Part shown: positions 1 to 61,656 of the stretch, piece by piece
How the letters are laid out: the number at the start of each line of letters is the position of its first letter
Position numbering within the stretch: the first letter of the stretch is position 1
Source of the DNA: a bacterium
GTDB taxonomy: Bacteria; Patescibacteriota; Minisyncoccia; CAYZDR01
DNA: 61,656 nt
Assembly (NCBI GenBank): GCA_043806975.1
Contig: JAZDGL010000069.1
Coordinates: 1 to 61,656 of the forward strand
Direction of reading: 5' to 3'
The notes under the pieces: generated by a model
Told to the model about the DNA's origin: nothing
The model's input: only the letters and a program-made list of their open reading frames with translations
Databases searched by the model: none
Position numbers and translations under genes: made by a program

Positions 1-1
1 T

Positions 2-1780
2 TTTGCGCCGCTTTCTGTTGTAATAAACGAAATAGCATGGGCGGGGACAAATGCGAATTCTGACGACGAATGGATTGAGCTTTACAATCCAACCAGCCAA
101 GATATTGATTTGAGCGGATGGATTTTGAGCGATGAAAAAAGCCAAAGCGGGGCGAATCAAGGGAAAAGCCAACTAGAATTGGAATTTTCCGAAGCCGAAT
201 TATACGGCGGGAATAAAATGATTAAAGCCGGAGGGTATTATCTGATTGAAAGGACAAGCGATAATACGATTTTAGACATAACAGCAGATTTTGTTTCATC
301 ATTTTCTGGTGGGCTGAATAATTCAGGAGAAAAACTTACTTTAACAGATCCCGCTGGGAATGTAATTGACGAAGTGGATTGCCTCACTCCTAAAAAATGG
401 TTTGCAGGAGAAAATAAAAATAAAAATGGCGATAACGGAGAAAGCCAAAAAATTTCTATGGAGAGAAAAAGCCCAGCGCATTCTGGCAGTGAATCTGATA
501 ATTGGGGGACGAATCAGCCAAGCGGCAGAATTGGCAAGGATTCTAGTGGAAAAAGCATTTTGGGAACTCCAAAAATGAAAAACAGCGTCTCTATCTCGGC
601 GGATGAATTTCAGCTTTTTACCATTTCGGGATATACTTTCAATAGATATATTTGGGGGAGATTGGAATCAGTCGTTCATAACGGAAAAATTTATACTGCG
701 TGGATTGAGGTTGAACAAAAATATCCAAACCAATTTTTTTATCTTAGTTTGGGATCCTGTAATTTGGACGGCAGCGGTTTTAAGCGGGTAATTCTTCCCA
801 CCGCTAATTTACTGAGCAAGGCGAATATTGAATTTTTAATTTATGGAAATTCCGCTTTTTTCAGCTGGGTAGAATGGGCTGGAATTGATTATCCATTCGG
901 ATATAAACAATTTTTTGCGAAGGCGGATCTTTCTATTTTAGACGAGGGGAATTCCGAAAATGAAGCGCTGTATCAAGAAATTCAAGTAGTTGACCCGCAA
1001 AATCCTGAAATGGAAATTTTTGGCAACAGCGTTTTGAATTTAGATATTTATAATAGTAAAATAATTCTTTCAGGCATTAAGGATGACGGTAAAATTTTTA
1101 GAGCCGAAGCGGATCCCGCAACACTTTCTTTACAAAATTTCACAGAGTTTGAAGCGCGGTTAACGAGCGCGTTTGTGGATTCTGCAATTATCGGCGACAA
1201 GCAGTATTTTTCTTGGGGCAGGAATACTGCCGACAATCAGCATTGGAGAAGCCTTCGCTGGGGAATTTTGGATTTAACCGCGCAATCTTGGCAGGATCCC
1301 GGAGCTTGGCAGGATTTTGTTTTAGAAGATGAAGTAATCGGGGATTCTAAAATAGCTGTGGTAGAAAATTCTCCGTATATATTTTGGGGCAATGAAAAAA
1401 ATAGTATGGGTGTTTCTATTGAGATGAATCGTGATATAAAATTTATGCCGATCGGAGCGAATCAAAATCCGCGGCTTTTAATCAGCGATTTTGAAGGAAA
1501 ACAGATAGTGGATGTCCATTCTTTCAATGGAGATGCTTATGTTTTGGTTCAGGAGGTTGATGTTGTGGAAACCGTGCATGAAAGCCATCTTAGATATGTA
1601 AAGCTGGTTTTGATGAAACTTGGCAGCAGCAATCGTCTTGATGAAAAGTTTACATATTTTGCGGACGGCACAGTTTATGGCTCTGCTATGGTCATTTCTC
1701 CCGCTGGACAGCCGATTTTTTTGTGGATTGAAGGTTATGGTTCGGGGAAAGACTTGCATTTTATGCGAATTAGTGATTAA
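2..1780 (+). CDS. lamin-tail-domain (LTD) protein, 5' end cut by window edge
   Basis: The frame of the 110..1780 ORF stays open back to nt 2. Upstream residues read INEIAWAGTNANSDDEWIELYNPTSQDIDLSGWIL, the LTD signature. The remaining ~480 aa have no motif I recognise. Confidence 0.7.
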   Translation, partial: FAPLSVVINEIAWAGTNANSDDEWIELYNPTSQDIDLSGWILSDEKSQSGANQGKSQLELEFSEAELYGGNKMIKAGGYYLIERTSDNTILDITADFVSSFSGGLNNSGEKLTLTDPAGNVIDEVDCLTPKKWFAGENKNKNGDNGESQKISMERKSPAHSGSESDNWGTNQPSGRIGKDSSGKSILGTPKMKNSVSISADEFQLFTISGYTFNRYIWGRLESVVHNGKIYTAWIEVEQKYPNQFFYLSLGSCNLDGSGFKRVILPTANLLSKANIEFLIYGNSAFFSWVEWAGIDYPFGYKQFFAKADLSILDEGNSENEALYQEIQVVDPQNPEMEIFGNSVLNLDIYNSKIILSGIKDDGKIFRAEADPATLSLQNFTEFEARLTSAFVDSAIIGDKQYFSWGRNTADNQHWRSLRWGILDLTAQSWQDPGAWQDFVLEDEVIGDSKIAVVENSPYIFWGNEKNSMGVSIEMNRDIKFMPIGANQNPRLLISDFEGKQIVDVHSFNGDAYVLVQEVDVVETVHESHLRYVKLVLMKLGSSNRLDEKFTYFADGTVYGSAMVISPAGQPIFLWIEGYGSGKDLHFMRISD

Positions 1781-1863
1781 AATAGAAGGAAGATAGCCTT
1801 TGTAAAACAAATTCTGAACTCTTTTTTAGAAGCGCGCATTTGCATCTGTCCGCTATAGCCTTT

Positions 1864-1934
1864 GGGCCTATGGTTCAGTGGTAAGACGCCACATTCGCAT
1901 TGTGGAGACGGGAGTTCGATTCTCCCTAGGTCCA
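1864..1934 (+). tRNA. tRNA-Ala (anticodon CGC)
   Basis: Hand-folded cloverleaf. Acceptor GGGCCTA/TAGGTCC carries the G3:U70 Ala identity pair. Anticodon stem is CCACA/TGTGG with loop TTCGCAT. T arm is GGGAG-TTCGATT-CTCCC. No encoded CCA. Confidence 0.85.
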
Positions 1935-1976
1935 CAGGCAATAGCAGACGGAGTTGTTGATAGCGGTTTTTTAATT

Positions 1977-2066
1977 ATAGCTCCCGCAAAACAAATTCCA
2001 ATATTTTCTCCCCGCGAAAAGGGAGATTGAGAGGGATTCTAAAATAAATTTGTTTTGCGACAGCTA
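1977..2066 (+). repeat. family-1 TIR/hairpin repeat, 1 module
   Basis: Sequence is TATAGCTCCCGCAAAACAAATTCC...TCTCCCcgcgaaaaGGGAGATTGAGAGGG...AAATTTGTTTTGCGACAGCTA. The termini are inverted repeats of each other. Confidence 0.9.
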
Positions 2067-2091
2067 AGGAGACTGCTGAATTACAAATATA

Positions 2092-2898
2092 ATGGAAAAT
2101 AAAAATATGGCGAAACAAATAATAATTACAGCAGAATATTTTCGTCAATATCGTCAAAAGCTGGGATTTCCAAGCCAAGCAGATGTAAAAATTTTTTTTG
2201 GCGCGAAAGATATTGCGCCAACGGTTGACTTAAATTATATTTATTTGCTAAACGGGAGGCTTTACGATGTAATTGATAAAGTAAATTCTGTTGTTGCTGA
2301 TGAAATAAAAATTGATGATGCAGTTGCATTCAAAAAAGAGTGCGTGGATCGAACTCTTGAGATTATGAGAGCTAATGATATTTTGCCGATGCTTAATAAC
2401 CAAGGGCGAAGACCAGAGCAAGTTTATTATTCTTGGATGAGAGGCTATGTTTTATCATGTTATTTTTTAAAAGCGCTTGGTTTGATATTTGAAGTGGATA
2501 TTTCAAATATAGATTTAATAGGAGATGATGGCTTAAAGAATATTGAGACATTTAAAAGAACGCCAAAGGCAGATTTGGAGATTAAATTAAATGGAAAAGA
2601 AAAAATTAGGGTAGAAATACAGTCGGGCTTTACTGGGATAAATGATATTAAACAACATAAAGTTTTAGAAGCGAAAAGAGTTTTTCGTGATTTAGGTTTT
2701 CATACATTGGCAATTCACTTTGATTTATACAATGGTCAAGCTGCTTTTATAAAATTAGATGAGATAGAGGATGATAGTGTGAATTGGATCACAAGACAAC
2801 AAATGGAGGGACAAACAGTTTTTAATATTGATCAAAATTATTTCATTTGGAAGATTACAGAAAGTCCAATAAGATTTAAGGAAATAAATTTTGGTTAG
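2092..2898 (+). CDS. putative type II restriction endonuclease (partner of the adjacent C5-MTase)
   Basis: It ends 12 nt upstream of a Dcm-type methyltransferase on the same strand. PKADLEI...VEIQSG resembles a PD-(D/E)XK core. I cannot assign a family. Confidence 0.45.
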   Translation: MENKNMAKQIIITAEYFRQYRQKLGFPSQADVKIFFGAKDIAPTVDLNYIYLLNGRLYDVIDKVNSVVADEIKIDDAVAFKKECVDRTLEIMRANDILPMLNNQGRRPEQVYYSWMRGYVLSCYFLKALGLIFEVDISNIDLIGDDGLKNIETFKRTPKADLEIKLNGKEKIRVEIQSGFTGINDIKQHKVLEAKRVFRDLGFHTLAIHFDLYNGQAAFIKLDEIEDDSVNWITRQQMEGQTVFNIDQNYFIWKITESPIRFKEINFG

Positions 2899-2910
2899 AA
2901 CTGTTTTTTT

Positions 2911-4038
2911 ATGAATAAAAATAAAAAATTAAAAGTAATAGATTTATTTTCTGGCGTTGGCGGATTAAGTTATGGTTTTGCTTGCGATGATAATTTTGAA
3001 ATAGTAGCGGCGAATGAAATTTTAATGAATATGGCAAAAGCATATTCATTAAATCATCCAACGGTAAAAGTATATGCGGAAGATATAAAAAATTTTAATG
3101 CTGGAAAAGTTGAAAAAGATTTAAATATCAAATCAAGCGAGATTGATATTGTCGTTGGTGGACCGCCTTGCCAGGCATATTCAACTGTTGGGAAAAGGCT
3201 AAACAATGATCCGCGAGGAAAATTATTCCAAGAGTATTATAGAGTATTAAAAGAGTTTAACCCTAGATTATTTCTTTTTGAGAATGTAAAAGGTCTTTTG
3301 TCAATGCAAAACGGTGAATTATTGAAAACTATTATTTCTCTTTTTGAATCGCTTGGATATAAAGTGTGGCACAAGCTTTTGAATGCCGCTGATTATGGCG
3401 CGCCGCAAATGAGAGAAAGAGTTGTAATTATTGGTTCAAAACTAAAAACTGATTTTAAATATCCAGAACCAACGCATTATAATCCTGCGGATGCAGCAGG
3501 GTTGTTCGCTACGAAACTCAAGCCTTATTTAACGCTTGAAGAGGCAATAAGCGATTTGCCATTTATCAAATCAAATGAGGAAAGTTTTGAATATTCTTCC
3601 GAGCCTCAGAATGATTTTCAAAATTTTATGCGTAAAAATGCGCCAGCAAAATTGATGGATCATAACTCCCCAAAGAATAATGGAAATTTGGTAAGAATAA
3701 TGGAATTATTGCCAGATGGCGGGACGCCCGAGGATTTGCCTGAATATTTGCGTCCTATGTCGGGTTTTAAAAATACTTATTGCCGTTTGTGGTGGAAAAG
3801 ACCGGCGATGACGATTACAAGAAATTTAGGCACGCCTTCATCATCCCGTTGTATCCATCCAAAAGCGCCAAGACCGCTTACAACAAGAGAAGGCGCAAGA
3901 ATCCAATGTTTCCCTGATGATTATAAATTTTTTGGTTCTAGGGGGGATAGAAATTTACAAGTGGGGAATGCTGTGCCGACATTTTTGTCAAATGCAATTG
4001 CAAAAGCAATTTTAAAAAATTTTAGAGAAAATAGCTAA
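2911..4038 (+). CDS. dcm: DNA (cytosine-5)-methyltransferase
   Basis: Canonical C5-MTase motifs are present: DLFSGVGG (I), GGPPCQAYS (IV), ENV (VI), QMRERV (VIII), GNAVP (X). Confidence 0.92.
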   Translation: MNKNKKLKVIDLFSGVGGLSYGFACDDNFEIVAANEILMNMAKAYSLNHPTVKVYAEDIKNFNAGKVEKDLNIKSSEIDIVVGGPPCQAYSTVGKRLNNDPRGKLFQEYYRVLKEFNPRLFLFENVKGLLSMQNGELLKTIISLFESLGYKVWHKLLNAADYGAPQMRERVVIIGSKLKTDFKYPEPTHYNPADAAGLFATKLKPYLTLEEAISDLPFIKSNEESFEYSSEPQNDFQNFMRKNAPAKLMDHNSPKNNGNLVRIMELLPDGGTPEDLPEYLRPMSGFKNTYCRLWWKRPAMTITRNLGTPSSSRCIHPKAPRPLTTREGARIQCFPDDYKFFGSRGDRNLQVGNAVPTFLSNAIAKAILKNFRENS

Positions 4039-4149
4039 TAGTTTAGCTTTTCAAACTTTTATCCACAACCTCATTAGCAAAAATTAAAAGTATCTAGTAT
4101 AATTAAAAAGCAGAGTATGGCGGATTATTTTTTGAAGTGATAAAAAACG

Positions 4150-4189
4150 GAATTTGCTTTGCGACAGTTATATTTTGCAAGAAGCTATA
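4150..4189 (+). repeat. two tandem solo 3'-TIR remnants of family 1
   Basis: GAATTTGCTTTGCGACAGTTA is followed by TTTTGCAAGAAGCTATA. The first matches the 3' TIR at 2046-2066 in 18 of 21 positions. Confidence 0.6.
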
Positions 4190-4224
4190 ATTGAGCGTTA
4201 AAATTCAAAAAAGGAGGTGAAAGA

Positions 4225-4734
4225 ATGATTTCAATTAAATTTAATCCAGATTCGGAAAAGCAGGAAATCGTTAAATCAGTCAAAGAATATCAAGAAATTT
4301 GGGATAAGGAAGGGGATAAAATTGTGCAAGCCATTGAAAAAGTCAGCGGTTTTAGTTTTGCCGAAGCGGAAATTGAGGCAGTGGTTTATGAAGGCGCTGG
4401 GCATTCTAACCCTTTCCAACTTAATGCAACCTATTCCAAAGAGGTTAAAAAGGGCAAACTTATGCACGAGCTTTGTCATCGGCTTGTTTCGGATAATAAT
4501 ATTATAGTAAAGATAAACAATTCAAAAGATAAAACATTGGAGATTCACAAGCTTTTGTATCTAATTCTTTACGATGTATGGAGCGAAGCGGGGGATGAGG
4601 AATTTGCCCGCGCGATGGTGGAGATTGAATCTAGGCGAAGCAGCGTTTATGAAAATGCGTGGGTTTGGGCGCTGAATTTAAGCAAAGAAGAAAGGGCAAA
4701 AAAATTCCGTGATGCCGCTCCTAAAAAACTTTAA
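4225..4734 (+). CDS. hypothetical protein with HExxH motif
   Basis: Strong SD (AAGGAGGTG) lies 6 nt upstream of the ATG. MHELCHRL gives an HExxH motif. No other recognisable domain. Confidence 0.55.
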   Translation: MISIKFNPDSEKQEIVKSVKEYQEIWDKEGDKIVQAIEKVSGFSFAEAEIEAVVYEGAGHSNPFQLNATYSKEVKKGKLMHELCHRLVSDNNIIVKINNSKDKTLEIHKLLYLILYDVWSEAGDEEFARAMVEIESRRSSVYENAWVWALNLSKEERAKKFRDAAPKKL

Positions 4735-4820
4735 AGGGGAAAATAAAAATCGGTCAGGTTGTGTTATTAAAGCCATTTCTCCCTGCGTAGTTATAACTTT
4801 GAAAATGATTTTGGAAACTT

Positions 4821-5948
4821 ATGGATCAGGAAATTCAGCCTAAAATTTACAGTGTTGGAGAATTTTTAGACGAAATAAATGTTAAAATTTGCGATAAGGC
4901 GCTTGTTTGCGGAGAAATTTCTAAAATTTCAAATAGTCCGATTGCTTGCTATTTTTCTTTAAAGGATCCAAAAAATGGCGATGTTTTAGATTGTTTGATT
5001 TGGCAAAATGTTTGCAAAAAATTCGGCATAAGTTTAAAAGAAGGGCTTGCGGTTAAGGTTTTAGGATCCCCTGGTATTTATAAGCCGCAGTGCAGGTTTA
5101 ATTTCAAAGTAGATATTTTGGAAATGACGGGAGAGGGAATTTTACAGAAGCAGTATGAGGATTTGAAGAAAAAATTGGAGAAAGAAGGGATTTTTGCGGA
5201 GGACAGAAAAAAAGCGATTATTAAATTTCCGAAGAAAATTGGGCTTATAACTTCTAAATTTGGAGATGCAATTCACGATTTTAATGTTAATTTGGTGAAA
5301 GCAGGGTTAGAAATTGTCTTCAAAGATTCTCGTGTTGAGGGGTTAAAAGCGGTTTTAGAAGTATCTGATGCAATTAGATACTTTAATAATTGCGGGAAAA
5401 ATGAGGCGGGGAAAATAGATGCAATTGCGATTGTAAGAGGCGGAGGAAGCTGGGAAAGTTTGCAGGCGTTTAACAATGAAGCTGTTTGTCGGGCGGTTGC
5501 GGAAAGTCAGATACCTGTTCTTTGCGGAATTGGACACGAAAAAGATGTTCCGCTAGTATGTCTTGTCGCAGATAAATCTGTTTCAACTCCGACTGCGGCG
5601 GCAAAATTTTTAAGCGCAGGGTGGGAATCTGCTAGAAAAGAAACAGAAAATTTTAGAGAAAAAATAATTTCTCGCTTTGAAAGAGATCTAAAAAATAAAA
5701 GATATTCGGCAGATGCTTTTAGAGAAAAAATAATCGGAAGATTTCAAAGCATAATGCAGGACGCGAGGCATAAAGTAAAAATTTTGAGTCAGCGGTTAGC
5801 AGACATAAATCCGCAAAGGCAGCTAGAAAAAGGGTATAGCTTGATTTTTAAAGAAGGAAAGCTGGTAAAATCAGTTAAAAAGTTAAAAAGGGGTGATGAA
5901 GTGGATTTCCAATTAAAAGACGGAAAAGCGCAGGCAGAAATTTTATGA
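4821..5948 (+). CDS. xseA: exodeoxyribonuclease VII large subunit
   Basis: N-terminal OB-fold region YSVGEFLDEIN, GLITS..GDAIHD, RGGGSWESLQAFNNE, GIGHEKD. It has a 4-nt ATGA overlap with xseB. Confidence 0.88.
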   Translation: MDQEIQPKIYSVGEFLDEINVKICDKALVCGEISKISNSPIACYFSLKDPKNGDVLDCLIWQNVCKKFGISLKEGLAVKVLGSPGIYKPQCRFNFKVDILEMTGEGILQKQYEDLKKKLEKEGIFAEDRKKAIIKFPKKIGLITSKFGDAIHDFNVNLVKAGLEIVFKDSRVEGLKAVLEVSDAIRYFNNCGKNEAGKIDAIAIVRGGGSWESLQAFNNEAVCRAVAESQIPVLCGIGHEKDVPLVCLVADKSVSTPTAAAKFLSAGWESARKETENFREKIISRFERDLKNKRYSADAFREKIIGRFQSIMQDARHKVKILSQRLADINPQRQLEKGYSLIFKEGKLVKSVKKLKRGDEVDFQLKDGKAQAEIL

Positions 5949-6145
5949 AAAAAGAAAAAACATTAGGTCAAATTTTAAAAGAATTAGAAGAAATTGTAAG
6001 CTGGTTTGATACTCAGTCTGATATTGATTTGGAAGAAGGCTTGAAAAAAGTTAAAGCAGGGAATGAATTGGTTAAAATAAGCCAAGAAAAATTAAAAGAA
6101 GCAGAAAACGAGTTCAAGGAAATTAGCGGAAAAAGCGAGAAATAA
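5945..6145 (+). CDS. xseB: exodeoxyribonuclease VII small subunit
   Basis: 66-aa helical protein (LKELEEIVSWFD...LEEGLKKVKAGNELV) that is translationally coupled to xseA. Confidence 0.8.
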   Translation: MKKEKTLGQILKELEEIVSWFDTQSDIDLEEGLKKVKAGNELVKISQEKLKEAENEFKEISGKSEK

Positions 6146-6162
6146 AAAATTAAAAATTTCTT

Positions 6163-6885
6163 ATGTATTCTTTGAAATTAGACAATTTTGAGGGACCGTT
6201 CAGCGTTCTTTTAAAGATGCTGGAAGAAAAAAAGCTGAACATAAAAGATATTTCTTTGGTGGCGATAACGGGGCAGTTTGTTCAGTTTGTGGAGGAAAAA
6301 GCGAATATCAGTCCGCTTGATTTGGCTAATTTTTTAATGATAGCTACGCATTTATTGCTTTTAAAATCAAAGGCGATTTTGCCTTCGCTGGAATTTTCCG
6401 AAGAAGAAGCGGAGGACATTGAGTCTCTTAAAGAAAAGCTGGAAAGATATAAAAAACTGGAAGAGCTAATTTCAAGAATAAGGCAATTTTTGAAAAGTCA
6501 AAAACAGATGTTTCCTTCTTGCAGGCATTCTGGCAGAGCAAAGGTGGGATTTTATCCGCCGGAAAATTTATCCGCGAAGGATTTGCTGGAAATTTACAAA
6601 GACACAATAAATTCTTACAATAAATTCGCGCAAAAAGAGGTTCTTCCGAAAGAAAGCATTCAAGAAATAGTTTCGTTGGAAGAAAAAATTCAGGATCTAA
6701 AAAATTTTATTATAAAAAACCGAAAAGAAAAATTTAGTTATTTCATAAAAGATAAAAAACCGATTGAAATTGTTGTTTCTTTTTTGGCGCTATTGGAGCT
6801 GGCAAAACAAGAATCAATATATATTTATCAGGAAACAAATTTTGCAGAAATTGAAATAAAAAGAGTAGGGGGAGAGGGTTTTTAA
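6163..6885 (+). CDS. scpA: segregation and condensation protein A
   Basis: N-terminus LDNFEGPFSVLLKMLEEKKLNIKDISLVAITGQF is the ScpA signature. scpB follows. Confidence 0.85.
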   Translation: MYSLKLDNFEGPFSVLLKMLEEKKLNIKDISLVAITGQFVQFVEEKANISPLDLANFLMIATHLLLLKSKAILPSLEFSEEEAEDIESLKEKLERYKKLEELISRIRQFLKSQKQMFPSCRHSGRAKVGFYPPENLSAKDLLEIYKDTINSYNKFAQKEVLPKESIQEIVSLEEKIQDLKNFIIKNRKEKFSYFIKDKKPIEIVVSFLALLELAKQESIYIYQETNFAEIEIKRVGGEGF

Positions 6886-6888
6886 AAA

Positions 6889-7009
6889 TATAGCTATCGC
6901 AAAACAGATTCCGATATTTTCTCCCTTTGAAAAGGGAGATTGCCGTCCAAGACGGTCTGCCTTGGGCAGGAGAGGGATTTTAGAATAAATTTATTTTGCG
7001 GGAGACATA
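6889..7009 (+). repeat. family-1 TIR/hairpin repeat with extra GCCGTCCAAGACGG/CTGCCTTGGGCAG module
   Basis: 121 nt, about 10 mismatches to the copy at 14546-14666. It occupies essentially the whole scpA-scpB intergenic gap. Confidence 0.9.
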
Positions 7010-7012
7010 ATT

Positions 7013-7507
7013 ATGTATTCTCAAATTGAAACAATTTTGTTTATAGCAGGGAAACCCGTGGCGATTAAAAAGATTGCTGGAATTTTAGTTTGCGAAGAGG
7101 AAAAGGCGCGGGAGGAAATTAAAAATTTGCAGCAGGAGTATAAAAAGCAGAATAAAGGGTTCAGAATTCTTTTTGACAATTGCGAGGCGGAGCTCGTGAG
7201 CAGTCCGGAAAACGAAGAAATTGCTTCCAAATTTTTTAAAAGTGAAATTCAAGAAGATTTATCTAGGGCGGCGCTGGAAACTTTGGCGGTAGTTGCTTAT
7301 AAATGTCCGATTAGCAGGCTGGAAATTGAGGAAATAAGAGGGGTAAATTGTCAATATACTTTAAGGAGCTTATTAATGAGAGGGCTTATCAATAAATTTG
7401 TAAAAACTGGCATAACTTATTATCAAATAACTTTGGAGCTATGCAAGAAGTTTGGGATTGAAAAAGCAGAAGATTTAATAGAAAATGTAAAATGGAGTAT
7501 TTCTTAG
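7013..7507 (+). CDS. scpB: segregation and condensation protein B
   Basis: IETILFIAGKPVAIKKIAGIL and a winged-helix region LETLAVVAYKCPISRLEIEEIRGV. Confidence 0.85.
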   Translation: MYSQIETILFIAGKPVAIKKIAGILVCEEEKAREEIKNLQQEYKKQNKGFRILFDNCEAELVSSPENEEIASKFFKSEIQEDLSRAALETLAVVAYKCPISRLEIEEIRGVNCQYTLRSLLMRGLINKFVKTGITYYQITLELCKKFGIEKAEDLIENVKWSIS

Positions 7508-8493
7508 CGGGGTTAATTTTAGTAGGGGGAATCCTTGGGTTTTGGTCAAGCAGATCTGGGGATAGACAAAATAGCGCAAAACAGTATGTGAGCTTGTTGG
7601 ATTTGCCCGTTGCAGAAGAAAAAATATCGCAAGCGCAGCTAGCAGAGCCTTTGGGCGGGCAGAAACAGGCCTTTATTAGCAAACTGCCGGGGTCTCCTGA
7701 TCCAATAGTCTATTCAATAAGAATTCCAGAAAAAATCGGCGGGCAAGAGGCTCCCGAAGTTTCCGCGCAATCGGTTATAATTCTAGATATGCAGTCCGAG
7801 GCGATTTTATTTGAAAAAAATTGTTATCAAAAGTTTCCGATTGCAAGTTTAAGCAAAATTTTTACAGCTTTGGTCGCGCGCGAACATTTAAGCGAAGAGC
7901 CGATAGAAATTTCTAAAAAAGCGGTTGAGACGGAAGGGAACGCGGGTGGCTTGAAAACAGGAGAAAAATTTAATATGAAAGAGCTTTCTGATTTAATGCT
8001 TATTTCTTCCAGTAATGATGCGGCGGCGCAAATAGCATTTAGCGTTTCTGGCGATTTTAATAATTTCAGTAAGCTGATGGATGAAAAGGCGGAAAACTAC
8101 GGTCTTAAAAACACACATTTTGCAGATCCATCTGGGCTAAACAAGGAAAATGTCTCAACGGCATTTGAATTTGCGCTTTTTGCCAAAAAGACCTTTGAAG
8201 AAACTCCTGTTTGGGATGTGTTAAAAAAACCATTTGCAGAAATTAAATCTGCGGACGGGGTTATCCACAGGTTGGAAAATACGAATGAGTTAATTTCATT
8301 GGAATATGTTTTGGCGGGGAAAACTGGCTATACTAGCGATGCCAAAGGCGCGCTTGCAATTATTGCGAATTCGGGTCAAAATAATAGAAACATCGTGGCA
8401 GTTATTCTAGGCTCATCTGACAGGTTTAAAGATATGGAAAAATTGCTAGAATGGGCGAGAGGAAATTTTAAGTGTGAGGAGCAGGGGTTATGA
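7492..8493 (+). CDS. D-alanyl-D-alanine carboxypeptidase (PBP5/6-type serine peptidase)
   Basis: N-terminal TM segment, SxxK (ASLSKIF), SxN (SSSND) and KTG (GKTGYT) motifs. Confidence 0.8.
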   Translation: MEYFLAGLILVGGILGFWSSRSGDRQNSAKQYVSLLDLPVAEEKISQAQLAEPLGGQKQAFISKLPGSPDPIVYSIRIPEKIGGQEAPEVSAQSVIILDMQSEAILFEKNCYQKFPIASLSKIFTALVAREHLSEEPIEISKKAVETEGNAGGLKTGEKFNMKELSDLMLISSSNDAAAQIAFSVSGDFNNFSKLMDEKAENYGLKNTHFADPSGLNKENVSTAFEFALFAKKTFEETPVWDVLKKPFAEIKSADGVIHRLENTNELISLEYVLAGKTGYTSDAKGALAIIANSGQNNRNIVAVILGSSDRFKDMEKLLEWARGNFKCEEQGL

Positions 8494-8515
8494 CTTTATA
8501 ACTAAACTATTATGT

Positions 8516-9574
8516 ATGCAATCTGATTTAATTTTTAATTCACTCAAAATATTTTCTCTTGCTTTTTTCTCTTTTTTGATGGCAATGCTTTGGACGCCGA
8601 TGTTGTCGCATTATTTGTATAAATATAAAGCATGGAAAAAAACTTCTAAAAAAGGCGACACAATAGGGGACGATGCTCCGCCTGTTTTTGATGAAGATCA
8701 TAAGAAAAAGGAATTTTCCACTCCGAGAATGGGCGGACTTTTAATTTGGATAACGGTTTTAGCCGTGGTTGTAATATTCAGATTTTTACCCATTGCTTTT
8801 AAAAAAGGCTGGATTACAAAATTGAATTTTTTGAGCCGCGGGCAGACTTGGCTTCCGCTCGTGATTTTAATCAGCGCTTCAATTATCGGGCTTATTGACG
8901 ATGTTTTAGTGATTAAAGGCAAGAGAGGGATAAATGTATGGTGGCGCTTAACTGCGGTTATTGCTATTGGGGTTTTAGGCGCGCTGTGGTTTCATTATAA
9001 ATTGGATTGGAATACGATTTATATTCCTGGGTTAGGCGGTGTTTTTATAGGGAAATTATACATTCCTTTATTCGTTCTTGCGATGATCGCTTTGTTCGGA
9101 GGAACTCCAATAGACGGGTTGGACGGTTTGGCGGGAGGAATTTTTGCTGCCTCCTTTGCCTCTTACGCGGGAATTGCTTTTTTTCTTAATCAAATAAATA
9201 TCGCGGCTTTTTGTTTGGTTATTACGGGGGCGCTTTTGGCGTTTTTGTGGTTTAATATCCCGCCCGCCCGATTTTATTTAGGGGAAACAGGAATTTTGGG
9301 CTTGGTTACCACCTTAACTGCGGTTGCTTTTCTTACTGATTCAGTTGTGGCTTTGCCATTTATAGCTTTTTTACCGCTTTTAACAGCCGCTTCGGATATA
9401 ATTCAAATACTCTCTAAAAAATTTAGAAAAAAGAGGGTGTTTCTTGCGGCTCCAATCCATCATCATTTTCAGTTAAAGGGCTGGAGCAAAGAAAAAGTAG
9501 TAATGCGCTTTTGGATTATTAGCTCTGTTATGGCGATTATTGGAATGGCGGTGGCGCTAGTGGGAAGAGTGTAG
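8516..9574 (+). CDS. mraY: phospho-N-acetylmuramoyl-pentapeptide transferase
   Basis: Polytopic membrane protein with DDVLVIKG, GLDGLAGG and PIHHHFQLKGWSKEKVVMRFW. I prefer the ATG at 8516 to the alternative start of the 8474 ORF. Confidence 0.9.
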   Translation: MQSDLIFNSLKIFSLAFFSFLMAMLWTPMLSHYLYKYKAWKKTSKKGDTIGDDAPPVFDEDHKKKEFSTPRMGGLLIWITVLAVVVIFRFLPIAFKKGWITKLNFLSRGQTWLPLVILISASIIGLIDDVLVIKGKRGINVWWRLTAVIAIGVLGALWFHYKLDWNTIYIPGLGGVFIGKLYIPLFVLAMIALFGGTPIDGLDGLAGGIFAASFASYAGIAFFLNQINIAAFCLVITGALLAFLWFNIPPARFYLGETGILGLVTTLTAVAFLTDSVVALPFIAFLPLLTAASDIIQILSKKFRKKRVFLAAPIHHHFQLKGWSKEKVVMRFWIISSVMAIIGMAVALVGRV

Positions 9575-9610
9575 CCCAATTACGAATTAAAAATTACGAA
9601 TTATGAATTT

Positions 9611-10717
9611 ATGAAATTAAAAACAAACAGACCCGACTATATTTTAATTGCTGCGGTTGCAGTTTTATTGGTTATTGGCTTAATAATGCTTTCTAGCGCT
9701 AGTTCGGTTTTGGCGACTCAGCAGTTTAATAATCCTTATTTTTATTTAAAAAGACAATTTTTTATCGGAGTTATTGGAGGTGGATCTTTGTGCTTTTTGA
9801 TTTCGCTAATTCCTTATCAATTCTGGCGCGCTATTGCTTTTCCGCTTCTTTTTTTTACGCTGATTTTACTGGCGCTAGTTTTTGTCCCAGGGATAGGGGT
9901 TGCCTACGGAGGTTCGCACAGATGGATAAAAACAGGCTTATTTGATTTTCAGCCGACCGAATTGGCAAAGTTAGTTTTAATTTTTTATTTTTCTGCTTGG
10001 CTTTCCGCGAAAGGGACAAAAGTCGCTACTTTTAAAGAAGGATTGTTGCCTTTCACTGTTATTATTGGAATTATTTCCGCGCTGATAATTTTTCAGCCGG
10101 ATGTCGGGACGCTGGGGATGTTGATAATTATCGCGCTTTCAATTTTTTTTGTTTCTGGGGCAAGTTTAAAACATATTTTTTTGCTTTTAGCTGGTTTAGC
10201 GCTTGGGTTGTGGGGGATAATTAAGGCGGCGCCTTATAGAATGAATCGTTTTTTGGTTTTTTTAAATCCGCGGCTTGATCCTAAGGGGATTGGCTACCAA
10301 ATCAATCAGGCGCTATTGGCAATCGGTTCAGGAGGAATTTTCGGTCTTGGGCTTGGATACAGCAGGCAGAAATTTAATTATTTACCTGAGCCGATGGGTG
10401 ATTCTATTTTCGCGATTATTTCAGAGGAGTTGGGTTTGGCAGGCGCTTGCGTTATTTTGGCAATCTTTGCGGTTGTCGCTTGGCGCGGCTGGAAAATTGC
10501 TAAAAAAGCTCCCGATAAATTTGGTCAGCTTGCCGCCGTTGGGATAACTTCTTGGATAATTTTCCAAGTGATAATAAATATCGCGGCAATTACATCGTTG
10601 ATGCCTCTTACGGGAATAACCTTGCCATTTATAAGTTATGGCAGTTCTTCTATGATAATGATGCTGGCGGCAGTCGGAGTTTTAATAAATATATCAAAAC
10701 AGGGGAATGGGTGTTAG
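9611..10717 (+). CDS. ftsW: SEDS-family peptidoglycan polymerase (FtsW/RodA)
   Basis: About 10 TM segments and FQPTELAKLVLIFYFSAWL. It lies between mraY and murG, so FtsW is more likely than RodA. Confidence 0.8.
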   Translation: MKLKTNRPDYILIAAVAVLLVIGLIMLSSASSVLATQQFNNPYFYLKRQFFIGVIGGGSLCFLISLIPYQFWRAIAFPLLFFTLILLALVFVPGIGVAYGGSHRWIKTGLFDFQPTELAKLVLIFYFSAWLSAKGTKVATFKEGLLPFTVIIGIISALIIFQPDVGTLGMLIIIALSIFFVSGASLKHIFLLLAGLALGLWGIIKAAPYRMNRFLVFLNPRLDPKGIGYQINQALLAIGSGGIFGLGLGYSRQKFNYLPEPMGDSIFAIISEELGLAGACVILAIFAVVAWRGWKIAKKAPDKFGQLAAVGITSWIIFQVIINIAAITSLMPLTGITLPFISYGSSSMIMMLAAVGVLINISKQGNGC

Positions 10718-10756
10718 AAATATGTTTTTTTGTAAAATAAATTTTCAGATTTTTCC

Positions 10757-10795
10757 AAAAAAAGAAGCCGCCAAGTCAACTTGTGACTGGCGGCT
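10757..10795 (-). terminator. rho-independent terminator for the minus-strand operon
   Basis: AGCCGCCAAGTCA-acttg-TGACTGGCGGCT forms a 12-bp stem with 1 bulge. On the minus strand it is followed by a T7 run (A7 at 10757-10763 on +). Confidence 0.7.
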
Positions 10796-10943
10796 GTAAA
10801 AGTGCTAAAAAGTTCCCTCTATGGGCGTGTCGCCGAATGCGTTTTTTACAAAATTCTGAAATTTTTTAGGCTTTATTAAGCCAAAAGATTTTTCAAAAAT
10901 TGTAAATTTTGCTATTCGGCGACAGTCCTTCTATAATTTTGCC

Positions 10944-12209
10944 CTAATCGGGAGAGCCATGATTTCCACTTTCATTGAGATCTTCATTCGGGGATTTTAC
11001 TATTGTCATAGTGTTCCCCAAAACGCAAACTCCCGCTACCTCTCCCTCGGCTATCTGTATATCCTCAGGGTATATTGATAGCCGAATTTTATCTCCAATT
11101 TCAGCTTGGCAGGATATATCAGCCTGCACTGTTATTGATATAGAGTTGGTTTTAGGGATAACCAAATGAAGATTACTAAAAATTGCTTGGTTCCCTTCAA
11201 CTTTTTCTTCAATATGATAGCCCCCGTACTCTAAATTAATCCCTAAGATATCATCATCAATGTTATTGCCATTAATAGTGATGGCAATTTGGGAAACCTC
11301 AATATCTGCCACGGGGTTCGATATAAGTTCAAATACTAAAAATTTTTTTCCAAGTACTCCTCTTGGGAGAGGAGCTGAAAGTGGAGTCAGAGTTGAGTGG
11401 TGCAAAAGAAGTAAGGGCAAGGGCGAAGGTTCTATCGCATACGCTCTCACATTCTTTAAATCCAATCCCTGCCCTGCTTCTCTCCATTCTCCTCTTAAAA
11501 CCCATTGTCCGTTTTCGTCTTGACGGATGCTTTCATAAGAATACCAGCGTTTTTCGCCATCCCAATAAACGAGTTGGACAGGAGAGCCTTCATTTAAATC
11601 GGCAGGAAGTTCTTGAAAATTAAGAAGGTATTTGACAATATTTTTAGGAACGCTTGAATCTATTTCGTGCCACAATGTTGCTTCTGAAATATAGGAAGTG
11701 ATGTCCCAGTCAAATATTTCTACGGACATGTCAATATCAGCTCCTCCCATCTCAATGGGAACCATAACAAATTTATGTTGTGTGATGATTTCGTTCGCAA
11801 CATTGAATTTTTTGCAAGGAGATTCGAACTGGCGATAAGGAGTAATTCCCGCAAAGGCAATTAGTTGGAGCTGGATAGTCCCAAAAGGGACAGAGACAAT
11901 TCCTTCCCCAGATTCTAGATAAATAATTTCGTCTGGGTCGCGATCCGAAAAAGCCTCGGTTTCTTTTAGTTGCCAAATTCGCAATTGCCAATCGTGGAGT
12001 CCTAATGAGCGCTGGCGAGAGGATTCGTCAGTATTACCAGAGGTAAAACTTATTAGACCTCGTTCCCCTTTGTAGTCAGAAAAAGCGGTGTAATTAGTGA
12101 CAGGGGGGTTGGAAGATGTATTATGTCCATCTCCATCTAAACATCCAACTCCACAAAAACAGAAAACAACCAAAAACATCAAAATCGTCAAATTCTTTAA
12201 ACCTTTCAT
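10944..12209 (-). CDS. hypothetical lipoprotein
   Basis: Signal peptide with lipobox (LVVFCFCGVGC). No other recognisable motif. Confidence 0.7.
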   Translation of the reverse strand: MKGLKNLTILMFLVVFCFCGVGCLDGDGHNTSSNPPVTNYTAFSDYKGERGLISFTSGNTDESSRQRSLGLHDWQLRIWQLKETEAFSDRDPDEIIYLESGEGIVSVPFGTIQLQLIAFAGITPYRQFESPCKKFNVANEIITQHKFVMVPIEMGGADIDMSVEIFDWDITSYISEATLWHEIDSSVPKNIVKYLLNFQELPADLNEGSPVQLVYWDGEKRWYSYESIRQDENGQWVLRGEWREAGQGLDLKNVRAYAIEPSPLPLLLLHHSTLTPLSAPLPRGVLGKKFLVFELISNPVADIEVSQIAITINGNNIDDDILGINLEYGGYHIEEKVEGNQAIFSNLHLVIPKTNSISITVQADISCQAEIGDKIRLSIYPEDIQIAEGEVAGVCVLGNTMTIVKSPNEDLNESGNHGSPD

Positions 12210-12376
12210 TTCTCTTCTCCTTTTTTAGTTTTTTTAGAAGTAAAAATAATGAAAATTGCAAAAAATAGTGATAGCGCATTTACTGCGTCAAAGCCGTCAC
12301 GAAAACAATACGCTATAGTCGGAACAAAAATTAAAGCGAATAAAACTGCCACAACCCACTCTCCAGCCTCGGACAT
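12206..12376 (-). CDS. small membrane protein (56 aa), absent from the ORF track
   Basis: Translation is MSEAGEWVVAVLFALIFVPTIAYCFRDGFDAVNALSLFFAIFIIFTSKKTKKGEEK. There are two hydrophobic helices, an SD GGGGGTG upstream, and its TGA overlaps the ATG of the lipoprotein gene (ATGA). Confidence 0.6.
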   Translation of the reverse strand: MSEAGEWVVAVLFALIFVPTIAYCFRDGFDAVNALSLFFAIFIIFTSKKTKKGEEK

Positions 12377-12534
12377 TTAATGAGTTCACCCCCTCTCAAA
12401 AATGGCTTAAATTCAGTAAAAAACTATTAAATTGTCAAAGTTCATTGTCAATTATCTTGATAGCCATATTATAGCAGATAACTTTAAATTTGTCAAGCGT
12501 GGACGGAATGTCAAAAATTTTGTAAAATATAAAT

Positions 12535-12876
12535 ATGAAGAATTTGAATTTTCATACGGAAGATATCCAATTGCCCGATTTTTTTAAGCCGATTTTGTGG
12601 TCTTACGATTTTTCTGCGATGAACCCTAAAAAACAATCTAAGACAATAATTATCAATGCGATAAATTATGGAAATTTAAATCATTGGAGATGGATAATTA
12701 AATATTATGGGAAAGATAAAATTAAAGAAATTTTGCAAAAAATTCCAACAACAGAAATAAAGCCTAAAACGCGAAGGCTAGCAGAAATAATTTTTTCAAT
12801 AGATAAATTTAATTATGTTCCAAGAAGCGCTAACGGAAGAGGGCAAGAAACTTTTTCCTCTTCTGAAAAATTTTAA
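12535..12876 (+). CDS. small conserved CPR protein (DUF6922-like, putative antitoxin-side partner)
   Basis: ILWSYDFSAMNPKK...NHWRWIIKYYGKDKIKEIL resembles, from memory, the short domain often found upstream of AbiEii-type nucleotidyltransferases. It overlaps the next ORF by 62 nt. Confidence 0.45.
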   Translation: MKNLNFHTEDIQLPDFFKPILWSYDFSAMNPKKQSKTIIINAINYGNLNHWRWIIKYYGKDKIKEILQKIPTTEIKPKTRRLAEIIFSIDKFNYVPRSANGRGQETFSSSEKF

Positions 12877-13051
12877 TGATTTTTATCTTGCAGGAGGAAC
12901 TGCCTTAGCTTTGCAGATAGGGCATAGGGTTTCAGTTGATTTTGATTTTTTTTCTGAGAAAGAAATTTTGCCAAGTCTTTTAAAAGAAAAAGTTGACAAA
13001 GAGGAAATAAAAAGCTTTTTTGAGAAAAAAATAAAGAGCATTAAATTTTGA
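12815..13051 (+). pseudogene. AbiEii/AbiGii-type nucleotidyltransferase toxin remnant (about 78 aa of an expected 200+)
   Basis: N-terminus FYLAGGTALALQIGHRVSVDFDFFS is the family signature. The ORF then ends after about 30 more residues, so most of the domain is missing. Confidence 0.55.
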
Positions 13052-13088
13052 AGCGGAGTCCAATATATCCGTAATAAACTATTTTTTT

Positions 13089-14201
13089 ATGCGCATACTT
13101 TTAACTGGCGGCGGAAGTGGCGGTCATATTATGCCAATTCTCGCCGTAGTAAAATCAATCAAACAGCAAACTCGCGAGGAAGCAGAGTTTTTATTTGTCG
13201 GTTCAGTAAATAAGGAAACGAGGGGGATTTTGGAAGCGGAGGGGATAAGGGTAAAAAATGTTTTTTGCGGGAAAATGCGCCGTTATTTTTCTTTGCAAAA
13301 TTTTTTGGATTTATTTAAAATTCCGCTAGGGCTTATTCAGGCGTTTTGGGTTGTTTTTTTCTATATGCCAGATGTCGTTTTTTGCAAGGGCGGTTATGCC
13401 AGTATGCCGGGCGCGGTTGCGGCTTGGTTTTTTAGGCTGCCGATAATAATTCATGAATCGGATACAATTCCAGGGTTAACTAATCGGATAATCGGCAAAT
13501 TGGCGCGCGTAGTTATTATTTCTTTTGAAAAACCTTTGGAATATTTTCCAAAAGAAAAAACTGTTCTTTTGGGCAATCCTGTTCGCAAAGATTTGTTACA
13601 GGGAAATCCTGGCGTGATTTTGGGAAAATTGTTTTCGGCGACTAGCAGAAAACCGCTTATTTTGATTTTAGGAGGAAGCCAAGGGGCAGTTTCTTTGAAT
13701 AATGTTGTTTTGGAAACCTTGCCGCGTCTTTTGAAAGAGGCATCAGTTATTCATCAATGCGGAAAATTGGATTTTGAAAATGTAGTTGCAACAGCAAAGC
13801 AGATTTTGGGCGAAGATTTGGCGGGGAAGGGGTATTTTCCCGCAAGTTTTATTTCCGATGAATTGCCGGATATTTTTGCGGCGGCAGATTTAATAATCAC
13901 AAGGGCTGGGGCAAATTCTTTGGCGGAAATTGCGCTTTTGGGTAAGCCGTCAATAATAATTCCTCTTCAAAATTCTGCGGGATGTCATCAGCGGGAAAAT
14001 GCTTTTGAATTTCAGCGTTCTGGAGCGAGCGTTGTAATTGAACACGAAAATTTAACTCCGAATTTATTTCTTACTGAAATTGGAAAAATTATTTATAATT
14101 CTGAACTTGCAAAAGCAATGGGAGAAAATGCCAAAAAACTTGCTTATCCCGGCGCGGACGAAAAAATTGCCGAGCTGGTTTTAAAAGTTGGCAGCATATA
14201 A
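13089..14201 (+). CDS. murG: UDP-N-acetylglucosamine--N-acetylmuramyl-(pentapeptide) pyrophosphoryl-undecaprenol GlcNAc transferase
   Basis: ILLTGGGSGGHIMP, HESDTIPG, LGGSQGA, TRAGANSLAEI. Confidence 0.9.
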   Translation: MRILLTGGGSGGHIMPILAVVKSIKQQTREEAEFLFVGSVNKETRGILEAEGIRVKNVFCGKMRRYFSLQNFLDLFKIPLGLIQAFWVVFFYMPDVVFCKGGYASMPGAVAAWFFRLPIIIHESDTIPGLTNRIIGKLARVVIISFEKPLEYFPKEKTVLLGNPVRKDLLQGNPGVILGKLFSATSRKPLILILGGSQGAVSLNNVVLETLPRLLKEASVIHQCGKLDFENVVATAKQILGEDLAGKGYFPASFISDELPDIFAAADLIITRAGANSLAEIALLGKPSIIIPLQNSAGCHQRENAFEFQRSGASVVIEHENLTPNLFLTEIGKIIYNSELAKAMGENAKKLAYPGADEKIAELVLKVGSI

Positions 14202-14202
14202 A

Positions 14203-14226
14203 ATGAAGACGCGCTTGCGCCTTCAT
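14203..14226. terminator. bidirectional hairpin between convergent murG and TPR gene
   Basis: ATGAAGACGCgcttGCGCCTTCAT has one mismatch. It is flanked by an A-run upstream and TTTTGGTTTTTTTT downstream. Confidence 0.6.
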
Positions 14227-14498
14227 TTTGGTTTTTTTTCCGATTTTTCCAATAATTTTTTCCCTTCTAAAACAGCATTCCATTTTAGGAAATTTTTTAG
14301 AGGCTTTGCTATTTCTAGCGCCTCCTTTAGCCTATCTTTTGCTTCTTCCTCTTTTCCGAGGCAAAAAAGGCATTCAGAAATGCGAATTAATAAAATTATT
14401 TTTAAATCGGCATCTTCTTGCTTCCCAAGATCTTTTAAGAAAATTTTTAACGCTTTGTCATATTCTTTCTTCTCTAAAAAAAGTGTTCCTTGATCCAT
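14223..14498 (-). CDS. small TPR-like protein
   Basis: AGGAGG sits 8 nt upstream of the ATG. EYDKALKIFLKDL...GKEEEAKDRLKEALEIA is TPR-like. The overlapping + strand ORFs are low-complexity. Confidence 0.6.
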   Translation of the reverse strand: MDQGTLFLEKKEYDKALKIFLKDLGKQEDADLKIILLIRISECLFCLGKEEEAKDRLKEALEIAKPLKNFLKWNAVLEGKKLLEKSEKKPK

Positions 14499-14545
14499 TT
14501 ATTTTTCCTCCTGACATTTTAAGAACTTTGAAATGCTATATTCGT

Positions 14546-14666
14546 TATAGATCCCGCAAAACAAATTCCGATATTTTCTCCCTTTGAAAAGGGAGATTGC
14601 CGTCCAAGACGGTTTGCCTTGGGCAGGAGAGGGATTCTAAAATAAATTTGTTTTGCGGGAGCTATA
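14546..14666 (+). repeat. family-1 TIR/hairpin repeat with extra module
   Basis: Near-identical to the copy at 6889-7009. Termini are TATAGATCCCGCAAAACAAATT / AATTTGTTTTGCGGGAGCTATA. Confidence 0.9.
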
Positions 14667-14868
14667 TTTACAATTCAATTATTTTAATTTTATTAAATTT
14701 AGATTAGAATGGTGTTAATTTTTTAAGGATTTTATAATGCGGCGCGGTTCAGTAGTTTTTCTAGACAATTGGGAAAAAATCGGATAAGATAGGGTAGCGG
14801 TTTAGAAATTTGTAATTATTAAAATATGGGGGTTGCGTGTTTGCGCGGCTTCTTTTAAATTAAAAACA

Positions 14869-15444
14869 ATGAATATACAATTTTATTCTCAAAACATTGA
14901 TTTACCCGCAAATTTAAAAAGTTATGCTAGAAAAAAAATTTCTAAAGCTTTGCGGTTTTGCAGCAAAGTGAAAGAAGCGCGCTTGGAATTTGAAATTGAC
15001 GCGCATCATAGCCATGGCGATAATACGAAAAAGGTCTTTTTAACGATTTATGTTCCGAGAGATGTTATTAGGGTGGAAGAATTTGCGTCCGATTTTCAGG
15101 AGGCAATTGACCTTTTAATTCCAAAACTAAAATTGCAAATTAAAAAATATAAAGAGAAACAGCAAACTTTGGCGCGAAAAAATGGGAGAATGTTCAAAAA
15201 AGCGATTCAGGCGGCGGCTGGAAAGATTTTTTCGCGATCTTCAGACAAGCAATTTATACCCCAATTTGAAGTGGTAAAAAGAAAAGAGTTTTCTTTGGCA
15301 GAAGTTATGAACGAAGAACAGGCGATTGAGGAGATGAACAAACTTGGTCATGATTTTTTTGTTTTCAATAATGCGAAAACAAGCAAAAACGCAGTGGTGT
15401 ATAAAAGGAAAGATGGAAAATTTGGAATTATAAATGTAAGTTAG
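14869..15444 (+). CDS. hpf: ribosome hibernation promoting factor, long form
   Basis: MNIQFYSQNIDLPANLKSYARKKI N-terminal domain plus a C-terminal dimerisation domain (EEQAIEEMNKLGHDFFVFNN...VVYKRKDGKFGII). Confidence 0.85.
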   Translation: MNIQFYSQNIDLPANLKSYARKKISKALRFCSKVKEARLEFEIDAHHSHGDNTKKVFLTIYVPRDVIRVEEFASDFQEAIDLLIPKLKLQIKKYKEKQQTLARKNGRMFKKAIQAAAGKIFSRSSDKQFIPQFEVVKRKEFSLAEVMNEEQAIEEMNKLGHDFFVFNNAKTSKNAVVYKRKDGKFGIINVS

Positions 15445-15496
15445 TTGTGGGGCGGCGAAAATCAAGCGCGTAAACTTTAAATTAAAATTAAAAAAT

Positions 15497-18301
15497 ATGT
15501 CTATTATTGATAAGCTTTTCGGGAAAACCGAGGGGAAACTAGTAAAAAAATATCAGCCTTTGGCGCAAAAAATAAACAGTCTTGAAAAAGAGTTTGAGGG
15601 GTTTTCTGATGCGCAATTGAAAGAAAGAGCGGGGGAGTTAAAGCAAAAAATTCAGCAGGAATTTGCAAAATTTTCTGATGGTTTGAAGGTTTTGGAGGAT
15701 AGTTTGCGAAAAACTGTTGACCAAGACAATAAAATTAAGATAAAAAAGCAGATAAAGTTATTTAAAAATAAAATTTACGAGCCTTTTTTGCCGGAAGCAT
15801 TTGCTTTAGTGCGGGAATCCTCTAAAAGAACAGTTAAGTTAAGGCATTTTGATGTGCAGTTGGTTGGCGGGGTTATTCTGCATGAGGGGGCTATCGCTGA
15901 AATGAAAACGGGGGAAGGGAAGACTCTTGCGGCAACTTTGGCGGTATTTTTGAATGCGCTAGAAGGCAAAGGGGCGCATATTATCACGGTAAATGATTAT
16001 CTTGCAAAACGAGATGCCAATTGGATGGGTCCGATTTACTGCGCGCTGGGGCTTTCTGTTGGCTGTATTCAGCACGACAATGCGTTTATTTTTGATCCGC
16101 ATTCGGCTCCTGACGCAAATGAAGTTTCTGTGGAAATGGAAAATTTAAAGCCGATTTCTAGAAAAGAAGCTTATTTATGCGATATCACTTATGGGACAAA
16201 TAATGAGTTCGGTTTTGACTACTTGCGAGATAATCTTGTTTTGGATCCCGAGCAGATGGTCCAAAGGGGGCATAATTTTGCGATCGTGGACGAAGTAGAT
16301 AGCATTTTAATTGATGAAGCGCGAACTCCGCTTATTATTTCTGCTCCTGATGCGGAATCGTCAAATAAATATAAGCTGGCAGCCGAGCGAGCGCTTCCAG
16401 TTTTAGGAAAAGTGAGGTTTATTACATCAATAGAGGAGTCGGAGGCGAAAAAAATTAACACCGATATTGAAGAGGGGTTTGATATTATTGCCAACGAGGA
16501 AAGAAAAAGCGCCCTGCTTACCCAGCAAGGACAGGATAAATGCGAGAAGGTGCTAGGGGTTTCGGGTCTTTTTGAAGGGGTTGATCCTGAGAGTTTTGCG
16601 TGGAAGCATGCCGTCGATCAAGTTGTGAAGGCAGCTGTATTTTTTCATAAAGACAAGGATTATGTAGTCAAAAATGGAGAGATAATAATTGTTGATGATT
16701 TTACAGGGCGCTTGATGCCGGGGCGGCGATATAGTGAGGGGCTGCATCAGGCGATTGAAGCAAAAGAGGGAGTGGAAGTGCAGAAAGAAAGTAAAACCGT
16801 GGCGACAATTACATTCCAAAATTATTTTAGATTTTACGAAAAGCTTTCTGGAATGACTGGCACGGCAGCAACCAACGCGGAAGAGTTTAATAAGGTTTAT
16901 GGTTTAGATGTGGACGCGATTCCGACTAATCAGCAGGTAGTAAGAAAAGATTTTTCTGATGGAATTTACAAAACAGAAAAGGGGAAATTTTTGGCGGCGC
17001 TAGAAAAAATAAAACAATGCCACGAAAAAGGTCAGCCTGTTTTGGTTGGAACGATTTCTGTGGAAAAATCGGAGCTTTTGAGCGGGCTTTTAGAAAAGTC
17101 AAAAATTAAGCACGAGATTTTAAATGCTAAAAATCATGAACGGGAAGCGGCTATAATTGCGCAGGCGGGGCAAACTGGCGCGGTTACAATTGCGACTAAT
17201 ATGGCAGGGCGCGGAACCGATATAAAATTGAGCGATGAAGCAAAAAATGCTGGAGGTTTGTTTGTCTTGGGGACAGAGCGGCACGAAGCGCGTAGAATAG
17301 ACAATCAGTTGCGAGGGCGATCTGGCAGGCAAGGCGATCCGGGAGCAAGCCAATTTTTTGTTTCTTTAGATGACGACTTGATGAGAATTTTTGGATCGGA
17401 TAGGATGCGCGGGATGATGGATAAACTGAATTTTCCAGAAGACCAGCCGATTGAAAATAAAATTTTGAGCAAGGCGATTGAAAGCGCCCAGGCGAAAGTT
17501 GAGGGGTATAATTTTGATGTAAGAAATCATGTTTTGGAATACGATGATGTGATGAATAAGCAGAGAGATTTAATTTATGCGCGAAGGCAGAAAATTTTAT
17601 TTGCGCTTGGGAGTGAAGAAGAAAAAAATGAGCTAAAAAATAGCGCCTTGGAGTTGCTTTCAAAGGAAATCGCGAATATAGTTTATTCTTCCGCGGGAAA
17701 AGAAAGCAAGCCGAATATCCCAGCAATTGCATCTGAATTAAAAAACATTTTAGATGCGAGGGAGTTTAGCGCGTTGGAAAAAAATGTTTTTGCTGAAAGC
17801 GGGTTGGAATTTCTGCAAATTTCTGAGGTTAAAGAGAGACTTGAAAAAGCGATTTTGGAAGTATATCAAAATTATGAGAAAACACTTGGCGCAGAAATTA
17901 TGCGCGGGCTGGAAAGATTTTTGCTTTTGAGAATAATTGACACTTTTTGGATGCAACACTTGGATTATATGGATTATTTAAGAAATAGCGTTTCTTTGAG
18001 GAGTTTTGGGCAGCGCGATCCGCTAGTAGAGTATCGCAAAGAAGGGTTTTCTGCATTTGAAAAACTTTTAGCGAATATTCAATCTAATTTCGCTCAATAT
18101 ATTTTTAAGGCAAGTTTTACTCAGGCGCAAGCAAGTATTGAAAAAGAAAAACGGCAAAGAGAGAGGTTGCGATATAGCGGCGGAGAGGATTCTTCTTCCG
18201 GATCAGCGGGAGTTACAGTTAAAAATGAAAATAAAATTGGCAGGAATGACCCTTGTCCGTGCGGAAGCGGCAAGAAATATAAGCGCTGTTGCGGCGCTTG
18301 A
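15497..18301 (+). CDS. secA: preprotein translocase ATPase SecA
   Basis: Walker A MKTGEGKTL, DEVDSILIDEARTPLIIS, TNMAGRGTDI, and a C-terminal zinc finger CPCGSGKKYKRCCG. Confidence 0.97.
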   Translation: MSIIDKLFGKTEGKLVKKYQPLAQKINSLEKEFEGFSDAQLKERAGELKQKIQQEFAKFSDGLKVLEDSLRKTVDQDNKIKIKKQIKLFKNKIYEPFLPEAFALVRESSKRTVKLRHFDVQLVGGVILHEGAIAEMKTGEGKTLAATLAVFLNALEGKGAHIITVNDYLAKRDANWMGPIYCALGLSVGCIQHDNAFIFDPHSAPDANEVSVEMENLKPISRKEAYLCDITYGTNNEFGFDYLRDNLVLDPEQMVQRGHNFAIVDEVDSILIDEARTPLIISAPDAESSNKYKLAAERALPVLGKVRFITSIEESEAKKINTDIEEGFDIIANEERKSALLTQQGQDKCEKVLGVSGLFEGVDPESFAWKHAVDQVVKAAVFFHKDKDYVVKNGEIIIVDDFTGRLMPGRRYSEGLHQAIEAKEGVEVQKESKTVATITFQNYFRFYEKLSGMTGTAATNAEEFNKVYGLDVDAIPTNQQVVRKDFSDGIYKTEKGKFLAALEKIKQCHEKGQPVLVGTISVEKSELLSGLLEKSKIKHEILNAKNHEREAAIIAQAGQTGAVTIATNMAGRGTDIKLSDEAKNAGGLFVLGTERHEARRIDNQLRGRSGRQGDPGASQFFVSLDDDLMRIFGSDRMRGMMDKLNFPEDQPIENKILSKAIESAQAKVEGYNFDVRNHVLEYDDVMNKQRDLIYARRQKILFALGSEEEKNELKNSALELLSKEIANIVYSSAGKESKPNIPAIASELKNILDAREFSALEKNVFAESGLEFLQISEVKERLEKAILEVYQNYEKTLGAEIMRGLERFLLLRIIDTFWMQHLDYMDYLRNSVSLRSFGQRDPLVEYRKEGFSAFEKLLANIQSNFAQYIFKASFTQAQASIEKEKRQRERLRYSGGEDSSSGSAGVTVKNENKIGRNDPCPCGSGKKYKRCCGA

Positions 18302-18436
18302 AATTCCGTCGCTCGCCCCAGATGCAAGCAAGTTTGCGCCTGTGGGCTCGCTAGGAATTATAAAAAGTGTTGCGGGGCATGACAGGCGTGCAATAAGGAG
18401 CATAAAATAAAACATCAAGCGGCGCTCCCGTCAATG

Positions 18437-18465
18437 TTGACCTTGAAAGCCGCCTCGGATATAAT
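18437..18465 (+). promoter_or_regulatory. sigma-70-type promoter
   Basis: TTGACC, 17-nt spacer, TATAAT. It implies that the downstream CDS starts at the ATG at 18497. Confidence 0.6.
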
Positions 18466-18496
18466 AGGAACAAGTAAGTTAAAAAATAAAAACAAA

Positions 18497-18988
18497 ATGG
18501 ATAAAAATATGAAAAATATAAATACAATTCAGGATTTGGCGGGGGTAATGTTTGATAGGTTTGGCGCGCTAGAAAATGGTTTTAGCACATTGGAAAAGAA
18601 AATTGAAGATGTTGAAAAAAAGCTGGAAAGTAAGATTGAAGATTCGGAAAAAAGAATAGTGGGCAGGCTGGAAGAGAAAATTGAGGTTGAAATTGAAGGG
18701 CTGGCGAGAATGACGCAAAATAGTTTTATGGAAATGGAATCGCGGATGAATCAAAAGTTTGAAGATTTAGAAAGCAAAGTGGCAACTAAGGTAGAAATGA
18801 ATCAAAAGTTTGAAGATTTAGAAAGCAAATTAATTGAAAAAATAGAATTGGAAGTTGGAAATTTAGCAGTGATAACTAAAAATGGTTTTGATAATGTTGG
18901 GCAGCAAATAGCAGAGAATAAAGAAGCAATTGAAGATTTAGGCAGGAGGACAACAAAATTAGAAAAAGTTGTTTTTGCCGTAAAATAA
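18497..18988 (+). CDS. coiled-coil protein with internal tandem duplication
   Basis: Heptad-rich sequence. MNQKFEDLESK is repeated with a 17-aa period. The start was chosen downstream of the predicted promoter. Confidence 0.6.
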   Translation: MDKNMKNINTIQDLAGVMFDRFGALENGFSTLEKKIEDVEKKLESKIEDSEKRIVGRLEEKIEVEIEGLARMTQNSFMEMESRMNQKFEDLESKVATKVEMNQKFEDLESKLIEKIELEVGNLAVITKNGFDNVGQQIAENKEAIEDLGRRTTKLEKVVFAVK

Positions 18989-19019
18989 TTAGAAAAATAG
19001 ATTAGGGAAAAAGAAAGCA

Positions 19020-20699
19020 ATGGGAAAAATCAAAAAAGCTTTATTGTTTATCGCAGATTCTTTTAAGTTCGTCATTGGAGGAATTTTTAAGATTATTTTC
19101 GGCGCATTTTGGTTTATCATAAAACCGATTGTAAGACCGAAAAACGATCGCTCAAAAGCTAGGGTGGCTATTTTATTTTTACTAATTTTGGCGATTGCGG
19201 CGTTTTTTTATAATTATCCCGTTGGTTTTAACAATTTTGCAGATAAAATAAATGCAGGCAAAAACAATTTGGCAAAATCAGAAAGGCTGATTTTTAAATC
19301 AAAGGGTTTTGATCAATGGCTAGGGGGCTGGCAATTTCCTTATTTCTATTCCAAGGAATTTACTCTCGGTTTAGATTTAAAAGGCGGAACCCACTTGGTT
19401 TATTTGGCGGATTTATCCAGTATCACCCCTGAAAACTATAACGATTCTATGGAAGGGATTAAAGATGTGGTTGAAAGAAGGGTGAACGCCTATGGGATTG
19501 CTGAGCCAATTGTGCAGATTAGCAAAATTGGAAGCGAACGAAGGCTAATTGTTGATTTGGCAGATGTAAAAGATGCGAATGAAGCGGTAAAAATGATTGG
19601 CGAGACTCCATTTCTAGAATTTAAAGAAGAAAAAACACAGGAAGAAATAGAGCTAGAGAAACAGGCAAACCAAACTACGGAAACTGCGGAAAAGGCAGAC
19701 GCGAGTGGAAATGAGTCTAAAAAAGAAGATTCAATGCAAATAGAGGCGCTTGATAGCGCAGGGAATCCCGTTGGCGTTCAGACAGTCCCTGTGGATAATT
19801 CAAATGTGTATATTGATCCATTTAAATCAACAGGGTTAAATGGAAAGTATCTTCAAAAGGCGGAAGTCGTTACAAATCCATACACTTCCGAGCCTCAGGT
19901 TAGTTTGCAATTTGATTCCGACGGAAAAAAATTATTTTCAGAAATTACTCAAAGGAATGTAGGCAAGAGAGTGGCGATTTTTCTTGACGGTGTTCCTATC
20001 AGTATGCCAGTTGTGAATGATCCTATTTTGGACGGAAAAGCAGTAATTCAGGGGAGCTTTAATATAGAAGAAGCTAAACAGCTTGCGCAAAGATTAAATG
20101 CGGGGGCGCTTCCTGTGCCAATTAAGTTAATCGGTCAGCAAACTATTGGCGCAACGCTAGGAAAAGCTTCTTTGGATAAAAGCTTGAAAGCTGGCGCAAT
20201 TGGCTTGTTGGCAGTTATGGTTTTTATGCTTTTGTATTATCGTTTTCTTGGGCTTCTCGCGGATTTGGCGCTTTTGGTTTATGCGCTTTTATCTTTGGCA
20301 ATTTTTAAGCTTCTTCCTGTTACGCTAACGCTGCCGGGGATTGCTGGGTTTATATTGTCTATTGGAATGGCTGTGGATGCGAATGTTTTAATTTTTGAAC
20401 GAATCAAGGAAGAATTGGCGGATTCTAGAAAAACTTTGCAAACCGCAGTGGAAGAAGGTTTTAGCAAAGCTTGGCCATCTATCCGTGATGGAAATTTTTC
20501 TACTTTAATTTCTTGCGCGATACTTTTTATGTTTGCTTCTAGCTCTGTGAAAGGTTTCGCGCTTACTCTGATAGCGGGTATTCTAGTAAGTATGTTTAGC
20601 GCCATTATTGTTACTAAGGCTTTTGTTAAATATGCAATTTTTTCAAAAGTTTTTGGGTGGACAAAAAAGATAAAGTTTTTGTGGAAATCAGGAATTTAA
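19020..20699 (+). CDS. secD: protein translocase subunit SecD
   Basis: Large periplasmic loop followed by 6 TM segments. LGLDLKGGTHLVY, GIAGFILSIGMAVDANVLIFERIKEE. Confidence 0.9.
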   Translation: MGKIKKALLFIADSFKFVIGGIFKIIFGAFWFIIKPIVRPKNDRSKARVAILFLLILAIAAFFYNYPVGFNNFADKINAGKNNLAKSERLIFKSKGFDQWLGGWQFPYFYSKEFTLGLDLKGGTHLVYLADLSSITPENYNDSMEGIKDVVERRVNAYGIAEPIVQISKIGSERRLIVDLADVKDANEAVKMIGETPFLEFKEEKTQEEIELEKQANQTTETAEKADASGNESKKEDSMQIEALDSAGNPVGVQTVPVDNSNVYIDPFKSTGLNGKYLQKAEVVTNPYTSEPQVSLQFDSDGKKLFSEITQRNVGKRVAIFLDGVPISMPVVNDPILDGKAVIQGSFNIEEAKQLAQRLNAGALPVPIKLIGQQTIGATLGKASLDKSLKAGAIGLLAVMVFMLLYYRFLGLLADLALLVYALLSLAIFKLLPVTLTLPGIAGFILSIGMAVDANVLIFERIKEELADSRKTLQTAVEEGFSKAWPSIRDGNFSTLISCAILFMFASSSVKGFALTLIAGILVSMFSAIIVTKAFVKYAIFSKVFGWTKKIKFLWKSGI

Positions 20700-20714
20700 A
20701 AACATTATAAATTT

Positions 20715-21593
20715 ATGCAAATTATTAGCAAAAGAAAAATTTGGTTTATTTTTTCAGGATCACTTGTCGTGGCAAGCATCGCGGCAAGCCTAGTGTGGGG
20801 ATTAAATTTTGGAATTGATTTTTCAGGAGGTTCTCTTGCGGAATTTGAATTCAGCCAGCAAAGACCAGCTAACGATGAGATTAAAGAAAGTTTAAAAGAA
20901 ATAAATTTAAGCGGGCTTGATGTTGCGATTTCGGGAGAGAAAAATGTTATTTTAAGATTTAAAGATACGGAAAAGCGGGTTGAAATGGAGAATAAGCTAA
21001 AAGAAAAGTTTCCTGATGCGAGCGAGGTAAATTTTGAATCAGTCGGTCCAACGATTGGAAGGGAATTGAAAATAAATTCCGTAAAGGCGCTAGTTTTGGT
21101 AATAATCGGTATTGTAATTTATGTCGCTTGGGCGTTTCGCCATGTGAGCGAGCCGATTGCTTCATGGAAATACGGAGTTGCCGCGGTAATCGCCTTGATC
21201 CACGATGTGTTAATTGTCGTTGGGGTGTTTGCTATTTTGGGAAGATTTTATGGCGTTGAAGTGGGAGTGCCATTTATAGCCGCGCTTCTGACCATTTTGG
21301 GATATTCTGTAAATGATACGATCGTAGTTTTTGATAGAACAAGAGAAAATCTAGCAAAAATTAGCGGAGATTATGATGGCATTGTGAATACTAGTATTAA
21401 CGAAACTATTGCCCGTTCAATCAATACTTCTTTTACTACTTTTTTGGCTTTAACGGCGGTTTATATTTTCGGCGGAGAAACCACGAAGTATTTTATGCTT
21501 GCTTTGATGGTCGGGATTGTTGTAGGCACTTATTCTTCTATATTTTTGGCAAGCCCGATTATGGTTGTTTGGGAAAAATTTAATAGAAAGTAA
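20715..21593 (+). CDS. secF: protein translocase subunit SecF
   Basis: GIDFSGGS, LIHDVLIVVGVFAILG, GYSVNDTIVVFDRTREN. Confidence 0.9.
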   Translation: MQIISKRKIWFIFSGSLVVASIAASLVWGLNFGIDFSGGSLAEFEFSQQRPANDEIKESLKEINLSGLDVAISGEKNVILRFKDTEKRVEMENKLKEKFPDASEVNFESVGPTIGRELKINSVKALVLVIIGIVIYVAWAFRHVSEPIASWKYGVAAVIALIHDVLIVVGVFAILGRFYGVEVGVPFIAALLTILGYSVNDTIVVFDRTRENLAKISGDYDGIVNTSINETIARSINTSFTTFLALTAVYIFGGETTKYFMLALMVGIVVGTYSSIFLASPIMVVWEKFNRK

Positions 21594-21624
21594 AAAATAA
21601 GTGTTTTGGGCAGTGAAGAAGGGT

Positions 21625-21660
21625 AAAAAATAGGCATAGACAAATTCTAGCCTATTTTTT
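21625..21660 (+). terminator. candidate terminator after secF
   Basis: AAAAAATAGGC-13 nt-GCCTATTTTTT. The stem is A/T-rich and the loop is large, so support is moderate. Confidence 0.45.
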
Positions 21661-21680
21661 GTTTTAGGGGTGTTCGCAAT

Positions 21681-21709
21681 TTGACATATTTTAAATGGTA
21701 TGATATACT
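21681..21709 (+). promoter_or_regulatory. sigma-70-type promoter
   Basis: TTGACA, 17-nt spacer, TATACT. It lies upstream of the repeat at 21750 and the gene at 21878. Confidence 0.6.
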
Positions 21710-21749
21710 TTTAGCAGTTAATCAAATAGATGCAATTTTAAGCGAAAAA

Positions 21750-21861
21750 TATAGCTTTTGCAAAACAAGTTTTCGGATTTTCTCTCTTTTTACCTCCCAA
21801 GGCGGTCTGCCTCAGGCGGAAGAGGGATTTTAAAATAAATTTGTTGCGTGGAAGCTGTATA
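21750..21861 (+). repeat. family-1 repeat, divergent copy
   Basis: TATAGCTTTTGCAAAACAAGTT...CCTCCCAAGGCGGTCTGCCTCAGGCGGAAGAGGGATTTTAAAATAAATTTGTTGCGTGGAAGCTGTATA. Confidence 0.75.
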
Positions 21862-21877
21862 AATAAAAGGGGAAAAT

Positions 21878-22981
21878 ATGCAAAGATATTTAGATATTGC
21901 AAAATTAGAGTTCAAAAAACATCCCGATCCGATTGTTTTGACTAGGGAAATTTTGAAGGTTCTTCCCGAAAGAACCAAAGAAGTTGCCGTAAATAGATTC
22001 GGTCTTTTAGGCGATGAGCCAAAAACTCTTGAAGGCATTGGAAGAAGTTATGGAATTACTCGAGAAAGAGTGCGTCAAATTGAATCCAGCGCTTTTAATA
22101 AAATTAAGCATCTTAAAGCCGATCAGCAAATCAATCCTTTGGCTGATATTTTGGAAACAATGATTCAGGCGGAGGGCGCTGTTATTTCGGAATCCCGTCT
22201 TTTGAATGATATTTTGGAATTTTCCACAGAGGCGGCTGAATTAAATAAACGAGCGGTAAGGTTTATATTGTCTTTACACGATAAATTTGTTAAAATAAAA
22301 GAAAGCGATAGTTTAAAATCTGCATGGGCAATTGATAAGAACCAAGTGGAAAAAGCCAAATCGCTTATTAACGAATTTATTAAAGCGTTTGATAGTGAAA
22401 AAAGAGTAGTCCCCGAATCAGAATTAAAGCAGTTTATTTTGCAAAAAACTGATTTAACAGAAGAAATTGAATCTTTGTCCGATGACGCGATCGTCTCTTT
22501 TATTGAAATCAGCAAAAATGTAGGGAAAAATCCTTTTAATCAATGGGGCAAAAAAGAGTGGGCGGAAATTTCTCCAAGAGGCGTTAGGGATAAAGCATAT
22601 TTAGTAATGTCTCAGTGCCGCCAGCCGATGCATTTTAGAAAAATTACTGAAAAAATTAACGAAGTAGATTTCAAAAATGGGAAAAAGGCTTTTTCTCAGA
22701 CCGTTCATAACGAGTTGATTAAAGATGACAGGTTTGTTTTGGTGGGGCGGGGAGTGTATTCTTTAAGAAACGACGAATCTGAATCAGACAAAGTCAAAAA
22801 GAATATCGTTGAAATTTTAAAAGCATCTAACAAGCCAATGAGCAAAGGCGAAATAATTGAAGAAATTCTAAAAAAAGGCGACGCGAGACGCAATACCATT
22901 GCTATCAGTTTGCAAGATTCTAAAATTTTCAAAAAGACAAAAGAAAACAAATATACATTATGCCAATCCTTGCAATCCTAG
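21878..22981 (+). CDS. sigma-70 region-4-like HTH protein with C-terminal HARE-HTH-like domain
   Basis: LEGIGRSYGITRERVRQIESSAFNKIK is sigma region 4.2. The C-terminal segment HNELIKDDRFVLVGRGVYSL resembles the RpoE-delta/HARE winged helix. Confidence 0.65.
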   Translation: MQRYLDIAKLEFKKHPDPIVLTREILKVLPERTKEVAVNRFGLLGDEPKTLEGIGRSYGITRERVRQIESSAFNKIKHLKADQQINPLADILETMIQAEGAVISESRLLNDILEFSTEAAELNKRAVRFILSLHDKFVKIKESDSLKSAWAIDKNQVEKAKSLINEFIKAFDSEKRVVPESELKQFILQKTDLTEEIESLSDDAIVSFIEISKNVGKNPFNQWGKKEWAEISPRGVRDKAYLVMSQCRQPMHFRKITEKINEVDFKNGKKAFSQTVHNELIKDDRFVLVGRGVYSLRNDESESDKVKKNIVEILKASNKPMSKGEIIEEILKKGDARRNTIAISLQDSKIFKKTKENKYTLCQSLQS

Positions 22982-24249
22982 AAACAATAAAGAAAGCCCT
23001 ATTTTTTACGCTTTCTTTATGGTGGATTTATGTCCCAATTTTTTTATTAGGGGTGTTTAAAACTCGCTGGTTGTTGTATGTGAATGGGAAATATGTAAGT
23101 TCGTTAAAATGGGTTCTTTTTGAAGTGCAAATTCCGCGGGAGGAAACTTTTGGACCGAAAGCTATGGAGCAAATTTTTGCGGGTCTTTCTGGGACGGGAA
23201 GCAAGGGCAATTTGCTAGCGAAATATATTCAAGGCAAGGTTCCCGATTGGTTTAGCTTTGAAATTGTAGGGATAGATGGAGAAGTCCATTTTTTTATTAG
23301 AGCTGTGGCAAGACAGAAGAATTTATTAGAGTCTTTGATTTATGCTCAATATCCTACTGCTATTATTCAAGAGGTAGAAGATTATGCCGCTAGAATTCCC
23401 AAAGATGCTCCGAATTCGTCTTTTGATGTTTATGGATCGGATTTTATTCTTGCGGGGGCAAATCACTTGCCTATTCGCACATATCCTCTTTTTCAGGACA
23501 TTTACAGCAAAGATATGGTGGATCCGCTAAATAGCTTTATGGAAATTCTTACCAAGCTTCAGCATGGAGAGCTTTTGGGAATGCAAATTTTAATTAGAGC
23601 GTCGGACGGAAGCTGGAAAAAAGACGCAGATAAAGAAGTGGCTAAAATTATCGGAAAAAAAGTTGCGCCTACTCCTAAAACAGGTTTTGATGATGTCAAA
23701 AGCCGAGTGTTGTTTGAGTTTAGCGATATGAAAAGAATGTTTTTTGAAGGTTTAATATCGGGAGAAACCGCGCCAAAAGATTATCCAGAGGACAAAAAGC
23801 CCGAAGGCGTGGGGGAATCAATGGTGCAATATCTCTCGCCGGGAGAAAAAGAAGCGGTTGGGGCGATTGAAATGAAAACTTCAAAAATTGGCTTTGAGTC
23901 TGCAATGAGAATATTCTATTTTTCCCGCCAGGATACGAAAAATGTTATGAATTTTTTTGCTGTTGCGGGAGCGCTAAAACAGTTCACTATACAAAATTTA
24001 AATGGGTTTAAGCCCGATGCTGACACGATAACGAATGTTGATTATATCTTTAAAAATTTTAGAATTCTTTATCGGAAAAGGCTGCTTTTAAATAAATATA
24101 TTCTTCGTGATATTTTTAGAACCGTATTTATTTTGAATACAGAAGAATTGGCAACTTTGTATCATTTCCCTGGAATCTTGGCGAAAGCTCCGATGTTGTC
24201 GCGAGTAGAAGCCAAGCGCGCTGAACCGCCGATGTCGTTACCTATATAG
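22960..24249 (+). CDS. hypothetical membrane-anchored protein upstream of TraD-like ATPase
   Basis: N-terminal TM segment (LWWIYVPIFLLGVF). No recognisable catalytic motif. It overlaps the preceding gene by 22 nt. Confidence 0.6.
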   Translation: MPILAILETIKKALFFTLSLWWIYVPIFLLGVFKTRWLLYVNGKYVSSLKWVLFEVQIPREETFGPKAMEQIFAGLSGTGSKGNLLAKYIQGKVPDWFSFEIVGIDGEVHFFIRAVARQKNLLESLIYAQYPTAIIQEVEDYAARIPKDAPNSSFDVYGSDFILAGANHLPIRTYPLFQDIYSKDMVDPLNSFMEILTKLQHGELLGMQILIRASDGSWKKDADKEVAKIIGKKVAPTPKTGFDDVKSRVLFEFSDMKRMFFEGLISGETAPKDYPEDKKPEGVGESMVQYLSPGEKEAVGAIEMKTSKIGFESAMRIFYFSRQDTKNVMNFFAVAGALKQFTIQNLNGFKPDADTITNVDYIFKNFRILYRKRLLLNKYILRDIFRTVFILNTEELATLYHFPGILAKAPMLSRVEAKRAEPPMSLPI

Positions 24250-24257
24250 TCAGCATA

Positions 24258-24290
24258 AAGCTATAACTTCCGCAAAACAAATTCCGATAT
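24258..24290 (+). repeat. family-1 5' half element
   Basis: AAGCTATAACTTCCGCAAAACAAATTCCGATAT stops exactly where the family-2 element begins. Confidence 0.7.
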
Positions 24291-24442
24291 GGACTTACGC
24301 GTTTGGTGCATTTCTTCGTCAAATACTGCGGTGCTTGCTCGCCGTACCTTTAAGTACGCCTTCCCCTCCTTTCGGAGGAGGGGTTAGGGGAGGTGCGGGA
24401 TCCTCGCATTTTCCTTGAACTGCGCTCAAATGCGCAAGCCCT
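24291..24442 (+). repeat. family-2 GC-rich structured repeat, copy 1
   Basis: About 152 nt. By hand alignment it differs from the copy at 50977-51129 by 9 substitutions and one 1-nt indel. It has imperfect TIRs and a central CCCCTCCTTTCGGAGGAGGGG hairpin. Confidence 0.85.
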
Positions 24443-24465
24443 AATATCATAATTTAAAACTGTTT

Positions 24466-26436
24466 ATGAATAACATTACTTATTTTGCTAAAACAAATTT
24501 TAGAAATCAAGAGAAAACTTTTGGAATAAAGCCTGACGATCGCCGCCGCCATGTGTATTTGATTGGAAAGACTGGTATGGGAAAAACTGAATGTATGAAA
24601 AATATGGTGATTCAGGATATCCAAAACGGGCATGGTGTAGCAATTCTTGATCCGCATGGAGACGCGGCGGAGGATCTTTTAAATTTTGTTCCGCCTTCAA
24701 GAATAAATGATGTTGTTTATTTTAATCCTGCTGACGAAGAAAACCCAATCGCGTTTAATATCTTGGAATCTGTTGATGGAAGGGACAAAAAATATTTGAT
24801 TGCGTCGGGGCTAATGGGAGTTTTTAAAAAGCTTTGGCCTGATGTTTGGAGCGCCCGAATGGAATATTTACTTAATAACACGATTCTTGCTCTTTTAGAG
24901 TATCCTAGCAGCACAATGCTGGGGATAAATAGAATGTTTTCCGATAAAGAATTTAGGAAAAAAGTTGTGGATAGGGTGACTGATCCGCTGGTTAAGTCGT
25001 TTTGGGTGAATGAATTCGCGAAATATACCGATCGGCTTGCGACAGAGGCGACTTCGGCGGTGCAAAACAAGGTAGGACAATTTTTGTCTTCTGCGATTAT
25101 CCGCAACATTATTGGACAGCCAAAATCAACGATTAGTATGCGGGATATTATGAATAATCAGAAAATTTTGATAGTAAATCTTTCCAAGGGTAAAATCGGC
25201 GAAGACAATATGAAGCTTTTGGGGGGAATGATTGTGACAAAATTACAGCTGGCGGCGATGGAAAGGGTGAATATTCCCGAAGAAGACAGAAAAGATTTTT
25301 ATCTTTATGTTGATGAGTTGCAGAATTTTGTAAATGAATCTTTCGCGGGAATTCTCTCTGAGGCAAGAAAATATCGCCTTTCGCTTACTTTGGCACATCA
25401 GTATATTAAGCAGCTCCCAGAGGTTATTCGCGACGCTATATTTGGCAACGCGGGAACTTTAATAACTTTTCGCATAGGCGCGGAAGATGCGGAATTTTTG
25501 GAAAAAGAGTTTGAGCCTGCCGTGATGATGAATGATATTATCAATCTTCCGAAATATAATATTTATTTAAAATTGATGATTGATGGGATTACCAGCAATG
25601 CTTTTAGTGCCGTTTCGCTCCCCCCGATGAAACCGGCAGAGGCTAGCTCGGTTGATAAGGTGGTTAAGGTTTCAAGAGAGCGATATAGCAAGAAGAAAAT
25701 GGAAGTAGAAGAAAAAATTATTCGTTGGATAGGCGTGGATATAGGCGATAATAGTAAAGGAAATTTGGCGGGCAAAGAAAATGGGGGTTATTCAGGCAGC
25801 GGAGGAGGCGAAAATCCTCCCGAGATGTTTAAAGCAGAGTGCGCCCAGTGCGGAAAGCCGACTTTTGTTCCGTTTAAGCCCGATGAAAGGCGGCCTGTCT
25901 TTTGCGAAAAATGTTTGAAGAATTTAAGAAGCTCGGGCGCCACTTTTTCATACAAGAAAGCAGGAAATGGGCAGGAGCAAAATGGAGCGGTTCAAAATAA
26001 AGAAAATAGAGTTAGCGAGGCGCCGAATCTGCCTAAAAAAGAAAATTATTCGCAAAATAATAATAATCAAGAGAATAATAATTATCGCAAGCCCGGGTTA
26101 AACCAATATAACAATGATCTTTTAAGCGAGGCTCCCAAAAAAGAAGTTTCTATTAAAGATGCTTTACAAAAAGCTTTGGCAGGGGAAACGAGCAAACAAG
26201 TGGTTACAAAAAGTCGCCAAAAAGAGGTTGATGTGGCAGGAATAAGGGATTTAGTAAGCAATGTTTTGAATAAGCGAATGGGGAGCGGAGATGGCGGGGA
26301 AAATAAGAGCGATGAAAATGGCAAAGGTATTGCGGATGCGGGGGTAAATAATTTGTCAGGACAAAATTTAGAAAAACCTTCTTCCGCGCAAGCAGGGAAT
26401 GAGCTTAAACAAGGAGAAGAGGTAAGATTTTCTTAA
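24466..26436 (+). CDS. TraD/VirD4-like (type IV coupling protein family) P-loop ATPase with C-terminal CxxC-x17-CxxC zinc ribbon
   Basis: Walker A GKTGMGKT, Walker B FYLYVDELQNF, LTLAHQY. CAQCGKPTFVPFKPDERRPVFCEKC at about 25840-25914. Low-complexity N/Q/G-rich tail. Confidence 0.75.
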   Translation: MNNITYFAKTNFRNQEKTFGIKPDDRRRHVYLIGKTGMGKTECMKNMVIQDIQNGHGVAILDPHGDAAEDLLNFVPPSRINDVVYFNPADEENPIAFNILESVDGRDKKYLIASGLMGVFKKLWPDVWSARMEYLLNNTILALLEYPSSTMLGINRMFSDKEFRKKVVDRVTDPLVKSFWVNEFAKYTDRLATEATSAVQNKVGQFLSSAIIRNIIGQPKSTISMRDIMNNQKILIVNLSKGKIGEDNMKLLGGMIVTKLQLAAMERVNIPEEDRKDFYLYVDELQNFVNESFAGILSEARKYRLSLTLAHQYIKQLPEVIRDAIFGNAGTLITFRIGAEDAEFLEKEFEPAVMMNDIINLPKYNIYLKLMIDGITSNAFSAVSLPPMKPAEASSVDKVVKVSRERYSKKKMEVEEKIIRWIGVDIGDNSKGNLAGKENGGYSGSGGGENPPEMFKAECAQCGKPTFVPFKPDERRPVFCEKCLKNLRSSGATFSYKKAGNGQEQNGAVQNKENRVSEAPNLPKKENYSQNNNNQENNNYRKPGLNQYNNDLLSEAPKKEVSIKDALQKALAGETSKQVVTKSRQKEVDVAGIRDLVSNVLNKRMGSGDGGENKSDENGKGIADAGVNNLSGQNLEKPSSAQAGNELKQGEEVRFS

Positions 26437-26446
26437 GGTTTTTATT

Positions 26447-27460
26447 ATGGGAAAGGCAAGGCTAGATTTAGCGGGAGTTTTAAGGGGGCAAACAGATTTT
26501 CGGCTTAAACAGATAAGCCAAAGTTTGTTTAATCCAAAAATTAGAGGCTGGGACGAAATAACAAGTCTTCCAAAAGGTTTGCGGGAAAATTTATTAGATA
26601 ATATCCCGTGGGTTTTTTTAAAACTAAAAGAGCTACAAATTAGTGAGAAAGATGGATCTCAAAAGGCGCTATTGGAGTTGGAAGACGGGAATTTAATTGA
26701 AGCGGTTTTAATGGGAAATGCTAGAGGAGGATACACGGTATGTCTTTCAAGCCAAGCGGGGTGCCCTGTTGGATGCGCTTTTTGCAGCACGGGACAGATG
26801 GGTTTCGCGCGCAATCTAACCAGCAATGAAATAATTGACCAGTTTAGGTTTTGGCTTTATAGAAATGACAAAATCAATAATATCGTTATAATGGGGATGG
26901 GAGAGCCGTTTTTAAATTATGAAAATGTGAGAGACGCCGTAAGAAGCATTATAAAGTATTCTGAAATCGGTCCGAATCACATTGTGGTGTCTTCGGTGGG
27001 GATAATAGATAAGCTGGAACAGGTTTTGTCTGATGAGAGCTGGCCAAAAGCGCGATTGGCAATTTCGCTTCACAGCGCCATTGATTCTACCCGCAAAAAA
27101 ATAGTCCCTGTCCACAACGAGACATTTTTTGCCGATTTGATCGGGTGGTCTAAAAAATATTTGGAAAAGTTTGATGCTAGAAATAGCCATTTGTCTTTTG
27201 AATATATTTTGCTGGAAAGCATAAATGACTCGCAAGATGAGGCGCAGGCGTTGGTCAGTTTTTTAAAGGAAATTGGTGATAGGGACAGGATAAAAGTTAA
27301 TTTAATCCAATATAATCAAACTTTGGGAAGTTTTTCTCCGTCTAAACGGATATTTGATTTTCAGAATACGATTAAAAATGCTGGGATTTTTTGCGCGATT
27401 CGCAAGTCTTATGGAAGCGATATTTCAGCCGCTTGCGGGCAATTGGCGGGGAAAATTTAG
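26447..27460 (+). CDS. rlmN: 23S rRNA/tRNA adenine-C2 methyltransferase, radical SAM
   Basis: CPVGCAFCSTG radical-SAM cluster, MGMGEPFLNY, and a C-terminal DISAACGQL. Confidence 0.88.
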   Translation: MGKARLDLAGVLRGQTDFRLKQISQSLFNPKIRGWDEITSLPKGLRENLLDNIPWVFLKLKELQISEKDGSQKALLELEDGNLIEAVLMGNARGGYTVCLSSQAGCPVGCAFCSTGQMGFARNLTSNEIIDQFRFWLYRNDKINNIVIMGMGEPFLNYENVRDAVRSIIKYSEIGPNHIVVSSVGIIDKLEQVLSDESWPKARLAISLHSAIDSTRKKIVPVHNETFFADLIGWSKKYLEKFDARNSHLSFEYILLESINDSQDEAQALVSFLKEIGDRDRIKVNLIQYNQTLGSFSPSKRIFDFQNTIKNAGIFCAIRKSYGSDISAACGQLAGKI

Positions 27461-27469
27461 TGATTTTAA

Positions 27470-27694
27470 GCTGTTTTGCGATAGCTATAGCTGCCGCAAA
27501 ACAAATTCCAATATTTTCTCCTTTTGGTTCTCCTTCGCCCTATGGGCTTCGCGGGATGCAGCAAGGGAGATTAAGAGGGATTCCAATATTTTCTCCTCGC
27601 AATAAGGGAGACTGAGAGGGATTCCAATATTTCCTCCCTTAATAAGGGGGGATGAAGGGGGTTTTTAAAATAAATTTGTTTTGCGGAAGCTATA
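27470..27694 (+). repeat. family-1 cluster: solo 3' TIR plus full element with 3 tandem modules
   Basis: GCTGTTTTGCGATAGCTA overlaps the start of the full element, TATAGCTGCCGCAAAACAAATTCC. Three units of ATTCCAATATTT(T/C)CTCC-loop-GG(G)GA..AGAGGG follow, and it ends TTTGTTTTGCGGAAGCTATA. Confidence 0.9.
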
Positions 27695-27715
27695 ATTTAT
27701 TTGCAAATAAGTTTA

Positions 27716-27786
27716 CGGGGTATAGCGTAAAGGTAGCGCGCAGCTTTCGGGTAGCTGTAGTTCCAGTTCAATTCTGGATACCCCGA
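27716..27786 (+). tRNA. tRNA-Pro (anticodon CGG)
   Basis: Acceptor CGGGGTA/TACCCCG, U8, D stem GCGT/GCGC, anticodon stem CAGCT/AGCTG with loop TTCGGGT (G37), T arm TCCAG-TTCAATT-CTGGA. Confidence 0.85.
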
Positions 27787-27798
27787 CAGGAAGTTTAA

Positions 27799-27852
27799 AT
27801 TAAAATTGCTCAAGCATTAGATATAAAAGTGGATGATTTAACCAAAAAATAA
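27799..27852 (+). pseudogene. C-terminal remnant of an XRE/controller-type HTH gene
   Basis: Translates to IKIAQALDIKVDDLTKK*, typical of the last helix and tail of XRE HTH proteins. A TAA lies immediately upstream, there is no start codon, and it ends 2 nt before the MTase ATG. Confidence 0.4.
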
Positions 27853-27854
27853 AT

Positions 27855-29126
27855 ATGAGCCAAACAGTTATCTCGTTATTGAATAAAATAAAAATTGATC
27901 CATCGTGGTCTTTTTCCGATAAAACAAGGAAGGAAACGGCGTATATTACGCATGGGTATCATCGTTATCCTGCAAAATTTATTCCGCAAATAGTTTCTCG
28001 TTTGGCGGAAAAATATACACGAGCAGGCGATTTTATCGTTGATCCATTTGGTGGTTGCGGGACGACTCTTGTTGAATCAAGAGTTATGGGACGGCCGTCA
28101 ATTGCCGTTGATATTAACCCAGTCGCTGTTTTAATTACGAAAGCGAAAATTACGGCAATTGATCCTATAAAAATTGAAAAGGAATTTACAATTTTTCAAA
28201 AGAAATTGGAATCTTATAGCGAAAAAACAAAAGTAAAAGCTCCTGAGCACGAAAGAATTGACTATTGGTTTAAGCCAGAAGAAAAAAGAAAACTTGCTTT
28301 TATTTTTGCTGAGATTTCAAAAATAAAAGATCAAGATATTCAAGATTTCTTTTTCTGCGGGTTTTCAAACATTCTTAAAAATTGTTCAATATGGCTACAA
28401 AAAAGTAATAAACCAACAAGGGATTTTGAAAAAAAACCTTCGGAGCCGATTAAAACATTTTTAAAACAAATAAAAATGATGTTGCGAGGCAACACGCGAT
28501 TATTTGAATTGTTATCAGAAAAAGGTTATTCGAAGATTTCAAGTAAAGTAATTTGCACAGACGCAAGGACAATTCCCGCAAAGGATAACAGTGTTAGCTT
28601 GATTGTTACTTCTCCGCCTTATGTGACCTCTTACGAATACGCCGATCTGCACCAACTCACTGCTTTATGGTTAGAATATACTAAGGATTTGAGCGACTTT
28701 CGAAAACGATTTATTGGCACTTCGTATCACAATAAAAAAGATTTGACGCTTAATAGTGCGATTGCGGAAAATATCAGAAAAAAATTGTTAGAGAAAGATA
28801 AAAAAACCGCCGAGGAAGTTTCAACATACTTTAGCGAGATGAATCAGGTATTTGTTGAAATGAAAAGAATGCTAAAAAAAGGCGGAAAAACCTGTATTGT
28901 CATTGGCAATACGAGCTTAAAAGGCGTTGAAATACTTAATGCGGAGGTTTTTGTTGAGCAATTACAAAACTTGGGATTAAAAATCGCCGATATTATTAAA
29001 AGAGAAATTCCTTCAAAAAATTTGCCGTCTGTTCGAGATGAAAAGACGGGTAAATTTGCGAGCATAAATGATAAAAATAAAGTTTCTGTTTATCCAACAG
29101 AGTATATATTAATAATGGAAAAATAA
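27855..29126 (+). CDS. DNA methyltransferase, N4-cytosine or N6-adenine (SPPY type)
   Basis: Motif I DPFGGCGTT near the N-terminus and motif IV TSPPY about 190 aa later (alpha-like order). SPPY is commoner in m4C enzymes. Confidence 0.8.
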   Translation: MSQTVISLLNKIKIDPSWSFSDKTRKETAYITHGYHRYPAKFIPQIVSRLAEKYTRAGDFIVDPFGGCGTTLVESRVMGRPSIAVDINPVAVLITKAKITAIDPIKIEKEFTIFQKKLESYSEKTKVKAPEHERIDYWFKPEEKRKLAFIFAEISKIKDQDIQDFFFCGFSNILKNCSIWLQKSNKPTRDFEKKPSEPIKTFLKQIKMMLRGNTRLFELLSEKGYSKISSKVICTDARTIPAKDNSVSLIVTSPPYVTSYEYADLHQLTALWLEYTKDLSDFRKRFIGTSYHNKKDLTLNSAIAENIRKKLLEKDKKTAEEVSTYFSEMNQVFVEMKRMLKKGGKTCIVIGNTSLKGVEILNAEVFVEQLQNLGLKIADIIKREIPSKNLPSVRDEKTGKFASINDKNKVSVYPTEYILIMEK

Positions 29127-29130
29127 AACT

Positions 29131-29799
29131 ATGAGTATAAACGACCTTATCAAAATTTACGAAACAAAAAAGAAAAAATATGGTGTGCAAGCATATCGCC
29201 ACATTTCAAATGTTTTGAAAGAAGCCAAAGAATTACATAAAAAAGATTTTACAGGCAATGACCACGAGCAATCGTGGCGCGCTTTCAAAGGTAAAAACTT
29301 GGAAAAATTGATTGAATACATTATCACGGATGAAGTTAACGCTTTAAACTTGCGGGTAGTAAATGGAAATAGTCTTGAAAGAACGAACGGATCAAATCTT
29401 TCAAAAGAGTTAAGTTTGGTTAAAAGAAATCTAATTGTTGATTATGGCGAGTTTGGTTCGCATTTACCGGATGTCGATTTGATTATTTACGACCCAAAAA
29501 CTAGCAAAGTCGTTGCTGTTTTGTCAAGCAAGGTAACTTTGCGGGAAAGAATAGCCCAAACTGGTTATTGGAAAATTAAACTTGCCTCTGACGAAGCGAC
29601 AAAACATATCAAAGTTTATTTCGTAACGCCGGATGAAGACGGAACACTAACGATTAAAAAACCTACAAAAAAAGGCAGGGCAATCGTTGAAGTGGATACA
29701 GACGGCAGTTATGTTTTGAGTGAGACAGATATTGAGGAAAGCGACAAGGTAAAAATGTTTGATAAATTTATTGATGATCTTAAGAAATTGCTCAAATAA
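29131..29799 (+). CDS. type II restriction endonuclease, PD-(D/E)XK, possibly CCGG-family-like
   Basis: It sits between two MTase genes with gaps of 4-5 nt. PDVDLIIYD...VLSSKVTLRER gives a PD...SxK core followed by K-x3-R-E-R. Confidence 0.65.
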   Translation: MSINDLIKIYETKKKKYGVQAYRHISNVLKEAKELHKKDFTGNDHEQSWRAFKGKNLEKLIEYIITDEVNALNLRVVNGNSLERTNGSNLSKELSLVKRNLIVDYGEFGSHLPDVDLIIYDPKTSKVVAVLSSKVTLRERIAQTGYWKIKLASDEATKHIKVYFVTPDEDGTLTIKKPTKKGRAIVEVDTDGSYVLSETDIEESDKVKMFDKFIDDLKKLLK

Positions 29800-29804
29800 A
29801 TAAT

Positions 29805-30533
29805 ATGTCCAATAATTTAATAATTGAGTCAACAACTTTATGGGATTTTCCGAGACAAAATTATGGTGACAAGCCACACGGAAATAATAAATATAACGGT
29901 GTAACGCCGGCTTTTGTCATTTGGAATTTACTCCAAAGATATACCAAAGAGGGCGATTTAGTCGTTGATCCGATGTGCGGGAGCGGGACGACAATTGATG
30001 TTGCAAAAGAATTGAACAGGAAAGTAATCGGCTATGATCTGAACATTGTTAGACCCGATGTAATTAAAAACGATGCCCGACAAATTCCGCTTGCTGACAA
30101 TTCTGTTGATTTTGTTTTTATTGATTCGCCATATTCCGACAATATCAATTATTCTGACAATAAAGAGTGCATTGGTAAAATTTCTTGCGAAAAAATAGAA
30201 TTTTATGATGAATTAGAAAAAACCGCTACGGAAATTGCAAGAATTTTAAAACCTGGAAAAGCTATGGGTTGGGTTATTGCCGATCAATGGGTCAAAAAGA
30301 AATTTACAGCCGTTGGATTTTTGATGTGGCAAAGGTTAGAAAAACATTTTGAACCAATGGATATTGTTTGCTTAACAAGGCATAACCAAACATCAAACAC
30401 GGGGATTTGGCATAACAGAGCAAGGCAGTTTAATTTTTATTTGAGAGGTTTTAAATATTTGTTTATTATGAGAAAATCAGCGCCATTGCGAGAAAAGCAG
30501 GTGAGTAGTCGTGAACCCAGCCATTTACTTTAA
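29805..30533 (+). CDS. second DNA methyltransferase (amino-MTase, motif I before motif IV)
   Basis: VVDPMCGSGTTIDVA (motif I) and FVFIDSPY (motif IV-like). Confidence 0.7.
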   Translation: MSNNLIIESTTLWDFPRQNYGDKPHGNNKYNGVTPAFVIWNLLQRYTKEGDLVVDPMCGSGTTIDVAKELNRKVIGYDLNIVRPDVIKNDARQIPLADNSVDFVFIDSPYSDNINYSDNKECIGKISCEKIEFYDELEKTATEIARILKPGKAMGWVIADQWVKKKFTAVGFLMWQRLEKHFEPMDIVCLTRHNQTSNTGIWHNRARQFNFYLRGFKYLFIMRKSAPLREKQVSSREPSHLL

Positions 30534-30570
30534 ACTTAAAATATGGTAAAATAAAAAAGTGGAATTCACC

Positions 30571-30610
30571 GAAGAGGAATTTGTAAATAATTTTTTTTGC
30601 GGGATCTATA
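30571..30610 (+). repeat. family-1 3' half element
   Basis: GAAGAGGAATTTGTAAATAATTTTTTTTGCGGGATCTATA aligns to GAGAGGGATTCTAAAATAAATTTGTTTTGCGGGAGCTATA. Confidence 0.65.
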
Positions 30611-30650
30611 TTTTAATCAATTTATAAATTTATAAAACTAGAATAAAACT

Positions 30651-31574
30651 ATGAAAAAAACTGCGATAGGGGTAATAATAATTGTGGCATTGATTTTAGC
30701 AGGGGCGGGTGTTTTGAGGAACCTTAAAAATAGAGAAAATGGTTGGGTTTGTGAAAATGGGCAGTGGGTGAAGCGCGGGAACCCAAATACTTCAAAACCG
30801 GAAGGATTATGTGGAGTTCCTGCCGAGGATGAAAATAAAGAGAATGAAAATGCCGATGAGACAGAGGAAGAATCAAATATCATTGTTTCGTATCCTGAAC
30901 CGGGCGATCAGGTGAGTTTTCCTTTTAGGGTGGAAGGGATGGCGCGGGTTTTTGAAAGCACTCTTATGATTGAGTTGAAAGATAAAAATGGCAATGTTAT
31001 TTTTGATTCTTTCGCGATGGCGAACAGTCCAGATATGGGTCAGTTCGGACCGTTTGAGAAGGAAATTGATTTTTTAACAAATGCGCCGGAAAAAGAAGAT
31101 GTAGTTTTGGAAGTTTTTTGGTATTCTCCAAAAGACGGATCAAGACTTGATATGCGGTCTATCCCCTTAAAAATGACAGTCGGCGATGTTAGCAAAGTTG
31201 AGATTTTTTTCAGCAATGACAATTTTGACCCAGAAATTTCTTGCAATGTAGTTTTTCCAGTGGAGAGAGTTGTCCCCGCGGCGGAAAATATCGCGGAAAC
31301 TGCCATCGGGATGTTGCTAAAAGGATTGTTTAGAAAAGAATATAATGAAGGTTATCGCACGAATATAAATGCGGGAGTTAAATTTCAAAAAATAACGATA
31401 AAAAATCAAATAGCGTATATAGATTTTAACGAAGAATTGGAAGCGGCGGTTGGAGGATCTTGCTGGGTTTCTGCCATTCGCGCGCAAATCACACAGACAT
31501 TAAAACAGTTTTCAACCATTAAAGATGTTGTGATTTCAATTAACGGAAAATCTGAGGACATTTTGCAGCCGTAA
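30651..31574 (+). CDS. secreted/anchored Gmad2 Ig-like plus GerMN domain protein
   Basis: N-terminal TM segment. SYPEPGDQVSFPFRVEGMARVFESTLMIELKD is Gmad2-like. The C-terminal part (FPVERVVP...AIGMLLKG...IAYIDFNEEL...IKDVVISINGKS) is GerMN-like. Confidence 0.65.
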   Translation: MKKTAIGVIIIVALILAGAGVLRNLKNRENGWVCENGQWVKRGNPNTSKPEGLCGVPAEDENKENENADETEEESNIIVSYPEPGDQVSFPFRVEGMARVFESTLMIELKDKNGNVIFDSFAMANSPDMGQFGPFEKEIDFLTNAPEKEDVVLEVFWYSPKDGSRLDMRSIPLKMTVGDVSKVEIFFSNDNFDPEISCNVVFPVERVVPAAENIAETAIGMLLKGLFRKEYNEGYRTNINAGVKFQKITIKNQIAYIDFNEELEAAVGGSCWVSAIRAQITQTLKQFSTIKDVVISINGKSEDILQP

Positions 31575-31635
31575 AAAATAGTTGGCGGACGGTTAGCTGA
31601 TTAAAATGCGTGTTTTTATTGATCCGCCAAATTCT

Positions 31636-31707
31636 GAGCCTATAGCTCAGTGGTAGAGCGTTCGATTCACATTCGAAAGGTCGATGGTTCAAAACCATCT
31701 GGGCTCA
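31636..31707 (+). tRNA. tRNA-Val (anticodon CAC)
   Basis: Acceptor GAGCCTA/TGGGCTC, D arm GCTC-AGTGGTA-GAGC, anticodon stem TTCGA/TCGAA with loop TTCACAT, T arm GATGG-TTCAAAA-CCATC. Confidence 0.88.
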
Positions 31708-31772
31708 CTATTTGAAAAGCGGAGCGTGCTTTATAAGTTTAGTTTTTTAAATTTTTATTTTTTGGAGGGCAA

Positions 31773-32168
31773 ATGGAAAAGATAAAAGAAAAAATTAATA
31801 GCGCCTTAGGAGCGCTATCAAAGAAGGCGTTGAAAGAGCTTCCTGGAGACGGGGATTCCGATCGATTTGTTTTTTGTTGCATTGCCATTGGAGATTTGAT
31901 ACAAAAAAAGGTGTTCAATTTTCTGCTATCAAAAATGGTTGATGTCGATTTTTCGATCATAGAAAATGAGGTGTTTAATTGTTTTAATGCTGGCAAAAGT
32001 GTTCAAATAATAATTACCGCTTCTGAGCTTGGGACGGAGGTTAGAAGCGAGGCAACATTTGAGCAAAAAAATCCCTCTTTTAAAATTAGGGGGAAATTTT
32101 TTAAAATCGTTAATGATTTTGAGAAAAGGTCATCTTTGCTGGTAAAGCAGGATAGACTGAGAATTTAA
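31773..32168 (+). CDS. hypothetical protein
   Basis: 131-aa ORF with GGAGGG 4 nt upstream of the ATG, followed by a clean terminator. No motif recognised. Confidence 0.5.
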   Translation: MEKIKEKINSALGALSKKALKELPGDGDSDRFVFCCIAIGDLIQKKVFNFLLSKMVDVDFSIIENEVFNCFNAGKSVQIIITASELGTEVRSEATFEQKNPSFKIRGKFFKIVNDFEKRSSLLVKQDRLRI

Positions 32169-32176
32169 GGAGAAAA

Positions 32177-32208
32177 GGCTGTTCGGTGTTTGACGAATAG
32201 CCTTTTTT
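32177..32208 (+). terminator. rho-independent terminator
   Basis: GGCTGTTCG-gtgtttga-CGAATAGCC (9 bp including one G-U) followed by TTTTTT. Confidence 0.75.
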
Positions 32209-32271
32209 GTTTTATAAATTATAAAAGTAGTTGCGTAGTTGTGGCGCAGTTTTGGAAGTATAATAAATTTT

Positions 32272-33339
32272 ATGGAGAAAAAAGCGGCAATTTTATTATC
32301 TGGCGGGGTAGATTCAGCGGTGGCGGCGTTTTTAATGAAAGAGCGCGGTTTTGGCGTTGAAGGATTTTTTATGCGGACTGATTTTTTTACGGAGGAAGCG
32401 GAAAAATCGGCTAAAAAAATTGCAGATTTTTTAGATATTAAGTTGAATATATTGGACGCGACGAAAGAGTTTAGCGAAATTGTTATTCAGAATTTTGAAA
32501 GTGAATTTAGTAAATTAAGGACTCCGAATCCGTGCGCTTTGTGCAACAAAAAAATTAAATTCGGTTTTTTATTTAATGAAATTAGAAAAAGAGAATTTGA
32601 AACGATTGTTTCTGGACATTATATTGCAAAATATCAAATAGGGGGCGCGCTCCCCTTGGAAGAAGGACAAGAATATAAACTTCGCAAAGCGAAAGATAAC
32701 AAAAAGGATCAAACATACTTTTTGTATAATTTAACGCAAGATCAATTGAAGTATTTGGAATTTCCGCTAGGCGGTTTAACAAAGCAAGAAGTTTTTGAAA
32801 TTGCCCAAAAAAATAATTTGCCGATTTCTATATCTGAAAGCCAGGACATTTGCTTTTTGCGAGGCGATCATAATAAATATTTGCAGCAGCATTTAAAGCT
32901 TGAAAATGGTCCGATTGTTGATAAAACAGGAAAAATTGTTGGGGAGCATTTTGGACTTCCTTTGTATTCAATCGGTCAAAGGCGCTGGATTAAAATTGGC
33001 GGGACGGGGCCTTATTATGTTTTAAGAATTGATGCGAAAAATAATTCGTTAGTGGTTTCTAACCGCTTTGACGATCCGGAGTTTTATGATGATAAATTTG
33101 AGGTTAGCAAGGCGAGTTGGGTTAGCGGGCAGGAATTTAAGCAAAATTTAGAGCAAGAAAATTTATCGGTAAAAATTAGATATTTGCATCCCGATATTCT
33201 TGTCAAGAAGCTGGAAAAAATGGGTGAAGGCAGGTATAAAGTTATTTTAAAAAAACCTCAAAGGGCGATAATTGCTGGTCAATCAGCGGTTTTTTACCAA
33301 GGAGAGGAGCTTCTTGGCGGGGGTATTATAGAACATTAA
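32272..33339 (+). CDS. mnmA: tRNA 2-thiouridine(34) synthase
   Basis: PP-loop ILLSGGVDSAVAA, NPCALCNKKIKF, DQTYFLY. The ATG at 32272 is preferred. A TATAAT at 32259-32264 leaves no room for a leader. Confidence 0.88.
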   Translation: MEKKAAILLSGGVDSAVAAFLMKERGFGVEGFFMRTDFFTEEAEKSAKKIADFLDIKLNILDATKEFSEIVIQNFESEFSKLRTPNPCALCNKKIKFGFLFNEIRKREFETIVSGHYIAKYQIGGALPLEEGQEYKLRKAKDNKKDQTYFLYNLTQDQLKYLEFPLGGLTKQEVFEIAQKNNLPISISESQDICFLRGDHNKYLQQHLKLENGPIVDKTGKIVGEHFGLPLYSIGQRRWIKIGGTGPYYVLRIDAKNNSLVVSNRFDDPEFYDDKFEVSKASWVSGQEFKQNLEQENLSVKIRYLHPDILVKKLEKMGEGRYKVILKKPQRAIIAGQSAVFYQGEELLGGGIIEH

Positions 33340-33399
33340 AGAAAGATTAAAATTAGATTAAAACTGTGGATAACTAGCTTGTTAAAAACCAATTAAAAT

Positions 33400-33428
33400 T
33401 TGTCAAGTTAGAAAATTGTGGATATACT
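33400..33428 (+). promoter_or_regulatory. sigma-70-type promoter
   Basis: TTGTCA, 17-nt spacer, TATACT. Confidence 0.55.
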
Positions 33429-33474
33429 TATATTGAAGGTCGAAAATTTAAATAGTAAAAAGGAGGAAAAAAAG

Positions 33475-33582
33475 ATGAAAGAAATCATAAAAAAAGCCTT
33501 AACGGATAAAAAAATGAGAAAAGCGGCTTTAATGTCAACTCTAGCTTTAACTGTTGTTGTTATGACTCCATGGGGAGGATAG
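33475..33582 (+). CDS. 35-aa small peptide/membrane protein, absent from the ORF track
   Basis: AAAGGAGGAAAAAAAG precedes the ATG. Translation is MKEIIKKALTDKKMRKAALMSTLALTVVVMTPWGG. It lies 15 nt upstream of the histidine kinase gene. Confidence 0.45.
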   Translation: MKEIIKKALTDKKMRKAALMSTLALTVVVMTPWGG

Positions 33583-33596
33583 TTTAATCATAAAAA

Positions 33597-35076
33597 ATGA
33601 GTGCCCAAGAAATACTTAAAATGGCGCGATGGAGGGATTCTGCAAATGAGAGCTTTAAAAAGGGTGTTCATTTTTTATTTAATCACCTTATCAAGCCTAT
33701 TTCGGAAAATGAAGATTTAAAAAGAGTAGAGTTTATTTTGAATGTTATTTTGCTTGGATCGTTGGCGATCTCTTTAATGGCTTTTTTTGATACTGTAATT
33801 TATTGTTTTATCCAACGCGGAGATTATCAAGGGGCTCCCCCAATTGTTCTTTTTGCGGTGGTTTTTGTTTTTTTGAGTTTGTTGGTTTTTTCTAGGTTGG
33901 GATTTTTCAAGTTTTCCTCTTACCTTTTAGTAATTGTTTATTTTTTAGCAGCTTTTTACACTATTTTTAATTGGGGCATAGATATCCCGCAAGGTTTGCT
34001 GATTTATGTCGTAATTATTGTCATTTCAGGGATTTTGATCGGCGCAAAATTTTCCTTTTGGGTTTCTTTTTTTGTTTCTGTGGTGATGCTATCTGTGTGT
34101 TATTTGCAAAAAAACGATATTGTTAAACCGGCGTTGTTTTGGAGAAGTCAAAAAACAAGCTGCGGAGATGTCATTGTTTATATTGTCACTTTCTTTATTA
34201 TTTTTATACTTTCATGGCTTTCAAACCGCGAGATTGAAAAATCTTTAAAGAGGGCGCGCGAATCAGAAAAGGCGTTGAAATTGGAAAAAGATAATCTTGA
34301 AAAAAGAGTTGAAGAGAAAACTCGCGAGTTAAAAAACGCTCAGCTTGAAAAAATGGCGCAGCTTTATCAGTTTGCAGAGTTTGGACGGATTGCGGGGGGG
34401 ATTTTTACATGATATTATCAATCCTTTGACGGCAGTTTCTTTAGATTTGGAGCAGATTCATAATGAAACTTGTAAAAAAAATGGAAATTATGGAAACTTT
34501 AAAGAGCTTTTAGACGATGCGATTTTTGGGACAAAAAGGATGGAGGGGTTTGTCCAGTCGGCTCGCCGTCAGCTTCAAAAAAATGACGAAAGAATTGTTT
34601 TTTCAACTTTGGATGAAATTGAGAAGGTAGTTCAGGTTATCGCGCGCAAGGCAAGAATTTTTGGAGTTGATATAGTCGTGAACCAGCCTGATTATATTGA
34701 GTTTTTTGGCGATCCGATCAAGTTTAATCATTTTTTGACTCATTTAATTTCCAATGCGGTTGATTCTTATGAAAATATGGAAAATTGCGGGAACAAAAAA
34801 GAAATTTTAATTTCAATTTTTGATTTTGATAGACAGATAAAAATGGAGGTTCAGGATTGGGGATGCGGGATTAAAAAAGAAATAATCGGGAAAATTTTTA
34901 ATCCATTTTTTACTACAAAGAATACAGAGAAAGGCACGGGGATCGGGCTTGCAATATCAAAAGACATTATTGAAAATGATTTTAAGGGAACGATTGCGGT
35001 TGAAAGTGAATTTGGTATGGGGGCGAAATTTTTAATAACAATTCCAAAAGAAGATTTAAGTGAGGAAAAAAAATAA
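33597..35076 (+). pseudogene. sensor histidine kinase interrupted by a +1 frameshift in a G7 tract (ORFs 33597..34412 and 34345..35076)
   Basis: The N-terminal ORF has multiple TM helices plus a coiled coil. The second ORF carries the H-box HDIINPLTAV, N-box HLISNAVDS, G1 VQDWGCGI and G2 GTGIGLAI. With G6 instead of G7 the frame reads FGRIAGGFLHDIINPL. Confidence 0.75.
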
Positions 35077-37093
35077 AGCAGGCAAAAATAAAATTATTTT
35101 CGGCTCAGATTTGGCAGATGGGATAGAAAAAGCGGTTAGCGAAGCAGCAAGTTTTTTAGAGAAAAACCAGCTGGACGATGGGAGTTTTTTAAGTTTTTCT
35201 TCGGAAGATCTTGGTGATTTTTCAAAGGTTAAAGAGTATCATTCAATTTTTTCTTCAAGTTTAATTTTATCAAGTTTGGCGGCTGTAAAAACGCGTGGAT
35301 TTGCGAAAAAAAAGATTATCGGGCGGGTAAAAAAGGGAATTGCTAATTTTTTACTTTCTCAAAAAAGTGATTGCTGGTCTTTTAATTATTGGAAAAGGGA
35401 TTCGGAAGAATCAGGGGGGATGCCTTATCCCGATGATTTAGATGATACATTTTGCGCTTTATCGGCGCTTTTTTTGTGCAAATCTAGTATTTTTGGCGGA
35501 GATGTTTTAGCTAAAATTGTCGCGCTTCTTGCTTCGACGGAGAAAAAAGAAGGCGGTCCGTATCAGACATGGTTAGTTTGTGGTAACGCTGATCCTGTGT
35601 GGAAAGATGTTGATTTGGCTGTAAATAGCAATGTTGCTTATTTTCTTTCTTTGCAGGAAGTAGAATTGCCTAATTTGGAAAATTTTGTTGAAAAAGCGAT
35701 AATGGTAGATAAGTTAATTTCGCCGTATTATCCAAATTTTTATCCGCTGGTATATTTTATTTCTAGATTTTATAAGGGGAGGCTAAAAAATAGGCTTATT
35801 GATTTTATACTTTTAAATCGGAAAAATGGAATTTGGGAAAATTCTCTTTATACTTCTTTGGCTATTTCGGCGCTTTTGAATTTAGGATATTCTTTTGGCA
35901 AACTTAAAGAGGCGGTTGAATATTTATTAAGCTGCCAGCAAAACGGGGGATGGGGAGCTTGCGCTTTTTGCCTTGATCCTGCTATTGGCGGGAAGGTTTT
36001 TTATTGCGGTTCAGATGCTTTGACAACGGCTTTTTGTGTGGAAGCGCTGGAAAAATATAAAGAAAAAATAAATTTAGAAAAAAAACAGGCAGGGGCGTTT
36101 GTAGGCGAAATTTTAAATCGAAAACTTGAAGAGCAGCTGAAAATTCAAAGTTTAATTATTGAAAAATATCGGGAAAAATTTTCTTATTTAGGCGAAGATT
36201 TAAACAAGCAATCTGAAATAGCGCTTAAAAAAATTTTGAAAATTGATGAACGGGATCGTCAAATAACTTTGTTGCCCTATCTTTTTAAAAAGTCTTTAAA
36301 GCGCGGCAATGAGATTTCTAGCGATTTGGCAATTCAGCTTGGTTTCGCTAATTTGCTAGGGTGGACTGCTTATACAATTTATGATGATTTTCTTGATTTA
36401 GAGGGCGATTCTAAAATGCTTTCTGTGGCGAATGTTGCGTTAAGAGAGCTTGCTTTGATTTTTGGCAGTTTAGATATAAGCGGGGTTAAAGATTTTTTTA
36501 CGAAAATTATGGATAAAATAGATTCTGCGAACGGACAGGAAGTTTCTAAATGCAAACTGGAAAATTTTGTTTTTTCTGAAAGGGAAAATGTATTTGGCGA
36601 TTATTCAATTTTGGCTGAAAAATCACTGGGTCATTGTTTGGGGTGTGTTGCTATTCTTCTAAAATTAGGGTTCAAAGAAAATTCTTCTGAGATAAAAAAA
36701 CTTATGGATTTTTTTAGCCATTTTTTGATTGCTCGCCAGCTTCATGATGATGCGCATGATTGGGAAGATGATTTAAGGCGAGGTTATGTGAATTCGGCAA
36801 GTGCTTTAACTTTAAATGAAGCTGGTAAGGCGCGAGGTAAAAAAGAAAATCAGAAAAAAATTGATTTAAAGAAAGATTTAAAACATTTGCAAGAAATTTT
36901 TTGGGAAAATACGATTATTCAAATTTGTAAATTGGTTTTAGCGCACCTAAAAGAAGCGGAGATTTGTTTAAGCGAGCTTACCTGTCTTGAAGATATTTCA
37001 ATATTTAAGGATTTTTTGGCAAATTTGAAAAATTCTGCTAAAAAAACATTGCGCCAGCAGAAGGATGTAAAAAATTTTTTGAATAATTTTTAA
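35060..37093 (+). CDS. two-domain terpene-synthase-like protein (class II cyclase-like N-domain plus squalene/phytoene-synthase-like C-domain)
   Basis: DDLDDT (DxDDT) at 35432-35449. QW-like repeats (FLEKNQLDDGSF, AVEYLLSCQQNGGWG). DDFLD at 36383-36397. HDDAHDWEDDLRRGY at 36743-36787. The GTG start overlaps the HK stop by 17 nt. Confidence 0.6.
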   Translation: MRKKNKAGKNKIIFGSDLADGIEKAVSEAASFLEKNQLDDGSFLSFSSEDLGDFSKVKEYHSIFSSSLILSSLAAVKTRGFAKKKIIGRVKKGIANFLLSQKSDCWSFNYWKRDSEESGGMPYPDDLDDTFCALSALFLCKSSIFGGDVLAKIVALLASTEKKEGGPYQTWLVCGNADPVWKDVDLAVNSNVAYFLSLQEVELPNLENFVEKAIMVDKLISPYYPNFYPLVYFISRFYKGRLKNRLIDFILLNRKNGIWENSLYTSLAISALLNLGYSFGKLKEAVEYLLSCQQNGGWGACAFCLDPAIGGKVFYCGSDALTTAFCVEALEKYKEKINLEKKQAGAFVGEILNRKLEEQLKIQSLIIEKYREKFSYLGEDLNKQSEIALKKILKIDERDRQITLLPYLFKKSLKRGNEISSDLAIQLGFANLLGWTAYTIYDDFLDLEGDSKMLSVANVALRELALIFGSLDISGVKDFFTKIMDKIDSANGQEVSKCKLENFVFSERENVFGDYSILAEKSLGHCLGCVAILLKLGFKENSSEIKKLMDFFSHFLIARQLHDDAHDWEDDLRRGYVNSASALTLNEAGKARGKKENQKKIDLKKDLKHLQEIFWENTIIQICKLVLAHLKEAEICLSELTCLEDISIFKDFLANLKNSAKKTLRQQKDVKNFLNNF

Positions 37094-37110
37094 AAATAGT
37101 ATTGGTAGGG

Positions 37111-37141
37111 GCGGGAGATGTTTTTGCATCCCCGCTTTTTT
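37111..37141 (+). terminator. rho-independent terminator
   Basis: GCGGGAGATG-tttttg-CATCCCCGC (9 bp, 1 bulge) followed by TTTTTT. Confidence 0.75.
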
Positions 37142-37170
37142 ATGTTTAGAAAACTAGCGCAAATAAAAAT

Positions 37171-37199
37171 TTGTCGGAAATGCAAATGTTTGATAGTAT
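37171..37199 (+). promoter_or_regulatory. sigma-70-type promoter placing the TSS at or next to the alaS ATG
   Basis: TTGTCG, 17-nt spacer, TAGTAT. Only 6 nt (ATTAGT) separate the -10 box from the ATG at 37206, and there is no SD. Confidence 0.5.
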
Positions 37200-37205
37200 A
37201 TTAGT

Positions 37206-39278
37206 ATGATAACGGCGAAAGAGCTTAGACAAAAATATATTGATTTTTTTAAGGAAAAAGGGCATAAAGCAATCCCCTCGGCTTCTTTAATCCCAGAAAA
37301 TGATCCAACTGTGCTTTTTACAACAGCTGGAATGCACCCGCTGGTTCCTTATTTATTGGGACAGCCGCATCCAGAGGGCAAGCGAATTGTTGACGCGCAA
37401 AAATGCGTTCGCACAGGGGACATTGAAGATGTTGGGGATAACCGTCATCTTACTTTTTTTGAAATGCTGGGGAACTGGTCGTTTGGGGATTATTTTAAAG
37501 AAGATGCGATCCAGTGGAGTTGGGAATTTTTAACTGGAAAAAAATGGCTGGGGCTTGACCCAAAAAGACTGTATATCACTGTCTTTAAAGGCGATGGTGA
37601 AATTCCCCGCGATGATGAGGTAGTTAAAATTTGGCAGGATCAGTTTAAAAAGTTTGGAATTTTTGCTGGCGTTGCTAATGATAATGCAGTTTGGGGGAGT
37701 GAGGATGTGAGGATTTTTGTTTTGCCAAAAAAGGATAATTTTTGGGAAATGGGAGGCGAGAATGGTCCGTGCGGACCTTGCACGGAAATTTTTTATGATG
37801 TTTTTCCTGAAAAGGGCTGGGAGAACAAAAATTTCGATGAGCTTACCTGCGAGTTTAGGTTTATAGAAATTTGGAATAATGTTTTTATGTTGTATAATAA
37901 AGCTGGCGCAGGAACATATGAGCCGCTTTTGCAAAAAAATGTTGATACGGGAATGGGTGTTGAGAGGACGGTTGCAATTTTAAATGGAGCAAAAAATGTT
38001 TTTGAAACGGAATTATTCGCGCCGATTATTAAGAGAATTAAGGGGATGGAAAATCCCCCTCAATCCCCCTTTGCAAAGGGGGAAAACGAAGGAGATTCTT
38101 TCCTAACCTCTTCTTTATCAAGGGAGAGAGAGGAAGAAAATCTCCCTGCCTCTTTTGCAAAGGGGGAAACGGAACACCCCCTCCAACTCCCCCTCCGGGA
38201 GGGGGAGAGAAAGAAGGAATGCCTCCTTCCTGAAGAGGAGAGAAGGAAGGGAGAAGTGGAAAAGTCTGAGCGAATTATCGCTGATCATATTAAAGCGGCA
38301 GTAATGATTTTGGCGGACGATAAAAAAATAGTTCCATCTAATGTTGAACGGGGGTATGTTTTGCGACGGCTGATCCGCCGCGCTGTTAGATATGGGAAAA
38401 TTTTGGGGATTGAAGGAAATTTTATGGCGCAAATCGCGGAGGCGGTTGTGGATATGTATAAAGAAACATATCTAGAAGTTGGAAAAAATAAGGACTTTAT
38501 TTTTAGAGAGCTGGAAAAAGAGGAGGATAAATTTGGGAAAACTTTGGGTAGGGGGCTTATAATGCTTGAAAAAACTGTGAAAGAATTAGATAAAAATACA
38601 ATGGCCGCGTTTAAAAAACATGGAGAAAAAGTTTATGAACCGAAAATTTCGGGAAAAATTGTGTTTGATTTGTATCAAACTTATGGTTTTCCACCTGAAT
38701 TAACGGAGGAGGAGCTGGCTGAATATACTTGGACATATGATAAAGAAGAATTTCAACAAGAGCTTAAAAAACATCAAGATCTTTCTCGCACCGCTTCTGC
38801 TGGAATGTTTAAATCAGGGCTTGCGGATAACTCAGAAGCTACAACGAAACTTCACACAGCTACTCATCTTCTTCAAGCGGCTTTGAGAGAAATTTTAGGA
38901 GTAAAAGTTGAGCAAAGAGGAAGTAATATCACCCCTGAAAGATTGCGTTTTGATTTTTCTCATTTTGAAAAAATGTCTTCTTCACAAATTAAGCAAGCTG
39001 AAAATTGGGTTAATGATAAAATTCAAAAAAATCTTGCTGTTATTTGTGAGGAAATGTCTCCAGAAAAAGCAAAAGAAAGCGGCGCGCTGGGGCTTTTTGA
39101 CGCAAAATACGGCAATCTAGTGACAGTTTTTACAATAAAAGATGGAGAAAAAATAATTTCTCGTGAAATTTGCAAAGGTCCGCATATAGAGGAAACGGGG
39201 GTTCTTGGAAAATTTAAAATTGTGAAAGAAGAAGCATCTTCGCAAGGAGTAAGAAGAATTAAAGCAGTTTTGGAATAA
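37206..39278 (+). CDS. alaS: alanine--tRNA ligase (short form) carrying an in-frame repeat insertion
   Basis: ELRQKYIDFFKEKGHKAIPSASLIP, FTTAGMHPLVPY, VDTGMGVERT, RGYVLRRLIRRA, editing-domain HxxxH (HTATHLLQ). About 73 extra codons lie between IIKRIKG and ERIIADH. Confidence 0.92.
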   Translation: MITAKELRQKYIDFFKEKGHKAIPSASLIPENDPTVLFTTAGMHPLVPYLLGQPHPEGKRIVDAQKCVRTGDIEDVGDNRHLTFFEMLGNWSFGDYFKEDAIQWSWEFLTGKKWLGLDPKRLYITVFKGDGEIPRDDEVVKIWQDQFKKFGIFAGVANDNAVWGSEDVRIFVLPKKDNFWEMGGENGPCGPCTEIFYDVFPEKGWENKNFDELTCEFRFIEIWNNVFMLYNKAGAGTYEPLLQKNVDTGMGVERTVAILNGAKNVFETELFAPIIKRIKGMENPPQSPFAKGENEGDSFLTSSLSREREEENLPASFAKGETEHPLQLPLREGERKKECLLPEEERRKGEVEKSERIIADHIKAAVMILADDKKIVPSNVERGYVLRRLIRRAVRYGKILGIEGNFMAQIAEAVVDMYKETYLEVGKNKDFIFRELEKEEDKFGKTLGRGLIMLEKTVKELDKNTMAAFKKHGEKVYEPKISGKIVFDLYQTYGFPPELTEEELAEYTWTYDKEEFQQELKKHQDLSRTASAGMFKSGLADNSEATTKLHTATHLLQAALREILGVKVEQRGSNITPERLRFDFSHFEKMSSSQIKQAENWVNDKIQKNLAVICEEMSPEKAKESGALGLFDAKYGNLVTVFTIKDGEKIISREICKGPHIEETGVLGKFKIVKEEASSQGVRRIKAVLE
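38046..38264 (+). repeat. GC-rich hairpin array inserted in frame inside alaS
   Basis: CCCCCTTTGCAAAGGGGG (38065-38082), GGAGATTCTTTCC...GGAAGAAAATCTCC, CTCCCCCTCCGGGAGGGGGAG (38187-38207), CCTTCCT...AGGAAGG. 219 nt = 73 codons with no stop. Confidence 0.8.
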
Positions 39279-39358
39279 GAAAATCATTTAATCGGGGAAA
39301 CAAGAATTTAAAAAAATTGGCAAGCGGCTGTAAAAAATAATTAAAACAAAAAAACAAA

Positions 39359-40564
39359 ATGTTTTGGAGGACAAAGAGGGGGGCAAATTGTCTTGCGGTG
39401 GATTTGGGAACGGAGTATATTAAAGCTCTTGTTTTTTCTGTTGACGAAGAAAAAATTGACATAAAATCAAAATTTAAAGTTAAGCGCGAGGTGAAAAATT
39501 TGGGAGCAAATGAAATTATTAAAATTTTGAAAGACTTAATTTATCGGGCAGAGAAAAAAAGTTCTGCAAAAATTTCTTCTTTAACAATTGGATTTTCTGG
39601 AAATTTTTTAAAAGGAAATATCACTGCTTATTCTTATTGCCGTCCTAACCCGCAGGATGAGATTATTATTTCTGAAATTGAAAATATAATTCAAAAGTCG
39701 CAGTGGAAAGCTTTGGATATTTTGAGAAAAGATTTTTTTTCTAGCGCTGATTTTGATTTTTTAAAGATAGTGGATGCGCAAGTATTGCGGATTATTTTGG
39801 ATAAAAAAGATGTTGAAAGTCCGATAGGCGGACAGGGGGAAAATTTAGTTTTGGAAATTGCGAATTCCGCGACTTCCAAAGAAAATTATGATATAATTAA
39901 AAAAGTAGCAAGCGATTTAAAAATTGAATCAAAAATAGTTTCTTTGCCTTGCGCGGTTGCAAATCTTATTAAGACCGAGGGAAGTATGGAAACAGATGCT
40001 TTAATTATTGATGCTGGTTCTAGCGCTACCGTTGTTTCGGTTTTAAAAAATGGTTTAATTTGTTTTTCGGAGTCATTTCCGCTGGGCGGCGAGGCTTTTT
40101 CTAAAAAGATTTCTGAAATTTTTTCTATTCCTGCAAGCAGCGCGGAAAAAATTAAAATAAAATATGCGGGTGGAAATTTAAGCGGCGGAGTAAACTTTAA
40201 GCTCAGGAGTATTCTAAAAGAAGATGCAAGAATTTGGTCTAAGGCGATAAAAATTGCGCTGGAAAAGTTCTTAAAATTTCAAATTTTTCATCCATCCGCA
40301 ATTTATTTGCTGGGCGGCGCATCGCAGCTTCCAGAAGTTAAAGAGGCTGTCCAAATAATGGCAGGAGACTTTAAAAATCGTTATGTTCCTGTTGTGGCTT
40401 TGTCGGGAGAGATTTTTTATAGTAAAATTAAAAATAGCGGAGAGGTTCAATTAGGAGTTGACGATGTGGCTTGTTTTGGGCTTGCAAGCCTTGCCTTAAA
40501 TAAACATAATGGATTTATTGAACAAACTCTCAAAAGAGCTAATAGAATTATCCAAGAAGGATAA
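39359..40564 (+). CDS. actin-like ATPase of the FtsA/PilM family
   Basis: LAVDLGTEYIKALVF (phosphate 1), LIIDAGSSATVVSV, GGEAFSKKISE, IYLLGGASQLPEV. Confidence 0.65.
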   Translation: MFWRTKRGANCLAVDLGTEYIKALVFSVDEEKIDIKSKFKVKREVKNLGANEIIKILKDLIYRAEKKSSAKISSLTIGFSGNFLKGNITAYSYCRPNPQDEIIISEIENIIQKSQWKALDILRKDFFSSADFDFLKIVDAQVLRIILDKKDVESPIGGQGENLVLEIANSATSKENYDIIKKVASDLKIESKIVSLPCAVANLIKTEGSMETDALIIDAGSSATVVSVLKNGLICFSESFPLGGEAFSKKISEIFSIPASSAEKIKIKYAGGNLSGGVNFKLRSILKEDARIWSKAIKIALEKFLKFQIFHPSAIYLLGGASQLPEVKEAVQIMAGDFKNRYVPVVALSGEIFYSKIKNSGEVQLGVDDVACFGLASLALNKHNGFIEQTLKRANRIIQEG

Positions 40565-40580
40565 AAAAGTATAAAAATCT

Positions 40581-42155
40581 ATGGCAGGGAATTTATTTCA
40601 AACAATATATGTTTCTGCGGAAGAGGGAGTATCCGCGATAATTGAGAAAATTTTGGCGACAAAAGTTCCCAAGATATTTTTAGCTGTTCCAAAAAAAGCT
40701 TTGCTTTTTTCTAGTCCGATAAATTTAAGGATTTTAAAAGAAGAAGCAGATAAGCGGGGAGTTTTATTAACAATTGTTACTTCTGATCAGACTGGTCAAT
40801 TATTGGCGCAAAGAAGCGGTATTGAGACGGCAGAAACTTTGCTGAATAAAAAAGTTGACAATATGCAAAAGAAAAAGCCGAGAATTTGGATGTCGCGAGG
40901 AGAAAAGGATAAAGAAAACTCTTTTCAACAAATTTCGCGCTCAGAATCTTCTTCTTTTGCGCAAAATTTTCAAGAGGCGGGTCAAGTAAAAAAGAAAAGT
41001 TTGAAAAATAAGTTTATTTTTGCTGCATGTTTTATGGTGATTTCTTTGGCGTTATTTTTTGCTTTTTTCAATCTTCCGTTTGCGAATGTGCTTATTTCTT
41101 GCCAAGTTCAGCCATTCCAAAAAGAGCTGGATTTATATATTAAAGCGGCAGAAAATGTTGCGATATTAGATCAAAAAAATGTTATTTTAGGAAGAGTTTT
41201 GGAAGAAGAAAAAAAGATTGCGCAAAACTTTTCTGTTACTGGGCAGAGAGAAATAGAAAAATATGCCGAAGGAGAAATTGAAATTATCAATGAATGGGAT
41301 TCTTCCAGCCAAACTTTTGTTAAGGGAACAAAATTGGTTTCTGACGATGGAAAGATATTCTCTTTGGCGCAAGCGACGACGATACCCGGGTTTAGCCGTT
41401 CTGGGGGGCAAGATTTAGCGGGGAAGGCAATGGCAAAGGTTATTGCTCAAAAACCAGGAATAAGCTATAATATAAATGTGCAGAAGCTGCATTTTAGCGC
41501 GTTTAAAGAAACTAGCAAATATGAAAAGGTTTTCGCGAATCTTACAAATGGCGCTTCAGGCGGAGAATTGGGGAAAGAAACCGTTGTTTCACAGGAGGAC
41601 ATTGAAAAAGGCAAAGAATTTTTCGCTTCTCAAATTAAGAATAATTTGAGCCAAGATTTTTTTGAATTGGAAAACGGGCAGATTTTAGTTGAGAATTCAG
41701 ATAACTTTCAAATTTCTAATTTGCAAATTGGAGCAAAATTGGGAGATGCGGTAAAGCAATTTGAAATAACTGCGAATTTGCATAGGCGGGCATGGGTTGT
41801 CGATGAAGAGCGGCTGGGGAGCTTTTTAAAAGAGGCTTTGTCTTCTGAAATTGGGGAAAACGATTTTCAGATAGATAAAAATACTGAAATTGTCTTTTTG
41901 GAAAATTCAAAAGATTATTGCAAAGCTAAGTTGAAAGTTTCTGGCATTATTTCTAAAAATATATCTTCCGAAGAGGTTAAGGGAAGACTTTTGGGGAAAG
42001 ATAGGCAGGAAGCGGAGAAATTGCTTGGGGAACTGTCTTCTGTGAGTGGTTTTTCGCTTAAATTTTGGCCTTTTTGGTCAAAAAAGGTGCCTGCTAACGG
42101 CGAGAGAGTAAACATTTTTCTTGACAGAAATAATTATTTTAGTATAATAAATTAG
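40581..42155 (+). CDS. hypothetical single-pass membrane protein
   Basis: 524-aa ORF with one TM segment (FIFAACFMVISLALFFAFF). No recognisable motif. It follows the FtsA-like gene by 16 nt. Confidence 0.6.
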   Translation: MAGNLFQTIYVSAEEGVSAIIEKILATKVPKIFLAVPKKALLFSSPINLRILKEEADKRGVLLTIVTSDQTGQLLAQRSGIETAETLLNKKVDNMQKKKPRIWMSRGEKDKENSFQQISRSESSSFAQNFQEAGQVKKKSLKNKFIFAACFMVISLALFFAFFNLPFANVLISCQVQPFQKELDLYIKAAENVAILDQKNVILGRVLEEEKKIAQNFSVTGQREIEKYAEGEIEIINEWDSSSQTFVKGTKLVSDDGKIFSLAQATTIPGFSRSGGQDLAGKAMAKVIAQKPGISYNINVQKLHFSAFKETSKYEKVFANLTNGASGGELGKETVVSQEDIEKGKEFFASQIKNNLSQDFFELENGQILVENSDNFQISNLQIGAKLGDAVKQFEITANLHRRAWVVDEERLGSFLKEALSSEIGENDFQIDKNTEIVFLENSKDYCKAKLKVSGIISKNISSEEVKGRLLGKDRQEAEKLLGELSSVSGFSLKFWPFWSKKVPANGERVNIFLDRNNYFSIIN

Positions 42156-42173
42156 TCTGATGTTAAAATAAAT

Positions 42174-42398
42174 ATGAATAGCGAATCTCATAAGGATGTA
42201 ATCAAAGCCAAAGGGGTTGTGCTGGAAAATTTGCCAAGCACAATTTTTAAGGTAAAATTAGAAAATGATCAAGAAATTCTTGCCCATATTTCTGGAAGAA
42301 TGCGAATGAACTATATCAAATTGTTGCCGGGGGACAAGGTGATAATAGAAATGAGTCCTTACGATCTCACAAGAGGAAGAATAACCCAAAGATTATAA
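42174..42398 (+). CDS. infA: translation initiation factor IF-1
   Basis: S1-like fold: [57 protein letters not shown]. Confidence 0.95.
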
Positions 42399-42465
42399 TT
42401 TTTTAGCGGTGGAAGGAATAGGGGCAGGAACAATAAAATTAAGCAAAGATTTTAAAAATAATATT

Positions 42466-42579
42466 ATGAAAGTTAGAGCATCAGTAAAAAAAATCTGCAA
42501 CAAGTGCAAAGTGATTAGACGAAAAGGACGATTGCGAGTGATCTGTGAAACTGCGAAACATAAGCAAAGACAAGGGTAA
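42466..42579 (+). CDS. rpmJ: 50S ribosomal protein L36 (absent from the ORF track)
   Basis: [37 protein letters not shown], 37 aa, lying between infA and rpsM as usual. Confidence 0.95.
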
Positions 42580-42602
42580 GTAAATTTTAATAATAATTAA
42601 AT

Positions 42603-42992
42603 ATGGCAAGATTAATAGGGGTTGAAATCCCTGATAAAAAAAGAATAGAAACCTCTTTAACCTATATATTTGGAATAGGGGCGACTAAAAGCGCGCAAAT
42701 TTTGAAAGAAGCCGGTATCGATCCAAGCAGAAGAACCCGCACCTTAAATTCAAGCGAGCTTGATACTCTTAGAAAAGTTATTGAAAAAACTACTTCCGTT
42801 GAAGGGGATTTAAGAAAAATCACTTTTTTAAATATTAAAAGATTAAAAGATATAAATTGTTATCGCGGGATTAGGCATCAAAAGCATCTTCCTGCAAGAG
42901 GTCAAAGGACGAAGACTAATTCTAGAACCGTTAGGGGTAATACTAGATTATCCGCTGGAAGCGGAAGAAAGCCTTCTGGACAAAAAACCTAA
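42603..42992 (+). CDS. rpsM: 30S ribosomal protein S13
   Basis: MARLIGVEIPDKKRIETSLTYIFGIG...YRGIRHQKHLPARGQRTKTNSRT. Confidence 0.97.
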   Translation: MARLIGVEIPDKKRIETSLTYIFGIGATKSAQILKEAGIDPSRRTRTLNSSELDTLRKVIEKTTSVEGDLRKITFLNIKRLKDINCYRGIRHQKHLPARGQRTKTNSRTVRGNTRLSAGSGRKPSGQKT

Positions 42993-43011
42993 ACAGTAAA
43001 CTATTTATTTT

Positions 43012-43443
43012 ATGGGAAAGAAAACTATCAAAACAATTAGCCAAGATGCGAATGAGTTAAAGCTTTCATCTAGCGGTTCAAAAAAGAACAAGAAGAAGGT
43101 TATAGTTGGATGCGCGCATGTAAATTCATCTTATAATAATACAATGGTTTCTTTGTCAGACACTAATGGCGAGATTATTAGCTGGTCATCTGCGGGATCT
43201 TTGGGGTTCAAAGGCGCTAAAAAAGCCACTCCTTATGCCGCAGGGTTAGTTGCTAAAAATGCAGCCGAAAAAGCCAAAAAGAGCGGACTTAAAGAAATTT
43301 TTGTTTTAATTAAGGGTATTGGGACAGGAAGAGAGTCGGCAGTAAGATCGCTGGCAGCTTCTGGACTTCAAATTAATTCAATTAAAGATGTGACGCCAAT
43401 TCCTCACAATGGATGCAGGCCGCCTAAGGTTAGGAGAGTATAA
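43012..43443 (+). CDS. rpsK: 30S ribosomal protein S11
   Basis: GCAHVNSSYNNTMVSLSDTNGEIISWSSAGSLGFKGAKKATPYAA...TPIPHNGCRPPKVRR. Confidence 0.97.
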   Translation: MGKKTIKTISQDANELKLSSSGSKKNKKKVIVGCAHVNSSYNNTMVSLSDTNGEIISWSSAGSLGFKGAKKATPYAAGLVAKNAAEKAKKSGLKEIFVLIKGIGTGRESAVRSLAASGLQINSIKDVTPIPHNGCRPPKVRRV

Positions 43444-43445
43444 GT

Positions 43446-44081
43446 ATGGCAAAAATGCTACCAGCAAAATGTGTTAAATGCAGAAGGGAAAAAGAGAAGC
43501 TTTTTTTGAAGGGCGATAGGTGTTTTACGGCTAAATGCGCTATGGTGAAAAAGCCTTATGCGCCGGGAATGCACGGAAAGCAAATGAGCAGAAATTCTTC
43601 TGAATTTGGAAAGCAGTTAAGAGAAAAGCAAAAAGTTAAAAAAATTTATTCAGTGCTTGAAAAGCAATTTAAAAATTATTATAAAGAAGCTAGCCGCAAA
43701 AAAGGTGTTACTGGCGAGATGATGTTAAAAAGCTTGGAAAGAAGGTTGGACAATGTGATTTTCAGAATTGGGGTTGCTAAATCTAGAGCGGCAGCGAGGC
43801 AGATCGTAAACCATGGGCATATTCAAGTGGAAAAAAATGGAGTTAAAAGAACAGTGAATATCCCTTCATTTGGAGTAAAAAGCGGAGACAAGATTTATCT
43901 AAAAGAAAGCAGTCTGAAAAAAGGAATTTTTAAGAATTTAGATTTAAAGAAAGTTCAGCTTCCGTCATGGATTAGCCTTAATCCAACAGAAAAAGTGGCG
44001 CAAATTGTTTCCGAGCCTAGTATGGAAGATATAAATGTTAATGCGGATATGCAGTTAATCGTGGAACATTACGCTAGATAA
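43446..44081 (+). CDS. rpsD: 30S ribosomal protein S4
   Basis: Zinc-finger-like CVKCRREKEKLFLKGDRCFTAKC, the S4 domain LERRLDNVIFRIGVAKSRAAARQIVNHGHI. Confidence 0.95.
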   Translation: MAKMLPAKCVKCRREKEKLFLKGDRCFTAKCAMVKKPYAPGMHGKQMSRNSSEFGKQLREKQKVKKIYSVLEKQFKNYYKEASRKKGVTGEMMLKSLERRLDNVIFRIGVAKSRAAARQIVNHGHIQVEKNGVKRTVNIPSFGVKSGDKIYLKESSLKKGIFKNLDLKKVQLPSWISLNPTEKVAQIVSEPSMEDINVNADMQLIVEHYAR

Positions 44082-44129
44082 AAAGTAATTTTGCTCGGTG
44101 CTTACAAGCGGGCAAAAGGGAGAAAAATA

Positions 44130-45080
44130 ATGGAAACTATAATTAAACCTGAAGTAGTCAAAATATCCGAGGAAAAACATACGGCTGTTTTTGAAATCAA
44201 GCCTTGTTATCCTGGATATGGTTTGACTTTGGGTAATGCGCTAAGGAGAGTTTTGCTTTCCAGCTTACCAGGCGTTGCCATAACAAGCGTAAGGATTAAA
44301 GGCGTGAATCATGAGTTTTCTACAATTCCTTATGTTTTGGAAGACATTGTCCAGTTTATTCTTAATTTAAAGCAAATTAGGATTAAAATGGATTCTGCGG
44401 AAGATTCTGTTCAGGCGGAGTTAAAAGTTTCTGGTGAAAAAGAGGTTAAAGCGGGCGATATTGAAACAACATCTGGCGTAGAAATTATCAATAAAAATCT
44501 TCACTTAGCAACTTTAACAGATAAAAAGGCAAGCTTGGAGATGATTTTAACTATTCAAAAAGGGATTGGGTATATTCCAGTGGAAAAAAACGAAGAGGGC
44601 GCTATTCCAATTGGCTCAATTGCTTTGGACGCAATTTTTTCTCCTGTTGTTAAAGTAAATTACGATGTAGAAGATATGCGCGTGGGGCAAATGACTAATT
44701 ACAATAAAATCAAGATGGAAATTGAAACCGATGGGACGGTTGAACCTGATTATGCTTTAACCCAGTCAGTTAAAATCTTACTTGAACAATTTCAGTCTCT
44801 TTTGGGTGAGAATATTCAAGAAGAAAGCGCTCCTGTAAAAGAAAAATCTGCAGAAGAAGATATTGATGAATATAATGAAACCCCTGGCGCGCTAAAAGTT
44901 TCCGAGTTGAATATCCCTAAAAAACTTTTAAATATATTAGAAGAAAATAATATCAAGACCGTTAATAAATTAGCGAGCAAGTCCAAGGAAAACATTTCTA
45001 GCTTGGCTGGAATTGGCGCAAAAGGGCTTGATGACATCAACAAAGCGCTTAACGATCTCGGGCTATCTTTAAAGGAATAA
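44130..45080 (+). CDS. rpoA: DNA-directed RNA polymerase subunit alpha
   Basis: GYGLTLGNALRRVLLSSLPG, with a C-terminal helix-hairpin-helix domain (VSELNIPKKLLNILEENNIKTVNKL). ATG at 44130 with a GGGAG SD. Confidence 0.93.
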   Translation: METIIKPEVVKISEEKHTAVFEIKPCYPGYGLTLGNALRRVLLSSLPGVAITSVRIKGVNHEFSTIPYVLEDIVQFILNLKQIRIKMDSAEDSVQAELKVSGEKEVKAGDIETTSGVEIINKNLHLATLTDKKASLEMILTIQKGIGYIPVEKNEEGAIPIGSIALDAIFSPVVKVNYDVEDMRVGQMTNYNKIKMEIETDGTVEPDYALTQSVKILLEQFQSLLGENIQEESAPVKEKSAEEDIDEYNETPGALKVSELNIPKKLLNILEENNIKTVNKLASKSKENISSLAGIGAKGLDDINKALNDLGLSLKE

Positions 45081-45082
45081 TT

Positions 45083-45427
45083 ATGAAGCATCAAAAAGCA
45101 GGAAGAAAATTTGCAAGAAAAACGGGACCAAGAAAAGCTTTAATTAAAGGCTTGGCTTCCTCTTTGATTGAGTATGAAGCGATCGTTACCACAAAGGCAA
45201 AAGCGAAAGAAACATCTCCTTATGTTGAAAGATTGATAAATATCGCGAAAAAGGCAGATTTGCCTGCAATCAGAAGAGCAAATGCCGATTTAAATAAAAA
45301 AGCGGCTTTGAAGATTATAAAAATTTCTTCCCGATTTAAAGATAGAAACGGCGGATATACAAGAATAATTAGTTTGGGGCAAAGAAAAACTGATGGGGCG
45401 GAAATGGCAAAACTAGAATTAGTATAA
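45083..45427 (+). CDS. rplQ: 50S ribosomal protein L17
   Basis: MKHQKAGRKFARKTGPRKALIKGLASSLIEYEAIVTT...GGYTRII. Confidence 0.95.
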   Translation: MKHQKAGRKFARKTGPRKALIKGLASSLIEYEAIVTTKAKAKETSPYVERLINIAKKADLPAIRRANADLNKKAALKIIKISSRFKDRNGGYTRIISLGQRKTDGAEMAKLELV

Positions 45428-45440
45428 GTAAGAAATAATT

Positions 45441-45836
45441 ATGAAAACTATTGTTCAGCGAAAATGGCATATTTTAGACGCAAAGGATAAAATCCTTGGA
45501 AGAACGGCCGAACGGGCTGCGGTAATTTTGCGCGGTAAAAATAAAGTAAATTTTACATATCACCAAGATTTAGGAGATTATGTTGTTGTTATCAATGCGG
45601 AAAAAGCTAAATTTTCTGGGAAAAAGATTACTAATGAATTTTATAGAAAACATTCAGGCTATTTAGGCGGACTAAAAGAAATGCCAAAAATTGTATATTT
45701 TGAAAAATTCCCAGAAAAAGTGATTCGTTCTGCTGTAAAAGGTATGCTTCCTAAAAATAGGTTGTCTAACCAAATAATTAGGAGGTTGCAAGTGTTTAAG
45801 GGAGAAGAGCATCCTTATAAAGATAAAATTGTTTAA
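45441..45836 (+). CDS. rplM: 50S ribosomal protein L13
   Basis: KWHILDAKDKILGRTAERAAVILRGKNK...GMLPKNRL. Confidence 0.95.
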   Translation: MKTIVQRKWHILDAKDKILGRTAERAAVILRGKNKVNFTYHQDLGDYVVVINAEKAKFSGKKITNEFYRKHSGYLGGLKEMPKIVYFEKFPEKVIRSAVKGMLPKNRLSNQIIRRLQVFKGEEHPYKDKIV

Positions 45837-45841
45837 ATATT

Positions 45842-46297
45842 ATGATTACTAAAAAAACCCAAACAATTGAGAATTTAGATATGAATAAAGCAGGAAGGTA
45901 TGTTTATGGTCTTGGCAGAAGAAAAACCGCTATAGCAACAGTTAGGTTGTATTTTGACTGCGCAAAAGAGCTTAAAGGAACAACTGTTGTTAATCAAAAG
46001 CCAATTAGCGAATATTTTTCAGTTTCCGAATTTTTATCAAATATAGGCAAACCTTTTGAAATTGTTGGAATGAATAAGGGCGATATGTTTATTTCAATTC
46101 AAGTTAAAGGCGGAGGAAAAGGCGCTCAATCAGAGGCTGCCCGCCTTGCAATTGCAAGAGCGCTGGTTGATAAGAATGAAAATTTAAAGCCTGTTTTGAG
46201 GGCAAGCGATCTTTTAACTCGCGATCCAAGAATAAGAGAGAGGAAGAAACCTGGTTTAAAGCGCGCTCGCAAGGCTTCGCAATGGGTAAAGAGATAA
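45842..46297 (+). CDS. rpsI: 30S ribosomal protein S9
   Basis: GRRKTAIATVRL...VKGGGKGAQSEAARLAIARAL...LTRDPRIRERKKPGLKRARKASQW. Confidence 0.95.
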   Translation: MITKKTQTIENLDMNKAGRYVYGLGRRKTAIATVRLYFDCAKELKGTTVVNQKPISEYFSVSEFLSNIGKPFEIVGMNKGDMFISIQVKGGGKGAQSEAARLAIARALVDKNENLKPVLRASDLLTRDPRIRERKKPGLKRARKASQWVKR

Positions 46298-46320
46298 AAC
46301 GGAGCTTTAATAAGATTTTT

Positions 46321-46348
46321 AAAAAACGAACCGAAAGGTTCGTTTTTT
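46321..46348 (+). terminator. rho-independent terminator of the ribosomal protein operon
   Basis: AAAAAACGAACC-gaaa-GGTTCGTTTTTT, a perfect stem with a T-run. Confidence 0.85.
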
Positions 46349-46369
46349 GATGGATCGTTTGGTTGATGG

Positions 46370-46503
46370 GTGTGTTGCTGAATAGCTGAAGCGTCATCCT
46401 GAACAAAGCGGAGCGGAGTGAAGGATCCCGCATTTAAGTTAAAAAAAAGTGATTTCTCGCTCTTTCGTCGCTCAGAATGATGTAAAAAATTATTCGGCAA
46501 CAC
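46370..46503. repeat. palindromic composite of two inverted GTCATCCTGA(A/G)C...GAAGGATC-type units (family 3)
   Basis: The outer inverted repeat GTGTTGCTGAATAG / TTATTCGGCAACAC brackets GTCATCCTGAACAAAGCGGAGCGGAGTGAAGGATC and its imperfect reverse complement. It lies between convergent genes. Confidence 0.7.
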
Positions 46504-46508
46504 GCTCC

Positions 46509-47936
46509 TTATTCTAAATTCCAGTCAATTTTCCACAGTTTTCCTTCGCTGGCGAAATATGAAATGGGATAATTTTGAAAAATTTCTTGGTTGATCCAAA
46601 AGTTTTCAATAGAATCTTTGAGCGGAGCGATAGTATTCCTGCCGTTGTAATAAATTAGCTCCGTGATGTAAAAATTCCCATCTTCTAATAAATATGCGAT
46701 ATGATGACCGTTAAACCACATCGCTTTTTTGATTTGTTTTTCAGCGCGAACAATCAGCTCATTTTTGGGGGCGGAAGAGTTTTTAATTTTGCTAATATCT
46801 AGAAAATCTATTGTGTGGTTGCTGTGAATTAGCATTTTATTTTTTTCAAAAATATCTACACTTTTTGCGTCTTCGTGAATTTTAATAAGCCCATTTTTGT
46901 TATCCACAAGGTATAAAATGTTGTCTTCAAATAGTAAAAATCTTTCATCGGTTAAAGCTGAAATTCTGTAATTTTTTTCAGGAGAAAATTCCGGCGAAGC
47001 TGTTTTTGTGAATTGGGTTTTTAGTTCGGAAGAATTAAAATTTTCAAAAGGGGCAGACCACGGATCTAAAACGGAGTAAACAAGCCCATTTTGTCGGTTA
47101 ATATAGTAAATTTTATTTTCATAAAAAGTAAAATCAATGGCATCTAAATTTAAAGAAGAAAATTTTCCGTTTTCTAAATTTAGCAAATTTATAATTCCAT
47201 TTTGGTTTAAAACCGCCAAAATCTGGTTGTTTTCGTTGTGCCAGGCTATCTTTTTAAGATTTTCTTTACTGATCTCATAGGCGAAGCGAACCTGCTTTTC
47301 TTTTTGAATCCATACTGATATTCCTGATTTTCCATTGTCTAAAAGGCTCCAAAAAGCAAAATTTTCTTGGTTCGCAGACCATTCTATCGCGTTTTCGTTT
47401 ATTTCTATTAGTTTTAGGCTGTTGTCAACTCTTGAAACAATTGAAATTTCGTTTATACTTAAATTGATTGCTCCCAATTGTTTTTCGGTTTCTTGCGGGG
47501 ATATAGCTAGACCGAATTTTTTATTTGGAGAAAGAATAATAGTTGCGGAAGAAAAATTTTGAGAATTTTCAAAAATAGTTTCAGGAAGCGGGTTAAGCGG
47601 CAAAAGAAGGATGTCGTCAGCGGCTGTTAGGTAGTAATCTTTAACAAGAAGAGTTTTTTCCCAGTTTGTAAAATTCTCTTTTTCCACTTTTATTTTATAT
47701 TCTCCTGTTTGCAAATTGTTCAAATAGGCGGGTGTCCGTTCTCCGCGAAGGCTATTATTTACATAAATAAGCGATTGTTCAGGGATGCTTTTAAGCCTGA
47801 TCGCGCCTGTGGAAATAATTTTTTTGTTATTAAAATCAAAATAATAACCTAATGAGTAGGCTAGAATTATTGGGCAAAAGATTATAAAAATCAGGAAACA
47901 AACGATAAATAAAGTTTTTCTAGCTGGATAGTTCAT
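46509..47936 (-). CDS. PEGA-domain membrane-anchored protein
   Basis: N-terminal TM segment and a PEGA motif region (LIYVNNSLRGERTPAYLNNLQTGEYKIKVEKENF). The ATG at 47936 is preferred to the TTG at 47981 because TTGACT-17-CATAAT lies at 47972-47944. Confidence 0.7.
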   Translation of the reverse strand: MNYPARKTLFIVCFLIFIIFCPIILAYSLGYYFDFNNKKIISTGAIRLKSIPEQSLIYVNNSLRGERTPAYLNNLQTGEYKIKVEKENFTNWEKTLLVKDYYLTAADDILLLPLNPLPETIFENSQNFSSATIILSPNKKFGLAISPQETEKQLGAINLSINEISIVSRVDNSLKLIEINENAIEWSANQENFAFWSLLDNGKSGISVWIQKEKQVRFAYEISKENLKKIAWHNENNQILAVLNQNGIINLLNLENGKFSSLNLDAIDFTFYENKIYYINRQNGLVYSVLDPWSAPFENFNSSELKTQFTKTASPEFSPEKNYRISALTDERFLLFEDNILYLVDNKNGLIKIHEDAKSVDIFEKNKMLIHSNHTIDFLDISKIKNSSAPKNELIVRAEKQIKKAMWFNGHHIAYLLEDGNFYITELIYYNGRNTIAPLKDSIENFWINQEIFQNYPISYFASEGKLWKIDWNLE

Positions 47937-47943
47937 TTGTTTT

Positions 47944-47972
47944 ATTATGCTGTATTTTTGTAATTTAGTCAA
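47944..47972 (-). promoter_or_regulatory. sigma-70-type promoter for the PEGA gene
   Basis: On the minus strand: TTGACT, 17-nt spacer, CATAAT, then 7 nt to the ATG. Confidence 0.5.
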
Positions 47973-47987
47973 TAAAAACAAAATTTT

Positions 47988-48998
47988 ATGTCAAAAAAAA
48001 TTGCAGTTGATTTAGGAACGACAAATACCCTTGTTTATGTCCCTAAAAAGGGGATTGTGATTAACGAGCCTTCTGTTGTGGCGGTTTCCTTGTTGGATAA
48101 CAGCGTTATAGCGGTAGGGAGCGAGGCGAAGGAGATGCTAGGCAGGACTCCTGACGCGATCAAGGCATCTTGCCCACTAAAAGAGGGTGTAATAGCAGAT
48201 TATAAGGTTACAGAGGCTATGTTGAGGTATTTTATCAACAAGATTTGCGGGAAAATTCGTTTATCTCGTCCAGAAGTGCTTGTATCTGTGCCGGCGGGAA
48301 TAACTTCCACTGAAAGGCGGGCTGTACTTGAAGCGGCTAGGCAGGCAGGCGCAAAACAAGCATATATAATAAAAGAACCTGTTGCTGCGGCGCTGGGGGC
48401 AGGGATCCCTATAAATGCTCCTTCGGGTAATTTAATTGTGGATATTGGGGGCGGAACAAGCGAAGTGGCAGTTATTTCTCTTGGGGGCATCGTTGCAAGC
48501 GCGTCGGCGAGAGTAGGCGGGAACAGGCTGGATCAGTCAATAATTGAAATGATTAAGAAAAAGCATGGCTTGGCGATTGGCGAAAGAACTGCCGAAGAAA
48601 TAAAAATTGCCATAGGAAGCGCAGTTGCTCAGGAAAATGAGGAAGTTTTGGAAATAAGAGGCAGGGATTTAGCATCGGGGTTGCCGAAAACCGTGGAGGT
48701 TTCTTCTGATGATGTGACGGAGGCATTTCAAGATAATCTTAAAGAAATTTTAAGAACGATTAAACTGGTTTTGCGGGAAACCCCCCCCGAGCTTTCTGCT
48801 GATGTGATTGACAAGGGGTTGATTATTTCTGGCGGAGGCGCGCTTTTGAAAAACATTGACAGCCTCATATCTTCTTATACGGGTGTTCCCTGTTATGTTG
48901 CCAGCGAACCTTTGCTTTGTGTTGCCAAAGGAGCGGGGATGGTGTTGGAGAATCTAGATAATTTTAAGAAGAGTATATTAGCGGGAGCGAGAGGATAA
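47988..48998 (+). CDS. mreB: MreB-family actin homolog, paralog 1 (not linked to mreCD)
   Basis: IAVDLGTTNTLVYVPKKGIVINEPSVVAV, IVDIGGGTSEVAVISLGG, ISGGGALLKNID. Confidence 0.9.
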   Translation: MSKKIAVDLGTTNTLVYVPKKGIVINEPSVVAVSLLDNSVIAVGSEAKEMLGRTPDAIKASCPLKEGVIADYKVTEAMLRYFINKICGKIRLSRPEVLVSVPAGITSTERRAVLEAARQAGAKQAYIIKEPVAAALGAGIPINAPSGNLIVDIGGGTSEVAVISLGGIVASASARVGGNRLDQSIIEMIKKKHGLAIGERTAEEIKIAIGSAVAQENEEVLEIRGRDLASGLPKTVEVSSDDVTEAFQDNLKEILRTIKLVLRETPPELSADVIDKGLIISGGGALLKNIDSLISSYTGVPCYVASEPLLCVAKGAGMVLENLDNFKKSILAGARG

Positions 48999-49023
48999 TA
49001 AAGTTTTCGCAAGACAAAAAAAT

Positions 49024-50154
49024 ATGAAAATTGCTATTGTTCACGATTATTTAACTCAATATGGCGGAGCAGAGCGGGTTTTTAAGGCTATCCACGAACT
49101 TTTTCCAGAGGCATCTGTCTTTACTTTTATATACGATAAAAAGGCTGTGGAAAAGTTTATTCCGTTAAAAGATGTCCACACTACTTTTTTGAGCAGGCTT
49201 CCCCGTTTTTTAAGGAATAGGAGAAGGTATTTTTTGCCATTTTTTCCTGTTTGCGCGGAGAGGTTTAATTTAAGAGATTTTGATGTAGTAATTTCTTCCA
49301 GCAGCGCTTTCGCCAATGGAATAGTTGTGAAGCCGAAAACTTTGCACATTTCTTACTGTCATTCGCCAATGCGTTTTGTGTGGGATTGGCATAGTGAGTA
49401 TAAAAAAGAGCAAAGGAAGGGGTTTTTTACTAACATTGCTATTGATTTTATGTCTAATTATTTAAGAATTTGGGATTTTTTGTCTGCCCAAAGAGTGGAT
49501 TATTTTATAGCTAATTCACAAAATGTGGCAGATAGAATTAAAAAATACTATCGCAGGGAAAGCAAAGTCATCCATCCATTTTTTGAGCATTCGCATTGCC
49601 TTAAAAATAATTGCGGCGGGGATATTCGGGAACCGCTGCCTGAAAGTTATTTCTTAATAATTTCACAGCTTGCTCCTTATAAAAAGATTGATCTTGCGGT
49701 GGAAGCGTTTAACAAGTTGGAATTGCCCTTGATTATTATAGGAGATGGAAAAGAAAAAAAACGGTTAAAAAAAATGGCAAATCCGAATATAAAATTATTG
49801 GGGTTTGTCCCAGAGGAGGAAAAATGGCAAATTTTAGCTAAATGCCAAGCGCTTATTTTTCCTGGTGAAGATGATTTTGGGATTACGATGGCGGAAGCGA
49901 TTTCTGTTGGCAAGCCTGTTTTGGCTTTTTCTCGCGGAAGCGCCCGAGAGATTATTCAAGAAGGGATATCAGGGGAATTTTTTGATGACTTTTCTGTTGA
50001 ATGTTTGGCAGAAGCTGTGAAGCGAATTAGAGAAAAATTAGGCGCATACGATGCGGAAAAAATCAAAAAAACCGCAGAAAAATTTTCTAAAAAAAGGTTT
50101 AAGGAAGAATTTATGGATTTTTTTATGCGCGCGACATCAAAACATAAGCCATAA
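49024..50154 (+). CDS. glycosyltransferase family 4 (GT-B)
   Basis: MKIAIVHDYLTQYGGAERV N-terminus and the E-x7-E region PGEDDFGITMAEAISVGKPVLA. Confidence 0.8.
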   Translation: MKIAIVHDYLTQYGGAERVFKAIHELFPEASVFTFIYDKKAVEKFIPLKDVHTTFLSRLPRFLRNRRRYFLPFFPVCAERFNLRDFDVVISSSSAFANGIVVKPKTLHISYCHSPMRFVWDWHSEYKKEQRKGFFTNIAIDFMSNYLRIWDFLSAQRVDYFIANSQNVADRIKKYYRRESKVIHPFFEHSHCLKNNCGGDIREPLPESYFLIISQLAPYKKIDLAVEAFNKLELPLIIIGDGKEKKRLKKMANPNIKLLGFVPEEEKWQILAKCQALIFPGEDDFGITMAEAISVGKPVLAFSRGSAREIIQEGISGEFFDDFSVECLAEAVKRIREKLGAYDAEKIKKTAEKFSKKRFKEEFMDFFMRATSKHKP

Positions 50155-50166
50155 TTTATATAATTT

Positions 50167-50976
50167 ATGAATTTTTACGGAAATCAAAAGGCGAAACAAA
50201 CATTGCTGTCTCTTATAGAAAAAAACTCCTCGCACAGTTATTTGCTTTATGGACCGAGCGGTCTTGGCAAACGGACATTGGCGAAGGAAATGGCGAAAAT
50301 AATTTTAAAAAGCGAACAAGCGGAGTTCCATTCGGATTTAATTCTTTTTGACGGGTCGGAAGATGCGGGGATTGAGACAATTAGGCAGGTAAGAAAAAGG
50401 GTTTCCTTATCTTCGCAATTTGGCGGGTTTAAAGTTGTTTTGGGGTTTAACATTGATAAAATGAGTGAAGAATCTTTAAATGCTTTGTTGAAAAGCTTGG
50501 AGGAGCCGAATGAAGGCGTGGTGTTTATTTTAACTGCTTCGTCTGCCATTTTAAAAACGATTGAATCTAGGTGTTTTTTAATAAAATTATTTCCAATTTC
50601 AACAGAGCGGATGGAGTCTTTTCAAAAAGAAGCGCTGTTTTGTGTTGAGAAAGGCTTGCTTGCATTAGGAAAGCCGGGCATCGCGCTTAAAAAAATGCAG
50701 CAAACGGAGAAAATAAATTTGCAAGTGATGTGTTCTATGGATATTAACGATAGATTCGCGTTAGCGGAGAAAATTTGTAAATCTATGGAAAAAATATTTT
50801 TTTTGTTGTATAATTGGATAGGAGAGGCAAGAATTGCCTTAAAAGAAGCGCGCACGCGAAAAGAAATGTCTTTTGCAGCGCAAACACTAAAAGAATTATT
50901 AGATTGCTATGGCTTAATCGGGCAGTCGGGGGCTAATACAAGGTTGATTTTAGAAAATTTATTTTTAAAAGTATAG
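50167..50976 (+). CDS. holB: DNA polymerase III subunit delta-prime
   Basis: SYLLYGPSGLGKRTLA (degenerate Walker A), NALLKSLEEP, and the SRC motif IESRC. Confidence 0.75.
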   Translation: MNFYGNQKAKQTLLSLIEKNSSHSYLLYGPSGLGKRTLAKEMAKIILKSEQAEFHSDLILFDGSEDAGIETIRQVRKRVSLSSQFGGFKVVLGFNIDKMSEESLNALLKSLEEPNEGVVFILTASSAILKTIESRCFLIKLFPISTERMESFQKEALFCVEKGLLALGKPGIALKKMQQTEKINLQVMCSMDINDRFALAEKICKSMEKIFFLLYNWIGEARIALKEARTRKEMSFAAQTLKELLDCYGLIGQSGANTRLILENLFLKV

Positions 50977-51129
50977 AGGAATTACGCGTTTGGCGCATTT
51001 CTTCGTCAAATACTGCGGTGTTTGCTCGCCGTACCATTAAGTACGCCTTTCCCCTCCTTTCGGAGGAGGGGTTAGGGGAGGTGCGGGCTCCTCGCATTTT
51101 CCTTGAACTGCACTCAAACGCGTAAGTCC
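50977..51129 (+). repeat. family-2 GC-rich structured repeat, copy 2
   Basis: AGGAATTACGCGTTTG...CAAACGCGTAAGTCCT terminal inverted repeat, with central CGTAC-CATTAA-GTACG and CCCCTCCTTTCGGAGGAGGGG hairpins. Confidence 0.85.
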
Positions 51130-51165
51130 TAAAATATAGGAATTAAATAAAATAAGGAGAAAAAT

Positions 51166-51708
51166 ATGCAACAACAGCTATTAAGCGAATTATCACAAGA
51201 ATTTTCCAAAGTTTTGGAACATTTTAAGAAAGAATTAGCAGGAATAAGAACAGGGAGAGCGCATTCTTCTTTGGTGGAAGATATACTAGTTGAAAGTTAT
51301 GGGTCTAAAATGCCCTTAAAACAGCTTGCGTCTATTTCTATTCCTGAATCTAGATCAATTACAATTTCTCCGTGGGATAAGAGCGTTTTAAAAGAAGCGC
51401 AAAAAGCGATAGAGATGGTTTTGGGGGTATCGGCGCAAAACGATGGAAGTGTTATTAGAGTAAATCTTCCCTTGATGACAGAGGAAAGAAGAAAAGATTT
51501 AATTAAAGTTGTTGGGAAGAAATTAGAAGAAGCGAGGGTTGCTATGCGCGGCGCTAGGCACGGGATTATTGATAAATTGGAAGAATCGGGAATCGGGGAC
51601 GAGGAGGTTGAAGCGGCGAAGAAAAAAGTTCAGGACGAAGTGGATAAGTTTAACAAGCAATCTGATGAGATTGCGAAAAACAAAGAAGAAGAAATAATGA
51701 AAGTGTAG
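51166..51708 (+). CDS. frr: ribosome recycling factor
   Basis: ELAGIRTGRAHSSLVEDILVESYGSKMPLKQLASISIPESRSITISPWDKS. Confidence 0.95.
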   Translation: MQQQLLSELSQEFSKVLEHFKKELAGIRTGRAHSSLVEDILVESYGSKMPLKQLASISIPESRSITISPWDKSVLKEAQKAIEMVLGVSAQNDGSVIRVNLPLMTEERRKDLIKVVGKKLEEARVAMRGARHGIIDKLEESGIGDEEVEAAKKKVQDEVDKFNKQSDEIAKNKEEEIMKV

Positions 51709-51750
51709 AGAATAATTAGTCAATTAAAATAAATTTTTGGATATATTTTT

Positions 51751-52851
51751 ATGTCTATATTTACAATTTTAATTATTATTTTTGGTTTTAGCTTTTTAAT
51801 TATTGCTCACGAGCTGGGACATTTTTTAGCTGCTAAATGGTCGGGGATGAAGGTGGAGGAATTTGGGATAGGATTTCCGCCTAATATCTTTTCTTGGAAG
51901 CCGAAAAAAAGCGAAACCGCTTATTCTATAAATTGGATTCCTTTTGGCGGTTTTGTAAGGATTAAAGGAGAGGATGAAATTTTAGATTCGGGGCAAAAGC
52001 CTGATTCGGACAGTTTTAAAGCAAAACCAATTTGGAAAAGAATGTTTGTAACGGTTGCAGGGGTAGTGATGAATATTTTCGTAGCTGTAATAATTTTAAG
52101 TTTTGTAGCGGCATTAGGAATTCCGTCGGGGATAGATGATTCAAACGAAAACGCGATTAACCCTCAGGTGCAGATAGTTTCTGTTGGAGAAGGAACGCCG
52201 GCGGAAAGCGCAGGCTTGCAAGCGGGCGACATAATTGAAAAAATCAATTTTGGAGGGGATGCTAAAAATGTGAGCAAAGTTCAGGAAATTATTGATATAG
52301 CCAATAATTTTAAAGAGAAAGAGATTATTTTCACAATAAACAGGGAAGGATCGCAGCAAGAAATTGCGCTTACGCCAAGAGCGGATCACCCAGAAGAAGA
52401 GGGTCCGATAGGGATTGGCTTGGCGAGAATTGGTTTAGTAAGAGTTGCTTGGTATAAAGCTCCCGTAGAAAGCGTGAAGCTTGTATGGGATATTGCAAAA
52501 ACGATGCTTTCTTTTCTTGGCGATATGCTGGCGCGGATTTTTACGAAAGGACAAGTTCCTCAGGATATTGTCGGGCCAGTGGGAATTGTAGCGCTTTCTG
52601 GCAAAATTGTGAAAATGGGGTGGGTGTATGTTGGCTGGCTATTCGCGCTTATAAGCATCAACTTATTTCTAATTAACTTATTGCCCATTCCCGCGCTAGA
52701 CGGCGGTCGGTTGCTATTTTTAGCGATTGAAAAAGTAAAAGGGTCTCCAATAAGCGAAAAATTGGAGCAAAAACTTCATTTTTACGGGTTTGTATTTTTG
52801 ATCGCGCTGATGATTTTAATAACGATTAGGGATGTAAGCAGGCTATTTTAA
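51751..52851 (+). CDS. rseP: RIP metalloprotease RseP (site-2 protease, M50)
   Basis: HELGHFLAAK, a PDZ region (GTPAESAGLQAGDII), NLLPIPALDGG. Confidence 0.9.
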   Translation: MSIFTILIIIFGFSFLIIAHELGHFLAAKWSGMKVEEFGIGFPPNIFSWKPKKSETAYSINWIPFGGFVRIKGEDEILDSGQKPDSDSFKAKPIWKRMFVTVAGVVMNIFVAVIILSFVAALGIPSGIDDSNENAINPQVQIVSVGEGTPAESAGLQAGDIIEKINFGGDAKNVSKVQEIIDIANNFKEKEIIFTINREGSQQEIALTPRADHPEEEGPIGIGLARIGLVRVAWYKAPVESVKLVWDIAKTMLSFLGDMLARIFTKGQVPQDIVGPVGIVALSGKIVKMGWVYVGWLFALISINLFLINLLPIPALDGGRLLFLAIEKVKGSPISEKLEQKLHFYGFVFLIALMILITIRDVSRLF

Positions 52852-52853
52852 TT

Positions 52854-53393
52854 ATGGGAACAAATAAATTTCGCCAATTGAATAATTATGCTTATATAGA
52901 TGCTGCAAATTTGCATAACGGAGTTTTTAGTTTTGGGTGGAAGCTTGATTATGCCCGATTTAGAGTTTGGCTAACTGAAAAATTTCAAGTTAAGGTTGCA
53001 TATATTTTTATAGGATTGATTCCAAAATATAAGTATTTATATAAGTATCTTCAAGAATGTGGTTTTACCTTAATATTCAAGGAAGTTGTTTATAATAACG
53101 ATGGAAAAGCAAAAGGGAATTGTGATGCTGATTTAGTTCTACAAGCGGTATGCGATACCTATGAAAATAAATTTAAACAGGCGATTATTGTTTCAAGTGA
53201 TGGTGATTATGCAGGTTTAGTAAACTTTCTTAAAAATCGCAAAAAATTAAGAGTAATTTTATCTCCGCACGATAAAAACAAATGTTCTATTTTACTTAAA
53301 AGAACGAACTCTTCTATAACATATTTGAGTGATGTTCGTAGATTTTTTGAGCTTAAAAAAGAAAAAGCCCCCGATGCGGACAAAACCGCATAG
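52854..53393 (+). CDS. NYN/LabA-like domain protein
   Basis: AYIDAANL...GNCDADLVLQAV...IVSSDGDYAGLV, an acidic residue pattern typical of NYN (PIN-like) domains. Confidence 0.65.
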   Translation: MGTNKFRQLNNYAYIDAANLHNGVFSFGWKLDYARFRVWLTEKFQVKVAYIFIGLIPKYKYLYKYLQECGFTLIFKEVVYNNDGKAKGNCDADLVLQAVCDTYENKFKQAIIVSSDGDYAGLVNFLKNRKKLRVILSPHDKNKCSILLKRTNSSITYLSDVRRFFELKKEKAPDADKTA

Positions 53394-53403
53394 GGGTCTT
53401 TTT
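53369..53403 (+). terminator. rho-independent terminator overlapping the NYN gene stop
   Basis: CCCCGATGCGG-acaaaa-CCGCATAGGGG (one mismatch) followed by TCTTTTT. Confidence 0.7.
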
Positions 53404-53487
53404 CGTAGGTATTACTTATATAATATCAGATAATGATAATATGTCAATGTGGTTAAGTTTTGGCTTTAACAAAGTAAAATTATTTTT

Positions 53488-54747
53488 ATGAGGCAAACTC
53501 AACTTTTTACAAAAACAATCAAACAAGCTCCGAAAGATGAGCCGAGCTTAAATGCGCAGCTTTTAATTCGGGCGGGATTTATTGATAAATTAGCGGCGGG
53601 AATTTATTCTTTTTTGCCATTGGGGCTAATGGTTTTAAATAAAATAGAAAATATAATTCGCGAGGAAATGAATGCAATTGGAGGGCAGGAAATTTTGATG
53701 CCGGCAATACATCCAAAAGAAAATTGGGAGGCAGCAGGCAGGTGGGAAGCGATGGATGTGCTATATAAAATTAAGGATTTTTCAGAAAGAGAATTTGCGC
53801 TTGGGGCAACTCACGAAGAAATTATAACTCCTTTGGCGGGGAAATTTATTAGTTCGTATAAAGATTTGCCGAAATATATTTATCAATTTCAGACTAAATT
53901 TAGAGATGAAAAGCGGGCGAAGTCGGGGCTATTAAGAGGCAAAGAATTTAGAATGAAGGATTTATATTCTTTCCACCAAAATCAGAATGATTTGGATGAT
54001 TATTATGAAAAAGCTGCGGAAGCATATAAAAAAATTTTTATGCGGCTGGGAATTGGCGAAATTACTTTTTTAACTTTTGCTTCCGGCGGCGCATTTAGCA
54101 AGTATTCTCACGAGTTTCAGACAGTTTCTGAAATAGGCGAAGACACGATTTATATTTGCGAGAAATGCAAAGTAGCGGTGAACAAAGAAATTATAGGAGA
54201 GCAAAAAACCTGTCCGCAATGCGGAAATTCTGATTTAACTGAAAAAAAATCTATTGAGACAGGCAACATTTTTAAGCTAGGCGATAGATTTTCAAAAGCT
54301 TTTGGGTTGAAGTATTTAGATAAAAATGGAAAAGAAAATTGTGCTTTGATGGGGTGCTACGGAATTGGACTTTCTAGAATAATGGGGACATTGGTTGAGA
54401 TTTTTCACGACAATAAGGGGATTATTTGGTCAGAGATGGTTGCGCCGTTTAGAGTCCATTTAATTGATATTTGCAAGGGTGAAAAATTTTCTGCTGGATT
54501 AAATTCAGAAAATCGCGCTGACAAAATTTATTGCGAATTGCAGGAGGCGGGAGTTGAAGTTTTGTTTGACGATCGCGATATATCTGCTGGGGCTAAATTC
54601 GCCGATGCTGATTTGATTGGAATTCCTTACAGGGTGGTTGTAAGTGAGAAGACATTGTCCGAAGATTCTGTGGAAATAAAAAGACGAGATTTGGAAAAAA
54701 TAGAAATGGTAAAAATCAATAAATTAACAGAAAAATTTAAAATTTAA
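53488..54747 (+). CDS. proS: proline--tRNA ligase, short form lacking the INS editing domain
   Basis: MRQTQLFTKTIKQAPKDEPSLNAQLLIRAGFI, class II motifs (FRDEKRAKSGLLRGKEFRMKD, GCYGIGLSR). A CxxC-x14-CxxC sits where bacterial ProRS carries the INS domain. Confidence 0.88.
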   Translation: MRQTQLFTKTIKQAPKDEPSLNAQLLIRAGFIDKLAAGIYSFLPLGLMVLNKIENIIREEMNAIGGQEILMPAIHPKENWEAAGRWEAMDVLYKIKDFSEREFALGATHEEIITPLAGKFISSYKDLPKYIYQFQTKFRDEKRAKSGLLRGKEFRMKDLYSFHQNQNDLDDYYEKAAEAYKKIFMRLGIGEITFLTFASGGAFSKYSHEFQTVSEIGEDTIYICEKCKVAVNKEIIGEQKTCPQCGNSDLTEKKSIETGNIFKLGDRFSKAFGLKYLDKNGKENCALMGCYGIGLSRIMGTLVEIFHDNKGIIWSEMVAPFRVHLIDICKGEKFSAGLNSENRADKIYCELQEAGVEVLFDDRDISAGAKFADADLIGIPYRVVVSEKTLSEDSVEIKRRDLEKIEMVKINKLTEKFKI

Positions 54748-54759
54748 AAAATACTTATT

Positions 54760-55797
54760 ATGTTGAATAAACTGTTATCTTTGTTATCTCATGACATTGG
54801 CATAGACCTTGGCACCGCTAATACCCTTGTTTATGTCAGAAAAAAAGGCATTGTTATCAACGAGCCTTCCGTTGTGGCAATAAACCAAAAAACTGGAAAA
54901 GTTTTGGCGATAGGCGAAAATGCAAAAAAGATGGTGGGGAAAACGCCTGGGTATATAACGGCGATAAGACCATTAGTTGATGGGGTTATTTCTGATTTTG
55001 AAATTACCGAACAGATGCTTAGATATTTTATTGATAAAGTTCAGAGCGCGAAGTTTTTTTCATTTTTGTCGCGGCCGAGGATAGTAATTGGGATCCCGTC
55101 AGGGGTTACGGAAGTGGAAAAGAAAGCGGTTCAAGATGCGGCAATGAGCGCGGGAGCGCGGGAGGTATATTTAATTGAAGAGCCGATGGCGGCGGCAATT
55201 GGCTCGCGGCTTCCTATACAAGAAGCAACGGGGAATATGATAATTGATATTGGGGGAGGAACGACAGACATTGCTGTGATTTCGCTTGGCGGGATAGTTG
55301 TTTCAAAAAGCTTGCGAATTGCAGGCGATGAAATGAATGAAAGTATAATCCAATTTGTTCGTGAGCAGTTTAATATCCTTTTGGGGGAAAGAACAGCTGA
55401 AGCCGTGAAGATAAATATCGGTTCTGCTTGTGAATTGCCTGAACCGATGGAAATGCAAATTCGCGGACGAGATATCGTTACGGGGCTTCCGCGTGAAGCG
55501 ACTATAACTGACGAACAGGCAAGGATGGCCTTAAAGAAAACCGTAAAGGTGATAATTAGCAACGCAAAGGCTGCCATCGAAGAAACTCCGCCTGAGCTAG
55601 TTGCCGATATTATGCACAGGGGGATTGTTTTAACGGGAGGCGGAAGCCTTTTGAAGGGGTTGGATAAGGCGATTGCCGAAGAAACAAAAATGCCGATTAA
55701 AATTACCGAGGATCCGCTCACTTCCGTGGTCCGCGGAGCAGGAATAATTTTGGAGGATCTAGATTCTTTAAGGGAAGTTTTGGCGAGCGCGGTTTAA
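54760..55797 (+). CDS. mreB: rod shape-determining protein MreB (operon copy)
   Basis: IGIDLGTANTLVYVRKKGIVINEPSVVAI, IIDIGGGTTDIAVISLGG, LTGGGSLLKGLD. It is followed by mreC, mreD and PBP2. Confidence 0.95.
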   Translation: MLNKLLSLLSHDIGIDLGTANTLVYVRKKGIVINEPSVVAINQKTGKVLAIGENAKKMVGKTPGYITAIRPLVDGVISDFEITEQMLRYFIDKVQSAKFFSFLSRPRIVIGIPSGVTEVEKKAVQDAAMSAGAREVYLIEEPMAAAIGSRLPIQEATGNMIIDIGGGTTDIAVISLGGIVVSKSLRIAGDEMNESIIQFVREQFNILLGERTAEAVKINIGSACELPEPMEMQIRGRDIVTGLPREATITDEQARMALKKTVKVIISNAKAAIEETPPELVADIMHRGIVLTGGGSLLKGLDKAIAEETKMPIKITEDPLTSVVRGAGIILEDLDSLREVLASAV

Positions 55798-55806
55798 GGG
55801 CGTGTT

Positions 55807-55981
55807 TATAGCTCCCGCAAAACAAATTCCGATGTTTTCTCCCTTAGTAAGGGGGAATTGAAAGGGGTTCTAAAATTTTCTCCCTTTGAAAAGGGAGATT
55901 GAGAGGGATTCCGATATTTTCTCCCTTTTTGAAGGGAGACTAAGAGGGATTTTAAAATAAATTTGTTTTGCGGGAACTATA
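55807..55981 (+). repeat. family-1 repeat with 3 tandem modules between mreB and mreC
   Basis: TATAGCTCCCGCAAAACAAATTCC, then three TTTTCTCCC-loop-GGG(G)GA units, ending AAATTTGTTTTGCGGGAACTATA. The last A is the A of the mreC ATG. Confidence 0.9.
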
Positions 55982-56769
55982 TGTTATTTAAACCAAAAAA
56001 ACCAATTTTAAAATATATATCAATTGCGTTTCTTTCTGTGGGAATAATTTGGATTTTGCTTGTAAACTCTTCCGCTGGAAGCTGGGTTTTTAAAATTTCG
56101 CATCCATTTATTGAAACAGGCAGCGATGTTTTTTTATTTGTAAAATCTTTTTTAAAAATAAATCAAATTAGTCAAGATAATATCAGGCTTGGCAAAGAGA
56201 ATTTAACTCTTCTTTCAGAGAATATCAGGCTAAAAGAAGTAGAGCTAGAAAATGTTGCGTTAAGAAAGCAGCTTAGTCTTCCCGCGTTGGGGAACAAACG
56301 GTCGGTAAGAGCGAATATCTCTGGCTTTGATCCGTTTGAGTCTGCAAACTATTTGACGATTGATAAAGGCGCGAAAGACGGAATAAAAAATAATTTGCCC
56401 GTTTTGTCGCAAGAAGGCTTTTTGGTGGGGAGAATAGAAGAAACTAATCAAAATTATTCTAAAATTATCACTATTTTTTCTCCAAAAAGCTCAATTGCCG
56501 TGATAGACCAAGAGACAAGAAGCGCAGGGGTTTTAAAAGGAAATTTTGGAACTTCTCTCGCGCTGGATTTGGTTCCTCAATACGAAGATTTGAAACAAGG
56601 CGATATCCTTATCACATCTTCTATGGGAGGAATTTTTCCAAAAGGAATAGTCGTTGGAAAAGTAGGCGAGGTGGCTTCAAATTCTAATGATATTTTTAAA
56701 AAAGCCGAGGCAAGCTCTTTTTTGGATTTGCGCAAGCTTGAAGTCGCGGTCGTTATTTTAGAAGAATAA
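55981..56769 (+). CDS. mreC: rod shape-determining protein MreC
   Basis: N-terminal TM segment, coiled coil (ENLTLLSENIRLKEVELENVALRKQL), a C-terminal beta-barrel region (GDILITSSMGGIFPKGIVVGKV). The ATG at 55981 is preferred because the upstream part of the ORF lies inside the repeat. Confidence 0.85.
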   Translation: MLFKPKKPILKYISIAFLSVGIIWILLVNSSAGSWVFKISHPFIETGSDVFLFVKSFLKINQISQDNIRLGKENLTLLSENIRLKEVELENVALRKQLSLPALGNKRSVRANISGFDPFESANYLTIDKGAKDGIKNNLPVLSQEGFLVGRIEETNQNYSKIITIFSPKSSIAVIDQETRSAGVLKGNFGTSLALDLVPQYEDLKQGDILITSSMGGIFPKGIVVGKVGEVASNSNDIFKKAEASSFLDLRKLEVAVVILEE

Positions 56770-56770
56770 A

Positions 56771-57268
56771 ATGCAGGATTTATTATTATTTTTAATTTTC
56801 TTTTTCGCTTCTATTGCTGATGTCGCTTTTTTTGCAAGTTTTTCGGGAAAATTTCCGATATTTTTATCGCTAGCGCTGGCAATAGTTTTGGCGGCTGATT
56901 TTAATGAGCGGGGGCAGTTTTTTTGGATAATGACGCCTGTGGCTGTAATAAGTATTTTTTCAAAGTCATTTTTAAGGATTTTCGCCTATTTTTATTTCGC
57001 CTATTTTTTTACCAGGTTTTTATCCAGGAAGATTAAATCGGAGAAGAAAATAAAAATAGCGCTGATTTATTTTTTGCCGATTTTGATATGCGCGCTATGG
57101 AATGTATTTTATAGAACGAGCGGGTTTAAAAAGCTGGATTTAGATATTCTCACATTGCAAGCGGAGTTTATTGTGATAGAGTTATTTTTCATTTTTTTGA
57201 TCAAAAAAATCTGTAAAATTATAAAAATAAAGCGCGATTTTGATGGAACAAGATTCAAACGAATTTAA
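56771..57268 (+). CDS. mreD: rod shape-determining protein MreD
   Basis: 165-aa polytopic membrane protein in the canonical position between mreC and PBP2. The call rests mainly on position. Confidence 0.65.
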   Translation: MQDLLLFLIFFFASIADVAFFASFSGKFPIFLSLALAIVLAADFNERGQFFWIMTPVAVISIFSKSFLRIFAYFYFAYFFTRFLSRKIKSEKKIKIALIYFLPILICALWNVFYRTSGFKKLDLDILTLQAEFIVIELFFIFLIKKICKIIKIKRDFDGTRFKRI

Positions 57269-59180
57269 AAAATATAAAGTGTCAAAGAACAGGGATGAGA
57301 TTGAAGCGGAGCATGTGATGGCAGAGGCGAATTTAGATGATGACTATGGAGAATTTGAATTTTCTTTGGGCGGAGCTAGAATTTGGAGCTTGGGGGTTTT
57401 TATTATTTTGGCGCTGCTTGTATTTTTGGGAAAAACGGCTTATTTGCAAGTGATAAGAGGAGCGATTTATCAGAACGAAGCGCTTGAAAATAAAATAAAA
57501 AAAATTCCCGTTGAAGCGCCGAGGGGTATAATATTTTCAAGAGATGGGAGGCAGCTGGTTTCCAATTCAGCAGTTTTTGATTTAGCCGCGGCGCAAAAAA
57601 CTTTTCCAAAAAGCGAAGCTGGGCGCAATGAAATTATTAAGAATTTGAAAGATTTGCAGGGGGCATATTCCAATGGAGAGGCTTTGAAAGAAATTTCTGA
57701 CGCGATTTTAAATTTTAATTTGGATAAATCGTCGCTTATTTTATATAAAGATATTCCAAGAGAAATTGCTCTTGCGATTGAAGCCAATTCGGAGAAATTT
57801 TTGGGAGTGGAGGTTTTGAGGGGAATTTCTCGTTTTTATATTGAAAAAGATATAATGGCGCATATTTTGGGGTATTTAGGCCTTGTTTCCAAAGATGATT
57901 TAAAAAAAGGTTCGCAGTATTTGCCTACGCAGGTTATTGGAAAATCAGGTGTGGAGTTGGTTTATGAGGATTTATTAAAGGGCGAGCTTGGCGTTCAGCT
58001 TGTTGAAACCGATTCTTCTGGCGCAAAAAAAGAGAATTTAGCGCTTAAAGAGCCTGAACCTGGCCGCGATTTGATTATTTCAATAGACTTTGATTTGCAG
58101 AAATTTATTTATAATGTTTTGAAAATTAGAGCGTTTGAAAGCGAGTCAGATAAGGCTTGCGCTGTGGCGATGAACCCGAAAAATGGAGAAATTTTGGCGC
58201 TGGTGAATTTGCCATCTTTTGATAATAATGTTTTTTCAGGGAATATAAACAAGGGCGAATATGACAAGCTGATTTTAGATAAGAATAAGCCGCTTTTTAA
58301 TAGGGTAATTTCTGGGGAATATCCGCCTGGATCAACCATAAAACCGGTGGTGGGGATTGCGGCGCTGGAAGAGAATGTTGTTAGTAGGAATACAGTAATT
58401 CAAGATAATGGCGTAATAACGATAGTAAATCAATATAATCCTGGCGTTGTTTATAATTTTTTTGGGTGGAATAGATCGGGCTTGGGTCCGATGGATATTT
58501 TTAGCGCAATTGCGCAGTCGTCAGACATTTTCTTTTATACAGCGGGAGGCGGAAATGGCGATTTTTCTGGCTTGGGGGTGGATAAGTTGAATAGTTATTT
58601 TAAAAAATTCGGGATGGGCGAAAAACTTTTGATAGATTTGCCGGGAGAATCTGCGGGGCTGGTTCCCGACCCTCAGTGGAAAAAGAAAATAAAAAATGAA
58701 GATTGGTTTTTGGGCGATACTTACCATATTTCAATCGGGCAGGGCGATTTGCTGGCAACTCCTTTACAGGTGGCGGGGTGGACTGCGGCAATTGCGAATG
58801 GTGGAGTTTTGATGAAGCCTCATTTGGGAATTTTTGAGGTAGAACCGAACGGCGATAAAAAAGCGGTAGAGGCGGAAGTTTTGCGAAAACTTGACTTAGA
58901 AAGTAAAAATCTTGAAATTATAAAAGAGGCGATGCGAAAGTCGGTTTTAGAGGGATCGGCGAAGAGTTTGGCAAATTTACCGGTTGAAATTGCGGGAAAA
59001 ACTGGAACGGCTGAATTTGGCGGGCAAGATCAAACGCACGCGTGGTTCACTTGTTTCGCTCCCTTTAATAATCCTGAAATTGTTTTAGTTATTTTAGTTG
59101 AAGGCGGAGGCGGCGGAAGCGATGTCGCTGTCCCAATCGCAAAAGAAATTTTAGAATTTTGGGCAGATAAATACTTTTAG
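57243..59180 (+). CDS. mrdA: penicillin-binding protein 2 (elongation transpeptidase)
   Basis: TM anchor, dimerisation domain RGIIFSRDGRQLV, SxxK (GSTIKP), SxD (SSD) at the SxN position, KTG (GKTGTAE). Confidence 0.9.
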   Translation: MEQDSNEFKKYKVSKNRDEIEAEHVMAEANLDDDYGEFEFSLGGARIWSLGVFIILALLVFLGKTAYLQVIRGAIYQNEALENKIKKIPVEAPRGIIFSRDGRQLVSNSAVFDLAAAQKTFPKSEAGRNEIIKNLKDLQGAYSNGEALKEISDAILNFNLDKSSLILYKDIPREIALAIEANSEKFLGVEVLRGISRFYIEKDIMAHILGYLGLVSKDDLKKGSQYLPTQVIGKSGVELVYEDLLKGELGVQLVETDSSGAKKENLALKEPEPGRDLIISIDFDLQKFIYNVLKIRAFESESDKACAVAMNPKNGEILALVNLPSFDNNVFSGNINKGEYDKLILDKNKPLFNRVISGEYPPGSTIKPVVGIAALEENVVSRNTVIQDNGVITIVNQYNPGVVYNFFGWNRSGLGPMDIFSAIAQSSDIFFYTAGGGNGDFSGLGVDKLNSYFKKFGMGEKLLIDLPGESAGLVPDPQWKKKIKNEDWFLGDTYHISIGQGDLLATPLQVAGWTAAIANGGVLMKPHLGIFEVEPNGDKKAVEAEVLRKLDLESKNLEIIKEAMRKSVLEGSAKSLANLPVEIAGKTGTAEFGGQDQTHAWFTCFAPFNNPEIVLVILVEGGGGGSDVAVPIAKEILEFWADKYF

Positions 59181-59196
59181 AGCAAGCGAGGAATTT

Positions 59197-59225
59197 TTGC
59201 GTAAAAATTGCGTTTTTGGTATAAT
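59197..59225 (+). promoter_or_regulatory. sigma-70-type promoter upstream of the third R-M cassette
   Basis: TTGCGT, 17-nt spacer, TATAAT. Confidence 0.55.
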
Positions 59226-59238
59226 GATATTAAGGAAT

Positions 59239-59459
59239 ATATAGCTTTTGTAAAATAATTATATGGTAACTATTTCAATATCACAAAAAAAATTTCAAAA
59301 AATGAAAAAACTTTATGATAGATTTTATGAGATATATGGGGACAATGAAACCGTTTGGGATTTAAGCGATTTAGATAATATGCGCGAGATGGGGCAGGAA
59401 TTTATGGATATTTTCGCTGTTAATTTTAAAGAATAAATAAATTAGTTTTGCGAGAGCTA
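59239..59459 (+). repeat. family-1-like TIR pair enclosing a small ORF instead of hairpin modules
   Basis: The left end TATAGCTTTTGTAAAATAA resembles the divergent copy at 21750. The right end AAATAAATTAGTTTTGCGAGAGCTA matches the 3' TIR consensus. Confidence 0.5.
59263..59436 (+). CDS. 57-aa acidic small protein, absent from the ORF track
   Basis: MVTISISQKKFQKMKKLYDRFYEIYGDNETVWDLSDLDNMREMGQEFMDIFAVNFKE. It lies downstream of the 59197 promoter. There is no clear SD. Confidence 0.3.
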   Translation: MVTISISQKKFQKMKKLYDRFYEIYGDNETVWDLSDLDNMREMGQEFMDIFAVNFKE

Positions 59460-59483
59460 CATTATTATGAAAATAAAAAACAT

Positions 59484-60347
59484 ATGGATAATTACGAAGA
59501 TTTTAAAAACAGATTTAAACTTTTAGCTAGTAAAAATCATCATTTGGTAGTTAATACATTGTCAAATATTTTTACAATGCGGTTGATTGGCAATAAAACA
59601 CACGGAGATTTAGCGGAAATTGGGATGGTTGAATTTATCAATCAATTTATGTATGACTTTAAAAGTATCCATGTCGGGAAAGATCGTTTTAGAGCAAAAG
59701 AGCATGAAGAAGATATTATGATAATAAATGAAATAAATAAAACAGAATTTCCTGTTAGTCTAAAAGCTTATGGAGTTGGTCCATTGCAGTTATCAACTGA
59801 TAGCCAGCAAAAAATGTTTCCTTTTCTTGAAAAACAGGGGCGAATGATAAAAGATTATGAAAAAGTAAGGGGAGTTTTTAACGCTTCTGAATTTTCTGAT
59901 TTTGGAGCTATAAATATTATGCCATTGATTTATGATGAAGAAAATCAACGCTGCAATATTATGATATTTAACCATAGAAAAGCGATGTCTGATACGATGA
60001 AAATCATATTCGTTGATAGAGGGAAAAAAATTGACTTTTCAACGGGAAAAATTATAGCAGGAAAAGGGAGATCTCATCCTATTTTTATGTTTTTAGATTC
60101 AAAGAATAATTATATATGCGAGGTAAGGTATGGAGGCGCATCTGCAAATGCTTTGCAACGCGGTCTTTGGACGCATACAAAAAATGCTGTAAGCTATTTT
60201 GATTCGTTGACAAATGGATGGATAGATTATTCGTATAATCATACGCTCGTTAAACTTTTTGGTCTTGCTTTAAATAGTTCTGAAGATGGTCATAAAATAG
60301 CCAATGATATATTGCAAAAAGATATTGAGAGGCTGAAAAAGATATGA
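59484..60347 (+). CDS. putative type II restriction endonuclease (partner of the D12 MTase)
   Basis: 4-nt overlap with the downstream adenine MTase. HGDLAEIGMVEF...EEDIMIIN...VSLKAYG is compatible with a PD-(D/E)XK core. The ATG at 59484 is preferred because the 59448 start lies in the TIR. Confidence 0.5.
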   Translation: MDNYEDFKNRFKLLASKNHHLVVNTLSNIFTMRLIGNKTHGDLAEIGMVEFINQFMYDFKSIHVGKDRFRAKEHEEDIMIINEINKTEFPVSLKAYGVGPLQLSTDSQQKMFPFLEKQGRMIKDYEKVRGVFNASEFSDFGAINIMPLIYDEENQRCNIMIFNHRKAMSDTMKIIFVDRGKKIDFSTGKIIAGKGRSHPIFMFLDSKNNYICEVRYGGASANALQRGLWTHTKNAVSYFDSLTNGWIDYSYNHTLVKLFGLALNSSEDGHKIANDILQKDIERLKKI

Positions 60348-61462
60348 GTGGGAAGCAATTAGATATTTTTGGAAAGGAAGCATTGATTATCCCAAAAACG
60401 GAGGGAATAAAGTATGCAGGTTCAAAACTAAAAATACTACCGTATATTATCCAGCTTTTAAGCGAAATTGGTGAAGTAAAAAATGTGTTAGACGGATTTA
60501 GCGGGACGACCAGAGTGTCGCAGGCGCTTGCTCAGCTTGGGTATAAAATAACAGCTAATGATGTTTCGGCGTGGTCAGAGGTTTTTGGTGTTTGCTATTT
60601 GAGGTCAGACAAGGAAGATAAATTTTATCAAGAGATTTTAAATCATCTGAATGGTTTAAAGGGGTATGATGGTTGGTTCACGAAACATTATGGAGTTGAA
60701 ATAAGTGGAGGGAAAAAACCATTTCAAGCGAAAAATACTAGAAAATTAGATGCAATTAGAGATGAAATAGATAAATTAAATTTGATTTGGGAAGATAAGT
60801 GTGTTATTTTAACGAGTCTTATTTATGCTCTTGATTCTGTTGATAATACTATTGGACATTACGCGTCTTATTTGGCAAAATGGTCGCCTAGATCGCATAA
60901 TAATCTATTTTTAAAATTGCCTAGGAGGTTTAAGAATAACCAAAGTCATAAAATAATTCGCGGGGATATTTTTGATGTAATACGGAAAAAAGAATTTGAT
61001 TTTGCTTATTTTGATCCCCCTTATGGTTCCAATAATGAAAAAATGCCTCCAAGCCGCGTAAGATATTCTTCTTATTACCATATTTGGACTACGGTGATTA
61101 ACAATGATAAGCCGGAATTATTCGGGAAAGTTAATCGTAGGGCAGACACAAGAGATTTGATAGCCGGATCTGTGTTTGAAGAATATAGAAAAAATGAGAA
61201 TGGAAATTTTATTGCTATGGAGGCTTTGAGGAAATTGATTCAGCAAACTAAATCTCGTTATATTCTTCTTTCATATAGCTCTGGCGGGAGGGCGACAAAA
61301 CAGGAGTTGAATGGCATAATTCATGAATCAGGAAAACTATTAAAAGCAGTTGAAATTAATTATAAAGTGAATGTTATGGGAGGGATGCGCTGGACAAATG
61401 AATGGGTCAACAACGACAGCCAGCATCATGAGTATTTATTTCTAATGGAAAAAAACAAATAG
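60344..61462 (+). CDS. N6-adenine DNA methyltransferase, D12 (Dam-like) class
   Basis: IKYAGSKLKILPYI (Dam-like N-terminus), motif I LDGFSGTTRVS, motif IV FAYFDPPYG. Confidence 0.8.
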   Translation: MSGKQLDIFGKEALIIPKTEGIKYAGSKLKILPYIIQLLSEIGEVKNVLDGFSGTTRVSQALAQLGYKITANDVSAWSEVFGVCYLRSDKEDKFYQEILNHLNGLKGYDGWFTKHYGVEISGGKKPFQAKNTRKLDAIRDEIDKLNLIWEDKCVILTSLIYALDSVDNTIGHYASYLAKWSPRSHNNLFLKLPRRFKNNQSHKIIRGDIFDVIRKKEFDFAYFDPPYGSNNEKMPPSRVRYSSYYHIWTTVINNDKPELFGKVNRRADTRDLIAGSVFEEYRKNENGNFIAMEALRKLIQQTKSRYILLSYSSGGRATKQELNGIIHESGKLLKAVEINYKVNVMGGMRWTNEWVNNDSQHHEYLFLMEKNK

Positions 61463-61656
61463 GGTTTTGGTGTTGGATAAACCGCTCGTAGTTAGTTGAA
61501 GGGTTTTTTAACTGTCTGTTTGTTGCATATTTTTCTATTGGTGGTATAATTATTGTAAAGTTAATAAAAAGCAATGGCATAGCGGGAAGAAGCTGTGTTT
61601 TTGCATTATTTATAATTAACTAAATAGGGGGGAGGAACAATAAAAAATGAATGAAA

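Follow-up and report, generated by a model that had tools for sequence, protein, structure and literature searches.

We regard Family 1, a group of short dispersed repeats in a Patescibacteria genome, as very probably a non-autonomous MITE family with the ends of an IS630-family insertion sequence (IS) that is common in Patescibacteria. In kind it is a new family of an already known sort, the IS630-derived MITE. This reading follows from its terminal inverted repeat (TIR), which is shared by full-length IS630-family ISs and by other short elements. The window, which is the whole stretch of 61,656 nucleotides analysed here and spans its contig completely, contains six full copies and at least five fragments with differing flanks (Table 1). 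The full copies make up about 1.3% of the contig, a share that rises once the fragments are included.

Anatomy of the repeat

An earlier note, made from the sequence alone, had described inverted repeats enclosing tandem hairpin modules, and our analysis bears this anatomy out. The 22-nt TIR, TATAGCTCCCGCAAAACAAATT, has 12 matches in the window at no more than 3 mismatches, compared with 0 in 100 shuffles. It bounds each of the six full copies, which are 91-209 nt long and contain 1-3 tandem hairpin modules of 41 nt, with a start-to-start distance of exactly 41 nt within the multi-module copies. A covariance model of the module detected 10 modules in the window at E <= 6e-6, all of them on the + strand and within TIR-bounded copies. 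Five of the six full copies lie where the earlier note had placed them; the first starts at 1976 instead of 1977.

All intact ends read TATAGC...GCTATA (TA-TAGC...GCTA-TA), and outside these further duplication is absent. The module units are contiguous, and the part that varies among them is the 3-8-nt loop of the hairpin. Each 41-nt unit is bordered by a short direct repeat, ATTC(C/T), and module copy number may therefore change. A double-hairpin insert (CCGTC..GACGG / CTGCC..GGCAG) is present in copies 6889 and 14546 and, in degenerate form, in copy 21750.

Table 1 Family 1 copies, fragments and related features in the window
Feature	Coordinates	Strand	Structure	Neighbourhood
Full copy, 1 module	1976..2066	+	right TIR degenerate, terminal TA lost	41 nt downstream of tRNA-Ala
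Two adjacent TIR remnants	4151..4192	.	first (4151-4172) aligns better as left end on - strand	
Full copy, 1 module + 27-nt double-hairpin insert	6889..7009	+		occupies scpA|scpB spacer; upstream stop at 6885, scpB ATG at 7013
Full copy, same subtype as 6889 (91% identical)	14546..14666	+	near-perfect TIRs	between murG and hpf
Degenerate full copy	21750..21861	+	hairpin 3' arm lost, TIRs decayed	between secF and sigma-70 gene
Left-end fragment	24262..24290	+	TIR + ATTCCGATAT	cut off by a member of a second repeat family (24291-24447)
Solo TIR remnant, about 20 nt	27470..27489	-	GCGATAGC-TATA-GCTGCCGC, central TATA common to both	head-to-head with focal copy
Focal full copy, 3 modules	27486..27694	+	209 nt; TIRs 21/22 to consensus; first module with 44-nt loop insert	radical-SAM gene stop at 27460, tRNA-Pro at 27716
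Right-end fragment	30571..30610	+	subterminal region + TIR	
TIR-less array, about five degenerate modules	38043..38261	-	C5/G5 variant	opposite to alaS strand
Full copy, 3 modules	55807..55981	+	TIRs 22/22 and 21/22	between mreB stop (55797) and mreC; final base is the A of mreC ATG (55981)
TIR-bounded 223-nt element	59239..59461	+	interior unrelated, 44-codon ORF; left TIR degenerate, right TIR 19/22	

Ends shared with an IS630-family insertion sequence

A search of GTDB genomes located the TIR at 30 loci. It bounds full-length elements, 1093-1144 bp in size, at L004 5115-6248, L015 53-1196, L020 5924-7016 and L027 1443-2562. Three of the four encode a single ORF of ~348 aa that ends inside the TIR ('...KIPEFVLR*'), and L027 has a reading frame broken into two. 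The TIR pattern, in which 20 of the 22 positions are specified, matches exactly at one end of each of the four elements and with 1-3 mismatches at the other. The ends of intact Family 1 copies agree with these IS630-type ends at 20-22 of 22 nt, and weaker similarity extends out to about 35 nt. Pfam assigns HTH and DDE_3 domains to the IS-encoded ORF, the NCBIfam equivalog NF033545 (IS630 family transposase) recognizes it with 202 bits against a cut-off of 100, and its source annotation is 'IS630 family transposase [Patescibacteria group bacterium]'.

Relatives of this transposase at E <= 1e-30 number 777. They lie mostly on contigs of ~1.1-2 kb, as is expected if a repeated IS breaks assemblies. 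The MAGs with the ~1.1-kb IS are mostly Patescibacteria. In four other MAGs, of which three carry the label Patescibacteria or unclassified and one Pseudomonadota, the same TIR also encloses other short elements (130-258 bp) whose hairpin-rich interiors are unrelated. The near-identical TIR in IS copies of several phyla marks a broad-host-range IS630 lineage. As for Family 1 itself, its + strand has stop codons in two of the three frames. The earlier note had seen no transposase in view, and a tblastn search with the IS transposase likewise gave no match in the window.

Distribution and probable insertion

Neither the TIR nor the module was found across about 96 kb of five syntenic relatives, whose SecA is 65-75% identical. 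The scpA-scpB spacer measures 10, 19 and 22 nt in three of these relatives, the remaining two having 77 and 132 nt; here it is 127 nt, of which the element accounts for 121 nt. Similarly, the DUF8128-trwB spacer is 7 nt in one relative versus 217 nt here. These are comparisons of length, the relatives at this SecA identity being too distant for the alignment of exact empty sites.

The interior of Family 1 has no match elsewhere in GTDB representatives, a set that does not include the present MAG, nor in JGI metagenomes or IMG/VR, and the history of the family therefore rests on its six copies. A JGI metagenome scan with the module pattern ATTCCRATATTTTCTCC-N4-30-GGRGA returned 17 hits, all of them chance matches. 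In IMG/VR, the TIR-plus-module junction pattern gave 5 chance hits and the TIR pattern none. A search for MITE copies miscalled as proteins, conducted through antisense-strand translation, produced no candidate.

No empty site or insertion polymorphism turned up. Family 1 has probably been mobile and may duplicate TA upon insertion; the head-to-head junction (27470-27489) agrees with a TATA duplication of 4 bp no less well than with a TA duplication of 2 bp. The DDE transposase of the ~1.1-kb IS, which the contig does not encode, would act in trans: it would bind the TIRs and, by the mechanism known for its family, carry the element by cut-and-paste to TA dinucleotides in AT-rich spacers. Within the gene-free interior, module number could change by slippage or unequal recombination, like that of boxB in BOX elements. 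Once transcribed, the two TIRs would pair as a stem of about 20 bp, placing the upstream stop codon beside the downstream start codon, and the GGGAG of the distal TIR could provide scpB and mreC with a Shine-Dalgarno sequence. Such a stem, along with the Shine-Dalgarno-like GGGAG, may be the reason that insertions at gene junctions are tolerated.

Modules outside of the inverted repeats

The earlier note had placed every copy between genes. This is true of the TIR-bounded copies and does not extend to the TIR-less module array within alaS, which runs on the opposite strand at about 38043-38261. In-frame reading makes it residues 280-352 of AlaRS, an insertion of 73 residues at the position of a 10-residue loop in the E. 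coli enzyme. A phmmer search of the insert peptide against 1.84 billion representatives gave two hits, one an unrelated repeat protein and the other weak (E 5e-5). A module-like stretch, AAAGGGGGGTTGAGGGGGATTTTT, was also found within an insertion in a nucleotidyl-transferase gene of MAG JAZDNE01. A pure MITE-interior view leaves the TIR-less alaS modules and the nucleotidyl-transferase stretch unexplained.

These two occurrences, about five modules in frame in alaS and the stretch in JAZDNE01, raise the possibility that the 41-nt module is an independent REP-like or self-expanding palindrome that was merely captured between IS630 TIRs, with its own spread, also inside genes, by slippage, recombination or another enzyme. 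We consider this unlikely. It agrees with the variation from one to three modules among copies and with the presence of a similar hairpin (CCCCTCC-loop-GGAGGGG-TTAG-GGGAGG) in Family 2, an unrelated repeat. The window, however, contains no intergenic module outside TIR-bounded copies. Likeness of the alaS modules to the consensus is only about 70%, and the module model accepts a single one of the five; a complete MITE that has lost its ends could have left them behind. Hits in other MAGs are single and weak (24-27 bits), and no Y1/RAYT-type transposase was found in the window. The specific identification as a REP/BIME with a RAYT (Y1) was rejected, intergenic modules occurring only between IS630-type TIRs and a tblastn search with the Y1-like protein of L058 finding nothing in the window.

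Orientation and RNA folding

All six full copies are in the sense orientation relative to the genes, as are 8 of 9 copies when informative fragments are included. The bias has a p of about 0.03 and is confounded with gene strand and replication strand (47 of 51 long ORFs are on the + strand). The remnant at 4151-4172 may derive from a copy in reverse orientation. Uniform sense orientation is not expected of a TA-targeting cut-and-paste element. If the bias is real genome-wide, its most likely cause would be, speculatively, selection against a C-rich antisense transcript or against the loss of G.U-dependent folds. The very short same-strand operon spacers in which copies lie (scpA|scpB, mreB|mreC) imply that the elements are co-transcribed in the mRNAs. 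The scpB start at 7013 is backed by alignment with an orthologue, and mreB and mreC were identified by Pfam. The picture drawn in the earlier note, of dense copies that share one orientation and are necessarily transcribed, is upheld. Promoter and terminator scans of the elements gave nothing consistent, the sole promoter-scan exception being TTGGAA-16-TATAAT on the - strand, which faces out of the left end of copy 1976.

The predicted folds consist of a TIR stem and one hairpin per module. Each 41-nt unit has a closing stem, AAUUCC/GGGAUU, around the hairpin UCUCCC(UU)/(AA)GGGAGA. Two alternative GA-rich partners had been proposed for each CT-rich arm; GAGAGGG, the second of these, pairs with UUUUCUC only by way of three G.U pairs, and the minimum-energy folds use its GGGAUU part to close the module with AAUUCC. 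An alignment of 9 modules contained no pair that had changed on both sides, and no measure of covariation exceeded the shuffled controls, so the compensatory changes that the earlier note had suggested checking for did not appear. That note had also named what would overturn its reading, namely a known MITE with a cognate IS in the genome, together with a lack of orientation bias and of covariation. An IS630-family IS with the same TIR does exist, in other MAGs, so that in substance the first part applies, and covariation is unsupported; an orientation bias is seen in the window and is weak.

The orientation and the folds also bear upon a reading in which the IS630-type ends indicate origin only and the copies are kept as a domesticated cis-acting RNA element, their sense-strand RNA structure serving the operons. 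All 10 modules of the TIR-bounded copies and all six full copies are sense. Two copies sit exactly between the stop and the start codon of classic operons with a TIR GGGAG or GGGAA 4-8 nt before the start (the right-TIR GGGAG of copy 6889 is 8 nt ahead of the scpB ATG). A MITE family with the same TIR and another interior, in another Patescibacteria MAG, has mixed orientation, and the bias would accordingly belong to the Family 1 interior. G.U pairs occupy 23 of 126 pair cells, with 94% pairing on the sense strand where the antisense strand would have 76%, and the multi-module copies fold better in sense by 7-14 kcal/mol. Candidate roles under such a reading would be translational coupling by way of the TIR stem, a signal for RNase III processing or stability, or standby of ribosomes on the exposed GAGAGGG. 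Nevertheless, we judge the reading to be quite unlikely. The focal copy has fold z-scores of -4.94 and -4.96 on the two strands, which is no strand difference; two single-module copies fold equally on both strands and a third is more stable antisense. The lack of double-sided pair changes and the confounded orientation statistic also count against it, as does the absence of the element from all five relatives. Moreover, copy number, module number and context are all variable and several copies are decaying. An excess of G.U pairs is expected on a G+T-rich leading strand.

A further proposal, which we hold to be quite improbable, would make the 41-nt module a strand-selected functional unit of the Patescibacteria lineage that rides IS630 shells sense-wise into operon junctions. 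The TIR stem and the G.U-dependent folds would then couple or process the flanking cistrons, and the opposite orientation of the module, the only one that is open in all three frames, would have expanded into the 73-residue insertion of the essential AlaRS.

The chance that the copies represent a mini-array of CRISPR type, or genes of some known structured RNA family, is negligible. The tandem units of about 41 nt and a sub-threshold match to CRISPR-DR19 (15.4 bits, with 40 needed to reach the gathering score) speak for it. Against it, the units are contiguous, their variable part is a 3-8-nt loop and not a spacer, inverted repeats identical to IS ends delimit the arrays, and no Rfam family attains its gathering score there, in line with the earlier note's exclusion of CRISPR. 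With Rfam 15, only 3 tRNAs pass in the window, and the best score in the focal region is 16 bits against thresholds of 37-60. Identification as a riboswitch or sRNA family was likewise rejected, as was identification as a terminator array.

Comparison with known repeats

Recognition of Family 1 as an IS630-derived MITE is mainly useful for annotation. Even in a Patescibacteria genome that is small and strongly strand-biased, MITE insertions are tolerated at tight junctions (scpA|scpB and mreB|mreC) as well as inside the essential alaS. Should the sense bias hold throughout the genome, Family 1 would offer a compact natural system for studying how the polycistronic mRNAs of reduced genomes accommodate structured insertions.

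Two co-transcribed structured repeats are the closest in design: RUP, with TIRs like those of IS630-Spn1, and BOX, with the layout boxA-boxB(n)-boxC (PMC3049150). RUP, with its proposed partner IS630-Spn1, resembles Family 1 in being short, gene-less and bounded by IS630-type TIRs suited to mobilisation in trans, in lying mostly between genes and in forming a long stem when transcribed (PMC3049150). The sequences of the two are unrelated and their hosts belong to different phyla. RUP is a simple 107-bp unit without the tandem internal modules of Family 1, and the partner IS of Family 1 is seen only in other genomes, unlike IS630-Spn1. The BOX elements of Streptococcus share with Family 1 the mutually pairing ends around a variable number of tandem, self-folding modules of ~41-45 nt, co-transcription with neighbours and the ability of open reading frames to run through them (PMC3049150). 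This likeness is one of design and not of descent; sequence homology to boxA, boxB or boxC is unlikely given the different phylum. The ends of BOX are only weakly similar to an IS (ISSpn2), in contrast to the close match of intact Family 1 ends to IS630-type ends.

Correia elements of Neisseria have TIRs of about 26 nt that start with TATAG, as in Family 1; they are inserted at TA, as Family 1 would also be, and they too occur close to gene starts. They differ in possessing an IHF site and outward promoters, whereas Family 1 has no consistent promoter or terminator, and in lacking tandem modules. Correia elements are not known to have a transposase partner. RNase III cleaves their TIR stems in mRNA, and these stems can influence expression (PMC10969869). 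As far as it is described in a later paper (PMC10969869, citing Chen et al. 2008), Chunjie, a Geobacter uraniireducens MITE, is like Family 1 in its insertion within an operon that remains unbroken, its size variants and its many partial copies. Chunjie differs from Family 1 in IS lineage and in sequence.

Rickettsia palindromic elements are palindromic units that stand in frame within genes of conserved proteins, where translation turns them into an additional segment on the surface. The alaS array is inserted in frame in the same manner, a likeness by description. Its units are, unlike the Rickettsia palindromic elements, the interior modules of a MITE without the ends.

Copies, ends and modules of Family 1

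The 22-nt TIR TATAGCTCCCGCAAAACAAATT gave 12 matches on both strands of the window at three or fewer mismatches, whereas none of 100 dinucleotide-preserving shuffles gave any match. Reading of the intergenic regions together with a repeat finder delimited six complete elements bounded by inverted TIRs, which together take up 1.3% of the window (829 nt). The repeat of TIRs and tandem modules proposed in the earlier note is therefore real, and its copy coordinates hold except for one. The TIRs are near-perfect (21-22 of 22) in the copies at 14546, 27486 and 55807, and three copies (1976, 6889 and 21750) are decaying. Units in the multi-unit copies are spaced exactly 41 nt from start to start. 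Copies 6889 and 14546 share 91% identity, and in both an inserted double hairpin of 27 nt separates GGGAGATTG from GAGAGGG; copy 21750 has this insert in decayed form. ATTC(C/T) flanks every module, and the start of the second module in copy 55807 is a hybrid of right subterminal sequence and module start; these features fit duplication by slippage or unequal exchange, by which module number may have come to vary.

Genes for tRNA (at 1864 and 27716) lie next to two of the six full copies, and a weak TIR-like sequence, GATAGCCTTTGTAAAACAAATT, with six mismatches is found at 1792-1813, upstream of tRNA-Ala. Two of the three DNA methyltransferase genes (2911-4038, 27855-29126 and 29805-30533; one of C5 and two of N6/N4 type) follow the focal copy at 27486 at a short distance downstream. 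The Family 1 left end at 24262-24290 is truncated by a copy of a second repeat family, which has two + strand copies (24291-24447 and 50978-51135; 157-158 nt, 93% identical) whose inverted ends of ~20 nt, GGAMTTACGCGTTTGGYGCA, are the family's own and whose interior folds strongly; this second family is absent from every fetched locus.

Family 1 copies and fragments in the window, and full-length IS630-family elements with the same ends in other genomes
Feature	Position	Orientation	Description
Full copy	1976-2066	+	91 nt, one unit
Full copy	6889-7009	+	121 nt, one unit
Full copy	14546-14666	+	121 nt, one unit
Full copy	21750-21861	+	112 nt, one unit
Full copy (focal)	27486-27694	+	209 nt, three units
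Full copy	55807-55981	+	175 nt, three units
Fragment	4151-4192	antisense	two TIR remnants; antisense refers to the weak left end at 4172
Fragment	24262-24290	sense	left end, truncated by a different repeat
Fragment	27470-27489		solo TIR
Fragment	30571-30610	sense	right end
Fragment	59239-59461		TIR-bounded (left end degenerate), unrelated interior with 44-codon ORF MKKLYDRFYEIYGDNETVWDLSDLDNMREMGQEFMDIFAVNFKE
Full-length IS	L004 5115-6248		single ORF
Full-length IS	L015 53-1196		single ORF
Full-length IS	L020 5924-7016		single ORF
Full-length IS	L027 1443-2562		reading frame split in two

A probable IS630-family partner and evidence of insertion

When one genome of each GTDB species was scanned for TATAGNTNCCGCAAAACAAATT, 30 loci were returned; with 20 bases specified, we estimate that chance alone would give about one. 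In several MAGs, most of them Patescibacteria, the motif forms the TIR of elements 1093-1144 bp long. The elements in loci L004, L015 and L020 each hold one ORF of ~348 codons that ends within the right TIR ('...KIPEFVLR*'). The product contains helix-turn-helix domains and DDE_3 (Pfam) and scores 202 bits against the NCBIfam equivalog NF033545 'IS630 family transposase' (cut-off 100), in agreement with the source annotation. Most of the 777 transposase relatives with E <= 1e-30 are on contigs of ~1.1-2 kb, the pattern to be expected if assemblies break at a repeated element. An interrupted copy of the IS is present in the complete 6.4-Mb Latescibacterota chromosome OZ247580.1 (L019 4343-6339); this copy, from a distant phylum, is split by ~0.9 kb of other DNA, ORFs at 5039-5844 resemble another transposase, and a second copy end is found in locus L003.

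The TIR is shared by short elements without genes (130-258 bp) in other MAGs (L008, L009, L010, L023, L024, L025, L028 and L029), whose interiors are quite different and rich in hairpins. The similarity between Family 1 and the IS ends extends slightly beyond the 22 nt (AAATTC-G/C-G..ATTTT), which indicates that Family 1 belongs among several MITE families that all use the ends of a single IS630-family lineage. The earlier note had considered a MITE with a cognate IS in the same genome and had seen no transposase; the TIR does match a full-length IS, in other genomes, and the window holds no relative of its transposase. The window is an entire contig of its NCBI MAG, and its SecA (MFH1175663.1) has its nearest relatives at 65-75% identity, followed by Moranbacteria and Patescibacteria at ~53%, so the organism belongs to the Patescibacteria.

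Searches of GTDB representatives, JGI metagenomes and IMG/VR returned no Family 1 interior. Five syntenic contigs (L048, L049, L051, L058 and L059), covering 5.5-28 kb of the window, contained no TIR-like sequence (five or fewer mismatches) and no module in ~96 kb, the lone exception being a weak generic hairpin in L048. In syntenic relatives, which are too distant for base-level empty sites, the scpA-scpB spacer measures 10, 19, 22, 77 and 132 nt against 127 nt in the window, 121 of them element, and the DUF8128-trwB spacer measures 7 nt in L051 against 217 nt. The intact ends all read TATAGC...GCTATA with no further duplication, as an IS630-type TA duplication would leave them; a 4-bp TATA duplication would fit the head-to-head junction at 27470-27489, which reads GC-TATA-GC, at least as well. 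Contig L058 also holds, by a truncated murG, a 197-aa gene (8327-8920 of CAYZDR010000013.1) with a faint Y1 transposase (PF01797) signal and no counterpart in the window.

Family 1 is probably a new MITE family of a known type from a Patescibacteria MAG, its ends being of the IS630 family and its interior modular in the manner of BOX. In mechanism it is like RUP of S. pneumoniae, whose TIRs resemble those of IS630-Spn1, and in design like BOX (boxA-boxB(n)-boxC), with its variable tandem boxB, co-transcription and ORFs through the element (PMC3049150). Further likenesses are the TIR stems of Correia elements, cut in mRNA by RNase III, the orientation-dependent RNase E effects of ERIC elements, and the tolerance of the MITE Chunjie within an operon (PMC10969869, PMC3049150). 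An incomplete search found no literature on IS630 elements or MITEs in Patescibacteria. Judged from one contig, the only features of Family 1 beyond the routine are its sense bias and a module array inside alaS.

Folding of the modules

Each module is predicted to form a closing stem, AAUUCC/GGGAUU, around the hairpin UCUCCC(UU)/(AA)GGGAGA, and the TIR pair a ~20-bp stem enclosing all modules. Standard pairs fill 94% of pair cells in an alignment of nine modules, against at most 75% with the partners slid. The covariation analysis suggested in the earlier note was negative for these nine modules, an alignment of low power: no pair changed on both sides and no measure rose above shuffled controls. 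The second partner proposed there for the CT-rich arm (UUUUCUC with GAGAGGG) can pair, only via three G.U pairs. G.U pairs occupy 23 of 126 pair cells, so the complementary strand would be only 76% paired. The + strand of the multi-module copies folds better by 7-14 kcal/mol. Against this asymmetry stand the equal fold z-scores of the two strands (-4.94 and -4.96), the lack of a + strand advantage in the single-module copies (two fold alike on either strand, one better antisense), and the general G+T-richness of the window's + strand. A promoter and terminator scan of the elements gave nothing consistent, no Rfam family fits Family 1, and the Rfam matches in the window are three tRNAs only.

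Position and orientation

Each of the six full copies is flanked by + strand genes or tRNAs, and its modules read in the sense direction. Copy 6889 begins 3 nt past the scpA stop and ends 3 nt ahead of the scpB ATG, a start supported by orthologue alignment, with GGGAG of the right TIR 8 nt upstream. Copy 55807 begins 9 nt past an mreB stop and its final base supplies the A of the ATG of mreC, with GGGAA 4 nt upstream. Both are within textbook operons and must be transcribed in the operon mRNAs. The TIR stem would bring the upstream stop beside the downstream start; on terminating, a ribosome would melt this stem and expose the Shine-Dalgarno-like GGGAG, which would explain the tolerance of these insertions. 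Such translational coupling, and selection on orientation, are our inferences. The mreB-like gene preceding this element and mreC (54760-55797) has a paralogue at 47988-48998, with 77% nucleotide identity over the 5' ends.

The claim that every copy is sense and transcribed holds for the six full copies (p = 0.03, two-sided binomial) and softens to eight sense against one antisense with informative fragments (p = 0.04). Strand asymmetry in the window is extreme: of 51 ORFs with 150 or more codons, 47 are on the + strand, and GC skew lies between +0.07 and +0.32 in each 2-kb bin. Because almost all genes are on one strand, effects of transcription and replication are inseparable. In MAG JAHISN01, a 202-bp MITE that shares the TIR has mixed orientation relative to flanking genes, so any bias would belong to the Family 1 interior and not to the transposition mechanism. 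The interior of copy 55807 has 33 G and 18 C, and we speculate that a C-rich, G-poor antisense transcript might favour Rho-dependent polarity.

A module array inside alaS

An unfiltered search of the window with a covariance model of the module recovered all 10 expected modules, every one on the + strand, and an extra full-length match on the - strand at 38049-38097 (38.9 bits, E = 6e-9). Read in reverse complement, ~38043-38261 holds about five degenerate modules in a row, of a C5/G5 variant (e.g. TTTTCCCCCTTTGCAAAGGGGGATTGAGGGGGATTTT) and with no TIRs. This run sits inside alaS (37206-39278, Pfam tRNA-synt_2c), so the earlier statement that every copy is intergenic applies to the six full copies and not to this run. 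In frame, the run encodes AlaRS residues 280-352 (ENPPQSPFAKGENEG...ASFAKGETEH...LPLREGERK...), a 73-residue insertion at a position taken by a loop of 10 residues in E. coli AlaRS (3hxu; query 279-352 aligned with chain 267-277). No frame on the module's - strand contains a stop codon, and two frames on the + strand do, so only this orientation could survive inside a gene. A search of 1.84 billion representative proteins gave no convincing relative for the insert peptide. A whole MITE may have inserted and later lost its ends, or the module may be able to expand by itself. A module-like stretch, AAAGGGGGGTTGAGGGGGATTTTT, with further GC-rich hairpins around it, is also present in another MAG, JAZDNE01 (L013 503-547, JAZDNE010000043.1), within an apparent insertion that splits the NTP_transferase domain of a 454-codon nucleotidyl-transferase ORF.

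Follow-up and report, generated by a model that had tools for sequence, protein, structure and literature searches.

The window (the whole 61,656-nt stretch of contig JAZDGL010000069.1 from a patescibacterial genome) contains, from position 27801 to about 30480, what we read, with a probability of roughly 0.8, as a horizontally acquired and probably active Type II restriction-modification (R-M) cassette, its function being predicted from sequence. The cassette is an ordinary kind of element, yet it is a member of an unusually conserved family spanning many phyla, and its predicted role in the host genome is that of an ordinary defense and addiction module. All seven items that a first-pass annotation had listed for this region are present in the sequence, and the M-R-M restriction-modification island that it placed beside tRNA-Pro is borne out by gene, domain, and tRNA calls.

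Composition and foreign origin of the cassette

The cassette comprises, in order, the stump of a controller (C) gene, a methyltransferase gene (M1), a nuclease gene (R), and a second methyltransferase gene (M2), all co-directional (Table 1). The M1, R, and M2 reading frames are full length and lie 4 nt (M1/R) and 5 nt (R/M2) apart, matching the gaps of 4 to 5 nt first reported. The arrangement is that of a Type II R-M operon, with a nuclease linked to methyltransferases that contain both motif I and motif IV, and NCBIfam matches back the gene identities beside those to Pfam and PADLOC. The same M1–R–M2 trio is kept in about 75 of 89 loci. Upstream, the cassette begins 13 nt past the 3′ end of the tRNA-Pro gene (and is thus inserted directly 3′ of a tRNA), which is native, single copy, and the genome's sole Pro-CGG tRNA. 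The genes next to the cassette in the window are housekeeping genes; no mobility gene (integrase or recombinase) occurs within ~10 kb on either side, and no other foreign DNA was found around it.

TABLE 1 Coordinates of the cassette and of the features next to it in the window
Feature	Position (nt)	Strand	Basis or description
Complete family-1 host MITE, upstream of the tRNA and outside the cassette	~27481–27700		22-nt inverted ends, tandem 41-nt internal units
tRNA-Pro(CGG)	27716–27787	+	ARAGORN; Rfam RF00005, 59.6 bits
Cassette left edge: stump plus 2-nt spacer before the M1 ATG	27801–27854	+	Homology to sister cassettes
M1, alpha-type amino-methyltransferase, 423 aa	27855–29126	+	PF01555, E=6e-19; PADLOC MTase_II, E=1.6e-59
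R, BsaWI/CCGG-family PD...K restriction endonuclease, 222 aa	29131–29799	+	PF18643
M2, small amino-methyltransferase, 242 aa	29805–30533	+	PF01555, E=2e-22
Solo 3′ MITE end, ~40 nt upstream of the next gene and outside the cassette	~30580–30612	+	78% identical to the reference end

A cassette that was syntenic and universal among relatives would have spoken against an island; instead, none of the 30 relatives carries it (0/30), and it is present in only 6 of 301 genomes of the class, which supports the view that it is foreign to the host lineage. Even within the family to which the host belongs, gene order around the genes flanking the tRNA-Pro locus is not conserved, and because synteny is lost, no empty site was recovered in relatives. 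Beyond the class, the cassette occurs in 368 species of bacteria and archaea (from Patescibacteria to Methanosarcinales, including DPANN/Euryarchaeota) at 72 to 97% protein identity, with dN/dS values of 0.03 to 0.09 across all three genes (0.04 to 0.09 for M1). Few restriction enzymes are conserved to this degree over such a range, which takes in Patescibacteria, many further bacterial phyla, and DPANN/Euryarchaeota. The cassette was found on no known plasmid, phage, or viral contig, and no near-identical contigs are on record; dS relative to the nearest known relatives is 0.5 to 1, a divergence that carries no information on when, or in what state, the cassette arrived.

The controller-gene stump and possible routes of arrival

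Nucleotide homology to 89 sister cassettes extends leftward to position 27801 and never passes it. The frame at 27799–27852 reads IKIAQALDIKVDDLTKK followed by a stop, and corresponds to the last 17 codons, plus stop, of an XRE/controller-type helix-turn-helix (HTH) gene. An intact version is found in sister cassette L004 (L004:184-402), where a 72-aa product ending in ...KIAQALDVKVDDLIKK is classified as HTH_3 (E=4e-13) and has PDB matches that include C.BclI and C.AhdI. By tblastn, the stump aligns to HTH residues 50 to 72; relative to the tail of the L004 gene, it is identical at 14 of 17 amino acids and 46 of 54 nucleotides. The HTH-gene stump that had been proposed is therefore the tail of the cassette's own XRE/controller-like gene, and the outcome held to tell against that proposal, a peptide with no HTH match, did not materialize, as the HTH relationship is significant. 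Five of the eight differences from the L004 gene fall at third codon positions, a pattern showing that the stump was coding during most of its history. This pattern is compatible with decay in place and with entry of an already shortened cassette alike.

The window itself contains neither an intact HTH controller gene nor its upstream operator, only those last 17 codons. Intact C genes with a conserved upstream repeat (CATACTTATACTATCATACT, a putative operator only) are present in sister cassettes L004, L011, L013, L017, L018, L036, L061, and L068, and various stages of C-gene decay are visible in others (in L014 the gene is fused, in L051 it has an internal stop, and in L028 and L021 it is truncated at the 5′ end). 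Most sister cassettes have no C gene, and at least four further lineages have a stump of ~53 to 56 nt, the HTH tails being of two types. The ancestral cassette would have had an XRE/controller-type HTH gene and an operator-like promoter region directly upstream of M1. Sister cassettes resemble classical C-regulated R-M systems (C.AhdI, C.BclI, C.PvuII, C.Esp1396I, and C.Kpn2I) in that an XRE-type HTH gene of ~70 aa heads the operon, its product matching C.BclI and C.AhdI in the PDB and a conserved repeat lying just ahead of the gene. They differ in that C precedes M1 in a C–M1–R–M2 operon, whereas in the classical systems C precedes and controls R; moreover, the sister HTH protein matches SinR better than any C protein in the PDB, the repeat is only a candidate C-box, and the gene in the window is cut to 17 codons.

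With the C gene and its promoter region gone except for the last 54 nt, read-through from tRNA-Pro most likely drives the operon. Nothing resembling a promoter or a terminator was found between tRNA-Pro and M1, and we infer that transcription entering M1 probably starts at the tRNA gene. The tRNA promoter may, in this way, stand in for the lost controller.

The position behind a tRNA recurs among sister loci: a tRNA lies within 450 nt upstream of M1 in 18 of 66 loci, 17 of these 18 on the same strand, when about one would be expected (0.015 per 450-nt window). In several loci, the island lies between direct repeats of 14 to 47 nt that begin within the 3′ end of the tRNA (L044, 16/16; L011, 18/18; L088, 44/47; also L005 and L020). 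A large serine recombinase is found directly next to the tRNA in L001/2, L011, and L043, with an internally deleted copy in L017. Two loci (L044 and L020) are islands of 2.9 kb that hold only the R-M genes between short repeats. We propose that integrative elements carrying a large serine recombinase would bring the family to tRNA 3′ ends and that, in small, deletion-prone genomes, dispensable DNA between the essential tRNA and M1 would then be deleted to leave the addictive M1–R–M2 core, with M1 retained since its loss would be lethal. The sister loci form a graded series, from intact recombinase through deleted recombinase and truncated C gene to a stump like that in the window, which is more simply read as in-place decay. 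Such a series, running from islands with a recombinase down to a bare cassette next to a tRNA, illustrates how addictive genes outlast genome reduction.

This route is extrapolated from other genomes, because the window has no recombinase, no significant repeat, and no empty site in relatives. The duplicated tRNA 3′ end that the first-pass annotation suggested looking for at the tRNA-Pro locus has no significant copy in the window: the best repeat, TTTAAA(C)TTAAAAT, has a p of ~0.1, with a weak match 6 kb further downstream. Nor is there a significant flanking direct repeat of more than 30 bp that would qualify as a long target duplication. R-M insertion with long target duplication was reportedly described by Nobusato in 2000. 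The cassette family shares with tRNA-targeted islands and repeat-flanked R-M units (PMC2853133) its position at tRNA 3′ ends and, in sister loci, the bracketing repeats that start in the tRNA, sometimes accompanied by a recombinase; it differs in that the recombinase is a large serine recombinase rather than the usual tyrosine integrase, in that the copy in the window lacks both recombinase and repeat, and in that most of the sister-locus repeats fall below the 30-bp threshold for long target duplication (Furuta, Abe and Kobayashi 2010; PMC2853133). The recombinase could also have reached these tRNA hot spots independently, without being the vehicle of the cassette.

The most serious alternative, which we nonetheless consider doubtful, is that the cassette entered this host already stripped, as a bare (stump)–M1–R–M2 fragment taken up by transformation and joined beside the tRNA by illegitimate or microhomology recombination, and was never borne by a recombinase here. 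On this view, M1 has to be expressed for the cassette to survive, which would restrict survivors to fragments retaining the final ~54 nt ahead of M1, and the recurrence of the short stump in other lineages, with different HTH tails, fits such a functionally fixed left edge. The lack of a recombinase, an att-like repeat, and other foreign DNA in the window, the 2.9-kb islands, the insertion of R-M units without mobility genes documented elsewhere (PMC2853133), and the cassette's absence from known plasmids, phages, and viral contigs all agree with it. By itself, however, stripped entry leaves unexplained both the ~18-fold excess of upstream tRNAs and the fact that the flanking repeats begin within the 3′ end of the tRNA, and the graded series is more simply read as decay in place. 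Returning to recombinase delivery followed by deletion, a broader version can be put forward tentatively, with the odds against it: the M1–R–M2 family might constitute an addictive module that is self-contained and crosses domains, with a life cycle of recombinase delivery to tRNA 3′ ends, deletion to a minimal core, and replacement of C control by the tRNA promoter, its left edge being fixed ~54 nt before M1 by a hidden M1-expression element in the last C codons. The common breakpoint in independent lineages with different HTH subtypes would then arise because that element fixes the edge. Were this so, the unusually strong purifying selection, on a restriction enzyme that bacteria and archaea share, would reflect repeated re-establishment in new hosts.

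A predicted CCGG-family nuclease and two methyltransferases

The nuclease matches Pfam PF18643 (RE_BsaWI) with E=1.2e-33 and 115.7 bits (cutoff, 26.2 bits), and a profile of the R family finds a sole significant PDB sequence, that of BsaWI (4ZSF; E=9e-7), with its catalytic residues aligned: E58, D114, and K134 of R, the predicted catalytic residues, correspond to E92, D145, and K165. P113 never varies in 54 diverse family members, where D114 and K134 reach at least 90% conservation; among 90 orthologues, D114 and K134 are invariant or nearly so. R138-E139-R140, at K+4 to K+6, is the counterpart of R169-D170-R171 of BsaWI and is nearly invariant across the family. The catalytic and CCGG-reading motifs, whose roles were assigned in BsaWI (PMC4652773), are invariant among the 90 orthologues, and every conserved residue is intact in the copy in the window. 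An AF2 model (pLDDT, 96.6; pTM, 0.91) places the predicted fold nearest PfoI (TMq, 0.72), PspGI, BsaWI, and AgeI, which fill ranks 1 to 6 of the Foldseek search against the PDB (E, 1.5e-6 to 2.4e-4), with Kpn2I and SgrAI coming next.

R therefore shares with BsaWI (W^CCGGW) the RE_BsaWI domain, the E...PD...K residues, and a continuous R-(D/E)-R at K+4 to K+6, features that tie it to the CCGG family of Type IIP/IIF enzymes (PfoI, PspGI, AgeI, Kpn2I, NgoMIV, Cfr10I/Bse634I, SgrAI, and Ecl18kI). It is only 13 to 18% identical to any solved member and, at 222 aa, is the shortest. In the family, the helix that follows the catalytic Lys bears a further acidic residue, at K+12 to 13 (in BsaWI, D175 at K+10); R has none, with T144, Y146, and W147 at K+10, K+12, and K+13, and the nearly invariant D116 may be a candidate fourth catalytic residue. 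By analogy with the family, R is most likely a dimer that engages its site symmetrically, the site being a palindrome built around CCGG or CCNGG; R138-E139-R140 would read this core, and E58/D114/K134 would carry out the cut. Because K85 of BsaWI, the reader of the outer A:T pair, is Ala in R, the predicted site stops at the core and leaves the flanking bases unspecified. In the host genome, CCGG and CCWGG have observed/expected ratios of 0.46 and 0.44, but several unrelated 4-mers are lower still, and avoidance is therefore of no diagnostic value; WCCGGW shows no depletion beyond that of CCGG. The R family is an easy target for a new CCGG-family specificity, applicable to hundreds of uncultivated organisms, and its methylation motif would help metagenome binning and host linking.

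The two methyltransferases differ in the order and type of their motifs. M1 has motif I (DPFGGCGTT) at residues 63 to 71, then an insert of ~180 aa, and then SPPY at 253 to 256 (present in 79 of 82 orthologues), and is most likely an N4-cytosine methylase acting at the site of R, as predicted from motif IV, an imperfect predictor of the target base. In M2, motif I (DPMCGSGTT) at 55 to 63 lies ahead of motif IV, DSPY, at 107 to 110 (DSPY in 73 of 75 orthologues and DPPY in 2). SPPY versus DSPY/DPPY points to different target bases for M1 and M2; M2 would add a second protective amino-methylation, whether on another base (e.g., an outer adenine) or on a single-stranded or hemimethylated substrate. 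The S-type motif IV of M1 and the D-type motif IV of M2 make the "two protective modifications" raised by the first-pass annotation possible, and a division of labor between M1 and M2 is a possible alternative.

Two amino-methyltransferases that serve a single palindromic site alongside one nuclease also occur in DpnII, which has DpnM and the single-stranded DNA methylase DpnA, and reportedly in BcnI, said to have two m4C methylases related by circular permutation (Vilkaitis et al. 2002, as cited in PMC3573125). These systems resemble the cassette in that their two methyltransferases differ in motif order and include a small enzyme that might act on a particular form of DNA, for example single strands entering the cell (for M2, an analogy only). 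They differ in that their nuclease folds are unrelated to R, neither belonging to the CCGG family, and in that the motif IV types of M1 and M2 suggest different target bases rather than the same one.

That each methyltransferase modifies one strand of an asymmetric recognition site, the other option first offered, is improbable. Two-methyltransferase systems with one enzyme per strand are known for Type IIS enzymes, and two structurally different methyltransferases do flank R, in a trio conserved across the family. R, however, has a CCGG-family fold with an R-E-R motif and no extra domain in its 222 aa, and characterized members of that family act symmetrically, as dimers or tetramers, on palindromic or pseudopalindromic CCGG/CCNGG sites (PMC4652773; PMC6344858).

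The conserved part of M2 stops at position 30476 (...GFKYLFIMRK), and conservation ends after ...FKYLFIM(R/K)K in all loci; in the window, M2 has lost its own stop codon, and its last 18 residues (225 to 242) are read from local, noncassette DNA. This foreign tail, together with the loss of the promoter/operator and C gene and the existence of decayed copies elsewhere, such as G274 with 13 stops in R, could be taken to mean that R is silent or inactive and that only methylation (an epigenetic or immunity-to-addiction role) is left in this host. We regard such a loss of restriction as very unlikely: R is full length with all conserved residues intact, most sister cassettes also lack C and yet evolve under low dN/dS in all three genes, and lineage-specific M2 tails are the rule among loci and not an anomaly. 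In annotation, M1, R, and M2 are best entered as functional (predicted), the 17-codon reading frame as what is left of a pseudogene, and residues 225 to 242 of M2 as nonnative.

Host repeats on either side of the cassette

Both repeats that had been described as bracketing the island exist, the right one being short and weak, but they are not its borders: they belong to an abundant host MITE that is absent at other cassette loci, and the left copy lies upstream of the native tRNA. That left copy has inverted arms (27486–27507 and 27673–27694) that are 95% complementary and, by blastn-short coverage, up to 107 genomic copies. On the right, ~9 genomic matches cover only 30580–30617, and 30478–30577 is unique DNA. 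A composite transposon, in which an IS630-type transposase would have moved everything from the left MITE through tRNA-Pro and the cassette to the solo end, is highly implausible. In its favor, the outermost ends are inverted (27486–27501 on the minus strand, 30595–30610 on the plus strand) and the chance of an end in both flanking intergenic segments is only ~4%. Against it, such a unit would take in the sole tRNA-Pro(CGG) of the genome, the right end lies beyond ~100 nt of unique DNA from the cassette, no ends flank the other cassette loci (six weak matches in 836 kb), and the tRNA association in other phyla would be left unexplained. The repeat is, moreover, frequent throughout the host: the 670-kb genome has 152 copies of its 16-nt end motif and the window has 14 (0.24 expected), 19% of host intergenic segments contain the MITE, and solo ends are common, accounting for 6 of the 14 in the window.

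A BsaWI-type cassette behind tRNA-Pro

The genes downstream of tRNA-Pro(CGG) constitute a real Type II restriction-modification system of the BsaWI/CCGG family that was acquired horizontally, is parked behind the tRNA gene, and has lost its controller gene; judging from its sequence, the cassette is probably active. The order described in the first-pass annotation (tRNA-Pro, HTH stump, methylase M1, nuclease R, methylase M2) is confirmed, with gaps of 4 nt between M1 and R and 5 nt between R and M2. Several features of the family rise above the routine: its spread across domains under very strong purifying selection, its association with tRNAs and serine recombinases, and the recurrent edge of the stump.

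Features of the window cassette and of sister loci carrying the same cassette family in other genomes (L, sister locus; G274, another genome of the same class; C, the XRE/controller-type HTH gene heading sister cassettes)
Feature	Location	Strand	Details
tRNA-Pro(CGG)	27716-27787	+	ARAGORN; Rfam tRNA, 59.6 bits
HTH stump frame	27799-27852	+	Reads IKIAQALDIKVDDLTKK, then stop
M1	27855-29126	+	423 aa; Pfam N6_N4_Mtase; many PADLOC Type II methyltransferase models
R	29131-29799	+	222 aa; Pfam RE_BsaWI, E=1.2e-33
M2	29805-30533	+	242 aa; Pfam N6_N4_Mtase; many PADLOC Type II methyltransferase models
TraD/TrwB-type ATPase	24466-26436		656 aa
R start-codon context	29103-29134; 30623-30654		AATAAAACTATGA
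Post-M2 element, ~60 nt	L021:3775-3850; L028:7575-7650; L015:2782-2850; L084:2260-2330; L007:7590-7650
Decayed R	G274:C35:1427-2104		13 in-frame stop codons
C-M1 in-frame fusion	L014:4404-5996		C stop codon lost; 530-aa ORF, ...VDDLIKKNMSQTITS...
C internal stop	L051
C 5' truncations	L028; L021
C stumps	L001; L044; L033		53-56 nt
C stump	L025		50 nt; shorter in other loci
tRNA-end repeat	L044		16/16 nt; 2.9-kb island, R-M genes only
tRNA-end repeat	L020		13/14
tRNA-end repeat	L005
tRNA-end repeat	L011		18/18; 7 kb
tRNA-end repeat	L088		44/47; 5.8 kb
Serine recombinase genes	L011:2183-3811; L001:679-2256; L043:172-1713; L017:849-1487
Inverted copy of recombinase 3' end	L001:762-909 and L001:4265-4414		150 nt; 50 aa, 100% identical

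A single-sequence phmmer search with R found no match in the PDB. With a profile that combined 54 diverse members of the family, BsaWI (4ZSF) was the sole significant PDB sequence (E=9e-7). The profile alignment pairs E58, D114, and K134 of R with E92, D145, and K165, which are catalytic in BsaWI, and R138-E139-R140 with R169-D170-R171; a continuous R-(D/E)-R motif is the CCGG reader in CCGG-family enzymes (PMC4652773). The catalytic and R-E-R residues are invariant or nearly so across 90 orthologues and the wider family. The AlphaFold2 model of R is very confident (pLDDT 96.6, pTM 0.91), and its six best PDB matches comprise CCGG-family enzymes only: PfoI (T^CCNGGA; TMq 0.72), PspGI (^CCWGG), BsaWI (W^CCGGW), and AgeI (A^CCGGT), followed by Kpn2I and SgrAI. 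R nevertheless differs from BsaWI at two places: K85, the reader of the outer A:T pair, is replaced by Ala51, and the second acidic residue, located in the family on the helix that follows the catalytic Lys (BsaWI D175, or the family-motif Glu at K+12 to 13), is absent, with Thr/Tyr/Trp in its place. We read R as a genuine CCGG-family enzyme with a predicted CCGG or CCNGG core. Site avoidance is not diagnostic for its specificity: in the window's own 670-kb genome, CCGG and CCWGG have O/E values of 0.46 and 0.44, WCCGGW is not depleted beyond CCGG, and other 4-nt palindromes are lower still (ACGT, 0.06; GGCC, 0.21; TCGA, 0.25; GTAC, 0.28), with CATG at 0.40. The strong depletion of the last five palindromes suggests long exposure of the genome to many restriction systems.

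The two methylases differ in the spacing of their motifs: M1 has motif I (DPFGGCGTT, 63-71), then ~180 residues, then SPPY (253-256), whereas in M2 motif I (55-63) has DSPY close behind (107-110). SPPY, which is typical of N4-cytosine methylases, is present in 79/82 M1 orthologues; of 75 M2 orthologues, 73 have DSPY as motif IV and two have DPPY, which makes the M2 motif a variant of the D-type DPPY motif. It had been proposed that the pair methylates an asymmetric site in a strand-specific manner, which is unlikely because the characterised CCGG-family nucleases are all symmetric dimers or tetramers that act on palindromic or pseudo-palindromic sites (PMC4652773; PMC6344858). Two other arrangements are possible. 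M1 and M2 could place different protective marks, such as a core m4C plus a mark on an outer base, or, by analogy, they could share out labour as in DpnII and BcnI, whose second methylase is reported to work on single-stranded DNA (PMC3573125).

Foreign origin and long-term selection

Far from being syntenic and universal in relatives, R is absent from 30/30 of the nearest genomes and is present in only 6 of the 301 genomes of the class, one of these as a pseudogene. As the decayed copy of G274 makes evident, pseudogenisation is one way in which the cassette can disappear. Relatives sharing 72-97% protein identity are nevertheless spread over 368 species genomes, including Patescibacteria, Ignavibacteria, Elusimicrobia, Gammaproteobacteria, and Nitrospirae, as well as Altiarchaeum, Woesearchaeota, Pacearchaeota, and Methanosarcinales, and the M1-R-M2 trio is retained in nearly all of them. 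The dN/dS ratios of M1, R, and M2 are 0.03-0.09, and dS, which already reaches 0.5-1 in comparisons with the closest relatives, is saturated in those with distant ones; the combination of low ratios and high dS points to strong purifying selection and cross-phylum transfer, not merely to very recent spread. No relative of R was found among PLSDB plasmids, GenBank phages, or IMG/VR contigs, and we found no description of this cassette in Patescibacteria in the published literature.

The genes surrounding the cassette in the window all read as housekeeping (SecD, SecF, a sigma-like factor, an RlmN-like radical-SAM enzyme, a Gmad2/Germane protein, tRNA-Val, MnmA, and a histidine kinase), with no mobility genes among them. 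Across 30 relatives, orthologues of the flanking genes share only 40-58% identity, and flanking gene order is not conserved even in the three genomes of the same family, such that an empty site is not definable. Looking up the exact protein of either flanking gene returned nothing on record. The gene two positions upstream of the cassette encodes a TraD/TrwB-type coupling-protein ATPase that carries a treble-clef zinc finger and a long tail of low complexity; no further conjugation genes were noticed around it.

The repeats said to bracket the island (family-1 elements) are real copies, but they neither define nor explain it: the element is a host MITE whose end motif occurs 152 times in the genome, in 19% of intergenic segments, frequently as a solo end. 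The left copy precedes the sole tRNA-Pro(CGG) gene of the genome; the right one amounts to a solo end of ~35 nt, and 100 nt of unique DNA lie between it and the cassette. A composite transposable unit bounded by the MITE ends is rejected on account of this abundance and the absence of the end motif from the other cassette loci.

Cassette edges and loss of the controller gene

The left edge of the cassette is at position 27801, 13 nt past the end of tRNA-Pro, and homology to 89 sister cassettes stops there, never extending beyond it. On the right, conservation ends after ...GFKYLFIM(R/K)K in every locus (30476 in the window), with short genome-specific tails beyond; in the window, M2 continues for 18 additional residues to a stop at 30531-30533. 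Some cassettes, drawn from different lineages, have a conserved non-coding element of ~60 nt (GCGGCGCGCCA...GGCACGAAAAATTGCGGCGGCGAAAA) after the M2 stop. The alignment of the window M2 tail to this element is unconvincing, and the right edge is therefore stated as 30477 to ~30503. Because synonymous sites are near saturation, the abruptness of both edges may reflect where constraint ceases as much as where the transferred DNA does. Within the cassette, the R-M2 spacer (29800-29804 in the window, surveyed together with its equivalent in 83 loci) is ≤42 nt in ~45 loci, the window included, 229-285 nt in 16, and 0.4-2.4 kb in 22. A Z1/ResIII ATPase together with a 164-aa protein is one example of what the larger inserts encode; the window slot is empty.

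That the 18-codon remnant is the tail of an XRE/controller protein is borne out by sister locus L004, where an intact 72-aa HTH gene ending in ...TLTKIAQALDVKVDDLIKK and a stop codon lies 2 nt upstream of M1 and matches the stump at 14/17 residues and 46/54 nt. Its product clearly belongs to HTH_3/XRE (E=4e-13), and its PDB matches, led by SinR, include the R-M controllers C.BclI (1e-6) and C.AhdI (5e-4). Of the eight nucleotides that differ between stump and L004, five occupy third codon positions, from which it follows that the stump was coding during most of its past. In several sister cassettes the intact C gene is preceded by a conserved repeat (for example CATACTTATACTATCATACT), a plausible candidate operator; since homology never passes to the left of 27801, the window has lost the promoter/operator along with ~55 C codons.

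C is commonly lost in this family, whether by fusion, internal stop, truncation, or reduction to a stump (see table), and most of the distant cassettes hold no trace of the gene. The in-frame fusion recalls methyltransferases with an N-terminal regulatory HTH. In five independent loci (the window, at 27801-27854, and L001, L044, L033, and L025), C homology is lost 50-56 nt before the M1 start, and this edge spans cassettes of two different HTH tail types, which suggests either a functional element on which M1 expression depends or a hot spot of recombination.

The interval between tRNA-Pro and M1 contains no promoter-like or terminator-like site, nor does the stump contain a sigma-70-like promoter, and predicted folding at both junctions is no better than in shuffled controls. 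The simplest account is that the operon would be expressed by read-through from the tRNA-Pro promoter. The sequence context of the R start codon is found again where the next host gene begins (30651), and both genes are without a Shine-Dalgarno sequence, suggesting a common A-rich initiation context.

tRNA genes, serine recombinases, and a proposed route of delivery

Of the 66 loci whose upstream sequence is long enough, 18 carry a tRNA no more than 450 nt ahead of M1, on the same strand in 17 of the 18; the background rate of 0.015 per 450-nt window predicts ~1 in total. De-duplication leaves ~14 independent cases; the tRNAs concerned are those for Pro, Ser, Glu, Gln, Leu, Gly, and Thr. Direct repeats that start inside the tRNA 3' end bracket the island in several loci, and in L011, L001/2, and L043 the cassette comes after a large serine recombinase gene that adjoins or overlaps the tRNA. 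The recombinase genes of L011, L001, L043, and L017 read into the 3' ends of four different tRNAs (Ser, Phe, Gln, and Thr), and in L017 too the cassette comes next. In L017, the recombinase and zinc-ribbon domains have been lost and only the resolvase domain is left; at the N-terminus it shares 86% identity with the recombinase of L001, whose host belongs to a different phylum.

These loci can be arranged in a graded series that would begin with recombinase, C, and cassette together, proceed through deletion of the recombinase and then truncation or pseudogenisation of C beside the tRNA, and arrive at a 54-nt stump, as in the window, and finally at shorter ones. We infer that recombinase-borne elements brought the cassette family to tRNA genes and that deletion later stripped it, bounded on one side by the essential tRNA and on the other by M1, since loss of M1 would be lethal while R is active. 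A serious rival is that a bare cassette inserted directly into the window genome, and it draws on the window itself, which has no recombinase and no significant tRNA-end or target duplication (best repeat, p ~0.1). With no usable empty site either, recombinase delivery followed by stripping would be, for the window, an extrapolation from its sister loci. Two candidates for the distal repeat were rejected: an AT-rich 13/14-nt match, which is the repeat with p ~0.1, and a weak match that falls within housekeeping DNA another 6 kb downstream.

In L001, an inverted copy of the recombinase 3' end lies ~310 nt upstream of M1, and the two copies bracket a recombinase-HTH-ATPase segment; L011 has a similar but diverged inverted copy.

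Follow-up and report, generated by a model that had tools for sequence, protein, structure and literature searches.

A previously undescribed enzyme family, in which a class II terpene cyclase-type (β) domain precedes a domain modeled with a class I (α) fold, is carried by hundreds of ultra-small Patescibacteria. The member studied here is encoded at positions 35060..37093 of the plus strand of a 61,656-nt stretch of contig JAZDGL010000069.1 (the window), and comprises 677 aa when read from a GTG codon (NCBI MFH1175680.1). On balance, we consider that the product probably is a bifunctional β-α terpene synthase, belonging to a Patescibacteria-specific family and encoded within a two-component operon. 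The gene almost always lies directly behind that of a membrane sensor kinase, suggesting that a two-component system controls the production of a cyclic terpenoid in these minimal Patescibacteria. No description of this two-domain family was found in the searchable literature.

A Patescibacteria-wide family

The family extends throughout the Patescibacteria, and both halves of the protein are conserved at full length. At 50% identity clustering, it comprises 2025, 1540 and 924 clusters for E≤1e-3, 1e-10 and 1e-30, respectively. A word-index search returned 929 matches, the best 120 of which are all about 640-670 aa long with 97% coverage. Membership was confirmed for 232 GTDB species representatives from the Saccharibacteria, Microgenomates, Parcubacteria, Doudnabacteria and CPR2. 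The motif Q..D[DE]..D...D is present in all 258 full-length members and P[DNE][DN].D.[TS] in 254 of them, far beyond chance. Pfam and NCBIfam cut-offs are reached neither by the window protein nor by most members scanned; a single member, P0102, scores above the Pfam thresholds of both Terpene_synth_C and Terpene_syn_C_2, in matches that cover the region of the second motif.

The reading frame is real, and the peptides quoted in the original prediction (PDDLDDTF, the QW-like repeats, YDDFLD and the second Asp-rich motif) were all found in it at the places given and are conserved family-wide. The 677-aa protein has no signal peptide or transmembrane (TM) segment. Its start codon is ambiguous. 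The GTG overlaps the TAA stop of the upstream ORF (35074-35076) by 17 nt. An alternative TTG (35111..35113, plus strand) coincides with the homologue consensus N-terminus, being the position where most homologues begin, and starting there would separate the gene from the kinase stop by 34 nt; residues 1-14 of the GTG-initiated protein have pLDDT values below 50. The 17-nt overlap, correctly reported at the outset, is therefore an ORF-level fact and not the proof of translational coupling for which it was taken. In the family, the kinase stop precedes the conserved Gln codon by a median of 53 nt, and overlapping or abutting junctions are typical.

The N-terminal half is a β-only class II cyclase domain

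The N-terminal α/α-toroid (aa ~16-344; 35105..36091, plus strand), delineated by a PDB profile search, Foldseek and Pfam matches in homologues, is a β-only class II terpene cyclase domain, predicted from its conserved residues to be catalytic. Among solved structures, it is closest to the cyclase domain of the bacterial drimenol synthase AsDMS (9mhs/9m7d; E = 1.5e-11 for the family profile against the PDB). AsDMS also ranks first in Foldseek (5.8e-10), followed by 8pak, 8paj, MstE (6sbg) and SsDMS, and homologues match the Pfam families PF28380 AstC-like_C (faintly) and SQHop_cyclase_C. The domain was said to be about half the size of a squalene-hopene cyclase (SHC); this holds true, because it is β-only and lacks a γ domain, matching AsDMS, MstE, the small myxobacterial cyclases and AstC-like_C.

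Alignment with AsDMS and residue conservation identified YPDDLDDTF (aa 123-131; 35426..35452, plus strand) as the putative class II general-acid motif. Its D126 and D128 fall on D331 and the catalytic D333 of AsDMS, respectively. Among 212 aligned members, P124 and D128 are found in all 212, D126 in 211 and T130 in 207. Y223-Y224 (35726..35731, plus strand) align on AsDMS Y426/Y427 and are conserved in 208/212 and 209/212 members, respectively. The roles of the AsDMS residues (general acid, Tyr partner, diphosphate-binding Arg) have been described, with Y427, the counterpart of Y224, hydrogen-bonding the general acid (PMC12365925). Two QW-like motifs flank this region: EAASFLEKNQLDDGSF (aa 28-43; 35141..35188, plus strand), in which Q37, G41 and F43 are near-invariant, and KEAVEYLLSCQQNGGW (aa 283-298; 35906..35953, plus strand), which aligns to SHC QW segments and ends in W298 (185/212).

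Conservation and pLDDT values also drew attention to a loop, E161-x3-GGPY168-x2-W171 ... W181-x-D183-x-D185-x3-N189-x-N191 (35540..35632, plus strand). Most positions of this pattern are conserved in 212/212 members, and pLDDT is below 50 at 161-181. The loop may serve as a mobile lid, as a Mg/head-group site, or as both. It takes the place of the Arg-rich diphosphate site of AsDMS, whose four FPP-diphosphate-binding arginines, R378, R380, R425 and R513, correspond to W181, D183, P222 and A308 here, the first two lying in the loop. Because these arginines are replaced, the β domain may not accept a free diphosphate unless Mg2+ bridges, or may act after the α domain. In MstE, the active site is capped by a mobile loop (PMC12414744), a plausible analogue of the one described here.

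The C-terminal half is modeled as a class I isoprenoid-synthase fold

The all-helical C-terminal domain (aa ~345-677; 36092..37090, plus strand) was characterized by a domain-only AF2 model, Foldseek, hhalign and Pfam. As modeled (pLDDT 93.8, pTM 0.91), it adopts the class I fold of isoprenoid synthases and comes nearest to the trans-prenyl diphosphate synthases (trans-IPPS). The latter make up all of the top 50 PDB matches in Foldseek (TM up to 0.73), among them the prenyltransferase domain of PvCPS (8v0f), so that chain-elongating enzymes are favored over cyclases. An hhalign comparison with neighboring IPPS (see below) was co-linear but weak (E 0.003, probability ~11%).

The first Asp-rich motif, GWxAYTIYDDFLDxEGD (aa 434-450; 36359..36409, plus strand), holds YDDFLD and closes a long helix on its C-terminal side, as does the first Asp-rich motif (FARM) of IPPS, with which it is in register. 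The second, ARQLxDDAHDWExDLxxG (aa 558-578; 36731..36793, plus strand), holds HDDAHDWEDDLRRGY and is in register with the IPPS SARM, AFQxxDDxxD; its D563, D567 and D571 recur at every fourth position (i, i+4, i+8), and it is not a canonical NSE/DTE motif. D442, D446, Q560, D563, D567 and D571 are each present in 212/212 aligned members. The IPPS basic elements RRG and GK, which bind diphosphate/IPP, fall in deletions, and only three conserved basic positions are left in the domain over the 212 members: R462, R499 and K/R521. The last of these opens a [KR]-S-x-G-H motif (36620..36634, plus strand; K/R521 212/212, S522 210, H525 207) that may match the KT motif of IPPS, in an alignment of low confidence.

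Profile searches, Foldseek, AF2 and conservation thus agree in placing a class II cyclase-type domain (DxDDT plus QW-like motifs) and a class I domain with two Asp-rich motifs on one polypeptide, rather than a non-catalytic toroid next to a domain devoid of an isoprenoid-synthase fold. The observation behind the original prediction is confirmed, and its interpretation is partly supported.

Relation to known terpene synthases

The β-only class II cyclase domain is shared with the HAD-TCβ drimenol/drimenyl synthases (bacterial AsDMS, PDB 9mhs/9m7d-f; fungal AstC; PF28380 AstC-like_C). AsDMS is the best match in both sequence and structure, with D333, D331 and Y427 aligned as above, and its cyclase is likewise fused to a second domain, which there removes diphosphate. 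However, that partner is an N-terminal HAD phosphatase, whereas here it is C-terminal, α-helical and IPPS-like. The motif is DxDTT in the AsDMS type and DxDD(T) here, identity is ~20%, the Arg-rich site is not conserved, and the invariant segment at aa 161-181 is extra. The present family also differs in being restricted to Patescibacteria and in sharing an operon with two-component genes. MstE and the small myxobacterial cyclases 8pak/8paj have the β-only architecture and fold in common with it but stand alone, at only 13-17% identity, and MstE has a DxD motif and a benzoate-headed substrate.

The fungal bifunctional copalyl diphosphate synthases PvCPS/PfCPS (8v0f, 6v0k) also combine an N-terminal class II cyclase with a C-terminal α domain of IPPS fold. 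PvCPS, however, pairs a β-γ cyclase with a canonical GGPP synthase domain that has the full set of residues for binding IPP, whereas the γ domain is absent here and the α domain is without RRG and GK. Compared with trans-IPPS proper (FPPS, GGPPS, hexa- to decaprenyl-PP synthases; PF00348), the C-terminal domain has the same fold (TM 0.6-0.73), Asp-rich motifs at the ends of equivalent helices and the Q-x-x-D-D-x-x-D signature. Yet it has no PF00348 match, the basic RRG, GK and GKxxR elements are absent from it or deleted, and W435, Y438, H525 and H566, invariant here, are no part of the IPPS pattern. In the bifunctional class II/class I diterpene synthases of plants, mosses and fungi (abietadiene synthase, CPS/KS), DxDD-dependent protonation and cyclization is followed by DDxxD/Mg2+ ionization of the bicyclic diphosphate in one polypeptide, β before α, the same logic as proposed for the Patescibacteria enzyme. 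These are three-domain (α-β-γ) proteins whose class II site lies between β and γ and whose α domain, which carries NSE/DTE, is of the terpene-synthase rather than the IPPS type. No sequence-level match to them was found, except for the borderline Terpene_synth_C hit in one homologue.

Conserved association with a two-component system

The predicted link with a histidine kinase is upheld by synteny: an orthologous six-TM kinase directly adjoins the gene in 68/73 species-representative loci. Profiling of TM segments and conservation over 76 orthologues placed ~6 TM helices within the N-terminal ~215 aa; the kinase also has a conserved coiled coil, an H-box and a HATPase_c domain, the last recognized by Pfam (E 2e-19). 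In the window, the kinase of this module (33597..35076, plus strand) is split by a frameshift into two ORFs, 33597..34412 and 34345..35076. Inspection of the letters and ORFs located the frame break at a run of seven G residues (34394..34400, plus strand); with one G removed, the frame runs through 492 aa and encodes a kinase whose H-box, FLHDIINPL, is intact. The break is either an assembly error, a pseudogene mutation or a phase-variable site. An OmpR-type regulator gene, present in at least 51 loci, usually lies upstream of the kinase, and a GGPPS-like synthase (IPPS) gene, closest to GGPPS/FPPS structures, is adjacent in 17/80. No further recurrent neighbors were found across the loci examined.

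The window also encodes MraY, FtsW and MurG, which require a polyprenyl carrier. This requirement, together with the adjacent GGPPS-like genes, leaves unsupported the premise that such organisms generally lack isoprenoid pathways. Indeed, many CPR carry the mevalonate pathway and IPPS genes (PMC6107057). The pathway is reportedly absent from many Parcubacteria, which counts against the terpene-synthase reading.

Proposed function and alternatives

From the domain homology, fold, residue conservation and synteny, we infer catalysis along the following lines. In an all-trans prenyl chain, the terminal double bond would receive a proton from D128 of D126-L-D128-D129-T130, a residue oriented by Y224; the chain would then fold into a bi- or polycyclic skeleton within the aromatic-lined toroid cavity, capped by the flexible loop and/or the second domain. 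The α domain would descend from the trans-prenyl diphosphate synthase fold. Because it keeps both putative Asp-rich Mg2+ sites (D442/D446 and D563/D567/D571) and has lost the IPP-binding basic residues, it would bind a single prenyl diphosphate and carry out a class I-type removal or ionization of the diphosphate, so that a cyclic terpene or terpenol would be released, presumably once the β domain has acted. The substrate is likely a C15-C20 diphosphate from a GGPPS-like synthase, often of the same operon. With the enzyme gene last in an operon that starts with the OmpR-type regulator and the presumed intramembrane-sensing kinase, terpenoid synthesis would be tied to this system and the terpenoid possibly sensed by it. 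Several observations speak against this reading: the replaced AsDMS arginines, the weak sequence similarity of the α domain to IPPS, the scarcity of Pfam and NCBIfam matches, the noncanonical second motif and the Foldseek preference for chain-elongating enzymes.

An unlikely alternative is a PvCPS-like prenyltransferase-cyclase, whose C-terminal domain would elongate IPP and DMAPP to FPP/GGPP and whose β domain would yield a bicyclic prenyl diphosphate as the final product. The all-IPPS structural matches, 8v0f included, the in-register FARM- and SARM-like motifs with Q560 at its IPPS position, and the domain order (PMC12393454) agree with this scheme. It is hard to reconcile with the deletion of RRG after the FARM and of GK after the SARM, the non-conserved GKxxR-type cluster, the scarcity of conserved basic positions, the failure of any scanned member to match Pfam polyprenyl_synt and the missing Arg-rich site of the β domain; moreover, a second elongation enzyme would be redundant in the 17/80 loci with a bona fide IPPS gene. 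We think it quite unlikely that the α domain ionizes a prenyl or cyclized-prenyl diphosphate and passes the carbocation to a non-isoprenoid acceptor (lipid head group, aromatic compound or protein), forming a meroterpenoid-type membrane molecule whose tail the β domain cyclizes either ahead of the transfer or following it, as MstE acts on a substrate whose head group is not a diphosphate. No recurrent acceptor-pathway gene occurs in the neighborhoods examined, although the acidic/neutral head-group site (W181, D183, D185, N189, N191) resembles MstE-type recognition, MstE is among the top structural matches, and the invariant H525, H566 and C498 have no counterpart role in IPPS.

Less probable again is a non-catalytic accessory protein that modulates the neighboring kinase, in the manner of third-gene auxiliaries of two-component operons, and binds an isoprenoid such as a cell-wall-cycle polyprenyl phosphate. 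Such a protein, lacking signal peptide and TM segments, might reach the kinase on its cytoplasmic side, and the near-universal regulator-kinase-X order, the overlapping junctions and the single member reaching enzyme-family cut-offs would suit it; but the invariance of the catalytic residues of both domains (general acid and Tyr partner, five metal-binding Asp) over 212-258 sequences is unexpected for a pure ligand-binding module. As for the squalene/phytoene-synthase (SQS/PSY) label of the original prediction, a head-to-head synthase fused to a cyclase of its C30/C40 product in a miniature hopanoid-type pathway appears very improbable. The resemblance of D567-x3-D571-x3-G575 to DxxEDxxxGR is superficial, although the ~121-aa spacing of the Asp-rich motifs is compatible with SQS/PSY and the QW-like motifs recall SHC. 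Pfam SQS_PSY is matched by 0 of ~41 members scanned, the top 50 fold matches contain no SQS/PSY structure, and the second motif, its Q at -3 included, matches the SARM in alignments. Conserved basic residues are too few for two FPP molecules, the nearest cyclase relatives use C15-C20 substrates, and SHC is reported absent from CPR (PMC7306690).

The copy in this contig could be decaying, since neither the regulator nor an IPPS gene is found within its 61.6 kb, its kinase is frameshifted, and MFH1175680.1 carries substitutions that are rare in the 212-member alignment at conserved α-domain sites (W493Q, R499K and H576Y).

A two-domain gene next to a histidine kinase gene

The open reading frame at 35060..37093 of the forward strand encodes 677 amino acids when read from its GTG codon (residues are numbered from this codon; counts out of 212 refer to aligned family members). 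The reading frame, the peptides quoted from it and the 17-nt overlap between the GTG and the TAA of the upstream frame (35074-35076) are all as given in the original prediction. The protein contains the sequence YPDDLDDTF (residues 123-131), a QW-like repeat, KEAVEYLLSCQQNGGW (residues 283-298), another QW-like stretch (residues 28-43), the sequence YDDFLD (within residues 434-450) and a second Asp-rich peptide, HDDAHDWEDDLRRGY (within residues 558-578). The start codon is ambiguous, since an alternative TTG at position 35111 matches the consensus N-terminus of the homologues and residues 1-14 are predicted to be disordered. The protein is found at NCBI as MFH1175680.1, under the name [quoted passage not shown]. 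None of the Pfam and NCBIfam models run on it reaches its cut-off.

The upstream kinase gene (33597-35076) is present as two ORFs, the reading frame being broken in a run of seven G residues (34394-34400). Removing one G from this run yields a single kinase of 492 amino acids with a normal H-box. The frameshift may have arisen in assembly, or the gene may be a pseudogene or contain a phase-variable tract. The window copy of the two-domain protein, for its part, carries rare substitutions at highly conserved positions in its C-terminal domain: W493Q and R499K (positions held by W in 203/212 members and by R in 198/212, respectively), N562H and H576Y. Taken with the frameshift in the kinase gene, these changes may reflect relaxed constraint in this lineage.

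The N-terminal domain resembles beta-only class II cyclases

Searched as a single sequence, the window protein gives only sub-threshold Pfam matches to TED_complement, FraC and similar families, and a phmmer search of the PDB finds squalene-hopene cyclase (SHC) at an E-value of 2.4. A profile of 32 family members aligned over positions 25-310 with the class II domain of the drimenol synthase AsDMS (9mhs/9m7d; E = 1.5e-11). The AF2 model of the whole protein (pLDDT 85.9, pTM 0.72) shows a toroid of about 12 helices at residues 16-344, an (alpha/alpha)6 fold homologous to the TCbeta domain of AsDMS and AstC; its best PDB matches in Foldseek are AsDMS (5.8e-10), two myxobacterial cyclases of about 345 amino acids (8pak and 8paj), MstE and SsDMS. 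In some homologues, Pfam detects faint matches to PF28380 (AstC-like_C) or matches to SQHop_cyclase_C over the QW-like region.

Residues assigned in AsDMS, where D331, D333 and Y427 are catalytic and R378, R380, R425 and R513 bind the diphosphate (PMC12365925), were transferred to the family through the profile-to-PDB alignment. The DxDD-type general-acid motif falls on the catalytic Asp and its Tyr hydrogen-bond partner, the three catalytic positions corresponding to D126 (211/212), D128 (212/212) and Y224 (209/212). The four diphosphate-binding arginines correspond to W181, D183, P222 and A308, none of them basic; from the full AsDMS set (Y373, R378, R380, R425, Y426 and R513), only Y426 is retained, as Y223. 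W181 and D183 belong to a family-invariant stretch, E161..GGPY168..W171..W181.D183.D185...N189.N191, which is in part an insertion relative to AsDMS and is modeled with a pLDDT below 50. Beta-only cyclases require a cap over the active site, provided by a mobile loop in MstE and by the HAD domain in DMS (PMC12414744). By analogy, we infer that the invariant loop, the C-terminal domain, or both cap the active site of the beta domain; the loop may also bind Mg2+ or the substrate head group.

Other identities for this domain were weighed against these data. Membership of the SHC/OSC family is contradicted by scores far under the model cut-offs (18.2 bits vs 322.7 for TIGR01787; 11.4 vs 431 for TIGR01507) and by the presence of a single toroid domain in place of the beta-gamma didomain of about 630 amino acids; SHC structures align only partially with the model (TM about 0.23). 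A toroid unrelated to terpenoids, of the complement-TED, prenyltransferase-beta or lanthionine-cyclase-like type, was rejected because class II cyclases, in which the catalytic Asp aligns, supply the best matches and the only significant ones. Nor does the protein have the HAD-like phosphatase domain of the HAD-TCbeta drimane synthases, its second domain being all-helical and IPPS-like. On profile and model evidence, the N-terminal half is thus identified as a beta-only class II cyclase domain, with predicted cyclase activity.

The C-terminal domain as a candidate IPPS derivative

Modeled alone, the C-terminal domain is predicted with a pLDDT of 93.8 and a pTM of 0.91, and shows the isoprenoid-synthase alpha fold with the first and second Asp-rich motifs (FARM and SARM) on opposing helices. 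Its best 50 PDB matches in Foldseek are all trans-prenyl diphosphate synthases (E-values down to 6.8e-6, TM up to 0.73, 11-18% identity), comprising hexa-, octa- and decaprenyl-diphosphate synthases, FPPS, GGPPS and the prenyltransferase domain of PvCPS; SQS/PSY and class I cyclase structures are absent from these 50. The original assignment of this half to the squalene/phytoene synthase type was therefore abandoned, PF00494 matching neither the window protein nor any of about 41 homologues. The DxxEDxxxGR-like pattern behind that assignment is conserved as D567-x3-D571-x3-G575, and the segment aligns better with the SARM of IPPS and its "DLxxGKxT" sequence. A class IB large-terpene synthase domain (YtpB/BalTS-like) was not supported: there is no DUF2600 match and no class IB structure among the best 50.

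The residues expected to bind metal are strictly conserved. G434, W435, D442, D446, Q560, D563, D567 and D571 are each found in 212/212 members, and conservation is high at N491, E494, S522, H525 and H566. The first motif is of the DDxxD type (Y441-D442-[DN]-x-x-D446), and its variants in the other 46 members keep both Asp residues. The second motif, Q..D[DE]..D...D in 258/258 full-length members, is DDxxDxxxD, with an Asp triad (D563, D567, D571) spaced i, i+4, i+8, rather than the canonical (N,D)Dxx(S,T)xxxE. Over this motif, one homologue, P0102, barely exceeds the Pfam cut-offs (26.6 vs 26.3 bits for Terpene_synth_C, PF03936; 24.2 vs 23.7 bits for Terpene_syn_C_2, PF19086), which neither the window protein nor most members reach.

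What distinguishes the domain from an IPPS is an apparent loss of basic residues. The conserved basic positions are only three (R462, R499 and K/R521), the IPP- and diphosphate-binding elements GKxxR, RRG and GK appear to be missing, and polyprenyl_synt (PF00348) matches neither the window protein nor the homologues scanned; the family profile finds no PDB sequence match for this half other than a spurious one to p14. A profile-profile alignment (hhalign) with the IPPS encoded at neighboring positions (see below) is co-linear over 307 columns, with weak statistics (E = 0.003, probability about 11%), and was obtained in local or permissive modes only, the global mode giving a meaningless alignment of 62 columns. 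This low-confidence alignment sets FARM on FARM and SARM on SARM (ARQLNDDAHDW vs AFQIxDDxLG) and, at the same probability of about 11%, reads the "RRG" after the FARM and the "GK" after the SARM as deletions in the C-terminal domain. Our reading is that the latter is an alpha domain descended from an IPPS, which would still bind Mg2+ and one allylic diphosphate and would have lost the IPP site, so that the diphosphate would be ionized or removed rather than the chain elongated. The fusion of a beta-gamma cyclase to a functional GGPP synthase domain found in PvCPS resembles the present protein only in domain order and alpha-domain fold; the latter has no gamma domain, and its alpha domain lacks the basic elements of IPPS.

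A large family confined to Patescibacteria

A word-index search with the window protein gave 929 matches. The best 120 of these are all about 640-670 amino acids long, with about 97% coverage and 42-49% identity, and come from sources named Parcubacteria, Microgenomates, Levybacteria, Moranbacteria and the like. An exhaustive search of 50%-identity representatives returned 2025 clusters at E<=1e-3, 1540 at E<=1e-10 and 924 at E<=1e-30. Scanning one genome per GTDB species with two strict peptide patterns confirmed 232 species, including Saccharibacteria, Daviesbacteria, Shapirobacteria, Roizmanbacteria, Colwellbacteria, Doudnabacteria and CPR2. The family is thus large, conserved at full length and confined to Patescibacteria. 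Its members are annotated as "hypothetical" or as "terpene cyclase/mutase family protein".

A few bins in the species scan bear obviously wrong taxon labels. Many species-representative bins with this Patescibacteria-type gene module bear record titles that name "uncultured Gammaproteobacteria", Vitreimonas, Sulfotelmatobacter or Methylomirabilota (loci L014, L016, L020, L024, L025, L040, L047 and others); these are probably mislabelled or contaminated.

Linkage to an intramembrane-sensing kinase

The association with a kinase gene is the strongest new result of the analysis. Exact protein look-up retrieved six loci, and in each the beta-alpha gene directly follows a HATPase_c histidine kinase gene on the same strand, usually with an OmpR-type regulator gene upstream and otherwise unrelated surroundings; two further loci agree. 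The comparison was extended to 80 species-representative loci, 73 of which have at least 1.3 kb of upstream sequence. In 68 of these 73, a gene orthologous to that of the window kinase (E<1e-40) directly adjoins the beta-alpha gene; in the other five, the kinase orthologue lies about 750 nt upstream (two loci), a kinase gene lies on the opposite strand (two) or there is none (one). At least 51 loci have the regulator gene just upstream of the kinase gene. Between the kinase stop codon and a conserved Gln (Q37), the median distance is 53 nt and the coding sequence preceding this Gln measures about 57 nt, indicating that overlapping or abutting junctions are the rule. The corresponding distance in the window, 91 nt, is compatible with either start codon. 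The architecture of the kinase itself, with about six transmembrane helices joined by short loops, a coiled coil that is conserved, an H-box and a HATPase_c domain, marks it as an intramembrane-sensing kinase.

Clustering of the ORFs yielded only four recurrent families among the 80 loci: the beta-alpha protein, the kinase, the regulator and an IPPS, all other clusters being antisense ORF artefacts. The IPPS gene occurs in 17/80 loci, either between regulator and kinase or directly downstream of the beta-alpha gene, and is of two types, one with Thermus/Pyrococcus GGPPS as its closest match (1wmw, 5e-49), the other with Corynebacterium GGPPS/Mtb FPPS (3lk5, 8f8f). Unlike most homologous loci as regards the regulator, the 61,656-nt window contains no response regulator homologue; it contains no IPPS homologue either. 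It does encode MraY, FtsW and MurG. In loci L002/L003, where the IPPS gene lies between regulator and kinase, a Caroten_synth gene (PF04240; 3080-3919, minus strand) is found about 4 kb from the module; this additional isoprenoid-related neighbor does not recur in other loci.

A putative terpenoid circuit

Patescibacteria (CPR) are regarded as biosynthetically minimal. The beta-alpha gene is a real feature, and sequence and structural models make a terpene-synthase function plausible. In the favored reading, the beta domain would cyclize an all-trans prenyl diphosphate of 15 to 20 carbons through protonation by D128, and the Mg2+-dependent alpha domain would then remove or ionize the diphosphate, in analogy with the cyclase-phosphatase logic of AsDMS and with class II/class I diterpene synthases. 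The order could also be the reverse, alpha before beta, because the head-group site of the beta domain is not basic. The product would probably be a membrane-resident terpenoid, whose synthesis is probably controlled by, or sensed through, the two-component system.

A more speculative proposal, which we consider rather unlikely as a whole, is that regulator, six-helix kinase and synthase, and possibly the GGPPS as well, make up a terpenoid circuit that is complete in itself and ancestral to Patescibacteria, in which the enzyme would make a cyclic terpenoid lipid and the kinase would sense this lipid or its effect on the membrane. The lipid might take the place of hopanoids or sterols in the membrane homeostasis of bacteria unable to make their own fatty acids; another possibility is a diffusible terpenoid serving as autoinducer or host-interaction signal. 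Under such a proposal, the synthase would also represent the first case in bacteria of a beta-alpha terpene synthase that lacks a gamma domain and is active at both its class II and its class I site.

Both domains belong to known superfamilies. Three features appear to be new: the joining of a beta and an alpha domain that both keep their sites, without a gamma domain; an alpha domain of IPPS type that has lost its IPP site; and the operon shared with the kinase; a literature search found no description of the family or of a link between terpene synthases and two-component systems in CPR. To our knowledge, no other terpene synthase gene is placed in this near-obligate way after the gene for an intramembrane-sensing histidine kinase. 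The mevalonate pathway and IPPS have been described in CPR (PMC6107057), and SHC has been reported absent (PMC7306690). That an enzyme with both its class II and its class I machinery intact is so widespread and so strongly conserved would imply that CPR produce a cyclic terpenoid for which no one has searched, and the linkage to the kinase provides a built-in functional lead, towards membrane homeostasis or signalling in these epibiotic bacteria. For enzymology, a catalytic beta domain joined to an IPPS-derived alpha domain would stand between monodomain cyclases, HAD-TCbeta enzymes and alpha-beta-gamma synthases and, if active without a gamma domain, would bear on how multi-domain terpene synthases were assembled.

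Other features of the contig

The alanyl-tRNA synthetase gene (37206-39278) contains an in-frame, low-complexity insert (37922-38167) whose translation includes SPFAKGENEGDS and ASFAKGETEHPLQLPLREGERKKE. At the DNA level, the insert carries a near-perfect palindrome of 18-19 nt (CCCCCTTTGCAAAGGGGG) in two copies 84 nt apart, plus a third partial copy, and resembles an insertion of REP/MITE-like palindromic repeats into coding sequence. Nearly all ORFs of at least 120 codons in the window (1-61656) are on the plus strand and the GC skew is positive in every 2-kb bin, suggesting that all of the contig belongs to a single replichore with a strong gene-strand bias. Several restriction-modification genes are found at 2911-4038 and 27855-30533: one for a C5 cytosine methylase, one for an N6/N4 methylase with a BsaWI-like endonuclease gene after it, and another methylase-like ORF. 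A 656-amino-acid protein with TrwB/HerA-type ATPase domains and a treble-clef zinc finger, similar to type IV coupling proteins, is encoded at 24466-26436, next to a radical SAM gene.
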